From: Ascidiella aspersa
Taxonomy: Eukaryota
DNA length: 64,000 nt
Assembly (NCBI GenBank): GCA_963924565.1
Contig: OZ004607.1
Coordinates: 28,024,001-28,088,000, forward strand
Reading direction: 5' to 3'
Shown: one piece after another, positions 1 through 64,000 of the stretch
How the letters are laid out: every line of letters begins with the position of its first letter
Numbering within the stretch: position 1 is the first letter of the stretch
The notes under the pieces: model-generated
Databases searched by the model: none
What the model was told of the DNA's origin: nothing
The model's input: only the letters and a program-made list of their open reading frames with translations
Program-made: the position numbers and the translations under genes

Positions 1-177
1 GTAACGGTGAAGCGTTACGTCATAAATAAACTTGGTTCCCATCTGTGGCACTTCTAATTCAAAAAGTGGCTGTACAAAGAAACAGATGTTTTTCAAAGAC
101 AACCAGAACAAAAAACACGTTTAAAACGCAAACAACCTTTGTCAAAGGCAGAAACTTTCCATGCATTAATCCCATAC

Positions 178-3100
178 CTCGTGAATTTCGCCGCTCTCGT
201 CTTTGCAAGCGCAATCCATCGCTTCAACGCATTTCCCGTCTTCTCCCATGACCTTGGTGCCCGGGCATCCACATCCGGGAGTGCAGATCCTGGTCGTGAT
301 GCAGAGCTCGCCGTCGTCCAGGAAGTTGCACTTGCGCGGGCACGGGTTGTAGCAGTGAACCGGTTCCTGGCCGTCGGGGCAAGCTGCAGAGAGTTGACAC
401 ATATTATAAATTGCGCTCTGGAAAGGTAAATGGTTTTAGACACACTGTCTTTAGGGCGTGGGGCATAATAAGACTGTAGTATTTCAAGCAAATATGGCAG
501 CGCTCTACCCTAACAGTATAGCAATCCGGAACTTTTTCCATTCAATTCAAATAATACGGTAGTATTTTTAAGTATTCTAGCTTGGAAATACTGTTGCCCT
601 TGGCATGATTCTGTAAGACCATATGTAAAACCACTGCCTTGATCGGGATGAGTGTAACAGAGAGCAATAGACTTTATTTCGATGAAAACCTCTTGAGTTC
701 TTCTCGAAAAGTTCTACCCCTTGGTAAAGCGACGGTACCTGTCCGGTATGGCCGGAGGTCGTGAGTTTGAACCTCACTGCATGCTAGTTGTTTTCCAGCT
801 ATTTTTGCTTGCATCTTGATCGACTTATTCGGTTAATCTATCGAAGGCTATCGGTGTACAATGATAAAGAAGCCATTATCATTGATCGAAAATTTACTTA
901 GGCGGGCTAGTTCACAGTTGTTGTACACGTATTTGAATATGTATCTTTCATTGATTATTTAGGTTTGTCATAATTTTGAAGTTCCCGCAACAAAGGATTT
1001 GCTGGTAAACATAAAGAGTGTGCAGTGTTGAAGCACTTACCCATTGTAGTGGTCGGTTCTGGCGTTGCCACGGTGGTGGTAACAGGCTTTGTTTCCTGAA
1101 AAGCAAAATTAATGTTTTCGAATATCAAAAAATCTTACAAACATGGTCAAGACTTGATGGCAAAATTGCTCATTCAATTATGTCAAAATTTTAACACTTT
1201 TATAGTTCCAAGTGGAAACATACACCTTTATTACCTCAGTCAATTGTCACTAAGCAGTTTTACTTGCATAAATCTATCGGGTTAGGCCACCAAATTTCAT
1301 TGGGTAAAGCGTTACCATGGTAGTGGTCGGTTCGGTTGCAGCTGGACTGGTCGTGGTCACCACAACTCCAGGCGTGGTCGTAGTCTCTTCCGGTTGGCAA
1401 GGATCCCCGGTGCATTTTAGCTGGCTTGCAACGCAGGTGCTGTCAAACGAACAAAGAAGTTGTTAAGAGAGCGTCATTTGCTTCTATTCAGCATACAGCC
1501 AATTTATGCCAATCTAATATTAACTTAATTTAACCGACTTTGTCAAATTTGAAAGGCGTAAGGCAGTTTGCTTCCGTGATATGTTTAGTCTTAATGATTT
1601 GCTTTTATAAACGTTGCTTGGAATTACATTTCAAACAAATCCATTGGTTCATTAATTGCTTTTAATGCAAATCAATTAACTTGCTATAGGGATAACCCGG
1701 ATTAGACAACGATGAATTTAACTAGGATCTGACTATTTACAAAAAATATTGTCGACAAAAGTTCGGCGAAATACCATATTGGAATAAAAGCATTTCAAAG
1801 TGACTGGCTTACAAAACTGGTTGTCTTAGCTAAAATTGTCCAATTTCCAGAAAATAAACCTTAATTAACAGTAAATTGTGAAGTATTTCGAATGCGTCCC
1901 CGACCAACACGCTTACTCACCACTGCATGCAGTTGTACGGGATCACGGCATCCGTTGGTATCACGAGGTCGCCGACCTTGCAAGGGCACTGCTGCCGCTC
2001 GATACAGCGTCCCTCGTGTTGCACGGTGCCGTTGGGGCAGTGGCATCCCTCCACGCAAGTATTGGAACACCCCTCGTCCTCGGCTTCGGTCCAGCAACCG
2101 GCTGAACAAGTGCTGCCGCAGGGCTGGTAGACCTTGCCCGCTTCGCACTGGACGCCTGTGTATGAGAGGTTGCGGCTTGAATATATGCAGCGGTTATTGA
2201 ACGCGTGGAGTTTGGTTAGTAGTCGGACAAGAAGTTTTTTTCGCGGACGAATGTTGTGCGAAATGATATAAATAAGGTTGGAAGTTTCTGTGGTTTACAC
2301 CGATTTGTAAGAATCAGCTATGGCCGGATTTTTATGCTTTCCCTAAGTTATGTTACTAATACAGTGGCTCAAACCAGTTTCTGGTTTTAATAACTTTAAA
2401 TTTTGTCGTACTGGTGATTCAGACCTATTAAAACTTCACAACAATAAAACATTTTTTTCAGGATTTTACACACGACAATAAACCTCACAAATGTGCCAAA
2501 AACTAAGAGTCAAAAACAAAGGTAGGCCTACATCTGAAATCGTGTTACGTCGGCTATTCTTAGAAAACAACTATCGTATTAAATTAAATGCAACAATCCG
2601 AAATTAAGACAGCTCATTTTTACGCAAAAAATCATTCTACTTTGCCCAAGACCGATGCATGTCAACATGTTTGTAGAGATCTGTCAATGTACATGATAAT
2701 AGTGTGGGAAAACAGGAACGGACAACAAAACAGGATGGCTTAACGCACTCACCACAGCTGCCCGTCGATCGCCAGGGAATGTGAACATTGACCTCGTTGC
2801 ACTCACGCACGTAAGCCGCAACGGCCGTACAAAGACACTCGCAGTCGCCGCCCCGATCACAGCCGCATGAGTCCCACAGGCACGACTGGTAGAAGGGTTC
2901 CGGGTCGACAAGGGGGTGACACTCCGAGAAGGGGCTCTCGCGCAGAATGCGGCACGCAAAACGCGCCCAGTCGGCCCTCTGGGGGCTGACGATGCAAGGG
3001 TGAACTGGGTCCTCGGCGGAACGGGGACAGGCACTGAATACCTTCCAGCTGTCGCCGAACACCCGGGTGTTGGTCTCGAGTTCACCTGCAGGTAAAGTGG

Positions 3101-6100
3101 GATCAAGTTTAAATAAAACGGTTATTGGGTGACACCTTTTAACGAATATATTTCTCAGACCTTGTTGTAAGCTAAATCGTCAATTCTGCACCACTGTTTC
3201 CTGACAGATTTCTATGTGGCCCACCAAACAATGTTATATTTAATTTAAAGCAAAAATATACAAACCATATTATGATATTTCAAAGGATTTATGCAATGTT
3301 ATTCACGAAATATTTTATTCTAGCGTTAAATTTGAGTCTTAAAGTTGATAATAATACCAAGTTTTATTTTAGTATCATTTCAATTACCAAGAAATAGGGG
3401 AATTTTAAACAAAAACTTGTACTTTATACACCTAATTGCTATTATACTGGCGAAATAAACGATATTTATCCTTTTTTTTTTCAACCAAACGTCTTAACAA
3501 ACATATTTTCAATAGAAACATGTAACTAGCCATTGCGTCTTACGCCAATACTACACAAACCTTGTCTGGTTTTGAAATCGTTGAGTGCGTTGCCATCGAA
3601 GTTGCCACAAAGTCCGCAAACTTGGCTCTTAAATTTGGGCTCGAGTTTGACGTACACACGCGTGCCGACATCCCACATTATCGTAAGACCGATCTGTTTA
3701 TGGAAAAACAACCCTCGTGAATACATGACTGTTAATTAAGAAAATATAATCAGTTAAAACCAATTAGGGCTGATGAAACATCGTTTCTTGAAGAGATCCA
3801 ATTTTGAACGCTAAAAATACATATTACATTATGTCGTTCATATAAGCACTCTTTGTCACTTACTGGTACTTCCTCTTCGATATATTCGTTTATCAAATAT
3901 ACTGATTTAGAGGTTGTATCTCAAAGGCAGACGTAGAACACACAGGGTAAGAACGACAAAACGAACAAATACAAGCCTAGACGTGATGTTAGTAGAGGTT
4001 TTACCGATGGAACAATATCAAGTTTTTCGTGTTTTTTTTAAGACTTAATAGTATCAGCAGAATCATTGGCGCACCTTCGTTTTGAGAATCATGAAGACGC
4101 CGGCCTGGAGGAAGCGGAAGTCTGCCTTGGGTGTGTCGGGTTTGGCGAATGGGTTCCTGGAAACGATCGGGTCCGAACCGCGGATCAGGTGGATCACGGA
4201 ATCGTACAAGGTGATCTGAGGGAAAGGTAGTCTCTTGTAAGGTGACACATTCAAAAGAGTTATTTTACAATTTTTCAAGGAAATATGATTTTGTATGCTA
4301 TTTGTCGTTTTTAAAAAATAATCGGCTTGGGGCAAATAGTCTAAAATTGGTGGATTAAACTTGGTTATATAAATAGTTCTTGATCAAACATATGTTAAAA
4401 CAAAACGTTCTTTAATGCCTATATTTTAAATTTTTTAAAATCAGTTGAAGTGAATACATTTTAGGGTTCCAAAATAAAGCATTGCAGATACAGCTGGTGA
4501 CGGCTACGATAAAAAATCGTTATACTCAGTGTTTTTAAGGTGTTTTGAGGCTTAAACGGTCCCTCAAAAAATAATCTGCTTCTGTAACCACAGCGGAAAA
4601 TTATATGTTAGTACTCAAATGAAATAGTTACAGACTGCGGTCCCCAAAGAATTATTTCGGTACTTCAAATTTTCTACGCAGTCAGCAAGCTAAACCTTCA
4701 AAAATAGCATAGTCATAACGACATTACATCAACGTATAAGAAAAGCTCTCGTCAAAGCTAACCGGCTGTTGCTTCGCTAAACCGCGTCAATCACGCAAGT
4801 CAGCCATTTTTCGACGACTTACCTTGACAGCTTTGGTACACGTGACGCCGCCGGTACTGCAGGGCACGTTCTCCACAGTCACACGGAAGGTGCCGACTCC
4901 GTCGCCGCAAAAGTCCTCTGCCAGCACGTACGTGCAGTCGCCATGGAACTCGTACTTCTTCTTGTCAAAGGTCTCGTAGTGAGGATCGCCGTACGCCGAG
5001 CAGTAGGCGGGACAGTCCCGATCGGTGCAGTCCCACTGCGAGTTCTTGCAGCGGCTGTACGGTACGGAATGAATCAATTTTGCATTTTGTTATTATAAGT
5101 TATTGATCAATAAGTGGGTATTTATTGCATTATTGCGTCAGGGTCTTACTTGGATTTTGTACCTGCGTATTACAATGTAAATTGCCCAAGTTTAACGAAA
5201 TGGACCTATCGCTATATTCCTGAAAAATAACTGTTTATCGGACTAACAAAATAGAAGTTGATTAGCGTTTTTTTTGCAATTTTTTAGCTATTTGTTCAAT
5301 GCAATATAGCACTATTTGATAATAATTGCTTTTAAAGTTTTACCAAAATTTATAAACATTGAACTCTTGCTCCAAACGATTTACTTTTAGTGCCCAAATA
5401 CGCTGCCGAAATGTCGGCTAGTATATTACGTTATGTAACAGATTCATTTCCGACTAAAATCCTAATTGAACCCAAAAACACATAGATTCCAAACTTTGCG
5501 ATAAAAAAATAGCAGCACTTCCATTAAACAACGCTATAAAAACAAAAATCACCCACCAGAAGTTGCAATCTTCTTTGACCCAAGAACCGTCGTTGTAGCT
5601 TCGTCCCTTGTGGTGGCAGGGGCATGCCTCGGGCTCTACACACTCGCCGTCGTTGTCGACTGTTCCGTTGGCGCAGGCGCAGCCCTCGTGGCATGCAACC
5701 GGCATGCATCTCATGTGCATGTTCTTGCAAGTGGTCTGGCACTCGGTGCAGTTGTGCCAGGTCTTGCCCTGCGCGTAAAAGCGATAGTTTGTTGTTTTTG
5801 TTGTCTTTTAACCTTAAGTTTTAACTTTTATGATGCTTTCTAAGTTTGAAAAAAATCACATTTTGTTTTAAGGACAAGTTATATCTAACTTAATTTTTAG
5901 GTTATAATTTTCTTAACTGTTAAATAAAAAACGCACAACATCAATATTAATTGAATTACTGAGTTTTAAAAATGAACAAGCTTTCTAAAGGGCTGAGTTT
6001 GAGAAAACACCTTGTGCTAGTGTTAAGATTTTGGGTTGTTGGAAACAGGAAAATCGCAACTATTCAAAAACGCAAAGGTTTCCATTGCAACAGTTACAAC

Positions 6101-9100
6101 AAGCGTAAAAATACCTGTTCGCAAACGTTTTCCTTCGTGCAACCGGCAATCTCGTGACACTTCCAAGCGCCGTTTTCACACCTGCATTGCTCGCAAAGAG
6201 AATCGCGCGTGTCTCCGTGCGTATAAGGCACGTTCCTGTATAACAACCGACAAATTGAAAACATGTAAACAATTATAAAAAAAAATCATGGAAAATTTGT
6301 CAAAAGATTTGTCAATCTATGACAGGGGTTGGCAACTGTGGCCGCGGCCCCAAAGTGGTCCTTTTAGCCATTTTCAACTATGGAAATACAATTGTTTTTG
6401 CGAAAGGCGATATGCATTCTGTGGCATCTAGTGCCGTGTGACTCATAAACTGTACAGTCTAAATTTTGTTAAATTAGACCAGAAAGTCGTTATTTCGAAC
6501 AATATGTGAATTTTCTTTTATGTGCCTGAATATGTGCGTCACCTATTCTTTTAATTGAAGTTTTGCAACGAAATACAATTTTGCGCAACCTTTTTCGCGC
6601 TACGCGCTATTAGACTGGAGCTGCAATATTAGCGCGTGATTTCGCTCGAGAACAACATACGTTTTTGCGATTAATTGTAATATGACGTAACTTTGTGACG
6701 TCATTTTTTAAAATTGCATGTCCCCAACCAAAACGAAATCCTGCATCCTCACCTGTTTTCGTAATGGTTTAACGGGTAGGCCTTAAATAGCTCTGGAAAA
6801 AGTATTTTGGGCCGCGACAAAAAAGTTTGTCGACCACTGATCTATTTTATGGTGATTGTATTTATTAACATCTCTTAAAGAACAAGTGAGCAGGTCCCAA
6901 ATCTTTTTTACTGCCCGCAGTTCGAAATCATCTATATGGTCTTACCTGTGGTAGCAGGAGCACTTCTGTACTTCGACGCAGGACTCAATGTAGGAATCGT
7001 AAACTTGGCCATCGGGACAACGACATCCCTCGACACATTCCGCACTCTGACATTATGTAAAATAAATATTATTTTTGGTATAAGCATTACAGTAATGAAT
7101 TCAAGTTCGGAAAAATGTATAGACTAAGATTCTTTGACACGCTAATTAAAATTAATGAAGATTCCATCGAAATATGTGGTCTATATAAGATTCCAAAACA
7201 ACGAGCAAATATCTTTATGTAAATTAAATTTTGCTAGATTATGTATTCATTCTTTTTAATAAAGGTTTGTGGTTTGTTAAAATCTTCATCTTGCATTTGA
7301 GCTGCAAACCTACTCTATATAAAAATCCATTTAATTCCTTGAAATTAACGCTAACTTTAATTTAACACAACGAACAGGTTGATAAGTCTGTATCGCATCC
7401 GAAAAAGCACCAAACTCGCACCTCGCCCATAGGCTATACACACTCACGAAAAAAGTCTTACCGAAGAGCACTGGTCCGCCGTTCCGTTGCTGAGCATCTT
7501 GCAAGTGATCTCGCAGTCGGCGCCGCCGCACTCGTCCCAGACCCGGCCGTTGGGGCAGCCCACTGTACAGCCAGACGCCTCACGCCAAGATGGAGTTCCA
7601 GTCACTGGGCTTCCAGCCAGCGAGCAAGCCCGGGCGTAGGCGCTCAGCACTGTGCACTTGCACGCTTCGGCGTCGGCGCTGAACTTGTGCAGACAGTGGC
7701 AGACGTCGTGCTGGCACATGGTCAGGTACGGCGCCGGGTCCACGATTAGGTTGCACTTCTGGAAGGCTCCTGCGTGGCAGGGTTCGGACAACATAATATA
7801 CGTTAAGGCGTGGTCACGCGCTGTATTACTGCTTTTCAGGGCTTAGAAGTGAATGAAGCTTATATACCTAAAAAAATATCCACACAAGGTGGAATTCATG
7901 GTACGTTCTTGCTCTTTGGGGTAGACACGATGTTAAACGATAAATAAATACGACTATTTTAAATAGCTTGCAATGCCGTGACGCATTGTATTATTGTGTA
8001 ACTCTGATCGGGGCTTAAAATACAACTCGGGCTCGTATTTAAATATAGCAAGTTTGAAGTCCTGCGTCGTGATGGGGAAACATTTCGATTTATTTTGTAT
8101 AAGGTATAGGAGCATGGATGCCTTTTAGACAAAGGTATTAAAAGTACTTGAATAGACCAGCTGACTATTCCAGGTTGTTTTTTACACATAAAGGGATTAC
8201 ATTTAAGCAAAGTTATTAAAAATATTTGAATAGATCAGCTGACTAATCCAGGTTGTTGTTTTTTACACATAGAGGGTTTTAAATACTGGTTTAACTCAAG
8301 AAGCAAACTTGCGAAACAAATCTACAGTATTTTGAATTATTTTAACAAAGGTAACACGCTGGTTTAAATAGTTAAAATAATTTTTGTTAGGTTTTTTGTT
8401 TATATATGAGATCGCCAAAATTGATTAATTATTCAAAAGTATATTTTGTGTTTTAACCAAAGTTGTTAATCACTAAATCGCTCATTTCAAAAAATTCGGC
8501 AGATCGTATAAACTCACCGAGTTTAAGTCCCTGACACATAACAGAGGCATGGGTGGCGTATTGGCTTGCGATGACGCACGCGTCCACGGTGAGGCCGGTG
8601 TTGGCCTCGTTCGCCTTGCACGTCACATCCGTCTTCCACGCGTTGCCGAATTCGCCAACGTCGACCGTGATGGCGCCAGAGGGCAGCGTGTAGTCGTCCA
8701 CCTGATTCAGGTTGTAGAGGCCACACAAGCCTTGCACCTGAAAGTTAAGTCAAACATTTCAGTTAACGATATTTTGGTTTTTAACACAATTTTACGAGCA
8801 TAAAAGCAATAGGACAATGTCCGAGCATTTTGCGGGTTTTAAACAAACTTTAATGCTATGAAAAACAATAACAGCTTTTGGCTAGACTTCACAATTGGTA
8901 TGTTTTTTTTTTGTACAGTTGTACCAACAAAGCAAGGCACCAAGATGAATTTCGCATTAACTTAAAAGCGAGTGTTTTGAGAAGGAGAGGTCAAGATAAA
9001 AACTCTTGAGTTAACTATGTTCAGGATTGAAAGGGTTTGCATAAAAGAATAGAAAATATTAGCACGATGCTTACGTTGATCACATGAAAACAACCCGCGG

Positions 9101-12100
9101 TTTCCCCGGTGGGCACATAATTATTTTTTCATTGAAGCATAGTTAACATTGGGAGTATACAACAAACAAATATAATAAAAATAAAGGTAATAAAGTGTCC
9201 AATTCAATTTTATTTAAAAACATTTTGTACTTTTTTATTATTTCAAACATTGATGTAAACCTGCTTTAAGGCTGAACTTTACCAATCTGGGCCCTCCGAT
9301 GGTTTAATTAGGCAAACGCTCAATATGCTAGTTTAAATAAAACACTCAAACGATTGTGGCAGAGTTTTTCTTTTATAACGGGGTCAAAACTTAAAAAACT
9401 GTTAAACAATGATCAAGAAAATTTTTATCCTATATCGGATAGATTATCCTATATCGGATGGCTCTCGCAGAGATTCACAATGCAAAATTACTTTAAGAGC
9501 CTCACCCGATTCTTGAAAGAGGGATCTAGCTTGAGGTAGACGCGGTGCTCTCCGTCCCACGTTAGCTCGATCCCGGATTCAGTTCGCATCCGGAGGAAAG
9601 AGGAGGAGAGGCGGCGAAAGTGGACGCCGATGTCGCTGTCGTCATGAGGAAGTTCCAGGAGGTCGCCTCCCCTGCGGACTCTTCCGTTCATCTCGAAGCT
9701 GGACAGAATGACAAGTAGAAAAAAAACGGAACTTTAATACCTGGGTAAAACCAGAATCCGACATTTTTTCGAATTGAGGAACTGACGAGTGACGATGCCA
9801 GTATAGGGGAAATATATATTCCTTTAGCAAAATGTCTGATCTTAGTTTTACTTTTTTTTAAACTTTGAGTTTTATTTGTTTTTTATACGTGTCAGCGGAA
9901 AAGTGATCGACAAGCACAAACCTACTGCCAATGGTTTTGGATTCCATAAAGATACGCCCTTTCATACAAGTAGATAAGTTATTAACGGAACTGGCATAAA
10001 TTGTTTTAAATTAAAAAAAATGAAAACCTATACAATAGAATCGAGGTGACCAATTGAAAAATTGGGCAAACGGAAAACGTCTAACTTGGGTTTAATATTC
10101 TGTATAACTTTTGTAAGCAAATGTTCTAGACTAGAGAATAACGACAGAACTGCAAGTAGATAAGTATGTAATAGAGCTGTCATAAACGTTTTAAATATAT
10201 AAAAACGAACCTGTACAATAGAATCAAAGTGACAACCTGTAAAATAGAATCAAGGTGGCGAATTAAAAAAGTGGGCTAACGGAAAACGTCTAACTTGGGA
10301 TTAACATTCTGTATAACCTTTGTAAACCAAGCAACGCTTGAAATAGATCCCATCAAATACAAATCCTGCCTAATTCTCCAAGGACAAATTTCTAAAAGAA
10401 AAACAATACCGCGCAAATTTGTTAGACTGTAGAAAAAAAGACTTATTCGTCCACCCAGACTTTTTTGACCTCGATCGCATCTCACGTTAGGATTTGTAAC
10501 ACAGAAGCGGTTACCGCATGATGTATAACAAAAAAACAGTGGGGTAAAAATGCACAAAACTGGTTACAACACGAAAGCGGCGTCCTTTGAGCGTCGCTAC
10601 GTTTTTGAAGGTCTACAGGTGCGTTCTGTTTTGAAAAAGATTAAGAAGCACTGGTCTAGAAAAATAGCGTACCGGTATAACGTTAACTTTTCAAAACTCA
10701 GGTACATCTGGCATTAACCATAGGCGAAACAACTTCACCAGATCTCCCGCGCACATAACGACCAATCAAATGCCAGACGACCAGACGACTATTGTCCCTC
10801 ATTAAAGACATTCAGCTAAGTTCGCCGTGTAAACGAGCCTAACTATGACTTACGTGTAGACTTCTCCTTCCCAGAGCTTAATGGAGAGCGTCTTTCGGCA
10901 AGGCGCGCTGTCGTAGAATCCGCACCCGGTGTTCTGGATCCAAATGGCGAAGGGACGGTCGTCACCCATGCGCGACTGGGCCAGCACGTACTCACAGCCA
11001 CCGGCGAACTTCAAGACATTTAATGTTGCGGTTATTAGTAATTTACTCTATCTACACAGTGTCTCCAACATTTTTTTTAATTTTTTTTTTTAGGCTTACC
11101 CCTTACCTATACTTTCGACTGACCATAACCAGTTATTTTGCCAAACTAGGCCTACGTTTATCAATTCTGACAAAATCTAAAATCAATTTGAATACTATAT
11201 TGCAGTCGACTAAAATAAATAGAAATGCTTAAACACAAAAAATTAAATTTAACAACTGCTGCTTTTGTTTGTGTTTTAGTAAGCAAGTCATAGAGGGTTA
11301 CTTATACTTTTCGCTAAATAAACATTAATATTAGCCGAACAGCAAACAAAGGAATTCTTCAGCAAAACTCAGCTCAATTTTCAACCATTGTTACGTAGCA
11401 TGATCACTAGGCCATTTTTTTCTCCTAAATAAACAATACAACGGCTACAAACAATGAATCTGTCCTAATAGCAACTGTGGGCGTGGCCCGGGAGGGCCTA
11501 ACGCCAATGCTGTGATAATGAAAATTGTTATCACCTGGTAGTTCTTGCCATCAAAGGTGATGTAGTGGTCTTCTCCTATCGCCGAACACAACGCTGGGCA
11601 TTCCTTCTCGGTGCATTGCCAACGGCCACCTTTGCAGGTGCTAGAAAACAAAAAATGGGCTATAGGCATGACGTACCCAAGTTGAATATCTTCTGCTATA
11701 AACGAGTTGGCCAAAATAAGCTGTAAGCTAGCCAATGCGTTAATCAACGTTGTTTTATTGTTACTAAACATACAAGTTGAGAAAACGTGTGTTATGCCAA
11801 ACAAAACGTGTCACAAGAAACAAAATGTGTCACAAGAAACTTCATAATAGACGAAAAACAACTATACGCTACACGGACCGCCAGTTCTAATCAATGACTG
11901 GCTACAAGAAGCCTAAAATTCACCAGTTATTGCAATCTTGTTTGATGACGTCGCCGTTCTGATAGTACTCGTCCGCTTTTGTACAAGGGCATTCGCTGGG
12001 TTTCACACACTGCTTTGTACCCTCGTCGATCACCGTACCTGTATTCATACATTAAGTCAAACAAAATAAAGTGTTTAATAGGGGAAATTAAGACCTGATG

Positions 12101-15100
12101 TTTCGTTAGCTACACAAATACTTAATCAAGGCAAAGTCAGTTAGTTTCAGGACAAATTCTTCTTGGCGTCGTGTCTCGAATTCACCCAAGACGTCATATT
12201 TATTATCTCCTTTGTCCCCATTTACGTTGATGTTTATCAAAGCCAAATGATAACTGGACTAACGTGATATTAGTTTGCATTTCTATTTGCATACCAATAT
12301 GAAATTGTTTTCCATTTGTAATCGACCATAAAGCTAAAGTTACCATTTTTAAACAGTAGCATCCATAACGCACTTTAAGCGTACAGCTTTTCATATTTTA
12401 CGAAAACCTAATAGCCCTCATTAATTTATGATACTGTGATGCATCGAAATGCTGTATATGTCCAAACTAATCATAAGTTATGGCAAACGTACGGCATACC
12501 CAAGATTAGGTTTACAAACGATGCCTTTTACAGCAACTCACCCTGTGGGCACTGGCACCCATCCACGCAAACGTTGTTGGGGCACTCCGAGTTGAAACCG
12601 TAGTTTTCACAGCTCTCCGGGCACGGGCTGCCGCACTCGCTGTACACCATTCCACTTGGACAGCTCACCGCTAAATATGTCGTACAATTGTTTTACTTGT
12701 TATATGGTAATTACAATTATATCAAGTCTGTTTAGTTAAGTTAAATTAGAACCGGGGAGGTCTGCTGGCCAGAATGCCAGTAACAGCAAAAAATTGACAC
12801 GATATAACAACAAATATTTTTTGGAGCATAATGGTTGGAGGTTGTCGCAAGATGTAATAAGAATATCAAAGCCCATACAGACGTAGGTATTTTTTTGAAC
12901 AAAATGCATTTTAGTCCTTAAGGGAAGTGAACGAGCTTCACATATGCGATCAATGTTCATGATTAAGTCAGATTTATGATTAAAAAATGGCGTGTACGTG
13001 ACATATTTATCGTGTAGAATCAAATTATATTTCTTATTTTTATCGGAAGAAAATAGGTAGCCGTTTTCACTTACGACAAACGCTGGCCGAACGCCAGTTG
13101 AGCACGACACGCTTGTACGCGCAAACACGCGAGTACTGAGTGAAGGCGTCGCAGTAAGAACTGCCCGCACAGCTGTCCATGACGCAACGCTGAACGTACT
13201 CCTGCATAGAAAACAAAACTATCGTAATGTGGACGTCAGATTTTTATTTATTTTTTTGTTGGTGTTGTATTTTTTTAGAAATCCATTTATTTTTTTATTT
13301 GGTACTGATATCACAATACTGTTATCTGTAGTAATAAAGACCTCTTTTACACACGTAACGTTAGTTATAGGTGGCATGGTGTGCTTCTGTATTAATTGTG
13401 TTTGAAACACTGTTTCATTTTTTTGTAAATTAAATCAAATAGATTACACCTTTACTTGCACGTTGATATCTATATCCAGGGTTTTTTTTAAGGTTTGGTT
13501 TGGGTGACCGCTAAGTAGTTTTAAGAGACCGGAAGTGTTTCATTTAAATACCAATAAGTTGCAAGTACAAAATTGGGGAAACCGCTGGAGAAATTTGGGG
13601 GACCATTTATTAGCTAATAGTAATAGCGTTTGGTTATGTTAGTAAATTCTGCATGAATCGAACAGACGGGGTTTTCGTTACATTGCAAATGATTTAGGTA
13701 CAACAATTTTTATATGAAATGAAAAGGCCCTTCCATCAACCCTATTATAATACCTGAGTTTCGACGACTTCGTGACATGCCTTGAAAGAATTGCCCAAAA
13801 GAAGACGACACTGGGAGTCGATCTTTGTGATCTCCTCCTGCGTTCGGGAGGAGCAGGGATGCGCAACATCCAGAGCGACCGGTTTGCAGGTGAAAGAACT
13901 CTCGTCGTCAGCAACGTGGAAGAAATTACCGAACTCAATCACGTTGTCGAAAGTCTGGGAAAATGTCGTTTTTTTTTTTTCCAAACTAAATAAGTAATAA
14001 ATTTGGAAATCACCTATATGTGGTTATTACCTATCATCACAATGGTAAACCTGTTATTGCTTGTTGTATAAATGATTTTAAATCCTTAATTTATTTAGCC
14101 GTTTTACAACGGCGCATTTTTTCCTTATTATTTCTCTTTAGCAATAGCCTCATTATATTTAAAATGCAAAAGATTTTTTAAAGGGACATGACCACGTATT
14201 GAACACCTATTATTTTGCTGTTTTGCTTATACCTTCACGTTGTTGGCAACGAAGTCGTCCTCCATTTTTCCGTTGTTGTTCCCGCATAGGCCGCACATGT
14301 CGCCATCGTACTCGTCAGGAACGGCCACGTAGACCGACTTGTCGTTGTCGAAGAAAACTCGAACATCTGAACGAAATAAATAGTTATAATGGTTTGGATT
14401 ATACAAACAAAAAAAATTAAATCCAAAAAGTTGTTGGATTCGTTCCTATATCGCAATCAGAAAGGAATATTGGCGGACGGGCTTGTAATATAAGGCTAAT
14501 AACGATCATATTGCAGTGTGATTTACTTTTGTGATTTCTGCAAATTCTCTTTTATTTAAATTTAGAATACTTATTCTACCAAAAAAGATTGGACTTGTAT
14601 CGAAAAATTCGACTTTTGACTAAAACTTATCACAAAAATTATGATATTAAACGCAGTTTAGACTTTATTGATCGACCATCGATTCTACTTTTTCGTAATA
14701 AAATGGTCTACTTTAGAAATACAAGAACTAAGAGAAGGCAATTAAATATAAATCAGTGTTGTAATGGCTTAAGTCAACGAAATTGTACTTAAGTCACTGT
14801 TTGACATGCAAGAACTTGACTTGAGTATTTCGGGCAAAATCATTTGACTTGTCCTAAACCTTTTGGGCAAATGACTTGACAAGTCTTATTTTACAAATCA
14901 CTTGTTTACAACACTGGCACAAATACAAAATGATAAGCGGTGCACAACTAGTTAAGTATATGACAGGTTCATGATTTCTATAAAAAAAATTGTCGATTGA
15001 TCCACGACTACGATTGCCATTAGAGTATATAGCTCACCTGTGAGCAATCGCACCACTGTGTATGAACCGATTTGTTCCAGAATGATCGACTGGTCTACAG

Positions 15101-18100
15101 TTTTTGGCAGTTGAACGGTCTTGCCATTGTAGACGACGCTCTGGTCGGGATAGAGCATGACGTTGTGCATTGGTCCCATCTCGATACGAACAGCGCGCTT
15201 GCAAGATCCGTCGTCATTGCAGTCATAGTTGTTGATAACCTGGTTTCGGCACAAACGTACGTTGAAACATTATAAAGCCAATCCAACATGGAAAATTATA
15301 CCATTATGTAGAAGGTAATACATTTTTTTTTTGGCCACTTTACTGAAAAATTCCAAAGGTCAGGTTTTTGTAGATCATTCACAAAATGAAAAATGATATG
15401 ACATTAAAGAATATATAACGATTTGCAAGAACCAGTCTATGCGCAATAGTTTCAAAACCCAAGAAAGACTGACGAATGGCAATCCTCTTATCCAAGGTCG
15501 TTCATGTAAGCTTAAACTTTCTTGTTTTTTCTCTGTAACGGGAAGGTTTTTTATTGGTATTTGTGAGTTATGATTTGCGCCGAAATGTTTGTCCAAAATT
15601 TTACAATAAATACTACGCTAGAAAGCACTTTTGATACATTGTCTTTAACTAGGCCACCAAATTTTATGTAAAATGCCTTCAATTTCGAGCAAGCATCCAA
15701 GGCAAGTTGGTGGAAAGCTAAAATGCAACCTACTCTGGTCTGGATTGGCAGTGTAGTATGGCTTAAGTCAGTAGGTTTTTCCAATCTTGTGAAACAAGAA
15801 TTTAGCTTTGGAATGCGACGCAACAGTAATGGTTTTCAAACAAAAAAGTTTACGTAATGTCTTAAATGGCGCCACGACATCTCAAAAGAGAACTTACCGT
15901 GACTCGAAACGTGCCGCTGCACTCGTATGCGAGGCTGTATGCGCAGTCGCCGGGAAAGTAGAACTGCCTGCCGTCGAAGCTGTGGTAGTGGTGGAAGCCC
16001 CAGGTCGAGCAGACCGACTCGTGCTCGTAGGAGGCCAGGCCGTCAACGTCGACGATCGACGGCGAGCCGACTTCGGCCGCGTTCTCGCAGGCGCGTCCCG
16101 AGAAACCGATCGGGCACACACAGTGGTCCTTTTCCACGCACTTGCCGCCATTCTGACACGGTGTCGTGCAAATGGCTGACAAAAAGAAAACAGCAAAAAA
16201 ATGTTTACTCTTTATCAAAACAGTAATTGCCATGCAACGTATACCTGTGCACATCATGCTTTAGAAACTGTCCGACTAATGAGGGTTTTCATATAGCTGT
16301 AAAACAATGACTGAATAGCCGACCTAAAAATCCGATAGGCAAGCTACAGATTGGCACACCGCACTATTTAAGTTTAAATCAGAAATAAACTGTCAATATT
16401 GAAGTGGGATACCGCGAAGGGTTTCAATTAAAAAAACAGCATTTAAAACTTATTTAATGTTGCGGTGAAAATACCATTTCAGTTAAATAGTAATGAAAAG
16501 TTTGCTGTTATCAAAATCTGTTCCATGACGATTCTGTTTATACACAACACTTAATAGACATAAACGAAAAAACATTAAACACTTAAAATCGGTCAGGTAA
16601 AATGCGCGAACACAAAAGAGACAACCTATGTTATAGTAAAGTATCGAACACTCAATTTTTATTTCATATTGATTTTATGTGAATTTTAAAATCGACAGAA
16701 TCGGTTTCAGAACTTATGTTATAAACTAATATGGTAAAAATGCGTGAAAAAAATTACTAGTTTAATAACTGAATGTTAAACAGCGAAACATCGTGTCGTA
16801 ACGACTTAAAGTTAAAACAGACAAAATTGTATCAACGTTTACCACAAAAAGTGAGATAAATTGATTGACCAATTAAAAAGAAAGAAGTCAGTCCAACAAG
16901 TTGCGAAAGTGCTCACCTTCAGCGCAAAGTTTGCCAGTGTATCCGTCCAAGCAGAGGCAGCCCTTCCCCGCGATGCAACGTCCACCATTGAGACACTCGC
17001 CACCGCAATCGAGAATAGCTTTTGGAAAATGATTAAAGATATTAAACCTAATTCGTTGATCCTAAAAAATCGTCCTTTTCTCTACTAAGTGGCGGGCAGC
17101 ATGGATGTAGATATGTGTCTGCCTACTGTCCACTGACACACACATGTCAAAAATAAAACATGGATTAAAAAAATAAAGTGTTCTTTGGGCAAAATGTAAC
17201 AATATAGGAAAAAAATATCTGTTTTCGTAAATAACTTTAAATTATGTCTATTTTTCCAAAATAGTTTTTGTCTGTTTTCCAAAAAAATGTTGGTCATTTA
17301 TTTAATCCTAATTTCGTGTGTATTTCGGTATTTTAGAATGTTTTGTCGAAAATAAGGGCAGAACATAGCACTCTAAACATCGTCACCTGTTTCGCACTGG
17401 GTTCCTTCCCAACCGGACTTGCATTCGCACTTGTTCGGTGCCACACATCGTCCACCGTTCAAGCAAGACTTGCACACAGCTACAAAAACAAGCACATAGC
17501 ATTAACAATTCAAACAGTTTACATGCCTATTAGAATTGTTTTAATTGGGTGTTCTAGATTCATTGTCATTGACGTTGTTAGGATCATAATAATAATCTAC
17601 TGTTATTATTGTATTCCAGTAAAGGTATTCATTTATTTTTATGAGTGTTTTAGAAGATGGTAGATTGACATTTAAGTGTAGATTGATATTTTATTTTTTA
17701 TTTGAGTGCTTTAGAAGATGGTAGATTGATATTTAAAAAATAATCTAAAAAAATAAATCGGTAAAAACATTTTATTTTAATCCAACGACGGTTGAAAAAA
17801 CTTCCCTTTTTTAATGTGACGTCACAGGAAGTGCTACAACATCATTGGGGCATATTTTGATCAAAATCGAGATTGCACTGCGTCACAAACTTTCGTGGAG
17901 CTTTTCAGGCGGTAGTGACGCGGAAAGGTTCGCGAGCCTTTCGCTTCTGAGTCACGTCCGACAATGGAGACGACTTGGACGGAGTCGAGTGGCCCGTGTT
18001 CTAATCTGGTCGAATCGGGAACATGCTTGTTCCTTGTGCGCGTCGAGTCTGTTTACCCTGGCACCCGGACTCACGATCTGTCACCTTTGTGTCCATTGGG

Positions 18101-20434
18101 CCGCTGTGTGCACTCGGGATCGACAGAAACAACAATTTGCCTCGGGAAAGGCCACTTAGGGAGCAGGCCGGGACAAGCTTGCCTTTTACCGGGGCCAGGC
18201 AAGTTTTAATCTCTTTCAAGATATTGCCAGCCGCTGTGCTGGCTGTTATACCGACGGTATGCTAATCTGTTATTTTGATGTAAGGGTCGAAATTGGGTGA
18301 GTGTGGTTCACATGAAATATTGGAAATTGTCGGAGTAAATCATGTGTGCTTATAAAGTTCCTTAAAACGACATTGCATTAAAATATAAAAAAATATTGCA
18401 TTTAAATAAAGATGTTTTTCATAGTTTTACGATTATTTTATTATTAAACGTAAAGAAGACTTTTAAATCATAGGCCAAGTAGGCCCTATATGTTTTGTAA
18501 CAACAATTTTGCCATCCAACAGGACACATAAAATTTATGTTATTTTGTTTTAGCACTCTTGCTGACTGACTATCGTTCGAAGCGGCGCGCTTCTCAAACT
18601 TCTAAAACAAATATCAAACTTAATCAAATTGCACGTTATAGGTCAAAAAACGATTTTTTTGCAAAACGGTATGTGTTAAGTTTCGTTTGGTAAATAACTC
18701 AAACATGTAAAGAACTATACGGTGCGAACAGGATGAGGTTTGACTGTTGTGTGATGTATTGGCTTTGTCGACGCGATTGCTTTTCGGAAAGGCCTCGTTA
18801 AGCCGAAATGGCGACCGTCTGTTAGCTTTTTCGAGCCCTTTTTGTGCAGCGCAAACGCGAAAACTCACGTTGGTCGCAGGACAGCCCCTCATATCCGGTC
18901 CCGGTGCAGTCGCACTGATCCGGCTTCGCACAAACGCCGCCGTTCTGGCACTTGTTTCGGCAGATCGCTGCGAAAAAAGCATTCGATTTTGAAGGTAAAC
19001 AAAAATCGTTTATGGAAGGTTTTCGGGGCATTTTGTCGACTACAGGGTTAATCCGGACGCTTAAAAGGATAGTCGTTTGATTTTTTTGGCGTCCTTCCTT
19101 TTTTGTGTCTCACTAAATGTTTGCTTTTTACATGCAAAAATTAATAGGAATTATTACTTTTTTGATCCTTTATAGGTTATGTTTAAAACTTGTTCGATCA
19201 TTTATTTACATTTTCGTTATATTAATATAATCCACAAAGAAAGCAGATTGTGACATTCATACGTGTCAACTAGTAATCCCGCCAAAATTGACAAACCTTT
19301 GTCTAAATTAACAAATAAAATTTAAAACACCAAAACAGTATATTACACATTGACAATAATAAGTAGGTCTATGCCTTTACCGATAGTACACGTGTCGCCG
19401 GTGTAGCCGTCACAGCAAGCATTCACTTCGCGTGTTTCGACAATGGTTTTCTTTACTTTCACCTCTTCTTCAGAGGATCTATCAAACAACAAATGTTAGA
19501 ATTTTGCTGTTGCTGAGGTATATTGAATTGACGCAACTATTAAGGTCTAATATGTCACATGCCAGTAGATAGTGAATTTGATTCTGCTTAGATGGATTAA
19601 GGACCCGATATGGTGATCCTTCAGAAATAATTGTTTTAGAAAGAAAGAAATTGAAGTTATTCTGAAATGACATTTGGCATCTAAATTATAAGGTCAAAAC
19701 TGTTCTGGTAAGAGACTTAAATAATTGGATTGAAGTTTAATGGACCTAATTATTTTTTCGCTTGTCTCTTGTTACACTGAGTCCAAACTTGGAAATAAAA
19801 CAAAAGTCTGTTTTGGGTAAACATCAAGTAGGTCAATAACGGTTTTAAGTTTAGCAGGCAAACGTGATATAAGTTTAAGAATTCGGCCTATTTGCCATAA
19901 TATGGATGAAAGCGACGCGGTCTTCGAGGCTTGCTTTAGCTGCCTACGTCACAAAATAGCGTAAGTTCAGTCGAAAAGAAGCCTTCAAGACCTGTGTCAA
20001 TTCAACAGATAAGAAAATTTTTAACTATTAAGTTGTCAATATACAGTTTAGGTTCTGCTGTCAACATATAGTTTAGGTTCTGCTAACCTGTTGAAAGTGC
20101 AGTACTCCAATCCATCGACAACGCTCCGGCTCAGCTCGATGTCGCCGCTTTTCTTCGACGAGCATAGCTGGTATTCCACCTCGCGCCAAACCGTCTGCTT
20201 CTCCAAGACTTCGATCGGCTTTTCTTCCTTCACCGTTACCGGGCAAATGCTGTCGGGAAGACAAAGCACAAACATACATCAGCGACGCGCAGGGATAACA
20301 TCTCTCAGGTGCGTATCGCCGCCGATCGAATACACAATAAGCCCTGTATCCACACCAACTTACTTTGTCGACTGGGCTCTGGCGAGCGACAGCAGAGCCC
20401 CAATCGCGAAGGCTACATAAATCATCTTTTCCAT
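178..20434 (-). CDS. SCO-spondin/hemolectin-like secreted VWD-C8-TIL glycoprotein (vWF/gel-forming mucin superfamily), 5' part; gene continues beyond position 1
   Basis: 29 phase-consistent GT-AG exons, in transcript order: 20364-20434, 20088-20249, 19381-19478, 18869-18967, 17387-17479, 16917-17018, 15898-16175, 15038-15239, 14233-14366, 13754-13954, 13075-13201, 12542-12670, 11924-12038, 11535-11640, 10854-11008, 9506-9698, 8518-8737, 7462-7769, 6946-7046, 6115-6235, 5557-5768, 4823-5054, 4075-4215, 3561-3693, 2753-3085, 1921-2155, 1316-1439, 1041-1095, 178-383 (4686 nt, 1562 codons). VWD motifs: [42 protein letters not shown]8 motif [13 protein letters not shown]. Several TIL domains. Confidence 0.93.
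712..785 (+). other. Degenerate tRNA-like head, possibly a SINE remnant, in a gene 1 intron
   Basis: A-box-like TGGTAAAGCG near 722 and T-arm/B-box-like GGAGGTCGTGAGTTTGAACCTCAC (about 754-777). No complete cloverleaf. Confidence 0.35.
6323..6839. mobile_element. Degenerate hAT MITE in a gene 1 intron
   Basis: CAGGGGTTGGCAAC ... GTTTGTCGACCACTG, with flanks ATCTATGA / ATCTATTT. Confidence 0.65.
14754..14916. mobile_element. Short hAT-like MITE with GACTTG subterminal repeats
   Basis: Perfect 11-bp TIR CAGTGTTGTAA / TTACAACACTG. A fragment of the left end recurs near 15749. Confidence 0.65.
16917..20249 (-). CDS. Gene 1 EMI-like domain (exons 20088-20249, 19381-19478) and EGF exons (18869-18967, 17387-17479, 16917-17018); a fourth EGF begins exon 15898-16175
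   Basis: ICPVTV...YQLC...YCTF...[11 protein letters not shown] fits the EMI cysteine pattern. Phase-1 exons carry CxNGGxC...CxC...GYxGxxC. Confidence 0.8.
20364..20434 (-). CDS. First coding exon of gene 1, encoding the signal peptide [23 protein letters not shown]
   Basis: ATG at 20434, hydrophobic core, A-R-A cleavage site, and a GTAAGT donor in phase 2 that matches the next exon. Not present in the ORF track. Confidence 0.85.
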
Positions 20435-20610
20435 TCAAAGCGGCAAGCCTTGAAGGCCGAGATTTCCTTTAGGGGGCAAAGTGAACGTCGTCAATTCAGG
20501 AGTCTCTGGTTTGTGTGATTGTAAATTCGTTACAATACTTAGAATTTTGGTAACCGTCCGGGATGGTGTCCCAGATGTATGTGAAAGCGGCCGCGACAAG
20601 GTGTCGAACC

Positions 20611-20617
20611 TTATATA
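20611..20617 (-). promoter_or_regulatory. Candidate TATA box (TATATAA) for gene 1
   Basis: Lies about 180 nt upstream of the ATG on the coding strand, inside a CpG-rich segment (about 20440-20950), next to an E-box (CAGGTG, 20618-20623). Confidence 0.5.
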
Positions 20618-22559
20618 CAGGTGTCGTCGCGGCGGGCGTGAAATCATAACCGTGGAGATCTTTCTGGGCGCGGCGAGTTTCTCCCTTGCCGCGGCAAAAT
20701 CGAAACCCAAGTCGAAGGAATAATATAGCGACCGGCTAAAAACACACGCACAAAAGCGGGCGAAAGTGACCGAACGCCCGGCTCCCGGATATCGGACGCT
20801 TTTGGAGGGGCACGCGCGTCACAACTTTACGCTCCGGGAGACATGCGGGGTCTTGATCGATGCCTGCCGAACGGGCACTTCACGCTCGGCGCGAAAAGGC
20901 GACGTAAAACACGTCCTGAATAAACAAGCCCTGGGCCAAGGCTTAAAAGGCGGCTTTAAATTCAACAGAACTTAACTTTTAAAACGTAGTCAAAACAGAA
21001 TAAAATAGGAAACAGGTCTCTTTCGAAGCTGCTGCTCAATCTGGTTATTTTTTTTATTAAATTTTGTCTGTTATACAGCCATTGTTTTTGGTAAAAATAA
21101 AAATATTCTCCACAGTTATCGGTATCGCGCTGCCAATGCCAAAAAATACCTTTCAAAAAAATAAAGACACCGCAATTCATTTCACGAAATTTAAACCGAG
21201 ACATAAGGATATATATCGATAGGTATACGCTTTACAACCACTAATTGAATGCGATTTGGTCGAATCGCTCAGAGAAAGGAAAATTTTGTGGTCCTGGCTT
21301 TTTTTAAAGCAAATAAAAAAAACTGTGGCCCTGGCTTTTTTTAAAGTGGCCGTAAAGACTAGTCTGTTCTCAGGGTCGCGTCCGCGAGAGACCACTGTGA
21401 CCAGGACGGCGTGGTCACACCGTTATTTGTGATTGCAATGTTGTTTCTTTCGCTCGAGTAGCGCATGATTAATCCCCGCTTATAAACCCCACTTCAAGAA
21501 TGTTCAAGATAAAGAAGTTTTGTTGGTTCCCCAGCTTTTGAAATAACTTACTTGAATACCTCAAACGTCCACTGATTGATCAAGTATGTTTAATTGCGCC
21601 CTTACACGGTCATAAGATTATAAAGTGTTTACAACAAAATGCTACAGTTATGCATCTGTTTATTGTGTATCTTTCAAGCTTCTTTGAAGATAGCTTGTAG
21701 CTTTTCTATCGAAGTTAAAAGTATTATGGGATCCTGGCATTAAAACCTACATCCGTTTCAGGACTTTTTGGCCTTGAAACGTCATACCTGAACGACTAGT
21801 GTAACATGAGATGTTGCTTCCGATCTTTCAAAGGTTTAATATAAAGGTCGAAACGGTAAAAAATTCTTCCGCCATTAAAAGACATCGGCCAATAATGGAG
21901 ACTCTCATCCCGGCGAAATGTCTCGGCGCCGCAAAACATAACCACAACAGTGCGACTATCGCAAACGCAAGAGTGACATAAACTCAGGCGTTGAAACAAC
22001 ATCCGGGAATCACTGCCCGGTATCCATTGCGTCCCGGCGCCAATACAAGCACGGTCGGCCCGCGGCCTTTGATACTCAACACCCCAACCCCTTGGCAACC
22101 CGGGAGGTGCTGGGGCAAGTAGTGTCGCAAGTGTTCTCCAATGCGAGGCACTTGCTTGAGAAAATGTGTCCGGCGATGTTTCGCGGGCACTTGATGCTGA
22201 TTTCGCCGGCAAAGCCTTGCCTCTCGCCCAGCTCAGCCCATTGTCACGGGCCCCGTTGAGTTGTTTTTCGCTCGTTTGGACGCTTGACTGATGGGCTTTT
22301 TAACGGACAATATACGGTGGCGCTTTTCCTTGCGGTTTAAGTTCGGCGTCTCCTGCAACACTTTTCATTTTGAGAAATCACGTTGTTTTCGGATTGGGCC
22401 TGTATTAGGGTAGATAGCTTCCGAGGAATTTGTTGTTTGGCAAAAACTTGAATGTGTCATAAAGTATTGGCATATCGCTGAACGACAGGTTTTTCATACT
22501 ACGATTAACGTCGTTTCTTTCAATGCATTCCCAGTTAATAATACTAAAATACATTATAG

Positions 22560-23056
22560 CAGGGGTTCCCAACCTTTTTACGTTCTCGTACCACTTGGAC
22601 GCTCTGTATTGCCACGCGTACCACTTCTTGCAAAAAACTAATTTGTTCGAATCATATTTTATTGTATTTTTAGCTTACAACTAGCATTATTCAACGCTAT
22701 TTGTAGATTAAGCCATAAAACAGTAGATGCTATCTATCAAGAGCAATCATTTGACATATTTGACGCCCGTCGCCCACTGTACTACAGCGTTGTACGGCTT
22801 TTTAAAGCAACTGCTGTGCTTATTGTTGACAATTGACATGGCCAGTATTTTGAAGATCGTAATGGCAAGAAACAACAGGGATGGTTACGTAACAAGGAAT
22901 GGGCTTCGGATTTTTTTTTGTAAACAAAACCACATGAACAAAACATAAAGTTGTGAATCCAGGTTTTTGTGAAAAAACGAAAGCTACTCGCGTACCACCT
23001 GAAAAACCTTCGTGTACCACTATAGTGGTATGCATACCACAGCTTGGGAACCCCTG
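22560..23056. mobile_element. hAT-family MITE
   Basis: TIRs CAGGGGTTCCCAA / TTGGGAACCCCTG, perfect 8-bp TSD CATTATAG, internal GTACCAC repeats. Confidence 0.9.
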
Positions 23057-23200
23057 CATTATAGGCTAGGTATTTGCTAATAATATTTATTTTAACTAAT
23101 TAAAGTTTTATTTGAGCCAATTTTTCTTTGATCAAACCTTGTTCGACGTATTTTCTCAAGTTCATAAAAAATGCAATTTTCTAACGACGTTGGCCTAAAA

Positions 23201-24422
23201 CAGGTGTGGGCAACCTTTCCTAAATCGAGGACCAAATCTAACTCAGCAAGGTTTTTTTGGGCCTCGATTTCCACTCAAAATTAAATTTTAGTTGTTACAG
23301 TTTTTAATCAGTATGATATTATACCTTTCAATCAAGGAATACTGCACGATTTATTTTTAAGCAATTAAATAGTCTAAATTTTAGGCAATTTAAAAACTCT
23401 AAACATTTAAAAGCCTTAAAGCAAGTCCTTGTCGTGAATTTCGTGGTAAATATGTTGGCTGTCGCTGCCGCGTTTAAGAGGCCGGACGTGGGCATATTCG
23501 TCAGCAGCCGGCCTGCTAGCGCGAGCAACCTGCTCTTGGTCGCACGGCATTGTGGAATAGGCGAGATACGTTGGTATGTCGCCACTCGTTTCGACTCCGA
23601 AACTCGTCGAAGCGCCACGGAAGGGTTCGTCTACGGGTGGTGCGTAGCGAAACATTGATTCCAATCTGTTGATGTCCTCGTGCATATCGGGGAGCTGTTT
23701 CATCAATTGCCCAGCTTTGCTGCTGGCGTCCTTTGCGTTGTGCTTTTCCGGCGCTTGCTTGGCGTTCGTGGCCATGCGAAGGCCGCAGGGGATTTCGAGC
23801 GGCGTCGGATTCTTGATGGGAACGAATTGGCCCGCCTTGTACGCCGGCTCTGCAAAGAAGCTGCCTTTGGAGTAGGATAAACTACCGCTTTTGTTATTGA
23901 TGATTGGACTTAGAGAGGTATTACTTACAATGGCCATATTGTAAATACGGTTAAAATTACAAAAACACTATCAATTGGCAACTTGAATGCTTCAAAAAGT
24001 TTCCACGACACAAAGATTATGCTGTTTCTAAATATATATGGGAAGTCATAAACTAATTGTTTAACTTTTTTTAGGTTATTTAAATAGTGCCGATAAACTC
24101 AAGATGTATTCATCTTGTTCGAAACTTGTAAATCATTCACGCAAAGCGCGAGAAATTATACATTTATATAGACTACAGTTGGCGATAACTTCATTGTTGA
24201 GAGTTCCGTGGTAGGCCTATACCTAGCACTGTTGGGCAAAGAAGATTCCCGCAAACACCCCACATTCAAATAAGACTCGCGCAAACTGCAAACATTTTTA
24301 TTGTTAAATTGTCTAAATATAAGGCATTGCATCGTGCCTATAGCTTTAAAAGAGGCGGCAAGCCGGATGGTTTGCGTTAACGGGTCATATCTGGCCAGCG
24401 AGCCGTAAGTTGTCCACACCTA
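23201..24422. mobile_element. hAT (Charlie-like) non-autonomous element enclosing the duplicated SPATA2-tail ORF
   Basis: Left end CAGGTGTGGGCAAC at 23201. The right end read on the minus strand is TAGGTGTGGACAAC (12/14 match). Charlie-type subterminal sequence ATCTGGCCAGCGAGCCGTAAGTTG. Flanks GCCTAAAA / GACTAAAC (6/8, degenerate 8-bp TSD). Confidence 0.6.
23416..23937 (-). CDS. Intact 173-aa ORF: diverged duplicate of the C-terminal tail of the SPATA2-like gene, with no PUB domain; functional gene or young pseudogene
   Basis: Collinear similarity to about 29000-29660 (FVPIK.P.PL.IP.G.RMAT.AKQAPE.H.AK; GASTSFGVET; DQEQV.R.SRP; QHIYHEIHDKD). All visible indels preserve the frame. Confidence 0.6.
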   Translation of the reverse strand: MAIVSNTSLSPIINNKSGSLSYSKGSFFAEPAYKAGQFVPIKNPTPLEIPCGLRMATNAKQAPEKHNAKDASSKAGQLMKQLPDMHEDINRLESMFRYAPPVDEPFRGASTSFGVETSGDIPTYLAYSTMPCDQEQVARASRPAADEYAHVRPLKRGSDSQHIYHEIHDKDLL

Positions 24423-27400
24423 GACTAAACCTATTTTTGTAGACTCATTTACCGGTAAAATATTTGTCGATATGCTGTATGCTAAAAGAATCCCTATAAT
24501 ATTCCTTTGATATTTTTAAGTGGCGAATCCATATTTGTTTTTAAAGGAATGGGACAGTTAGGTGGAAGTCAAAAAACATTTTTTGGCGAACAACTTAAAA
24601 ACAATAAAAAATATTTTGTTTGTCTTGTGTTTATAAAACTATTCACAAGGTTGACTTTATAACACACAAAAATATATTGATGCGGATTTTTGTATTCAAA
24701 ATCAAATTCTGGACAGGGCTGCTTGCACAAGCCGTTATGACTTCAAAAAAGCTATAATAGAGAAATTGGCAAGAGGCGAAAATTGCAAAGTTTAGTAAAC
24801 ATAAATTAGGTATTATAAACAAAATAAGATAATACTGCAAAAATGTCAAAAAAGAAAACTTTGGGAAATCTTAAATCTTTTTGTTCAGAATTAGAGATGT
24901 CTGATCCTGATAACCGATATTTTGAGAATCAAATACAGCCATCCGTAGCCTAATCGTCACGACCAAAAGTGATAAAATTGAAACGTATAAAATAAAAAGG
25001 TAATTGTTTTCAGCTTGAACTTAGGTCAGGAGAACAAACCTTTCTTTAACGTTAAAAGCCCAGGAACCTGATAAGTTCATTTATTTTTCTGTGAGAAAAC
25101 AAAACAGGTCGAAAAAGCTGCTTTTGTTTGCAAATCACGACTGAAATAACTGTTACAGTTTGATATTCGACAACAGATACAACCCTAGTATCTGACGAGT
25201 CCCAATACGATCTGGCCCTGGAGATCTGCTCCAATTCTACATAATTTTTAATTGTAATTCTAATAATTAACACTACATTACTTTTCCATTGCTATTAGTT
25301 TGTGGCCTATAGCGCTAAAATTGATTTTGAATTACTTTTAATTCAATTTTTATGCCCTAATAAAAAATATGCATGCAAAACGCGCTGAAATCCATAATTT
25401 TTAATGTAAAATTATAGGATTTGATTTTGGAAAGGAACATGGTATCAACATGTTTTGGAGATAAAGTGTAAAAGATTCGGTTGAAGCCAAATAAATTACA
25501 AGTAGAAGACAAGACCAAAGAGTCACTTCTATACTGTATACAGTTGGGAAACTTTAACTGAAAAAGCCATTTTTTTTTCAATTCTTGTGTAAATTGAATT
25601 ATATAAAGAAATCGACTTTAAAGTTTTCTTACACAAACTCAAATTTGTGCTTAGGCGTGAATTTGTTTGGCTATGCATCAACCTATGACCACATGTTGCA
25701 GTATAGGGTTGCTTCATCACCCTTAAACCGTCACCAAATGTGGCTGAAATTTTAATAATATTTGAACAGAGGTGTCGCTGCTGCACATTCTTCAAAAAAG
25801 GTTAACCTTAGCAGACTTGCACAACTAAAATTAGATTACGCCTACTATTAAAATTAGGGCATTTCAGTTTTTCCAAATTATATTAGAATTGAAATTTTAA
25901 ATAAAAATTGCATTGTTTTACCAATTTAGTTTAAATCCCACTTATTCTCAAAGGAATGTAAATGGCAAACATTGTTGTGGTAATTTTTTTTAAGTTTTAT
26001 AGTGTAGCGTATGCTTTTCAGGCTGTAAAAGTTACCTACTATAGTCGTTGCAACCAAGTTAAATTCTTTGTTTCAAATGAGAAACTAAAAATGCCGTTGG
26101 ACAAAGTAGCATTTTTGGTAAAATCCGAATTCAATTAGAACTAGAATTAGAGCATAACAAGCAATTCTTAAATTGGATTAGAATTAGAATTAACCACATT
26201 ATGTTCTAATTCGTTAAATTAGAAAACTAGAAATATCTAGTTATCCAAGTCTAAAACTAAGGCCTCGCAGCTTTATGTGTTCCTCCGACTCTTGGCTCGT
26301 AAGACTTTTCAAATGCTTTTGATTACAACAGATCCTCAATGTTACATTGCTATACCTAAACTAGTTTAGATTTTCCAAAAGATTTTTTCCCCACAAAACA
26401 ATTGCTGATGACCAACAATACCCTAAATAAGGATATGGTCGGATACCAAATTGTAGAATAGTTACTTATCGGATACGATGGTGGTATCGGTGCCGATTAT
26501 ATACAACATTAATATAGCAAAATTAGCCATGATTTTCACTCCGACGCAACGGCACTCACCTTGAAAAGTAACTTTATCAAAAAAATAATATGTTAATCAC
26601 TATCTTTATAACGCTCAATCAAGTTTCGCCATAAAACCAAATACAAATACCCTAACATAAAATAAATATAACTTTAAAGTTTAATCTGTTTTACTCGTTT
26701 CTGAATAGAAATAAAGTTTAATATGGGATCGGATCGAGATACGTTTTGTCTAGAATCGGCATCGCAACAACCGGACGTCCCTACCCTGAACATCCAAAAA
26801 GGTTTTAGCATGTACATGCACCAACTTAATATTTAGTCGCCGTTTATACAGTCTAGGTTTCTTCTACTGGCGCGTAGGTATGTTGTGCTTTTATATCGTT
26901 AATCAGTAACCTACTTCAAAGAAGCAGAAAATTTGGAGGGTAATTACATACTCATGCGTTTTCCCTTTAATAATAAACTGTTCAACACAATGCCACTGAG
27001 CAGCACATAAGCTGATTGCAATGCAAATAAGCTGCTTACAACAATTTTAACGAACCCGCAAAATCCCTCGCCTTGGTAAACACAAGGCCAGGCAGGCCTT
27101 GCTAGTTTCGTGAAATGTTGTGCATGTTTTTATAACCATGTTTGTATATCAATAATTGTTAGCCTTGGTGAAATATTTGCTTTGCAACGTAGGGCCTACA
27201 ACTGCACAACCTATTTTTTTTTATCATGTATGCATACAAAATGTAAACAGTTTAGTTTACCTTAATAAGAAAAGGGAAAAAAATTGAATTAAATCACGTT
27301 AAAGTATTAACTTGTCTGTAAGGCATTTTTGATAAGCCTCATTATTTGCCTTTGGCGCTATGCAAACAATTCATGTCATGTTTAGGATAATACTGTAACA

Positions 27401-28970
27401 AGAACAAAGAAATTAATTTTTGTCGAAAAAGTTCGATGTGGAAAGAACCTTGCAATGAATCACTCAATGACTAATGCAAACAATTCAAGCGAGCAATGAG
27501 CGCTAGCTACAAAGCAAGCTTACCACTTTGGTTTAGGAAATAACCTGACACAAAGTTGCTCATGAAAAATGATTAACCATGAAACGATTTACTTTACTGG
27601 AGAGGCTACACTGCAGAGTAGGCTTTACCAGTGCTGCAAATAACCACCATCGTTACACCACTGTTGCACATAAATTATGATGACACAGCTCAGTCTGTAA
27701 ATAAAATGAAATATTACAACATCCAGTATTTGCAGTCGACAAATACATCACAAAGCCAGTGGAAAAACCCTCAAATTCCTTGTATAATCCTGTTGAAAAG
27801 TGATTTCGACCATAGTTATTGCTTGAACATTGTAGGCTACTGGAATGAGTACTTTTAACGCAAGGCAGGAACACAAATTTCCTAAAAAGCGTTTATTTTG
27901 ATAACATAGCAACATGGCGTGAGGTCAGTTCATGAATATTTAAAAAAGCAGGTGACGGTAGTTTTACATAATCTTGCGTTCAGTATGACCAATTGACCGT
28001 AACGCCAAACAGTATAATAGGCTTTCCGTTGCCCAGCCTATCTGCGCTGGAAAATCACCCTGCGGCCAATAAACAACCATTAAGTGGTTGTGTCACGACT
28101 CCCTCCAAGTCACATACAGCACAAGAATTGCTCAATAAAAAGCATACACGAACAATGCTTCCTGGTCAAAGGGCATTTCCAGTACTGCTTGTTTGGCTTA
28201 GTCGGTGGCGCTTGGAATTGGAAAACTCGCAAAGCCACAGGCTTTATTAGTTTGCCTACAACCCAGGGATATTGTAGCCGAAGTCGATTTCATTGTCATT
28301 GCTTAAACGCATTGTTGAGCGTTTTTATATCGTTTCGCTTTGTGTCTAACGTTAAAACAATTTTACTAATACCAGATATTTGGTTTCTATTTTTTGCAGT
28401 AATCCCTTTCAGGAATAAACGTGTTCACAACCCGCGCATTAGAGTAGAAAAAAATTGTTTACATTAAATTAACTAAAATATTTGACAATTACTTGTAGGT
28501 GCCCTTTTTGACCACTTTTCGCTAAGGTGAATAAGAAAAACAACTTTTTGGAACCATAAATTTGCTTTATTCCGCTTGAACGTAACCAAAGTGTCGGGCT
28601 TTTTAAACAAAACGATTTAATTTGTTGAAAATCACCAGTAAAAATCAAATGAATACAAGGCCCAAGTTTATGCGGTTCTGAAAAGTAAGTGGCGCAAATC
28701 GCGACTTTACGTAATAAGACAAAAGAAAAGGTAAAATTTGAAATCAAAGTATAATAAAAAGGTACAGCATGCACACCAGCGATCACAATCGGTCGAACAA
28801 TAATAAAAGCACACGATTGCAAAACCGTCGATTTTTCGGCCCGTCGCACTTCGCACGGCGATTTCATCGCCCTTACGCTACGCTGAGCAATGTAAATTTA
28901 CCACAAGCCGGCGTAGAAAGTCCATCAGGAGTAATTCACCCGTTGGGAAACCTAGGTGGGCGCGCAAAGC

Positions 28971-31900
28971 TTAAGCCTGGTTCCACAAGGGGCGCGCGGA
29001 CAGCACGTCTTTGTCATGAATTTCGTGGTAAATATGTTGGGTATCTTCGGTTTTGCTGTCGCTGCCGCGCTTAGGACGCCGGACATGGACGTATTCGCCA
29101 GCAACCGGCCTGCTAGGGCGAGAAACCTGCTCTTGGTCGCGCGACATTGTGAAATAGGCAGGCGACGTTAGCATGCCGCCACCATAGGAAGACGCGTGGG
29201 CTGAGCTGCGTTCATTAGGTCCTACTCGCGCCTTGTCCATGGGTCGCACGCTTACGTAGTTGCCAGTCACTGGGACGCCGGTAGTGCGCTTTAACCTCTG
29301 CATCGTTTCGACGCCGAAGCTCGTCGAAGCGCCAGCACGGAAGGGTTCGTCGATAAGTGGTGGGTAACGAATCATCGACTCCGACCCGTAGATGTCCTCG
29401 TGCTCATCGGAGAGCTGTGACATGAACCGCCCGGCCCTGCTGCTAACGTGCTTGGCGCTGTGCGTTTCCGGCGCTTGCTTAGCGTGCGTGGCCATGCGAT
29501 GGCCGTAGGGGATTTTAAGCGGGGCTGGGTGTTTAATAGGAACGAATCCCGTGTCGTACCCCGGCTTCTCGGCCGCAAAGATCCTGCCTTCCGCGTAGGA
29601 GGAACGAGCCGATCTCGACGGCAAAGTGGCGCTGGTGTAGCTGGGAGGAACGATAGCCGGCGTAGAGAAGTTTCGTACGGGCTGGCCTTGTATCGTGTGA
29701 AAGTCTATCACCTGCGGCTGGTATTCTTTAAACCGTGATACCGGGATTGGAATGTCCACTTCCGCGCTGTTGCCCATTTTACGCGAGGCAATTACGCAGC
29801 GAACGTGCACCAGAAAGAAGTCCATGCCGGCGAGCATTAGTGAGTCCTTCCACGACGGCGCGGTGGTGAGGCTTTGTTGGTGGAAGAAGAAGGTCTGTTT
29901 GGGCGACGAGTATATGTAGCCTAGCTTTAGCATGAGCTCCTCAACGACGTCCTGATGGAAGTGGGCCGCGATGCCGTGGTGGTAGCTGCCGCTGTAGGTC
30001 TGAAAAAAACGAGTACAGTGTCACTACCGATGTTGTAATTAGTGCCGAAAAATTGTTTGGCAAACTCTGCCATATCCAATGTGCAGGTATGCAAAGGGGG
30101 TACAGTTAATGTTTTTAGAAAGACACAGTTGATGTTGACGTATGTGAGTCTTTCTGTTTTCGTGCCAGATATAATAACTAATAGACTTTTACTATTAAAC
30201 AACTAATTAGAAGTTTTTTTTAACTTTTTGAGGGTAGGCAGGTCCAGGGAGGTGCAAGGCAATGACCCATCAAAAATTCGCTAATGTTTGCCTGTTTTAA
30301 CTAAGGAAATGCCAAAATTGTTTCGCGTTTTGCACATTTCCTAATCTTGATTTATATGTCAAACAGTAAGTCAAACAGCAAAGTAAGAAAACCTTTTCAG
30401 CGCTATGCCGCTATGCGAACCATGTAACTCTATAAAAATATTTAGCTCTTGCAAGAATCTGGCTGTTGTATCTAAATTAACACCTAAACAACTTTTTTAA
30501 AGGCGACAAAGGTGAAAAGCGTTAGAGCACTGTAATAGGCTACAAAGTGGTGTCCAATATTGGAAAACAAAAAAGAGCATGATCAAAACGTGTTAATTCA
30601 CAATAATAAAGGCTAATTAGTAGGGCGATTATTTCTTGACCTGTCAAAACAGGCAAAATTTTGTCAAATTTTACATGATAGGTCAAAATTTGTTAAAATT
30701 ATTTCAAATGAAAATCATATAAAATGCACATAAATCGTTTACAAAATAAATAAAAAACTAAAGTCAGCTTTTTTAAATTGTCGTTCAGGTAAACTTTTAT
30801 CAAAAAAACAAATAGTTTTGAATTAAATCTAACGACATTTTAAGTGTAATAAATCCTAATTAGAGCAATATGCGGTATACGCGAGCCGGCAGAATTAACT
30901 ACGCACTATGCAGGCCTAGTTTATAGAATTAGGTTCAGTTCAAACGTTTTTTCTTTATACTGTTATGTATCTTTGAGTTGGACCAACGTATTGAACAATA
31001 TTTGCTGTATTTTTTGCTTGTGATTTGCAATTATCCTATTTCCTATGTCAATCATATGCAAGGTCTTTTTAATTTTCTGCAGTTATTTTTACGTTTTATT
31101 TCAACTGTTTACCAACATCTTTCTAAAATAACCAGCGTATTGTTTTTTGGGCGATTTAGTAGTTGTTTGTCGTTTTGAAATGACAAAAATATCAACTAAA
31201 TAAGAATTCTCATGAGTTTTGCATAAACCCGAAAAAATAACTGATTGCATTCGACCGGTCTAGTCAGTAAAACATCAAAAAGGCATGGTCAATGACGCGA
31301 AGACACTAATGCAGTAATTAAAACAACAATATGTTGTTTAAATCAATGTATTTCTAATAGGTCAAAATTTTGACAAAAAGATATATTTTTTGGTCCAAAT
31401 TTGTCCAAATTTCGATTTTTCAGTTAAAAAAATAATCACCCTACTAATTAGTAATCACAACAACTAAATTAGCATAGATATGTGCCACTGTTTTATTACT
31501 TTAAGTGTCTTACATATTCCACACAAAACTGCGTCCATAAAACAATATTTTTTCTTTTTTTAATTTTAAGGTAACTTGGTTTAAAAAGAAGCAAAATTTC
31601 TCTAAATATTTAATCTTAAAAAACATAATTTGTTATAAAATTTCTGATTGAAAATAATAAAAGTGTTTTAAATGCCCAGATGAGGAGTGGGAAAATGTGA
31701 AATGCAGATTGTTTTTTAAGTGTTACCCAAAATGGCATGAAGGGTACACAAACCTGTATTCTTAATGTATTTATTGTGATTAAACATTGTATATGTTTTT
31801 CATAGACCTTTTTGTCCCTTAACAAATGTTTAAAGAGGTACAGTTGGCCAAAGCTCCATACCATTTGTTATTTGTGACCTTAAAAATAATTTTGTCTTCT

Positions 31901-34570
31901 GGTTCCACTAACAGCCTGGTCTTACGGACTCTGGCCTGTGTTCGCAATTATCCACCTAACTTCATTTAACAGAACTTGCTAATGCAGCTCACATGCTTAA
32001 CAGTTTGCTAACTTCTTGTGACCTATATATATAGTAAGTATACATTTTTATGCAAGTGGTAAAATATTTACAAAAGTTTTTACTTTTAGTCTTAAAGACA
32101 TATGTGATTCATAATTGTTGTGTTCTTTTACCTTGATTTTGTAATAAGACTTTCTCCATGGTGCGCGAAGAATTCGCAATGCATACAAACTCAAAAGAAA
32201 GAAGACAGAAGCAAAACTTCCCCAGGTGTTCTTGATTTTGGCTTTCTTGTTTCTAGTAAATAAATTAAGAAAATAAATCACTTTTTGGTGAAAATTAAAC
32301 ACTTTTATTTCCATATAGCTTTTAACGAATAAGATAGACATTTATACGTTTATACAAGGAATGTGATCGGCTAATTACTGATTTTTTAGCTCATAACATA
32401 GTTTATTAAATATGACATGCTTAACCGAAGTAACAAGACTATGACGTTGTTAGAAAATTTATTGTTATTGAGGTTTAGACCCCTTCATGTAGGTATCATA
32501 AGGGTGATTGATTTTATGCATGCACAAAGTTTATATTTAGTACCTGCCCAATGCATAGTCTCAGTGCCAATTATATGGATCATGCATAGTATCAGTGCCA
32601 ATTATATGGCTATCAGTGCCAATTATATGGATAAGGTTTCTACAAACGAATCTGTTTCTTATTAAGCTTTATTTATGTGAGATTATTTTTCTTTTCAGTT
32701 TAAGCATAGTTTTGAAATTTTCTCAAACAAGAAAAATAATTTAAACAAGTTTTGTTCAAATTATTAAAACTGGTAAATTGCTCACTTAACCTGGTCTAAT
32801 TCAGGTATTTCGTGTAGTAGAATTATACTTTTTTATTTTCAGTAACCGCTCAAACTTACTTATATACAATGTCCTTAAATTTGCGCAGCGCATAGTATGG
32901 TGACCCTTCCAGTTGACTTGACGAGCATCTGTTGAGGTAACTTTCAGCAGCACTAAAAACCAGTTTGTACTCTTCACAGTCTTCAACACTATCTTCATCA
33001 TGACAGTAAACATCCAGACTACAAATGAAAAAGTAATAAGTTGATTAAACTTAAGTAAATTGACTGAAAAAATGTGTATAAATGTAACACCTTAACTTAG
33101 GGGAAATCCAAAACATAGTTAATTTAGTTATATAATAACTTCTGTCTTTGCAAAGGTAAAGAACATACTTTTTTCGTTACAGAAAATGCAGATAGTAACT
33201 TGGATATAGTGACTTTTCGTCTGTAACAACTCCTGTTAAAAATCTAGTTTAAAAACCATATGTTTTCAATTTAGTAATGACTTTGGTATAGTAACTATAT
33301 GTATGAACAGTTTCATTATGGTGACACTTCTCATTTTTCTGTACCTTGAGCTCAAAATTTCCGAATAATGACACTCATGAGTTTATGATGCAAAAATATA
33401 GTAGAAAAGGTTCATCAGCTGGTTGATAATGATAACGCTAATGTAATAAAAGCGTAAGCTACTGTGGCTTCTGGGTAATTTTCAAGCATTTTGTTCTTGT
33501 GATCTTAGGTCTCTTTGCATAAGCCAGGTTCATTGTCAGTGTGTAATTGATGTATCTATCATAGATATATAACTTTGTGAAATTCCTTAAAAAAAAGTCT
33601 GTTGCTAAATGCTTAAGAATACCAAAAGTTTTGTTATTAGGATGTACAATAATTGAATTTAGCTGGTCCGTTACCTCCATGTTCTACTGTAGTTATCTGC
33701 AGTCAGTTACCTTGAAATGTTCTAAAGCAGGGATGTCCAACCTGCGGCCCGCGGGCCACATTGCGGCCCGTCTGAAATTTTTGTGCGGCCCGACAGTCAT
33801 TTTCACTCCCAAGTAGTATTTTAAACGTTCAATATTAGCCTAATTAAATGTACCAGTCAGCTTTTAGGGGCGCACTAATAGTATAGTATGGGTAAAAAAA
33901 TATATATATAATTCTAAAGGCCCGTTATGACTCTAAATAGCAATACTTAATCTTGAAACTTAATAGGTTCTGCGGCCCATTAAATTATTTCAAGTGTCAA
34001 TGCGGCCAACTATAATAAAATGTTGGACATCCCTGTTCTAAAGTGTGGTACTTTTTTTAGGTCCATTCAGGTGGCACTATAAATGAATTCTACTGTATAT
34101 CAATTGACATATTATGATTAAAGAAACATCTTAAACCGTTTTGAACAATTTCACATGCCTTGCTTTTGAGTGATTGTAATATTATAACAGTAAACAATTT
34201 GTTGTACATCAAGCCATCAAAGGCTGATGATTAATCTGTATGATGACCTATCAGCCATAGCTCTATAACCTGAGCTTTCTCATGAGACAACAAGTCAATC
34301 ACTAAAAATAGGAGGGTTAAATTACAGACCACATGGGTCCAATGTAAGGTGATATTAAATCAAAACTATGTGGACCCCTGCAGTAACATCTACAGTTACT
34401 TCATCATTTAAGGCAATTAAGTTTTTTTTTATTTAGGTGCAGTGGTCTGACATCATATTTAGAACTAATTAAAGACATAAAACTTACCTTATTTCTGGAT
34501 TGGTAATAAATTGTTCTTTGTAAGTTGATTTGTAATGATTATAATCCATTCTTTTTCCATTATGCGACAT
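28971..34570 (-). CDS. SPATA2: SPATA2/SPATA2L/tamozhennic-like PUB-domain adaptor, 463 aa
   Basis: Exons 34488-34570, 32860-33018, 32132-32252 and 28971-29999 are all GT-AG and in phase. The spliced protein has AAESYL...YALRKFKDIV...FFLLSLYALRILRAPWRKSYYKIKTYSGSY...LMLKLGY...MDFFLVHVRC. This matches the SPATA2 PUB signature as I recall it (PWKKEFRSIKTYTG...MGY...FELFLAKVEC). Confidence 0.85.
30621..31443. mobile_element. hAT-type non-autonomous element in a SPATA2-like intron
   Basis: TIRs TAGGGCGATTATTT / AAATAATCACCCTA, perfect TSD CTAATTAG, subterminal GTCAAAATTT repeats. Confidence 0.85.
32551..32631. repeat. Short tandem repeat, TCAGTGCCAATTATATGG x3
   Basis: Visible directly in the sequence. 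Confidence 0.85.
33728..34035. mobile_element. hAT (Charlie-like) MITE in the first coding intron of the SPATA2-like gene
   Basis: TIRs CAGGGATGTCCAAC / GTTGGACATCCCTG, perfect TSD TTCTAAAG, GCGGCCC subterminal repeats. Confidence 0.92.
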
Positions 34571-35815
34571 GTGAATTGTGTATTTTTAACCAATTAAAAC
34601 AAGTACCATGTCTAATTGTCCATCTCCTACATATTTTTCAGTAACCACTGTAAAACATTTTTTTTTTAAGTTTAAATAACTTACAATAACCACAAGAATA
34701 AAACTTACAATTGTTTTACTATACAATGCTATTTTATGGTGTATGGCACACGAACAACAAAAAACACTGCAAAAGTGCTAAAAAACAATAGTTATAGTGT
34801 AAGAATGGTAATTGCCTTGTGACTTGTGAGGTTGAATGTTACAGGACGACAAGACCATTTCTCTGAGAGATCAACCTGCACTATGGGTCATAAAGATTTC
34901 AATGATTAAAACTGATATGAAACAACATATGGTAATGTAAAACATTGTTGACATAATACACAGTAGTATACTCAACATAACATATTACTGAATGTCTCAT
35001 GGCTAAATTCAACTGAGACACTAAGTTGTTTTTGTATTAATGTACCAAAATCCACTGAAACAAACATTCCCAAAAACATATCCCGCCTTCATAAAATATA
35101 TTGCCTATTGTCTGGTGACAGACACGCCTGGGGTTATGCTAAAATATAACTATCTCTGGCAAATTAGTTAACACAGAAAATCTTTCACTGAAATGTATCC
35201 TAACAAATGATGAAATATTCTGTATTGAACATTTCTGTTTTATAAAAAGTCCGTTATTCACACAGATTGAAACAAATAAGGATTTACATCAAATGTTGAT
35301 TACTTAGCAACATAATAGGCACTTGTTAAACCTGATTAAATGCTATTCAAAATTTTAACTGGTTTGGGTCATTCAAAGCTTGTTTCTTATAAATAAATCC
35401 TATCAGGGTGGTAACCAAACACAAGTTAATCTCTATGTGACTGCTGTACTAATTCAATTTAAAAAAAAAAATAAGTTGACGAGTTTAATTATGCACAGGG
35501 GGATGCTTAAATAAAATACCACAAGGGTAAAACAGAATGGCTTTGGAAGCATTTTTTAAACAGTACTGCTCAAAAATAAACTCTACATAGCTGACACAAT
35601 TTACAGCAAGCAAACTTCAATGACTGTAGCATCGAGAAACTTGTATGATCTATTTGACTAGCTATTTGGTCATACTGCCAATTAACTACCAAATTAACAA
35701 TTTTAAATATGCTGAACCAGCATGACACATTTTGTGGTTAAAACTGTATTTTATCGATGTTAACAAATTTTCTGCTCAAGGCTTACATTTTAGTTACACA
35801 TACAAAGACCAGTTA

Positions 35816-36022
35816 TTGGCGCTGGTCTAGAATCCTACCACAACGAAACACCATTTGGGTTAGGGTACAGGTTAGCGTTTGGGTTAAGGTAGGTCAAGTA
35901 TTATTATTAAATTTGGAATATAATAATACTTGACCCACCCACACCCAAACGCTAACCCGCATGCTAACTCAAATTTTGTGCGTTGATTTTAGAACTGTGG
36001 TAGGATTCTAGACCGGCGCCAA
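35816..36022. mobile_element. Foldback/MITE with telomere-like GGGTTA motifs; a second partial copy lies at about 36168-36322
   Basis: 27-bp TIR TTGGCGCTGGTCTAGAATCCTACCACA plus an internal inverted repeat. Flanks CAGTTATT / AAGTTATT overlap the outer two TIR bases. Confidence 0.7.
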
Positions 36023-38704
36023 GTTATTTGATAGCAGAGAAGGGCAACCAATAGAATCAGGTGAATAACTTTTTAAGTAACTGATAAGCTGTTTTTAAAA
36101 TTATTTTAATTAAGGAGAATCCTTCTACACATTTTAATAATTATTAAATTAACGTACACATGCATTATTTAGGTTAGGGTGAGCGGTGCGGGTTAGCGTT
36201 TGGATTCGTGTGGGTCAAGTATTATTATTATAATATTTATACTGTAACTTTGCAATTTCAATTTTGACTCTCTGGTTTGTTACTGTGCGTAAAGAAAGTG
36301 ACAGGATTCTAGACCAGCACCCCACAGACCTTTAAAAAAGAATGTTTGCAAATGCCAACAGCGAACAACTTAAATTGCCACCGTAAGCTGGAAATAGTAC
36401 CAAATTATTTTTTAATAAAAGTGACTTAAGAATGAAAAATAATGTTAAGCAACTGAGACAAGAACTTGTAATCCATCCTGATATTATTAAGAAATCTTTC
36501 TATGTCCACAAGCTCGGAACTAGCTTTAATAAATTAGGCCATAGCGCTTTCTAATATGAACTACGATAACAATGGCTGAACTCATAGGCATTTGTAGACT
36601 GCAACGAAGTGCCTTAAATCTGATCGACTTTGGCAAGTATTGTTTTAAATAAGTTATTTAATTTATTTGATATTCAACTATTGAAGATTAAACACTACCC
36701 TGGCAATAAGTTCGTATTACAGTTACCCTGAAGAAACAAATTAAACCCTGGCCGCCTTCAACAAATGTCAAACGAACGGTTTCTTTACAGCGTCAGCAGT
36801 CAGCACACAGGCTATCGTCTGTATGAAATCAGGCGTAGCGAGCTTTTCATTTCCTTTTTCCCTTTGGCGAGTCAATAAAATGCTCGGTTCTGTTGTTGCG
36901 TAGGAAATCACCGAACACCGTTTGGTCTTTCATGAGCTGAATGAAATTTCCCAGTCTTCGGTTGCCACCACATTTGCTTTGTAGACGTGTTCTCCGTAGG
37001 ATGTAATTTTAACCAGACTAAACGATCGTGGAACATAAATGTTCTGACATCATCGCTAGTTTAGGTTTATTATTGTGTGGCGGATCTAAACTAATGGTGC
37101 AATATTCTAACTAAGCCAAGCAGTTAATATACAGAGCTATGGCTGGAGGAAAATATACTCTGAATTCCCCATTACGATATTTGAAAAAAAAATGTCTAAC
37201 CTTTTTTCCTGCTAACCCATTCAAAAGTTCATAAAATTTTAACTAGAAACGTTGGTCTGTTAGTCACTTGTTTTTAATATACGGTTAATCAGGAATTTCG
37301 ACCAACAAATGAGCTTACTCTACAGCTGATTAGGGAGTTCCAAACTGTAAAACAGTATTTCTGGTTACAAATGTTTCTACTTGGACAAAAGCCTAAAAAG
37401 ATCAAATAAAAAAGAGACTCATAAAGAAGTAACTTTAAGAACACGAGACAGTTCGTCTTTTGTTACAGTTTTAGGTTGGAGAGTTGTTACTTTTAAGTAG
37501 GCCTACAGATTACAAAGATGTTACTGATTCGCATTGTGTTGCCAAATCTTTTTTCGAAGGTGCGATGAGACACTAGCCGCCTTCGGACTAAAACGATTTT
37601 TGAAAAAATGGTTATGACCAACAAACGAAGAACAACGTCGCCCTACCCCTGGATTCCTGCCTGTGACTTTCGGCAAATTCATGGTGCAAAGAACAACAAT
37701 ATTTGTAACATTCAATATGCTTGTCCAGTCACCAAACGTTCTAGTTTCGACTGTTTTTTACCCGGGTGTTTATTAAAACAAGCATAAAATTATTTTAAAG
37801 ATCTTATTAAACTGTTGCCTATTGAACTTTTAATCCATGCTTTTAAAGTGCTACAAATATGACCTTTTATTGTTGCTAAATCGTTAAGATAAAAATGCAA
37901 TATTGCACGATAAACAGATGAAAAAAATACTTGGATATACGTCACGGCAAAAATTGTGTCTCATAAATAAAGTGCAGGTTTATTTAAAGACATGAAAAAA
38001 TTTGAAAGGTTGATTTAAAGAACGTGAAAAATCTTTTAAAGAACGTGAAAAAATGCCACTTGAAAAATGCAACAAAAAGTTAGAAACACAACCGGCGAAC
38101 AATGGCGAAATAACAATGATATTAACACAGTAGCATTTGGAAAAATTCGAGAACGTTAGGCATAACGCATGGCCAAGTGCAAATATCCTACCAGCCTTGT
38201 CGAATCTGATTACCTCGTACACTTTCACTGACAATGTTTTTGTTGGATACAAACAGGTTAAACTGATAAGTGCAATACTTAAATTCGTACTTGCAGCAAA
38301 TATAAGTTGACCAAACCAGACACCAGACAAGTATGCGAAGTATAGCCCACGCGAAGCGGACAAAGAAAACAATACAGAACTCATATATCTGGTTTCGCGT
38401 AGCCTAGACAGAGGGAACAATCTACCGGCATCGGATGGCTACAATCTCGAAAGCAGAAGTTGCGGCATTCAAACACAAAATCAACCACGCAACGGAATAA
38501 AAAAATACATGACAAAAATCCTCGCTGGTTTTATACATTAAAGGTGCATACTGCATATGCTTTTCATAAAGACTATTTCGAGTGAGCAAAATTAACAATT
38601 TAAACGTAAACAGGTACAATGCAAACACCACACGAATACAGTCGGCGTGATGACCAAAGTCAATGAAATGAAGCCACAACGAAATTAGTTGCTTGTATCG
38701 AGGC

Positions 38705-41700
38705 CTACTTAAAGTTTCCGTACAGGTCGAACGACTGGATATAATCGGCGACGGCCTGGTAGCAGAACTCATACTGGGCGATGTCTCCCACCATTGCCGG
38801 CCTGCAATCGCGCAAATCCTTCACTGCGCGAAGCACGTCCACTCTGTTCTCGTTCTTGAGCCTTTCCAGAAGGTTCGCGATCGCTATAAATGTGCCGCTC
38901 TTGCTCGAACCGTCGCTGCAACAAAAAATGATGGACATGGGCCAACGGTGTCTAACCTGTGGCCGTCGATGAAAAATTGTGCAGCCGTTAACACGTATTT
39001 TATGAGCATATGTTGGCGGCCGTGTCCGACTGTCCGTGCTGGCATGTTAATGGTTGATTTGCTAAATGCAGATTAGAATTTTTTACGACTTGAGGGAGTG
39101 CTCTTTCGCTACATTCTCAGTAAACAGATTTATTAGGTGCGCTAAAAAAACTTGATTTCCTTGATTGACCGATGTACAAAGAAATTAGTGTAGAAGATGT
39201 GTAACAATCTTAATGGTGACGTCACATAAAGAAAACATAAGAAATTATGATATTATTTTTAACGGCTGAGCAGGCATGTGTAATGCGAGTTTTTGAGTGG
39301 AATTATGGCAAAACTGTTGGACAGGTTAAGCGGTAGTTATAGAAAGCCCTGTTTAAACGAATAAGAATGTATAAGTGCATCTTGAACTGTTATTGATCAA
39401 ATTGATAAGAGAATACATGGAGAATTAAATGGCCACACACGCAAAACTTTCTGTATTTTGTTAAAATTAAAACAGAAAAAGATTAAATCATTAACCACAG
39501 ACAGTAACTGCCATACATAGATACAAACTTGCGTTTTACCTCATGCTAATTTACATGCAAATACAATTTTTTTACAGGGGCCATGGCCCCTCCAAAATTT
39601 ATCAATAATGTACTATTAATAATTTGTTTTGTAGCATCCAATTTCAATGGCGAACTAGGAGACACCACCTCTTAAATAGCGCACACCTGTAAACTTCCCT
39701 AGTTAGCACAAAAGGATGGAAGTTACCCTCTCCGACTATAGCACTGTGTAAACCCGCAGGACTAACCGTAATCGTTGGTATAATCATTTAAAATTGAAAA
39801 CGATGATTCCACTGGCAAATAACCACCTTTGTATGTTCCTTCAAGGTACAGTTTGATAACCATCTGCGTCTTATTGGCATTTGGTGTTTACCCTTCCCAA
39901 CTTGGATGGCTTAGTTTTTACCACTTATATCAGTCACTCTATAGTATTTCATGGCAGAAATCTAGCTAGCATTCTTCAAACCTAAATAGTGTATTTGTGA
40001 ATTAAACCACGAAAAAGTTCCCAACTTGATAGGAATTTCCCATTAGATAAAAATATAAACTTACGCGGTGCAAATCTAATCGATCGCAAAAAAAGCAGCA
40101 AGAAACGACAGGCTACGGACATTAATTAGAAGTGTCGCAGTGACGAATGACTGTACAGCTGAGTTTATGTAAAACAGGTTTTGTTGACCAAAATTAATTT
40201 TTGGTCGATTTTGAAATGCTTTTCAACTCATAATTTTTTTTAAATTTCGGCATGGCAATTTTCAACGTGTCATTTTAAAGCTTTTTTACAGACCTTACAG
40301 TACAATTTATTTTATTTATAGCGTTCATCACGTTTTGGTTGGTTTCAAGAACGCCAAGGTATAAATTTACTCAAAAACAAATATCAACAGACTGAAAATA
40401 GTCGAAGTATAGTCATACTTTATGACTGTAGCTTAAACCTCTACTTGTTAAATTGTACGACATCTGTTGTGGGCACTTCCATATTTTTTAACTATACGTA
40501 GAAGCAAATTATTCCTTTTAAAAATGACTGCTGACAATTAATCTATAAAAACATGGGTTATGACCACCATCTTAAATACTTGCTTTCCATGACAGAGCAG
40601 GACGTGTTGTTTAATTAACCGTAAGATGGTTACTGGTTGTGCCTTAATATTTAAGTGTTGAAAAGGCGTTATCAGGTAGTCAAGTGCAGCTGAGTAAGAA
40701 TAACTCTTGTAGTTTTGTTAGTTTTGTCTGAGACGAAAAAGGGTTCTTGTAGTTCCGCGCGCGGCAAGCGGGCCTCGGTTCGGTTACCGGTAAATAACCC
40801 CAAAGTTGCAGGCGATTCCAAAACGAAAATTTTTGTTCCGACTGCTGGCTTCGGTCAGTTTCACAACAAAACAACGGAGAAACTACCACCGGCCTTTCTT
40901 AACCGCGTTAGCACTCGCGACGAAGGGTATTTTTTTCGCCCACTGCAAAAGCGATCGGGTGGCTATAACCCCGCCGACGCGTAGGGGGTTCCCCACCCAG
41001 GGTTGCTAAACATTTTTTAAGAATAAAATCTAAGACGTTTAAAAGAAAACCCCACGAGTTTTGAAAATAATTATAAAGCAAAAAAGTATAAACGTAATGG
41101 TCAAAACAATGAAATATTTTATTGTTTAATCGTAACTTTCTAAACAAACAAAACTTAAGCTGGACATAAAAATCCAAATACTCAAATTACTTTTGGAACA
41201 AAAAATATTTTTTGAAGACACTTCAATGCGCAAATCAAGTCAAAGAATTTTAAGAATTTGCGCCAACCCTGCAAACCGCCGCTTATTATATTGGCACCCA
41301 CCTGCAGTGCACCAGGGCGACGAACTTTTTTCCACGGACGTCGACGCGATCGGTATGGTAGCGTTCCACTTTGGGCAGGACTTCTAGCAGCGTGGAGATG
41401 TCAGGCTTGCTGTTTCGATCGCCCTTCCAGCCCGACACAGCGATCTGCTTCACCCGGTGGCAGGACTGCAAGAGTTAACATAGTGGTTTGATGCGGGGAT
41501 TTTATTGGAAGGGAGTCGCATGGGAAACGATTAGGCTGCATATCAACAGTTTGGAGCGTGCTAGTTGTTTAATGAAATGACCTTTGGAAAATCCTGCTGC
41601 AATCCTTTTGGCTAACAACAGAGTTGTTTCTAGTACTAAAGGGTGTCGGGAGTTATTTATTTTTTGGAATATTAGTATTCGGGATAAAAATGCGATTGAA

Positions 41701-44222
41701 GTGCAACAAATCGGTTTGAAATAAAGCACTGTTGATTTTCAATTTAGTATGCTGTAACATAAAGTACTATAAAGGTTGGCAAAAGTACTATTAAAGCCTA
41801 GCGTCTACCTAATTCGCGACAAGCGGGAAACCTCGCGTCCTGCGACTAGCGATAAGGGGTTACGTTTCACACACGCTACGCGTATAGGCGTCAAAAAATG
41901 AAGCACCTTGTGCATTGGTGTGATGCAAAATTTTAGCTTCGTTGCAATTGTGTACAAACAAAATGGGTAGAATCGACCTACTGGTTTGTTGTTTGTGGAA
42001 CAGCAAATTATATTTCTCTCAGATAGTTGTTCGCAGCATTATTTACCAATGTAGTTAAGTGATTCATACAATCAAACAAACTGTATTTCTGATAATAAAC
42101 AAGGTTTCTGGAATTTCCAGACACTTGCCGTCAGAAATAAATCAGATTTAACTTTTCCGCTTGTCGCTTCAAACGAAAAAATCGTGTCGTCACGACAAGC
42201 GTGTCGTCATGTGTGAATGCAACTTATTTATCACTTCTGTATAGTTCCCGTTAGACGAAAAGGTTGGAAACCACTGATCTATCTTGTTAATTAACAACTA
42301 TTACGTAACGCAACTTAAATACGTAACACGAGACAATTCTGTGGCTGCTCTACTGAGCCGAAATTAAAGGCTTGGGTCGTTGTCGCCAAGCTTTGTCACC
42401 AAATAGTTCTGTGGGTTGTCCAATTAATTGGATCCTCAGTGCAGCCAAGTGGACACAGTGAGTACATTGAAAAATCCAAAAATCTGCTTCTAATATTTTG
42501 TTGCAAAACTACCGTATTTTAGACTTGTACAATATATTGGCGATAGGCGATTTACTATCGACGCATAAAAAGGGAGAAGGGTAAAAAGAGGAAAGCCGAC
42601 AAACCGATGAGCTGTGACGAGTCACTTGCAAGTTGCGCTCTGTGTAACCCTGGAACTCCAACGTTTCTTCAAGCTCGATTGAGAATTCGGGAAAATGAGA
42701 AGAGTTTTCGTCAGACCAGTACTCGAAGCAAGGCTCGTTCTAAAAAAAGGAATGAACTGGGATAACTGTGATACAAAGTATACGCGCGTATTTAAAACTC
42801 CATAATAGTGTGCCTGGACGCCAGTAAAAATTTGTACCAATAAAAAAGCTCTTATTTTCGATAATAACCCCCTTATAGGTTTTAGGAAAACAATTTTTTG
42901 TCAACACTTAAGGGAAATGGTTGTATTGTCGCGACCGCCTACCTCTTCGATCATAACGATGCAGGCCACGTCGTTGTCTGTCACACACCTCCAGAAATTG
43001 TTGGCGTTGTGGGGCGGAGGGTTTTGGACGCTCAGGTAGTAGAAACCAACGTTGTAAGCCTGTTGTCACAGTTGAATTACGGTAAAACGTATTGTCATTT
43101 AACGCTATGTTTAAAACTACAGACGAGGTTTCCTTTAAACAATGCGAAATTCCGAAGACTTAAACAATAATAATTCCGATTACTTGAACTGGGCTATATA
43201 GCAATGTTTCCCAACGTATTGGTCGCCTATAATTTCCGGGTCGCTTGTTTGTCATTTTCTAAACGATAAAACCAACATACAAATAAAACTTAAAAATTAT
43301 AATCAACGCGGTTGAAAACAAAAATACATATGACTAGCCTAAAAAAACATAATTTGTAAGCGTCACACTTGACATATAGCTTTTTTACCTCATAGTTGCA
43401 ATTTGTTCAACAAAAAGTACTCCATTAAAAAGCCTACGAGATGTACAGATTGCGAGTGATGAGTAATAGTCAGACTGGAGCTTAAGAACTCAGTTTTACC
43501 CTGTTCGTAATTGTGATGTCATAAACTAAATAATGGTAGTTAGGTGATTTCATAAAACATTTCTCAAGAGTTGTACACTTTCTATAACAGAAGAGGCTTG
43601 ACTCGCGAGATTTTACCAGCTTGATATATTTATAAATTTTGGTCCCCTTGAAAAAAGGTGGGAACAACTGCGTATATAGGTTTGAAAACCAAAAACGAAA
43701 ATAGGATTGATCGTAACGAAGATAGCGTTGCTACTTGGCAAAACTCACTGGCCAAAAAACGAAAAACCTTTTATGCTAAGCAAACAACGAAGACGAAAGT
43801 GAAGAATTTCGACAAACACTCACATGAACGCTGGAACCGTTTAAGTAGGGGATTTCCTTGTCTTTCGAGAGCATTCCGACAAAAGCAATCGAGTGGTCGT
43901 CTGCGGCGTGAAAAATAAAAGGCTTTTGTTGTGAATAACGGCTTAAAGTCGAAATAGTAAAAGTAGCAATAGACTACATCGCAAACAAGAACTGGCCGTC
44001 AATCTATTGATTTGGTTTGTAAATCATCGAACAAATACACTAACGAAATAGTTTATTACTAGAGCTCTTAACGAAATCATACAGGGTAAAACAGAAGCAT
44101 CGTTGTTCAGGTGTTTGTTGATCGACTTGTTGGCAGATCGCTTTTCGACCTTCGAAGGTGGGACGACGTCCAGAACGTCAAATTGCAATTTCAAGCCAGT
44201 TACGTGCATATTGCGGTCCACT
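38705..44222 (-). CDS. RPTP distal D2 domain, degenerate and probably a pseudophosphatase
   Basis: Motifs YLNGS, NFWRCV, CFEYW. WKG replaces WPD, VHCSDGSSKSG has CX5K instead of CX5R, and the Q-loop region reads MVGDIAQYEFCY. Confidence 0.88.
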
Positions 44223-47200
44223 CTGAACGAAAAATTAGAACATTTCGACAAACGAAACCAGAAAACTTGGACCATAGTGACAGTAGGCTATGTTGTAGTT
44301 GCACGTAGAATGGATATTAAAGTGCATACGGAATCAGGTTGCACTGGATCAATTGCATATATAGTATACTGATGAGGCAGATTCAGAACTATATTTTAAA
44401 CGTTTATAATGCCCTACCAAATATGCTCCCTATACTTCTCTACGGGCTCTGGTATTCATTCTATGCTTGTTATTTAAATTAGCTTAAAATTGTCACATAT
44501 AAAACTGATTAAAAAAATTATAACCCTTTTTCTTTATTTAACTGTAATAGCTGGATTTAAAAATAAAAAAATCGTTGCCCAGTTTAAGATTTACAATATT
44601 TAAAATACTAAATTAACCACTTATTGCAGTAGGATGTAGACTAAGACAAGTGCAGTCCTATTTCAAGTCTTATACATGATTGCTTACCCTTTGAGTTTGT
44701 CGAAGTAGCGCATAAAGTCGGACGCTTTGACCTCAGTGCCACGCAAAGTGAGCAGTTCAGTGACCAACTTGTGAATGAACATGTATTGTCCCTAAAACCG
44801 AAAGAAACAGTATTTAAACCATTGTGCCTGTTAAGATAACTGTATAGAACGCAGTATATAGCTTACAAATGAAATATTGCAAATATTAATTTAGTGCCTA
44901 AAGTGGTTATTGTTACGGACTTTTCAGTGCGCTAAGAAAGTTACATTTAAACTAATTGAGTGACTGTTGAGAAAATTATCTGGCAACTTTTGAAAAGTCA
45001 CAGGTTGAGAAGCCTGACTTTAGAATAGCGGACAAGACAATCAAGTAACATCCAAAATATCCCTTGAATGCAGAGGATTTCATTTTTTTTTATCTTATCC
45101 GTTCTTTTTTCTTTAGAAGAAAACAATGGATTTTAACCACCCTTGTCAAAGTATTAGGATAGACCTATTAGGAACAAAACACAAGAGCATGGGCCTAAAT
45201 GCTTTGCATTTAAATGAACCATAAGTTTCTTTACAAATAAAAAAATGCATACTACTTTTGGCTTTTTCCCAGTCAAACAAATGTAACAACTCCCTCAATA
45301 ATTTGTGAAATACCCCATACGGAGGGGGTAGTTACCCACAGGCTAAAAACTACTGTTTCAGTGTGAAATGAACGAGCGAGTTTCTCACCACAGTCTGAAC
45401 CATCTCTGTCCGGTTGAGCCTCATATTGTACACCACGCCGAAAACGTTGATCGGGCGCGAAGCGTCGTCTTTTTGCAGTTGGTCAATTAAACAGTCGAGG
45501 GCAATAAAGGTTCCGGTTCTTCCCACACCGGCGCTGTGCAAATTGAGTTAATGTGGTATCCGTGATTTTTCAGTATGTAACGATATATACATCAAAGATT
45601 CTCAAACTGGAGTCCACCTTTCCCATGGCTATGCGAGAAAAATATTTAGGGTACCAAGAATTTTTTTCGAAATTCGTTTTTCATATGAGCTAAGCATTGT
45701 ATTTAACAGCTGTGGCATTGTGATTTAACGACAGTTCAAAAATCATGTGCGGCATACTATCCTCGCTCGAAATCGAAAAAACATTTACGTAAACTGGCCA
45801 CGAGAAGCATTTTAAATCGTAGTACACAACTTTAGGAAGTCAAATATTCGCAATTTCATTTTGCTCTTAATACCGCGATTAAACGTTCGAAAGTGTTAAA
45901 AAATGTCCTACATGTGCGTATTCAATTTTTTTCAATAGCGTTTGCTAATACTGCGCGAAAAAAACTAAAATACCTATTAACTCAGAATAAGACTAAATAT
46001 ACCGTAGCACCAGAATGCATATCTGCCACCATTTTTTTCACATCTTTCGACAAAATATCATTCTAAATTGTTATTAGAAACTTTACAACATTAAACCATC
46101 ACAATTTGTGTACGCATATTCAAACTCGAGATTTTAAAATAAATACTCATATGATTAAAGTTAGCATGTAATTTGTCGTACGGAATAGAAAAAAACGTTT
46201 ACCTGCAGTGCACCACGATCGGGCCGGGCTTGCTGGTGGGCTGGGCTGACGTGGCGGCCTCATGGAGTCGGAAAATTGTCGACGTAATGTCAAGGATGCC
46301 GTGGTCGGGCCAGGCCACGAACTGGAACTGCTTTACTTCTATCGGGGTCTGTTTATGCGAGGCGATAAAAAGTTCGCTGTTACTGAAAACCACGTAAAGT
46401 TTTACGTAGAATGTCAATTGATCAACTCTGGATGTCAAAGTATTGGAATTTAACTACTTTTATATGAAAATAACGAATATCTTTTCTTGCAATGTACACA
46501 AGTATGCGATTTACTTTAGCATTTGAAAGCTAGAACTGCAGCCAATATATTTGGCAACTTATAATATAGGCCTACATACCGTATTTTACAGTATAATAGC
46601 CTCCTACTTTTTAACATATGCGGTAACTTTGAAAATGGTTGATGTTGCACTATTATTATATATACAACTAGCATAATTCAAGAATCACTTTATAAGACAA
46701 AATGTGTTTTGTCGTTTTTGTGATTAGGATTCTTGCAAAAAACCTACAAAACTTGGTGTATTAACTTGTGCTGTAAGCAAGCCATTTCAAATAAAATTTG
46801 GACATGAATCAATATTTCAGCAGGATCACTGTCTCGTAATAAAATATCCTTTTTTATTACTGCGGTGCATTTGTACAAATACCGCTACCTTTTATTATGC
46901 GTACCAAACCAACATACTTGGAATTTTCTATATGCTTAGGAAAACTTGGCGTGTTATGATTCATTTCGTGAAAGTGTATACTGTGCGCAACATAAATCAT
47001 TTTCTATAGTAGCAAAATGTATAGCAAATGTTTTGTACCAACACAACACTAAAATTTTACAGTCGTTTCTCCGCAGGTGTAGTGATTCGTATCGCGCTAT
47101 TTTTGACCTAGTTGTAATTCACCTGTATTCTTGGTGTAGTAACAGACAAGGTTCGACAGACGTAATCGCCAAACGATGTTTGACTCGTTTGTTTCACCAA

Positions 47201-50200
47201 GGTGTTTCCGTACTGTTCTTCCATTCCCAAGTTGGGCCAATATTTGTCGCATTTCTCCTAAAAATAATAAATGAGAGTTAAAACGAGGTCACGTTAAGTT
47301 TTTTTTAGCCGAAACATTTTGACTCAAAAATTTCGGCTCAGTTAATATATGGTTTCATTTTGAGAACGTTTCGATCATTCTTGTCCAAGTTAGAGCAAAC
47401 CAAAAAAGGTAAACCACGAGTCATTCAAAGAAAAAAAACTGGTTATAATTAGATTGACAAAACCGTAACAAAAACAGTGGCAGCTTTGAGCTTAATGTTA
47501 AATTTACTGCAGTATGTTAAATCATAATGTTTTACCAAGTGATAATATTGATAAAGATTAGTATGTTCTATTTTACATGTTTTATACTAACGGACGATAA
47601 AATATTAACACTTGTTTAGTTTAGGCAACAATTTTACACACGCTACGAAGATACATGCATTTTGAATAAAAAGGCAAAAATGACAGAACGTTAGAATTAT
47701 TTTTCCTCCACTTTAAAGTTAGCTAGAGAAATAGGCATTGCATTAAAATAACAATAAAGTAGATTTTCTTCAGCGCTAACCTTGTTGTTTTCCACCAGTT
47801 GAGTAAGCATCACAATTACCCGGCATTCGTTTTCGATTATCATCCGCCAGAAGTCGTCAGAGGTGTTCTTAGGACCTTGGGCCGCTATGAATTTCCTCTG
47901 TGTGGCGTAGCCCTGTTGTGTGGGTTTGTTTCGTTATATCTTCCTTCGTTTTATATGCATATAATTCTTGTACTTCACCAAAAAAATCGTTTTACATCGA
48001 CAGAAAAAGCTTGGCGACACCGAAATTGGATGCATATCAAAAAAAGTATATAATTAATGTTAGTGCTAAATTAACGTTCTTAGAAAAAGTCATTATTATG
48101 TTACTTCACACGACGTTTGTACAGTTAGGAGTTAATCTGGCGGACAGCAGAAAAAAACAACTAAACGAAAATAGGTTTGTGGTGTACACTTGTACAGGCT
48201 TATTTTTGGGATCTGCATAGCTGAAGCAATCCAAAAAATTAAACTACATTTTGGAGCATAATTGTTGGAGGTTGTAGTAAGACGTAACAAGAATATCAAA
48301 GCCCATACAGAAGTATAGGTATCATTTTGAACGTTTCACACTTACAATCAGTGCCTTCTCTCTATCTTAAAAATGAACAAAGAGTTATTGGAAACGTTCA
48401 AAATGATTTCTACTTCTGTATGGGCTTTGATATTTTTATTACGTCTTAACTACATTTACAGCAAAATAATCTAGCAAAGCTAGCAATTCAGGTCAGACAC
48501 ATTAACCAGATCTTAAAAAGATATATATATATTTCGCCAACTAAGGCATCGTCAGTATATCTTAATTCGAATGAATTAATGAATTGATTCATTCGAATTA
48601 AGATATACTGACGATGCCTTAGTTGGCGAAATATATATATATCTTTTTAAGATCTGGTTAATGTGTCTGACCTGAATTGCTAGCTTTGCTAGATTATTTT
48701 GCTGTTACTGATCAGGAATTAAGGTCGACATTTATCTTGCAAGGGTCAAGGTGATTTCTATTATTCACATATTCAGTGCAACATTAACTACATTTATACA
48801 TGGCATTGATTTAGCTTGGCTGTTTTGAATTTACCAATACTATTGGTTTAGCTGAGACACTATAGTTACTTTAAAACTTACGTCTATGTAAGAGGCGTTG
48901 ACGTAGTCAGACATCGCTTGGTTTGGAAGTTTTTTCAAAACAACTCTAGACTGGTCGCCTGCTCAATAACGACACGGTTAACAGTAGAAATGTTTTACAC
49001 TTTAAGTTTAAACTCCTTAAAATCATTTTTTGGTATAGTTTAGTTTATACAAGGCGAAATTTTGAGTGCGTGAGTGCGTGTGTTATTCAAACAACGCTGG
49101 TCGGTAAACGCAATTAAAATACAAAAATGAGACAGTGAAATATGACACATATGAACAGTACAGTGAATATAATTACTCATATGAACAATATTACCTATGT
49201 GGGGTTTCATTGGACACAAATGTCAATATACGGAGATGTCGCCACGGTGATTCATAAAAATGATAATCGAGGAAATTACATGATCGAGTGAGAAAACAGA
49301 ACACAGCAATCGAAGCAAACCTTTGGACGTTAACAAGCCAAAGTAGCCATTGGTATTGCCCTATAGTCAATAATTTACTTTCACTTCTGTTTCAAAGCAG
49401 CGAAGTAAACGAAGATTTAAAAATACTTAACTCTCAATCGACAATACCCGAAAGAATAAGGCAAATCTTAGTTGCCAGAGGAAAGTCAATCCAAAAATGA
49501 AGGAGTCATGTATCGAAATCAAAGAGAGGAAATCATGACCGCGCTTAGGCGTGATATGACGCCAGAGTAAGATCGAAAAAGAAGAAGGGATTTAACATGA
49601 GTTGTTTAACGTTTAAACGAAAGAAGTCGTAAAACGAATTCGTGAATTGAAGAAGTCAGTGCACACGTAAGAGTAAGCTATTGAAAAGATTTTATGACGT
49701 TACGGGAACAATATTTTTCAATGCATTTTACACAATTATGCCAATACACTTTCAACAGTCGACGTCGCAACCTTGGAAAAGGGTTGGTGCGAACTGTCGT
49801 GTGATTGGTTAGTGAAGGAAAAAGTAAATCTCTCCACAATACTCACTTTTACACGCTTTGGTATATTTTCCGTTAAAACGACTTTTTTTATGAGAACAAA
49901 TAAAGAAATCTTGTATTGTTGGGGTATGCTACAATTGGATAAGTAGTTATTCAATATCAAAGTTTTATTGAAAGGTAAAAATCAAAAACTTCTTGAAATC
50001 TCGATTACATTTTTGAATTAGACATTTTAAAGATCTTAACATTATTTTAACAAACATGGCATTAAGGAAAAGAGGAAACGGCAGAATTAAAACGACGCTG
50101 TAAGTAATCTCTGCAAATTGATTAATTACACAAGCGACTTACTTGGAAGAATGTTTTTGAACCTGTTCTTTCCGTGCTGCTGGGCAAGGACGGCGTACTT

Positions 50201-53200
50201 CGTGCTTACCTTCGCCTTTGCCACCATGTCTGGAAGAACTTTCTGCAACACAAACCGCATTTTAGTTTGGCGTAGATGTACAGAAATAGAGACTAAGATG
50301 TATTGTACATGGTACAACAAAGAGAGTTGGGCCCATATTCCGTCATAATCAACCACAATATAGTTGGGCTATATTAGTATTGCTTTAATTATTTAAAATT
50401 CACATCAAGCAGCAAAGCACCTCATGGTAATTTCACGATATTGCAGTGTTTCAAATAAAATATAAAATGAAACGACAGAACGACGCTAAGGTGTGGCCTG
50501 AAATTGGTCGGTTTTAATACGATGAATTCACATCAAGCAGCAAAGCACCTCATGGTAATTTCACGATATTGCAGTGTTTCAAATAAAATATAAAATGAAA
50601 CGACAGAACGACGCTAAGGTGTGGCCTGAAATTGGTCGGTTTTAATACGATGAAAAAATGGCAAAACATAACAACAAGCTATCAAAAAAGACTCTTTTGA
50701 TTCTGAAGTTATCCGAAAGAAGCCGATAACTCAGAGGCCTATAAGAATTTCAAATGGCGACAATAACATATTCAAACAAGCAATAAAATTATAAAAATCA
50801 ATTTTTTAAAGGAAACCTAGTTAGCTGACGTTTTCGTAAGCAAGCGTAGTTAGCTTTCACTGGTATTAAATTATCCTGAGCGATGCCATTCATTGACATA
50901 GGATATCATATCATCGGATACGATTCGACATTAACGGATATCCTCAAAGTTTGATATGACCACCCAAACACAAACGTGAACAAAATGCGCTTGCCTTGAA
51001 TTCGTCAGTAAACATCCGATCCTCGTTCGCCCGCTTTCGGCTGTAAACTTGGAGAAGGTTTTCCGGCGCGATATTGTATTCCGCAATCTTCAAGGCCACC
51101 AAATCAACTTCGCTCGTCTCACTGGCGTCGTCAAATGAGTCTGAATGAAAGACGCGTGCGATTAAATGTTGCTTATTGTATAAGCTGGGCGACAATGTGT
51201 AAACTCTTGTAAAGTGACTAAACAACACCAACCAAAATATTGATCGACTTTGATGAACAACTGGTTATAAATAACGTTTTGTTAAAATAGTAGCTTTGGC
51301 ATGTTAGTCTACCCCAAAACTGCACGTGTAAATCAGTTTCGTAACTTTACACGAACTTTTGTTCCTATCCAAGTCTGGTCAGCATTTTTATTGGTTAAAA
51401 TGTATTTTGCATTATAAAATGTAATAAGAATATCAAAGCCCATACAGAAGTAGGTATCATTTTGGACGTTTCGAATAACTCTTTATTCATTTTCAACATG
51501 TCACTTCTGTATGGGCTTTGATATTCTTATTACGTCTTACTACAACCTCCAACCATTATGCTCCAAAGTTCATTATAAAATGATTTGAACTTTACTTGCT
51601 CTGTTCATGTCTGGGACTGAGTCTCTACTTGTATTTAGTTAAAACGACTTGTTTATTATTGTGTTGAAAATGAAAATAGTCAACGAAAAAGCGAACTTAA
51701 AGAAAAGGTGCCAAGCACAACGTGTTGAGAAGCAAAGTTACCTTCCTGGTTAGCGTTGTGTTGGACTGGTCTGAGCGGCACGCGGTTATCCACAGGCACT
51801 GTCACGTTTCCGCTGGAGTCTCGCTTTCTCACGCGCTGACTTAACGGCCTGAATGAGAAAACAACGATTTCAAAAAGTATACGACGGTGCATAGGAACCT
51901 ATTTTTCTTTGACATTGCAGTCCCTTTAGGTTTAAACCAGGGCTCCTCGGGACTCGACGAAGTCGGTTTATTTCGCTGAGTTGGACTCGGGACTCGAGTA
52001 CGAATACTTATGACGACTCGAGTCCCCGTTACGATGTACGCATGCGCAGTACTAGACGTATAAGGTCGCAAACCGTCAATCGTAAATCATAAAGGTATTA
52101 GCATATAGTTAAATATTTTCGATCTATTAGTCACAACAACTACTTCCTGGTGTGCCTTGCTTAAGGCCGTGGTTTGCATCACGTCCTTACCTTCGGTAGA
52201 CAATGGCCAGAACAATTAGGATCAGTAAGACTATTGCCACGACAACCAATCCTACAATGAGCCCGATGTTAGAAGAAGGCGGCGATGGAGGCAAAGCTGA
52301 AAATACAATCAAATGCAATTATTTAATAAGGTTTGCTGTGGTTGTTAGATTTCAAAAAAACGGTTTGACTAACTATTTTTTTCGTTTTTTTTATCTTTAT
52401 AGTTTTCAACTGTACATGTATAGTAGACAACCTAAATGATTTCAGAAATCATGCAACTTAAAGCCTTTTTAATCTAATCGCTGCGTCTAAAAGGGGTCAT
52501 CGCCATGATTGAGTTTGACCACTTTCAAATAACAACAAACAAAAAAAAGCAATTACGTTTCTTTGCCACAAAAGGGCTAGAAGGCGAACTGGCAACAAAG
52601 AAAGGAGAAGCAGATCTCCCACTGACACCAGGGCCACCACCAGGCGAATTATTGGGGGTCGCAGTCACCACGTAATACTGGTAGGAGGCTCCGGGCTCAA
52701 GCTTTCGGTTTTCGGCGCGCACGACTGATCCGAGGCTACGTCGTAACCGCGTCGTGTTGACGCCACACGTTTGCGAGCCGTTCGTCGTTATTGCTGAGAC
52801 GTCACAGCAGGACGTAGATCCGTCGCCCAGCGTTAACCGCGTTGACGTTTTAATGCTGAGAAGGTAATTCAACGTAAATGTCAATTGCTACATAGTTAAA
52901 ACAAACGTGCAAACCAAGATATATTTCGCCGCAGCTGCATGTGAAGATGATAAAACGTTTTGTTTTAACTTTTATGGCATCTTTGGAAATGACATTAAAA
53001 TGCTAATTTCTGTAAAAAATGCCACATCTAGAGTCGTCAATCTGCTTTTTGTGAATGCGAGTTCAGTGACGATTAATTGTACACTGTCTGTTTTACCAAG
53101 CTGTAACTCGACTCGAACACGGCTAACTGTGTTTGGTATATATCTTTATAAAAAGCGAAATGACGCGCACCTTGATTTCGCTACAGCGACGTAAGGTTCC

Positions 53201-56200
53201 CCGGGTAGAACTGTGTCACCAGCCTGCTTTAACTTGGTAACATCAGCTTCTGAGTGGTTTGTTGATTGGTTGACGACTTTGTAGGCCACCACAAAATAAC
53301 AGCTGCAATTCAGTAATTTAGTGAAATGGTTTGAATTAATAAGTAACAAAGCGTTTCTCGTATAACATTTTAACAAACCTGATGGCGCCGTTTCGTTCGC
53401 TCGTAGGCTCCAATGTTATTTCCATTCCATTTGCATTCGGCGCAGGATTCGTTTGCGACAGTTTAACAGACGTTGGACCTGTTCAAACATGACAAAAGCA
53501 AAGTTCTTACAAAATCGAAAAAAACGTATGTTCACTGTTCAGGGCATTTTGGACGTTTCATGTGTTGCAGGAACAACTACCAAATCCAATCAACTGAAAA
53601 GAGGTTATAGACAGTAAATCGCGAGCCTTTTTTAATATTTAGAAGGGTTGCACTTACTTAATTAAACATAAAGAAAATATCGTTGACTGATTTGAAGCAA
53701 ACCTAGTTTCAACAATACGTAACATTGAATAAAAGCAAAACGTCAATTTATACAATAAAATAACATACGATTGTTTCCGTTTAATTTAGGCTTTAGCAGG
53801 CATTTTGTGTTACCTTTCGAAGTAGTAACACAACTTCCAGTCGAAAATGTAGACCAAGCCGGTAAAACAAGTCCCTTGCAATTTAAGAGGGGCATCACGC
53901 CAACACTGACCGAGTAGTTGGTATTTGGAAGCAAATCCCCTATCACATAGCTTAATGCCGATTTCGACAAATTTACAAATCGAGTCTCTCCTTCGTTCGA
54001 CGACCCTGGGACGTTTGCGGTGTAGGACAGCTAGAAACAAAATATAAAGTTTCAATCGTCCAGTAAAGGTGTATTTTGCTTTGAGATCGCTTTTACTATA
54101 AAGAGCATAAAAGGTACGCCAAAGTGTGTTGTTAACAAATTATAATTCTTTAATCTTCTAGTAAAGGTGTATTTTGCTTTGTGACCGCTTTTACCATTAA
54201 GAGCATAAAAGGTACGCCAAAATGTGTTTCTAACAAGACATATAATGCTTGTATCTCAGGCATGTCATGCCCCTCTAGTTTCCACCATCAACAACGTTTA
54301 ATTGGTTAAATGGAATTAAACGATGCTTTCAACTGAGCGGTAACTAACAAATGTGTTATATTGCAACCAAGTCAAAGTCGCAGTGGTTATTTATTGCACA
54401 TAAAACCGTTTATATATTTTATCAAGCCATGGGTAGCAAGACTTTGGTTGGTCTTAGCAGTTACTTACGAAACGTTGGTAATCGGGTCAACACTTTGATT
54501 ACATATCACGCACTTTCCATAAGGTCGCTCGCGTTATTGGTTTAGATTGGAAGCCTAAAATGTATGCCATCTTACCCAAGCATTTAAACATGATAAGCAA
54601 GTAATGTTTCACATCTTAAATCCGTAAAAAAACATAAGGATAAATACAAGATCCAAAAAGCAATAAATTAATTCCCGGTTCGACATGGTGCTTTGACCTT
54701 AATAATCCTAAATAACCTGCTTTAATACTAAAAGTTAATTATTTAAGTTTGTTATAAAAGAAAACGCCAAACTGTTGAAAATTAGGACTGTCGTGATAAG
54801 TAAAGATAAAGCACTATTAAAGTCACTAACTAAACATTAACACGCCGCTAGAAAAGATGTAAAACAAAAATTGTTTTGCTTTAACGAGCATAGCAGTTCG
54901 ACACAATTTTTTTTAAATTACTGCTGTGCTTGGTTCCTCTTTTTTAACTTAATCTCACATACGTTGGTTGAATAGAATTTGCTTTGATTGTTATTTTGCT
55001 TCCATGTGATCATACACCTTGTTGTTTCGAGTTGCAAACGAACGTTGTAGGGCGGTTTTAAACTGGGATCGGGAGTTTTAATAACAGTCTGCTTTGATGG
55101 TTTGAAATCTCGGCATCCTTCGAACATGGGAAAAACCTACGTATATAAAACATTAGGTATACAAATATGAATGGACCAATGTTTGATATATAACAGGGGT
55201 GGGCAACCTAAGGGGCCCACAGGCCAAATCGCGCCCGACCAATCAATATCATCTCAATAAATTAATCTTTAAAGAAAATCTAGAACATCCAGAATATAAT
55301 TAAAAAAAAGGTTCTTCTGAATAATATATTCATAATTTGTTTCACAAACCATTTACAGTATATGATATATCCGCCACCTCCTTTGGTAAGAGGTCATTCC
55401 TCATTATTTATTAGATATTTTAACTCGGTAAATGTGAACAATTTTCTGCCTAAAAGCGCATTGTTCACCAAGGATTGGAACTATCAACAACAGAAGTTTC
55501 ATCGACTTCTTGTGTCTGAATGCATAATTGTCAGTTAAAATTTATTACGGTATGCAGAGACGTTTCCGAGGTTAGTTTGGCCCGCGACTAGAAAAAGGGT
55601 TGCCCAACCTTGATAACTTTCAGCAGCTATTAGATGACATCGTCTGGTCCTTGACTGCTGGGGGGTCCGATTGGCTTTGGGTTATAATTTCGGTTAACGC
55701 TGAGGTCATTTATAATCAATCAGGAATTGGACAGAAGTGAGTTAAGGGTTAATTGGCGTGTTAACGCTTAAACGACTCGATCGGTACACCATATGGGAGG
55801 CTGACGGCGTACTTTAAAAATTATTCAACCAAGCTTTGGCGCTTTGCAAAAAAGGTGAAAAGCCTTAGGTGGTAAGATTTAGTTCTGGTTTGAAGATGCA
55901 ATAAATATACAGATAGGGACAATTTCGAGCAACGATCGAAAACTGTTTGCAGAAATTTAGTTTGGATTAGGCCATAATCCCGTAACCAGAAATCCGGCAA
56001 TGTCATTCAAAAAATTATGTTTGTTTAAATATATGTGAAGGTTGATCCGTGACGATAAAAAAACGTTTAACCGCATTTATAAAATTTGATTAAAATTATA
56101 TTTTGCTTGTACACTGTACAGGTACTATTGGTGATAAAACTTAATCTAATTACTTTTTGTCTAATCCTGAATGACACGTTATTTAATTTATTTTCTGCAT

Positions 56201-59200
56201 AGTTTATTTATACATTTGTTGATTAATATTAAATGTTATTGTAACCTGTAGTAACCTATAATTATTATGCCACTCCTCAATATCACTGCCTTTGTAGCAC
56301 ATAGATGGTATATTCCCACAAACGTACTGGCAATTAGTTTAGTAAGTCAAAGTTAAAAATTCTCTGTGTTCTGAATTATAAATTCTTACCGTTACATTGT
56401 AGGAACTACCTCCTTGTAAATTGGAAATGATAACATTAAACTTTCCCGGATCAACAATTCTAAAAATTAAAATAAATTTAAGGTAGTTCAACAGAAATAA
56501 AAAATATATATATTGACACTGAATGAAACCAAACCTTGTCATTCCATTGTATTCCAGTTTATGTTGAATCGATAAAGTTCCCGGAAGTAAATTCCAACTA
56601 ACATTCACTTTGCTTCCGTTGCATTTGTCTGACTTGTATCTGATTGTAGGCTGTACAGAACTGGAAGCTATATAACATAAAATAGCTTTCATGAAAGAAT
56701 TTGAATACTTACAGTACCAGATTGTTTTAGGCCAAAAAAGTAGCACCCATTCTTTTTCACTTTGAGCAATGAGAATATTAACATATTTTGTATTACAGGT
56801 ATTAGTATCCTCATTAAAATTAACTATTACTTTTATGTTTTTAAATTTAATTTTAAATGATGAGATATAAAACTAATGCACACAAAAAAATATATTAATT
56901 GGTTTAAAATTTGATAAGCGTCCAGAGCTACATACTTTTAAACACAACAATTAGCTTAGACAATGGCATAACATGAAATTACAAAGAGACCTAATAAAAC
57001 CAACAAAAAGACAAACTCGCTGTATAGAAAGTGATAGTCTAATGAAGTGGTTATTTTTGTTTGCTTTATCTTTTAAGTAAATTTGAAAATAATTGCACAA
57101 ACTTTATAGAAAAAACCTTTTATACACTATGTGTAAATTTCCAGATATTGAATCAGGTGGGATTTATTAAAAGTATTTTTAAACTATCAAAATACAATAA
57201 TTACCAAACCCTGGACTTACCATCACAAATTCCGACTACTTTTCCAAAAGGGGGATATTGGTAGTTTTTATATGTTCCAATCCATATCTTCTTACATGCA
57301 TTGTTGCTATACTGAGAAAAATACTTTGAAATTCCTGCAATCCAAACATTTCTTCTACCTAAAAATAAGGCATGATAAATATAAATTGTTTATCAAATGA
57401 ATTAACTAAAAACATATTACCAAAGTTTAGCATATATTCTGAATCTGCTTTATTATCAATAACAGCCAGATGTCCATTTAGGGCTTTGCACGATTCGATA
57501 GCTTTTGTGCATGATGTGGGTTTAGATAACAAGTTCCACATGTTTACTAAAAATGCACAAATTGACATAATTACACTGCATCAAAAATGTCCTGGATTGT
57601 TTAAAACAAATATACCATATGTGTAAAAACATGTCAGACCTGGTGAAGATTTATATGTTTCACTTTCCGATGGCAACTTTGAATATATATTGTCAGCAAA
57701 GCATTTGTAAAGAAATGATGCAGTAGATGGGCAGATCACACCATAAACCATCAATTCTTTTGTGACTATGTGTAATTTCCTGTCTTCATAGTTTAAAACC
57801 TATATGTGAATTCAGTAGAACCATCATCCAAGTGAAATAGTAATGATTTTATATTTTACGGACATAGCCAGTACAAGCAAACTAGATACAGTCAGTAGTA
57901 AGTACAAGTAAAAATATATAATGTATATATATAATAAATTGTTAGGTAATCTAAAATAGAGTGTTTATATTTAATAAAAGTACAGTTGCTGTCGAAATCA
58001 ATATTTTCTATATATAACCACAGAATTTCAATTTGTCAATACTGCAATAGCATTACCATTTTTATACAGTAAAATATTTATAAATTGGCAAGGATTAAAA
58101 TGGGTATTTGGTTTCGAAGTTTAAACGTAAAATCAGCCAAAATATTTTAAAGCAAGTGTTTTAAAACAAAAGCTTAAATAACATCAAACATGAGCACAAG
58201 AGTAAGAGTAACAAATATGTAAAACAATAGTCGCTAATTAAAATACAAACGTTAGAGCAGTGGTTCTCAACCTTTTTGTTCTCGCGACCCCTTTTGAGTT
58301 TTCAATAACTTTCGCGACCCCCCAATTATAGTGTGTGATACATAAACCTGAGTAAATAAAACACATTTTAAAATTGGCAAAATTCGAATAGGAAAAAAAT
58401 CTAGTTGGTGTGAAATTCAGAAATTTTAGGTCAAATAATATTAAGCATGTACCTCCTAGTGTGAGACTGAAGAGAATCAATGGAGGTAACTGTTCTTGGC
58501 GAGCAGCCAAAATTCCTTACAAATTTGAAAAAAAAACTGTTAGTAACAATTTTTTTTTATTTTCGTTGGTAAAGTTGGTATAAACAATTTTGGAGGTCTT
58601 TTGAGCCCGTGGATTTACTTTATCCCACAATATTTCAAATAAATTCGGCCAAATAGAACAGAAAGCTTACTGTCCTAATAATTTAAAAACCGTCGGACAC
58701 AGCAGTTAAAATTAAGACAATTTATCGTTTTTGGCCCAAATTTTGTAATCGTGACGTCATACACGTGACAGGTTCACTGCAGCAAAAGCCACACAAAGAC
58801 AAATATTAGACTGGCGTTGCTTTTGTGCATTCTATACTGCTAAACTTTTGGTTCATATTGCTTTTTTTCATGAAGTTTTTCTTTATCAAACACTACACGG
58901 CGACCACCCAGACAACCATTTGCAACCCCCAGGTTCACAACCACTGCGTTAGAGTATTTAAAAAAGAAGAAACAATATTTTAGCACACCTGAAACTGGCT
59001 AGTCTTAGGTAGCAAACTTCCATTTGCAAACTTCCAAACAACATTTGGTAGGGGGTTCCCTTGAAAAGAACAGTTGAAACTAACTGAGTTACCCACTGGC
59101 ATAACTTTGTACTTGGAAGGGATTTCTTCTGGAACACCTTAAGTACCATTTACAACAGTATATTACTGACCAAAGATAAATAAAAAATGGTGGTTTAACT

Positions 59201-62200
59201 ATGACTAAATTTGCAATATAAAAAGAGGCCTAAATGAATAATAGAATTAACACTACTTAAAAATGTTCAGTGGTGTAAAAAGGTAATAAGCAAAATTTTG
59301 AATTTGAAATAACATAAAACATTTTAGAAAGCTATAATTTCAAGAATTTTAATCAATGCATATTCAGCTGTGTTATTTTCCTAATTACCTCATATAACCA
59401 CTTGCAAATCATCTTGTTAAAACAGAAGCTATTAAATATATGAAGCTTTTAATATTTATTTTGGTGGTCTCTTTTCACATTGAAGAATACACATAAATCA
59501 GTGCTTAGTGTTGCAAATTATAATTTATTTATAATTATTATTAGGAAACTCTATGAAGTCAGTTATTTATTAAACAAACATGCAAATGAATATTAATGCA
59601 AAATAATTTTAAACTAAATTAAATATTAACAATTTGTTTAAAAATACTTGCCTTTATAATTATATAATTCTGTTTAAATCAATCATGATTCTTCAGTTAA
59701 TGCAAAAACAAAATGTAAACTGACCTTCTATTGTTATTGTTACACTTTTTGTGACAGGAACAGTTGCAAGCTTGCTTTGAACAGTGCAGACATATACTCC
59801 ACTGTCTTCATACCTGGCCTGTAATGTCACATTGTATTACTTATGTCGCATGAAGCATGATAACAAATTTTAAACATTTTTTTAGACTTATACACACGAC
59901 AAACAAGAACCTTGGGATACTTGCCTTGTTAAACCTCAGACACATAATATTTGTTGATTGGTTTCCTGTGATAGACTTTTGGTAGTAAGGTTTTGTAGAC
60001 ATTTCGACATAGACATTTCGACCACTTCTTTTCCAAAAGACGTCAGGTTTAGGGTTTCCACTTCCAGAACAAAAAATATCGCATCCCAACTTTGTTTGAT
60101 TTCGATTTAATTTTAGAGTTGTCAACGACACATAAGAAGTTGGTAAAACTACAAAGAAAATTATCTTAATAATTTTTCAACTATGTGACTCTGCATTTCA
60201 AAACATAATTTTTTTGCAGAAATTTATTTAATAAAAGATCCAAAGTTTAAAATCCAATATTTTAAGGAACTGCCTGTCTTGATTTGTTTTAATATTTACT
60301 AAATATTAACAATTTGTTTTAAATTCTCACCTTGCACATCAACATAAACCATCTTTGTATCACGAATTGCAGTATTGTCCGAAAATAAACAAGTAATTGT
60401 ATAGTTTGTTGGCTTTTTAAGGACCCCAGCTTGGTAAACAACTCTTAAGAAAAATGAAAAACACAAAGGTTTGGATACGAAGAAAACAAATATATCACAA
60501 TCCCACAATTTTTTTTAAGACAATAATTATGATAATTTCCCACTTCTCTTGATTTGTGTATATTTTAAGCCGACGCCCAGTGATGGATTTAACTTCGCAA
60601 ATGTAACTTCCAGCAATTCGTGTGACAATGTTTGCTGTTACACTTGCGCTTTTTCCTTTATTAACTACAATATGTTGTGTTGTGTTAATTTCAATTTTTC
60701 CTGAAATGACAAAAAATAGCTAAAATGGCTAAAATGACAATATGATCCTGATCAAATCACAACTTCCAAAAAGTAACTAAAAGTATCTAAAAATAGAGAT
60801 ATATATCTAAATAAAAAAACACATTTTACTTTTTAACAAATAAACAAATGTGATGTTATGAAGTACATATATATCTGGAATATATAAACATTGCGGAGTT
60901 ATCTCACTTGTTTCACAATTGAGTCCTTTATAGTTCAAGGTGCATGCACAAGTGTAACTGCAGCCAACTACTGTGCAAATGCCTCCATTTTGACATCCCT
61001 TTTTGCAGAAATTGGAAAAGCTTAAAGCTGTAAACAGATAACAATTGTTATAATTAAAAAATATTTTATTGTTTATTACTCTTATACCTTTTTCGCAAAC
61101 ATAAAGAGCGGTGGAAGTACATGAGGCTTGTCGATAAGAAGTTGAGCTTGATTGCCCACAGTAACCTGAACCTGAAAATTATATAATTTAATACAGTATT
61201 TCCCAAAATATTTGAGTACGTAGCAAACACTCCTACCAGTGACAAATTGTCCTGTGAAATTTGAATTATCATTCCAGGCCCAAAATTGAGTTTTCATTAA
61301 TCCAACAAAATAAAATTTTTCCAATGGCAATTTTGACTGTATATCAGTTTTAAGTATGGCTAATGATGATTTTACTGTATTGCATTGGCGTTTGGCATCA
61401 TCATAAGAAGTTGCTGGAAAGTTGGATATGGTGTACTGACACTTCTTTACTGTTGAAGTGTAAGTCTGCCATTTTTCTAAGGAAAAGTCAAACAAAAGTG
61501 ATCACAAAAAAGCAAACTGCAAATTAGCCAAATAAACTAAAGCATGGTTTTATAATGTCGTCATGCTCATAACCAAATTGCCTAAGTCATTTTTTTAAGA
61601 TTTTTAAAGTTTTTGCTTAAGTTCCTTGTGACCATCCCCATTCCATGGAAAAAGTGCGTAAGTCATTTTTTGCACAAGCACATGGAAAATGACCAAAAAA
61701 TGACATTAGTTTTATTTTTTTATTTTCGATGATGCGACCCTCCTTAAAAATAGAACAACAACAAAACACAAGAGCAGTTTTTCTATGGATGGCGATGGTA
61801 ACAAGGAGTGACTTAGGCAATTTGGTTATGAGCGTGACGATGTAACAAATGAGGTAAAGCATATTTATACCTTGACATTGAGGAGCTGGATTGCTCCACG
61901 TGCCTGAATTGCATGTTGCAGATGTGTCGCCTACAATTTGGTATTCACTGAAACATGAAAATGTGCAGAACGTACCATGTGGACACCGAGAGTAACGGCA
62001 ATTGGAACTTCCACACTCAACAGATCCATGCGGCAACGCCAAAGTTGAGCATCTTTGTACTACAAATGAAAAATGAAAAATAGTTATTTATGAGTTTAAG
62101 TTAAAAAATAAAATGTTTATTTTTTACTTCGGCTTTTTCTATAAGAATATTAATACAGAAAAAAAACTTGGGTAATGAAAAATAGGAGGTTGGTAATGAA

Positions 62201-63469
62201 AATAGGAGGCAAAAGTATTTTTCTAATTTATTTACCAAACAAAACATACACTTATGATTATCTTTGGACAAAATAAATTACAATACCTCTAATTAGTCAT
62301 CTGTCCATAGGAAGTATACTACAGACCAGTTATAAACAGGTTTTATAATAACCAACTTAAGCATATAAAAATTTAGCAGTCAGTGATTTATTTTAATATT
62401 TTTGCTTTACTATTCATTTCTGCAACTAAGCCATTGCCGGTTCTAAGTTTTAAGCTTCAAAAAGTCGTTTTCAAAAGTTTTACAAAATAAAAAGGCACTG
62501 CCATGACACCAACTTTAGAATGGAAAAATGAAAGCAATCAAAAAGTTGGAAAAGTTCGATTAAACAACATAAATAAAAAAGTACCTTGACAAGTTGGTGT
62601 AGACTCACTCCATCCTAAGGATAAACAACGTGCAGTAACTTTAGTAACAGGCGTGTAACCGACGTTACATTGGTAGTCACACAAAACATTGTATGGACAA
62701 TGAGTGTTGTCACAACTTAATGAACATGAAATCTTTCCTCGGGAAAGCATTGTTGGCTTCAGGCAAGTAATTGCTGTTGGTAGAGGACAAACGTTAAAGG
62801 TAAAACTTGGTAATCCTAATTGTACAAAGTACTATGATTATAAGCCTAAATAAGGAAAATGAACACGTTAAATCATTTTTATTAGGTAATTTATTGTGAT
62901 TCAAATATTAGAACTCAATGAAATTGAATAAAAGGAATGTTTTTAAATCAATAAAAGGAATGTTTTAAATAAGTGCATGGCGGTAACCAAATTTAACTTG
63001 CATATTTGTGTAGCTACCCCTGAAATACCAGTGGTTGCATGAAAATGAATAGGCTTTTGCGTTAAATAATTCAATTTAAGCAATTTTCATGGTATTTTTT
63101 AAACAAATCCACAAATTAAAAAACAACCTGAAAATCTTTGGTTTTAGACTTTATTTTTGAAAACTAAAATGTTAATAATCCCTCTAAATGAAAATAAGTA
63201 TTCTTACATATAACAAATTATAAAAAAAATCTGAAAAAGTAAAGCTAAAGCTGTTTTCAAAACAATAAAAACAAAAATACCTTGACAAGTTGGTGCAGAC
63301 TCACTCCAACCAGTGGATAAACAATATGCAGTGAGTTTAGCAACAGGCGTGTATCCATCATTACATTGGTAGTCACACGAACCATTGTATGGACAATGAG
63401 TGTTGTCACATCTTGATGAACATGAAATATTTCCTCGGGAAAGCATTGCTGGCTTCAGGCAAGTAATTG
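38705..63469 (-). CDS. Receptor-type protein tyrosine phosphatase with a Sushi-CTLD-EGF-Ig-CTLD-FN3 ectodomain, TM helix and tandem PTP D1/D2; 5' end lies beyond position 64000
   Basis: 37 phase-consistent exons: 63281-63469, 62585-62773, 61871-62059, 61237-61476, 61088-61171, 60908-61027, 60544-60700, 60331-60443, 59925-60148, 59725-59818, 58989-59137, 57640-57799, 57421-57546, 57221-57358, 56535-56667, 56390-56459, 54963-55136, 53814-54030, 53379-53478, 53171-53302, 52557-52855, 52191-52296, 51742-51848, 50995-51140, 50143-50242, 48882-48958, 47781-47912, 47123-47257, 46203-46348, 45389-45533, 44688-44791, 44083-44222, 43824-43900, 42943-43059, 42605-42739, 41302-41465, 38705-38915 (about 1780 codons, TAG at 38705-38707). 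Confidence 0.9.
44688..51140 (-). CDS. RPTP membrane-proximal catalytic domain D1
   Basis: Motifs KNRFKNILP, DYVNASYI, FIAAQGP, DDFWRMI, IVMLT, KCDKYWP, WPDHG, PIVVHCSAGVGRTG and MVQTVGQY. Confidence 0.95.
48249..48454. mobile_element. Foldback MITE family member; other copies at about 12818-12900 and 51421-51568
   Basis: Shared arm TTGGAGCATAA..TTGGAGGTTGT..AAGAATATCAAAGCCCATACAGA and its reverse complement. Confidence 0.75.
48458..48705. repeat. Perfect inverted repeat with 119-bp arms (48458-48576 and 48587-48705) and a 10-nt spacer
   Basis: Base-by-base reverse complementarity of the arms. Confidence 0.95.
50397..50654. repeat. Perfect 128-bp tandem duplication in an RPTP intron
   Basis: AATTCACATCAAGC...TAATACGATG is repeated identically at 50397 and 50525. 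Confidence 0.95.
52191..52296 (-). CDS. RPTP transmembrane exon
   Basis: IGLIVGLVVVAIVLLILIVLAIVY followed by RR stop-transfer residues. Confidence 0.92.
54062..54236. repeat. Imperfect intronic direct repeat, about 99-bp period
   Basis: AGTAAAGGTGTATTTTGCTTTG...AAGAGCATAAAAGGTACGCCAAA occurs twice. Confidence 0.85.
55194..55612. mobile_element. Degenerate hAT MITE
   Basis: CAGGGGTGGGCAACC ... GGTTGCCCAACCTTG; no clear TSD. Confidence 0.6.
58258..58946. mobile_element. hAT MITE in an RPTP intron
   Basis: TIRs CAGTGGTTCTCAACCT / AGGTTCACAACCACTG, perfect TSD CGTTAGAG, GCGACCCC repeats. Confidence 0.88.
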
Positions 63470-64000
63470 CTGTTGGTAGAGGACAAAAGTTAAAGGTTAA
63501 ACTTGGTAATCCTAATTGTACAAAGTACTATGATTATAAGCTCAAATAAGGAAAATGAACACACTAAATCATTGTTATTAGGTAATTTATTGTGATTCAA
63601 ATATTAGAAATTGAATAAAAGGAATGTTTTGAAAATCAATAAAAGGAATGTTTTAAATAAGTGCATGGCGTTAACCAAACTTAACTTGCATCTTTCTGTA
63701 GCTACCCCTGGAATACCAGTGGTTGCATCAAAATTATGATTTTGTGTTAAAACAATTCAATTTTTTAATTTTCATGGTATTTTTGAAACAAATCCACAAA
63801 TAAAAAACAACCTGAAAATCTATGGTTTTTCACTTTATTTTTAAAACAACTAGAATGTTAATAATCCCTCTGAATAAAAAAAAAAAAAATTCTAAAAAAG
63901 TAAAGCTAAAGCTGTTCTCAAAACATTGACAAGTTGGTGGAAACTTATTCCAACCAGTGGATAAACAATATGCAGTGACTTTAGTAACAGGCGTGTAACC
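62585..64000 (-). repeat. Tandem duplication of a Sushi exon plus intron unit (periods about 696 and 645 bp; at least 3 exon copies, the last cut by the window edge)
   Basis: Exons 62585-62773, 63281-63469 and 63925->64000 are near-identical, and so are the introns 62774-63280 and 63470-63924. Confidence 0.92.

Follow-up and report, generated by a model that had tools for sequence, protein, structure and literature searches.

The window, which is the whole stretch of 64,000 nucleotides that was analyzed and corresponds to C1:28024001-28088000, carries a single non-autonomous hAT-type element at positions 23201-24422. Its left arm (23201..23395, + strand) begins with a TIR at 23201-23214 and its right arm (23888..24422, + strand) ends with a TIR at 24409-24422; both arms were recognized by matches to a family model and by alignments to two related elements, L042 and L047. 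An 8-bp TSD flanks the element on the left (23193..23200, gcctaaaa) and on the right (24423..24430, gactaaac). Between the arms lies a captured fragment, or cargo, of 469 bp (23419..23887, - strand), which was copied from part of a SPATA2-like gene's terminal exon and has since diverged, and which comprises the C-terminal tail only. An ORF of 173 codons with an ATG and a TAA (23416..23937, - strand) was taken from the ORF listing and is chimeric between element and cargo. The source of the cargo lies ~5.5 kb away on the same strand, where blastn, protein matches and a reading of the junctions place the parental segment at 29002..29610 (- strand), within a terminal exon at 28971..30020 (- strand). 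This exon, delimited by translation and by alignment of homologues, is a 349-codon open frame that starts near TYSGSYHH. A further ORF at 32048..32341 (- strand) contains an upstream exon of the parent with the motif ...TWGSFASVFFLLSLYALRILRAPWRKSY (...APWRKSY), as judged by eye from the ORF listing against the homologues P0002, P0003 and P0006.

The TIRs of the element, CAGGTGTGGGCAAC at 23201 and TAGGTGTGGACAAC (the reverse complement of 24409-24422), are identical at 12 of 14 positions. Like the TIR of the wider family, CAGGGGTGGGCAAC, they are short and begin with CAG or TAG, as hAT elements do. The left TSD agrees with the right one at six of eight positions, and fits the family target consensus nTnTAnAn in its TA (positions 4-5) and in its A at position 7, but not in the T of position 2. 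This agreement of TIRs and TSDs exceeds chance and is backed by the matches of both ends to a family profile built from 28 full-length members, in which nhmmer aligned 23195-23266 with model positions 5-76 (E 5.9e-7) and 24269-24427 with positions 176-346 (E 8.2e-24). The preliminary description of this locus, which had reported hAT-type TIRs (12/14) together with a degenerate 8-bp TSD, is thereby confirmed. The right end (24315-24421) is matched by ~30 copies of the family, with 71-83% identity to the 331-bp copies, and altogether ~66 bp of the left end and ~165 bp of the right end are held in common with the 331-bp MITE. When the genome was searched by BLAST, the left end (23201-23415) found itself alone and the right end found relatives elsewhere. 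The idea that the two ends come from different families was dropped, since the profile and the alignments to L042 and L047 show that the left arm is merely more diverged.

The family was searched for in a genome of 308 Mb in 75 contigs, using as a query a 514-bp element at L003, and at least 1326 candidates were found at first look. The query element (L003:1500-2013, the same as L010) has both end types and the TSD GATTAGAT/GCTTAGAT, and ~185 bp of its interior is tandemly duplicated, which shows that internal rearrangement is common in this MITE family. The canonical MITE is 331 bp long, and 28 full-length copies were extracted from the fetched loci. An 8-bp TSD matching at seven or more of its eight positions is found in 20 of these 28 copies, from which the target consensus nTnTAnAn was derived (T at position 2 in 16/20, TA at positions 4-5 in 20/20 and A at position 7 in 15/20). 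This consensus agrees with the hAT target nTnnnnAn, and TSDs of 8 bp together with such a target are hallmarks of the hAT superfamily. Judged by its TSDs, target and TIRs, the family is probably of hAT type. Across the genome, the hAT dimerization domain PF05699 has at least 150 scored matches (428 candidates), several of them within stop-free frames of 589-674 aa; examples are C1:17246119-17246322, C3:30886669-30886902 and C4:16829535-16829738. The genome may thus contain intact, possibly active hAT transposases. Other members of the MITE family also occur in the window, all on the - strand: a near-full copy occupies 55187-55614 (E 9.5e-16 and 1.2e-5), a piece of one end is present at 33721-33802, a short way upstream of the SPATA2-like gene, and weak fragments are found at 30287-30349 (E 0.0027, part of the interior) and 6805-6845.

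Longer relatives were found by searching with the interior sequence 23938-24268. One of them, L042:1117-1897, is a cargo-free element of 781 bp with a perfect TSD, TACTAAAC, and a second cargo-free element, L047:979-1762, resembles it; such relatives measure 780-800 bp. In local pairwise alignments, 23195-23395 of the window aligns with L042 1111-1319 at 66% identity, and also with L047 974-1143, while 23888-24430 aligns with L042 1365-1905 at 63% identity, and also with L047 1297-1760. Because these arm alignments are collinear, the window element is one member of a ~780-bp subfamily that has been interrupted at a single internal point. It shares both ends, the 8-bp TSD and the target preference with the canonical 331-bp MITE, but differs from it in belonging to this longer, diverged subfamily with another interior. 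It had been proposed that both ends would belong to one family, would normally occur together and would have empty copies, and the 28 full-length 331-bp copies and the cargo-free L042 and L047 bear this out.

The cargo is distinct from the surrounding DNA in composition, with a GC content of 0.54 in the core vs 0.32-0.38 in the flanks. By blastn, 23420-23877 matches 29002-29600 in the same orientation with 77-79% nucleotide identity (E 4e-63 and 2e-42). The cargo is shorter than the parental segment (469 vs ~609 bp, a ratio of 0.77) owing to deletions of 117 bp and 15 bp, and a six-frame search of the whole genome found two copies only, that of the element and that of the parent. Read directly on the coding strand, the left junction at ~23419 is marked by the change from the ...CTGTCC of the parent to ...CTTTAA in the copy. 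At the right junction, exon homology ends at ~23887 and homology to the arm starts from 23888 (CTTTTGTTA vs CTTTTCTTA in L042). Exon homology is thus confined between the arms, with boundaries at 23396/23419 and 23887/23888. The preliminary description had taken the whole core, 23416-23937, as the exon copy; a GC-rich copy ~5.5 kb from its parent is indeed present, but the captured segment is 23419-23887 and not the whole ORF. At the point of interruption, at most 45 bp of the element (L042 1320-1364), or at most 5.8% of its length, have given way to ~490 bp of foreign DNA. The cargo falls 30 nt short of the stop codon of the parent, and both a 3′ UTR and a poly(A) tract are missing from it, which shows that it is not a retrocopy.

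Nine homologues of the parent were found with HMMER among 1.84 billion representative proteins, the best with 42% identity; so low a value for the best homologue means that the species itself and its close relatives are absent from the protein library. In the alignment with its homologues, the parent reads "KLGYIY...QTFFFHQQSL...AGMDFFLVHVRC", followed by a tail with the conserved motifs IP[WY]xHR, (E)D-[IL]-Y (which we take to be of PIM type), IRYPP, NYVxxxP, GEYVHV and HIY[HQ]EI. These tail motifs are kept in the homologues P0001-P0006 of other species and are therefore ancestral, which sets the direction of copying as from the parent to the element. The name SPATA2-like, which was proposed earlier, is a reasonable label, but a weak one: P0002, P0003 and P0006 match PF21388 (SPATA2_PUB-like) below its threshold (E 3.7e-5 to 8.7e-4; 19-24 bits vs a cut-off of 27), and the alignment profile has a weak match (E 0.12) to PDB 5ljm, the solved PUB domain of SPATA2. 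The exons of the parent were treated separately; the chimeric ORF, the parent ORF and the 349-codon frame, each searched as a single exon, had no match in Pfam. In RNA run X6, the 3′ end of the parent is covered 5-10x over 28501-29100 with the first mate on the + strand, which fits an RNA from the minus strand. Neighboring minus-strand ORFs at 2637-3106, 15862-16257, 56339-56746 and 61082-62042 resemble exons of genes for extracellular domains by eye; those downstream are EGF-like and cysteine-rich VWD/C8-like, and those upstream resemble sushi/CCP, C-type-lectin and FN3 domains. An assignment of the parent exon to a sushi, CTLD or FN3 gene upstream was considered and dropped, as a compact SPATA2-like gene emerges from the homologues and from the exon at 32048-32341.

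The chimeric ORF is assembled from both sources. Codons 1-17 and the stop are derived from the element, and the cargo, read in its native frame, supplies codons 18-172. The ATG (CAT at 23935-23937 on the + strand) lies within a GCCAT block that is conserved in L042 and L047, and the stop codon TAA at 23416-23418 is the first triplet on the element side of the left breakpoint. The new ORF with its own ATG and stop that had been described therefore exists, both of these codons being supplied by the element, but it shows no sign of expression in the one RNA run sampled and has signs of relaxed constraint. Its protein is 50% identical to that of the 320-codon ORF at 28971-29933 (E 2e-59). BLASTP also aligned residues 2-20 with the parent ('AIV...'), a likeness put down to chance, since this stretch is element sequence with homology to L042, L043, L044 and L047.

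Over 152 cargo codons, the pairwise dN and dS between copy and parent are 0.16 and 0.40, with a ratio of 0.40; as this value averages the lineage of the copy with that of the parent, which is constrained, it does not decide whether the copy is constrained. All indels between copy and parent are in frame, which is the only mildly surprising feature of the ORF, and there may have been some constraint on the copy for at least part of its history. A frame stays open after 45-90 random substitutions in 13-35% of neutral simulations. Changes were polarized with six outgroups, and columns in which at least four of the six agree were treated as conserved. At such columns, both sequences keep the residue in 19 cases, the parent alone in 10 and the copy alone in one; the binomial probability of 10 or more out of 11, as we calculate it, is ~0.006. 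In D-[IL]-Y the copy no longer has the invariant Tyr (EDIN for EDIY), in IPxxHR it lacks the His and in RYPP one Pro, and a deletion has removed a 39-residue segment that holds NYVxxxP; the C-terminal HIYHEIHDKD is retained. Constraint on the copy has thus been relaxed. In other individuals, all three of the listed variants in the ORF (A138V, P131L and I121M) are nonsynonymous, with A, A and C at 23525, 23546 and 23575 (runs X5, X2 and partly X1) vs G, G and T in the assembly. RNA run X6, a single run of which ~6% was sampled, has zero reads over 23101-25700, and a search of 1.84 billion representative proteins found no homologue of the chimera. A possible splice acceptor inside the ORF (ttctttgcag|AG), which would make it an alternative terminal exon, is without read support and was set aside. 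Overall, the copy looks silent and decaying rather than like a new gene, and the ORF probably lacks a function.

The element is covered by reads in the DNA runs X5, X1 and X2, and contigs from X2 span both of its boundaries. No read or contig that skips 23201-24422, as an empty-site allele would, was found in these three runs; the insertion is thus present in every sample examined, as is expected of an old event. Nearby, at 25700-26300, is a high-copy repeat with a DNA depth of 10-30x vs a baseline of 1-6x, a contig word depth of up to 47,842, many alternative joints and loose ends, and a few RNA reads.

We interpret 23201-24422 as a single-copy Pack-TIR of hAT type whose cargo was acquired by gap filling in situ and then drifted, and put the probability of this reading at roughly 0.72. 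Anatomy, membership in the family, cargo-free relatives, the direction from parent to copy, the single copy number and the relaxation of constraint are established for this element; among the mechanisms of capture, local repair with template switching fits them best. It is hypothesized that an old, non-autonomous hAT-like element of ~780 bp was resident in intergenic DNA ~5 kb downstream of the SPATA2-like gene and suffered a double-strand break in its interior, either induced by a transposase or spontaneous. Repair synthesis would then have switched template to nearby sequence in cis and back again, so that 45 bp of the element at most were replaced. The native frame of the fragment would have been preserved, an ATG of the element 50 nt upstream would have happened to be in that frame, and a TAA of the element at the other junction would have closed an ORF of 173 codons. 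Later drift would account for the ~22% divergence of the copy from its parent and for the loss of conserved tail motifs. Any microhomology at the junctions is hidden by a divergence of 20-35%, and the template switch is hence a putative step. A local capture, for example during gap repair, had also been suggested in the preliminary description, and the cis source, the single copy and the internal breakpoints make this the best-fitting mechanism that can be inferred.

The main rival is a capture that depended on transposition and took place elsewhere, by abortive gap repair or according to the FoSTeST model, in a family member within or near the SPATA2-like exon, followed by a short hop to 23201 that created the TSD. 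It is established that hAT elements tend to reinsert near their origin, which fits such a hop; the TIRs of the element are complete and a TSD is present, the genome has many matches to the hAT transposase domain in long open frames, and the weak family-interior fragment at 30287-30349 lies near the parent exon. A local hop is also allowed for a minority of cases in the published survey of animal Pack-TIRs (PMC8277862), but there the transposed Pack-TIRs are multicopy and far from their parents, and those in cis are attributed to gap filling in situ. The single copy in the genome also counts against a hop, as does the setting of the parental segment, all of which is coding and has no element remnant on either side, and we regard this history as unlikely. 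Far less credible is an ordinary segmental duplication of the exon with an independent MITE insertion or fragment on either side by coincidence. The family is abundant enough to supply these (at least 1326 candidates), and has other copies and fragments in the window (55187-55614 and 33721-33802), but the arms are complementary halves of one element in the correct order and orientation, and meet the cargo at neighboring positions of that element (L042 1319 and 1365). An inner TIR is absent from both arms, and the 8-bp TSD brackets the whole. Homology to the exon goes no further than the arms on either side and is wholly internal to the element, which excludes an ordinary duplication and two independent flanking insertions; the preliminary description had itself named homology extending past the TIRs as the sign of such a duplication, and what is found is that exon homology ends inside the element, where arm homology resumes. 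The alignments of the arms to L042 and L047 effectively refute this origin.

A different question is whether the product of the capture is used, as a functional new gene or as an alternative 3′ exon of the SPATA2-like gene, in either case yielding a protein that consists of the tail only and has no PUB-like domain. The 173 codons have stayed open despite a divergence of ~22%, with every indel in frame, a pairwise dN/dS of 0.40 and the C-terminal HIYHEIHDKD intact, and exonic Pack-TIRs are more often transcribed than others (PMC8277862). Retention of the frame by chance in 13-35% of simulations weakens the first of these points, and the 10-to-1 excess of losses at conserved sites, which include the invariant Tyr, together with the deletion of a conserved motif, points the other way. 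So do the nonsynonymous nature of all three listed variants, the absence of any homologue of the chimera among 1.84 billion representative proteins, and the zero RNA reads in ~6% of run X6, in which the parent is covered. We consider a functional ORF improbable. At slightly longer odds still, the captured tail, framed by the ATG and stop of the element, would be expressed as a PUB-less protein or serve as an alternative 3′ exon, in some tissue or stage unsampled by the RNA run; in that case the retained motifs would be HIYHEI and EY.HV. If true, this would be a new gene assembled by a transposon in an invertebrate.

Reading the element as a Pack-TIR filled in situ places it in a known class. 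The preliminary description had considered the capture of gene fragments to be much rarer in animals than in plants, which is outdated, as 370 animal Pack-TIRs have been catalogued, of which 208 are carried by hAT elements, the commonest superfamily (Tan et al. 2021, Nat Commun 12:4280, PMC8277862). Most of these are single-copy and 57% lie within 15 kb of their parent; their breakpoints are skewed towards the interior of the element, the median gap is 4.6% of the size of the TE, and the authors explain them by template switching while a gap within a resident element was filled (PMC8277862). The window element resembles these single-copy Pack-TIRs, and Pack-hAT elements in particular, in having two intact arms around an internal non-TE segment and a unique parent on the same chromosome at less than 15 kb. 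The resemblance extends to the internal breakpoints, the small loss of TE sequence (at most 5.8% vs a median of 4.6%), the single copy, the exonic source and the hAT carrier. Arms at 23201-23395 and 23888-24422 flank the non-TE insert, and insert-free elements exist in L042 and L047. The parent is unique, the copy is not a retrocopy, and no family match occurs within 100 bp of 29002-29610, the nearest to the parental segment being the weak one at 30287-30349. The published pipeline, which covered 100 species, accepted only copies with an identity to the parent of 90% or more and a length ratio of 80-120%, and its cargo has a median length of 224 bp (PMC8277862). With an identity of 77-79% and a length ratio of 0.77, the window element falls outside these limits of recency; the 90% threshold is a filter for detection and does not define the biology, and the present case is older than the catalogued ones. 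It is much older than these, its cargo of 469 bp is about twice the median of 224 bp, and it has a long chimeric ORF. The genome studied here, which is of marine invertebrate type, is probably not among the 100 species of that study.

Similarities to other systems are also apparent. As in the Pack-MULEs and Pack-CACTA elements of plants, a TIR element carries a gene fragment, sometimes with a chimeric ORF, and GC-rich cargo is set in an AT-rich element. The TSD of the window element is 8 bp long with a target of hAT type, in contrast to 9-10 bp in MULEs and 3 bp in CACTA elements. Whereas plant Pack-MULEs are often multicopy, off the chromosome of the parent and frequently transcribed, the window element is single-copy and in cis, with no transcripts seen in ~6% of one RNA run. 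Ac/Ds and P elements with internal deletions can contain filler DNA, where a break was repaired from an ectopic template, preferentially in cis, which left foreign sequence between intact termini. The mechanism proposed for the window element, abortive gap repair by SDSA with template switching, is like that of this filler DNA; the Ac/Ds and P cases were shown experimentally, whereas the mechanism in the window is inferred from anatomy alone. Repair of the Ac/Ds and P type is cited as a model for animal Pack-TIRs as well (PMC8277862).

Capture of this type is already documented in animals, and the window element is a new and older example. No new mechanism is added, and nothing in the one RNA run, sampled at ~6%, indicates that the ORF is used. 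What the locus provides is a fully dissected exon duplication associated with a DNA transposon in an animal genome, older than the cases in the published catalogue. It indicates that a capture can still have both its TIRs and an open chimeric frame after ~0.4 synonymous substitutions per site, and that catalogues filtered at 90% identity or more miss such old captures.

What the first reader, a model, noticed from the sequence alone, without database searches (positions are those of the whole stretch)
52191..64000. Receptor tyrosine phosphatase with a selectin-like/lectin ectodomain that fits no classical RPTP subtype
Exons splice in phase to give Sushi(>=3)-CTLD-EGF-Ig-like x3-CTLD-FN3 x2-membrane-proximal FN3-like-TM-D1-D2. 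Vertebrate R1-R8 RPTP ectodomains use Ig, FN3, MAM and carbonic-anhydrase-like domains, not Sushi or CTLD. CTLD, EGF and Sushi together are the selectin domain set. Neither CTLD shows an EPN or QPD sugar-binding motif, which suggests protein ligands. Inference: a lineage-specific adhesion, immune or allorecognition receptor built by phase-1 exon shuffling.
Basis: partly seen in the sequence, partly recalled or inferred. Interest (0 to 1): 0.75.

Follow-up and report, generated by a model that had tools for sequence, protein, structure and literature searches.

The report
Sea-squirt receptor phosphatase with mosaic ectodomain
This is a real sea-squirt gene for a cell-surface tyrosine phosphatase whose outer part is built from Sushi, lectin-like, EGF, antibody-like and fibronectin modules; similar unstudied genes exist in other sea squirts, so it is unusual for vertebrate biology but not unique.

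Summary
All 26 modelled ectodomain and TM exons have AG acceptors and GT donors (one GC) and stay in phase. The order is Sushi array, compact CTLD, EGF, three Ig-like domains, a second compact CTLD-like domain, two FN3, a membrane-proximal FN3-like domain and TM. Two PTP domains follow at 50368-38708, outside the stated coordinates.

New points. The Sushi array runs past the window end: seven 189-nt exons, one with an in-frame TGA. The supposed start of CTLD2 is really the second half of Ig3. D1 keeps its catalytic motifs. D2 lacks the P-loop arginine. The D2 end and tail resemble PTP alpha/epsilon (R4).

The gene is single-copy here. Predicted receptor phosphatases of Clavelina and Styela match it in the same exon order. 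Ciona, Phallusia, amphioxus and bivalve models also carry CTLD or Sushi, so the architecture class is public but, in eight literature searches, undescribed.

This scan had already noted lectin-type receptor phosphatases elsewhere in this genome, not at this locus. Immune or allorecognition function remains untested.

The parts
63925..64000 (-). Window part of Sushi exon S4. The whole exon is 64113-63925 in extended numbering. It has an in-frame TGA at 64021-64019, just past the window end.
   Evidence: 189-nt phase 1-1 exon with AG and GT flanks. TGA where S1, S5 and S6 have TGT. Sushi 14.6 bits on the window part.
63281..63469 (-). Sushi exon S5 (189 nt, phase 1-1)
   Evidence: Sushi 28.9 bits..
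62585..62773 (-). Sushi exon S6 (189 nt, phase 1-1)
   Evidence: Sushi 26.5 bits..
61871..62059 (-). Sushi exon S7, second sequence type (189 nt, phase 1-1)
   Evidence: Sushi 25.3 bits..
61088..61476 (-). CTLD1, compact with no long loop. Exons 61476-61237 and 61171-61088, separated by a 65-nt intron.
   Evidence: E 1.5e-5 (profile positions 6-75) and E 0.036 (positions 99-119). CLEC5A; matches the CTLDs of P0170 and P0103.. No Pfam hit.
60908..61027 (-). EGF exon (phase 1-1)
   Evidence: EGF 16.8 bits, below cut-off. EGF repeats of P0103, P0163 and P0001..
60331..60700 (-). Ig1, degenerate Ig-like. Exons 60700-60544 and 60443-60331.
   Evidence: Phases fit. Two cysteines. It occupies the place of the first Ig-like domain of Clavelina P0160. 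No significant domain hit, so this is inferred.
59725..60148 (-). Ig2. Exons 60148-59925 (GC donor favoured) and 59818-59725.
   Evidence: Ig_3, Ig_2 and I-set, all below cut-off; phases. Spacing to the F-strand cysteine equals that of Clavelina Ig2.
57640..59137 (-). Ig3. Exons 59137-58989 and 57799-57640, split by a 1.19-kb intron that holds an interspersed repeat.
   Evidence: I-set 28.3 bits; 60-61% identity to P0157 up to the predicted donor, second half 41%; repeat.
57221..57546 (-). CTLD2, compact CTLD-like. Exons 57546-57421 and 57358-57221.
   Evidence: Lectin_C 14.8 bits. E 0.0016; 4 of 5 weak PDB hits are CTLD proteins; hhalign 85% for the Clavelina counterpart, N-terminal half only.
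53814..56667 (-). FN3-1 and FN3-2. Exons 56667-56535, 56459-56390, 55136-54963 (spans the junction of the two domains) and 54030-53814.
   Evidence: fn3 18.7 bits; colinear hits; splice choice fixed by the match VFPMFEGC to ILPLFLGC of P0002.
52557..53478 (-). Membrane-proximal FN3-like domain. Exons 53478-53379, 53302-53171 and 52855-52557.
   Evidence: colinear with P0002, P0157 and P0001.. No Pfam hit.
52191..52296 (-). Transmembrane exon. The hydrophobic stretch IGLIVGLVVVAIVLLILIVLAIV is followed by YRR.
50947..51264 (-). Juxtamembrane or wedge region (ORF-level coordinates)
   Evidence: P0002 residues 785-816 and P0004 residues 376-430.
44687..50368 (-). PTP domain D1, about 7 exons (ORF-level coordinates). 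Motifs present: KNRF, WPDHG, VHC|SAGVGRTG and QT..QY.
   Evidence: 5 ORFs hit Y_phosphatase; the AG|C split codon gives HCSAG..
38708..44287 (-). PTP domain D2, about 6 exons (ORF-level coordinates). P-loop is CSDGSSKSG with no arginine. Tail is FDLYGNFK, then stop.
   Evidence: alignment to PTP epsilon and alpha D2..

Best explanation
One minus-strand gene encodes a type I receptor tyrosine phosphatase.

Shown:
- The outer part is a chain of separately encoded modules, mostly bounded by phase-1 introns. The order is a Sushi array that has recently duplicated exon by exon, a compact CTLD, EGF, three Ig-like domains, a second compact CTLD-like domain, two FN3 and a membrane-proximal FN3-like domain. 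One transmembrane helix follows.
- The inner part has tandem PTP domains of the alpha/epsilon (R4) kind.
- D1 has the full catalytic motif set.
- D2 keeps the cysteine but has lysine in place of the P-loop arginine.
- The tail ends in a YGNF tyrosine, at the position of the tail tyrosine of PTP alpha.
- The gene belongs to an ascidian-wide group of mosaic-ectodomain R4-like receptor phosphatases.

Inferred mechanism:
- The ectodomain binds protein ligands, not sugars, on other cells or in the matrix. Neither CTLD has a calcium or sugar-site motif.
- Binding changes clustering or access of D1 to phosphotyrosine substrates. By analogy with PTP alpha these would be Src-family kinases.
- D2 and the tail tyrosine serve as regulatory or docking parts.
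For: - Exon chain: AG and GT flanks with compatible phases from Sushi to TM. Introns are 65-1190 nt, and no signal-peptide-like start exon was found inside the chain (scan of 76000-61000).
- Domains.
- R4 affinity: the D2 last exon scores PTP epsilon 105.5 and PTP alpha 98.4 bits against PTP sigma 85.7. The D1 P-loop exon scores PTP alpha 61.2 and PTP epsilon 56.7 against PTP sigma 52.2.
- Colinear relatives: Clavelina P0157 matches 14 of 22 exons in order, and Styela P0001 matches 8 of 22 in order. Clavelina RefSeq P0002/P0151 runs from Ig3 through CTLD2 and FN3 to D1 and D2.
- Complete models with a hydrophobic N-terminus and a lectin, EGF or Sushi head on tandem PTP domains: P0163, P0170, P0185, P0103, P0034.
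- Single copy: the CTLD1 and Ig3 exons match only themselves in the genome.
Against: - There is no RNA evidence.
- Sushi exon S4 carries an in-frame TGA. It must be skipped, which is frame-neutral, or the product is truncated.
- The first exon is not identified. There is only a candidate, 5.3 kb upstream of the first Sushi exon.
- CTLD1, CTLD2, EGF, Ig1 and the FN3 domains are all below Pfam cut-offs when read exon by exon.
- The C-terminal half of CTLD2 matches no profile.
- One D1 exon does not favour R4: PTP sigma 67.9, CD45 66.8, PTP epsilon 65.2 bits.
- No stored relative has both Sushi and Lectin_C by Pfam (0 of 19 scanned).
- Ligand, substrates and D2 inactivity are inferred, not shown.
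Confidence: 0.75

Rival explanations
1. There are two transcription units. A secreted or separately anchored Sushi-CTLD-EGF(-Ig) protein is encoded upstream, and a conventional Ig/FN3 receptor phosphatase starts further down. The in-phase chain would then be a by-product of all modules being phase 1-1.
For:
- Phase 1-1 modules always look spliceable.
- RefSeq splits one Clavelina paralogue into an N-terminal model (P0160) and a phosphatase model (P0004).
- RefSeq P0002 starts only at Ig2.
Against: - The Clavelina split falls inside an FN3 domain. P0160 ends in the first half of FN3-1 and P0004 starts with its second half, so it looks like an annotation break.
- Together, P0160 (EGF to FN3-1) and P0002 (Ig2 to D2) overlap.
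- Styela P0001 carries a Pfam Sushi domain upstream of stretches that match CTLD1, EGF, FN3 and the membrane-proximal exons in order, and it ends in two PTP domains.
- No start exon candidate lies between 64000 and 52296 except one ORF at 61862, which sits inside an intron just past a Sushi exon.
- No exon in the chain ends in a stop other than S4.
Confidence: 0.12
2. The locus is a decaying or non-functional copy. The Sushi stop, the degenerate Ig1 and the weakly scoring CTLDs are signs of relaxed constraint, and no full-length protein is made.
For: - TGA in S4.
- dN/dS among the type A Sushi exons is 0.57-1.53, with dS of 0.02-0.27.
- Several domains score below Pfam cut-offs.
- No expression data.
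Against: - All other modelled exons (25 of 26, including the three Sushi exons beyond the window) are open, with intact splice sites.
- All D1 catalytic motifs are present.
- The four cysteines and the tryptophan are kept in 6 of 7 Sushi exons.
- S4 can be skipped without a frameshift.
- The D2 peculiarities and the tail are shared with Clavelina. That indicates an old, conserved state, not recent decay.
- Exon-wise scanning lowers Pfam scores by itself.
Confidence: 0.1
3. It is a true selectin-type receptor: the CTLD-EGF pair binds sialylated or fucosylated glycans in a calcium-dependent way, as in vertebrate selectins.
For: CTLD1 is followed directly by EGF, and Sushi repeats are present.
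Against: - Neither CTLD has EPN, QPD or a C-terminal WND site, and CTLD1 lacks the long loop (profile positions 76-98 are unmatched).
- The Sushi repeats lie N-terminal to the CTLD, the reverse of selectins (selectin order recalled).
- The cytoplasmic part is two PTP domains.
Confidence: 0.03

Closest known systems
Clavelina lepadiformis LOC143445616 cluster (XP_076800965/6, XP_076800967, XP_076800968; GenBank CAK8678004-6), uncharacterised predicted receptor phosphatases
   Same: - Same order from Ig3 through compact CTLD, FN3, FN3, membrane-proximal domain and TM to D1 and D2.
- The Ig3 first exon is 60-61% identical.
- D2 also lacks the P-loop arginine.
- The tail ...FDLYGNFK is the same.
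- CAK8678005 also has Sushi and EGF at its N-terminus.
   Different: - Clavelina has six calcium-binding EGF domains and two Sushi. This gene has a Sushi array, CTLD1 and one EGF.
- Clavelina has several tandem paralogues. This genome has one copy.
Styela clava XP_039254382.1 (named 'tyrosine-protein phosphatase 69D-like' by its source)
   Same: - It is the best hit of the D2 exon (E 4.1e-34; 70% identity over that exon in tblastn).
- It has a Pfam Sushi domain, then stretches that match CTLD1, EGF, FN3-1, FN3-2 and the membrane-proximal exons in order, then D1 and D2.
   Different: - It has no counterpart of Ig2, Ig3 or CTLD2.
- The model lacks a signal peptide.
- The individual exon matches are weak.
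Vertebrate R4 receptor phosphatases (PTP alpha, PTP epsilon)
   Same: - Tandem D1 and D2.
- Best PDB matches for the D2 end and the D1 P-loop exon.
- The C-terminal tail tyrosine aligns (YGNFK against YANFK).
   Different: - R4 ectodomains are short, glycosylated and without domains (abstract of PMC10369406, seen in the listing). This one has about 15 modules.
- D2 here has lysine for the P-loop arginine.
Other ascidian lectin-type receptor phosphatases (Ciona XP_018667200.2; Styela XP_077975591.1, XP_077966184.1, XP_077976615.1; Phallusia CAB3265293.1)
   Same: Lectin_C together with EGF, Ig or fn3 on tandem R4-like PTP domains. In Styela P0170 a CTLD is followed directly by EGF and then Ig.
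   Different: No Sushi by Pfam. Their CTLDs are canonical in length. Many sit in tandem arrays.
Selectins, and the thrombomodulin/CD93 group of CTLD proteins (both recalled)
   Same: The domain set CTLD + EGF + Sushi on a type I membrane protein, with a CTLD-EGF junction.
   Different: Different order, no sugar or calcium motifs, and a phosphatase tail. No sequence relationship was tested beyond domain level.

Membership tests
Classical receptor-type PTP (class I Cys-based) | PTP domain with KNRY-type, WPD, HCX5R and Q-loop motifs in D1 | tested here: met
   Y_phosphatase in 5 D1 ORFs. The ORFs and the split codon show KNRF, WPDHG, VHC|SAGVGRTG and QT..QY.
Classical receptor-type PTP (class I Cys-based) | Single transmembrane helix between the ectodomain and the PTP domains | tested here: met
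   The TM exon 52296-52191 holds a 23-residue hydrophobic run followed by YRR. No prediction program was run.
Classical receptor-type PTP (class I Cys-based) | N-terminal signal peptide | tested here: inconclusive
   Only a candidate start exon, at extended coordinates 73599-73476 (MTTHRLLKLVIFSLIC...), with a phase-1 donor. There is no transcript or homology support.
R4 subtype (PTP alpha/epsilon) | D1 and D2 closest to PTP alpha/epsilon | tested here: inconclusive
   Summed bits over three exons: PTP epsilon 227.4, PTP alpha 223.7, PTP sigma 205.1, LAR 195.8, CD45 180.0. Alpha or epsilon lead in 2 of 3 exons. No tree was built.
R4 subtype (PTP alpha/epsilon) | C-terminal tail tyrosine (Y-x-N-F-K) | tested here: met
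   YGNFK aligns with YANFK at the end of PTP alpha chain 6uzt.
R4 subtype (PTP alpha/epsilon) | Short ectodomain without domains | tested here: not met
   About 15 domain modules.
Selectins | N-terminal CTLD with a calcium and sugar site (EPN and WND), then EGF, then Sushi repeats, and a short tail (features recalled) | tested here: not met
   The Sushi repeats precede the CTLD. There is no EPN or QPD, and the long loop is missing. The tail is D1-D2.
Ascidian mosaic R4-like receptor phosphatases (unnamed; database predictions only) | The same order of ectodomain modules plus D1, an arginine-less D2 and the FDLYGNFK tail | tested here: met
   Clavelina P0157 matches 14 of 22 exons in order.
C-type lectin-like domain (both copies) | CTLD fold | not testable with these tools
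The sequence evidence is partial: CTLD1 E 1.5e-5 and CTLD2 E 0.0016 against a local profile, and hhalign 85% over 41 columns for the Clavelina counterpart of CTLD2.

The most novel reading that the evidence does not exclude
The recently duplicated and fast-changing Sushi array makes this single-copy phosphatase a variable recognition receptor, with a variable outer tip on a conserved stalk. Amino-acid and silent changes are about equal between copies, and one copy has already been knocked out. Such a receptor could act in self/non-self, gamete or microbe recognition, and it would signal by dephosphorylation directly, without ITAM or ITIM adaptors.
Probability: 0.1. Interest if true: 0.75.

Novelty: new variant of a known kind. 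Interest (0 to 1): 0.4.

Why it matters
Textbook classes of receptor tyrosine phosphatases come from vertebrates. There, the alpha/epsilon type has almost no ectodomain and no known ligand. Here the same kind of catalytic tail carries a long adhesion- and lectin-type ectodomain. Relatives in at least three other ascidian genera, in amphioxus and in bivalves do likewise.

This suggests two things. The bare vertebrate R4 ectodomain may be a derived state. Invertebrate chordates may offer R4-type receptors with tractable ligand-binding parts.

For this locus alone the gain is modest. It is a well-defined, single-copy, conserved member that could be used to test what such ectodomains bind.

Tried and rejected
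What led nowhere or was rejected:
- RNA evidence. One search found one RNA run (X3) and two runs of unrecorded kind.
- Structure of the CTLD2 counterpart. No fold search was run.
Its organism is unknown.
- Reciprocal search of the own genome with Clavelina P0160. It was swamped by giant EGF-repeat frames on contig C4 and was uninformative.
- PDB search with the D2 WPD-region ORF: no hit.
- My first reading of 57799-57640 as the start of CTLD2, and my idea that Ig3 lacks its second half. Both were rejected after I read Clavelina P0002 and ran.
- My first reading of the open frame ...VRIYNSEHREFLTLTY as the end of FN3-1. It was rejected because no donor precedes its stop. The donor at 56390 joined in phase to 55136 reproduces the Clavelina motif.
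- Literature. Eight searches were counted and none showed a paper on ascidian lectin or Sushi receptor phosphatases. In PMC12582321 I read passages only; it mentions only CD45-like receptor phosphatases in Botryllus. All other papers were seen as search listings only. The 1991 report of many PTP domains in Styela plicata is recalled, not seen. Supplementary files were not consulted.
- No D1/D2 tree was built.
Full report
WHERE AND WHAT. The window is G000:C1:28024001-28088000 of a 308.6-Mb assembly in 75 contigs. Earlier notes of this scan call it a sea squirt, and the closest database proteins are ascidian. The feature lies on the minus strand. The coordinates given (52191-64000) cover the ectodomain and the transmembrane exon. 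The two phosphatase domains lie downstream at 50368-38708.

METHOD LIMIT. Every scan, search and alignment used single exons or single open frames, and the spliced protein was not built or searched. This lowers all domain scores, because most domains are split over two or three exons.

CHECK OF THE OBSERVATION. Pfam, exon by exon:
- Sushi is above cut-off in 3 of 3 complete Sushi frames (28.9, 26.5, 25.3 bits; cut-off 20.7). The partial copy at the window edge scores 14.6 bits.
- I-set scores 28.3 bits on the first Ig3 exon.
- EGF (16.8), fn3 (18.7), Lectin_C (14.8) and the Ig2 pieces are below cut-off.
- Nothing is found for the 2 CTLD1 frames or the 3 membrane-proximal frames.
- Y_phosphatase is found in 7 of 10 cytoplasmic frames.

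To test the CTLDs without joining, I built a profile from 19 CTLDs of 12 related ascidian phosphatases. I searched 216 minus-strand frames of the region. The three best were CTLD1a (E 1.5e-5, profile positions 6-75), CTLD2a (E 0.0016, positions 7-41) and CTLD1b (E 0.036, positions 99-119). CTLD1 is therefore a CTLD without the long-loop region. Its only PDB hit is CLEC5A, at E 0.17. For CTLD2, 4 of 5 weak PDB hits are CTLD proteins (E 0.43-1.1). The Clavelina counterpart of CTLD2 aligns to the CTLD profile with 85% hhalign probability, but over 41 N-terminal columns only. Reading the exon peptides shows no EPN or QPD motif in either CTLD.

EXON MODEL. All exons have AG acceptors and GT donors (one GC), and the phases fit throughout.
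- Sushi: 63469-63281, 62773-62585, 62059-61871.
- CTLD1: 61476-61237 and 61171-61088.
- EGF: 61027-60908.
- Ig1: 60700-60544 and 60443-60331.
- Ig2: 60148-59925 and 59818-59725.
- Ig3: 59137-58989 and 57799-57640.
- CTLD2: 57546-57421 and 57358-57221.
- FN3-1 and FN3-2: 56667-56535, 56459-56390, 55136-54963, 54030-53814.
- Membrane-proximal domain: 53478-53379, 53302-53171, 52855-52557.
- TM: 52296-52191.

Domain-boundary introns are phase 1. The exception is the junction between FN3-1 and FN3-2, which has no intron.

Three readings changed on the way.
- The piece taken for the start of CTLD2 is the second half of Ig3. Clavelina P0002 reads ...SQFQV...ILTVYGVQCKETSLFSYKCSA..., and exon Ig3b aligns there.
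- FN3-1 ends by splicing 56390 to 55136, not by reading through.
- An AAG|GCAAGT donor in Ig2 gives the canonical spacing to the F-strand cysteine. A GT donor 14 bases further on also keeps the frame.

Ig1 is inferred from position and cysteines only.

THE SUSHI ARRAY. It continues beyond the window. There are seven 189-nt phase 1-1 exons, at 68172, 67680, 66948, 64113, 63469, 62773 and 62059 in extended numbering.
- They lie in a tandem structure of units about 700 bp long. The units are 84-96% identical, introns included.
- S1 and S5 are 98.4% identical. S3 and S7 are 96.2% identical.
- Among the type A exons, dN/dS ranges from 0.57 to 1.53 at dS 0.02-0.27. With 62 codons per exon this is suggestive only.
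- Exon S4 spans the window end. It has TGA where S1, S5 and S6 have TGT. Its splice sites are intact, and skipping it keeps the frame.
- The start exon is unknown. A scan of 76000-61000 for ATG-led hydrophobic frames with a phase-1 donor gave 5 rows (4 distinct candidates; two share one donor). The most plausible is at 73599-73476.

THE CATALYTIC HALF.
- D1 shows KNRF, WPDHG, VHC|SAGVGRTG (AG|C split codon) and QT..QY.
- D2 reads CSDGSSKSG, so the P-loop arginine is replaced by lysine. Clavelina has glutamine there. That D2 is inactive is inferred from what is established about the CX5R loop.
- The D2 last exon matches PTP epsilon (105.5 bits) and PTP alpha (98.4) ahead of PTP sigma (85.7). 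The tail ...FDLYGNFK aligns with ...FSDYANFK of PTP alpha.
- The D1 P-loop exon gives PTP alpha 61.2, PTP epsilon 56.7 and PTP sigma 52.2 bits.
- Another D1 exon is a tie: PTP sigma 67.9, CD45 66.8, PTP epsilon 65.2.
- That Y-x-N is a Grb2-SH2 type site, and that the PTP alpha tail tyrosine docks Grb2 and Src, is recalled knowledge.

RELATIVES. I searched the D2 exon against 1.84 billion representative proteins. It gave 1944 hits at E up to 0.001, 607 at up to 1e-10 and 4 at up to 1e-30.
- Named top hits are ascidian: Styela clava, Clavelina lepadiformis, Ciona, Phallusia. After them come salamander PTP epsilon, starfish, amphioxus 'PTPRA', a sponge and bivalves.
- In tblastn of the 150 listed proteins against the window plus L004, 7 of 150 had ectodomain matches at E up to 1e-3.
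- Clavelina P0002/P0151 (RefSeq) matches in the same order from Ig3 through CTLD2, FN3 and the membrane-proximal domain into D1 and D2.
- The GenBank model P0157 has Sushi x2, EGF x6, Ig x2, fn3 and PTP x2. It matches 14 of 22 of our exons in order. Styela P0001 matches 8 of 22 in order: CTLD1, EGF, FN3-1, FN3-2 and the membrane-proximal exons. It also has a Pfam Sushi domain. The single-exon E-values refer to one subject and are weak. The shared order is the evidence.
- Pfam on 19 relatives: 7 carry Lectin_C, 7 carry Sushi, and none carries both.
- With local profiles on 186 stored proteins: 15 have a CTLD, 7 have Sushi, and none has both at 1e-3. P0001 was borderline for a CTLD, at 0.00099.
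- The exact combination seen here is therefore not in the set I examined. Its parts and their order are.

WITHIN THIS GENOME.
- The CTLD1 and Ig3 exons match only themselves.
- The D2 exon has 55 other matches at E up to 1e-8, and 53 of them lie on contig C6. None exceeds 63% identity (150 of 164 candidates were scored, so the counts are lower bounds).
- The gene is thus a single-copy outlier beside the large tandem families that earlier notes of this scan describe on other DNA. I did not re-examine those loci.

ONE GENE OR TWO. For one gene:
- short introns and unbroken phase;
- no internal start candidate;
- the Clavelina and Styela models with the same exon order;
- five related models with a hydrophobic N-terminus and a lectin, EGF or Sushi head on tandem PTP domains.

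The RefSeq split of one Clavelina paralogue falls inside an FN3 domain. I read it as an annotation break. Against one gene: no junction was seen, S4 has a stop, and the first exon is unknown.

COMPARISON AND NOVELTY. It works like, and is, a receptor-type PTP. Its catalytic half is closest to R4, but it fails the R4 ectodomain criterion. It is not a selectin. The nearest things are unstudied database predictions in other ascidians. Eight literature searches found no description of them. I rate it a new variant of a known kind, of moderate interest.

WHAT COULD NOT BE DONE. There were no reads, no structure prediction, no Atlas search and no contig look-up.

Noticed in passing
window 58241-58666 (intron inside Ig3): This is a copy of an interspersed repeat. 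A 501-base query (58200-58700) had 104 matches genome-wide. Its two ~150-base ends are alike and in other loci lie about 700 bases apart in the same orientation. It explains why this intron is 1.19 kb when its neighbours are 65-700 bases.
   Followed up: partly
G000:C6, about 28.0-32.6 Mb (also 5.0-8.0 Mb): 53 of the 55 other genomic matches to the D2 exon lie on this one contig, many spaced 15-50 kb apart. This looks like a very large tandem expansion of receptor phosphatase genes. Five of the 53 have a stop inside the match.
   Followed up: no
G000:C4:33063813-33079745 and 33351264-33418411: Giant open frames of 3412-5504 codons, packed with calcium-binding-EGF-like repeats. They are 53-59% identical to the EGF part of Clavelina P0160.
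   Followed up: no
window 16060-16236, minus strand: EGF-like matches to the EGF repeats of Ciona P0103 and Styela P0023 (E 0.0005-0.008). This may be another EGF-containing gene in the window.
   Followed up: no
L005 6824-7402 (G000:C1:28104824-28105402), minus strand: An open frame of 193 codons with a GRPRK (AT-hook-like) stretch. It is probably the next gene upstream, and it bounds the 5' end of the phosphatase gene.
   Followed up: no
window 59925/59924 (Ig2 internal intron): A probable GC-AG intron with donor AAG|GCAAGT. It fits the canonical Ig spacing and the Clavelina homologue better than the alternative GT donor 14 bases downstream.
   Followed up: partly
extended 66141-66657 and 68689-69217 (L004 2141-2657 and 4689-5217): A 0.5-kb segment, 92% identical between its two copies. 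It lies once upstream of Sushi S1, and once downstream of S3 and upstream of S4. It marks a block duplication (segment, then type A, A and B Sushi exons). It has no domain match and its role is unknown.
   Followed up: partly
window 28974-30020, minus strand: A single open frame of 349 codons, rich in Ser, Pro and Tyr motifs. It is the last exon of the neighbouring gene that earlier notes connect with a hAT capture at 23201-24422.
   Followed up: no
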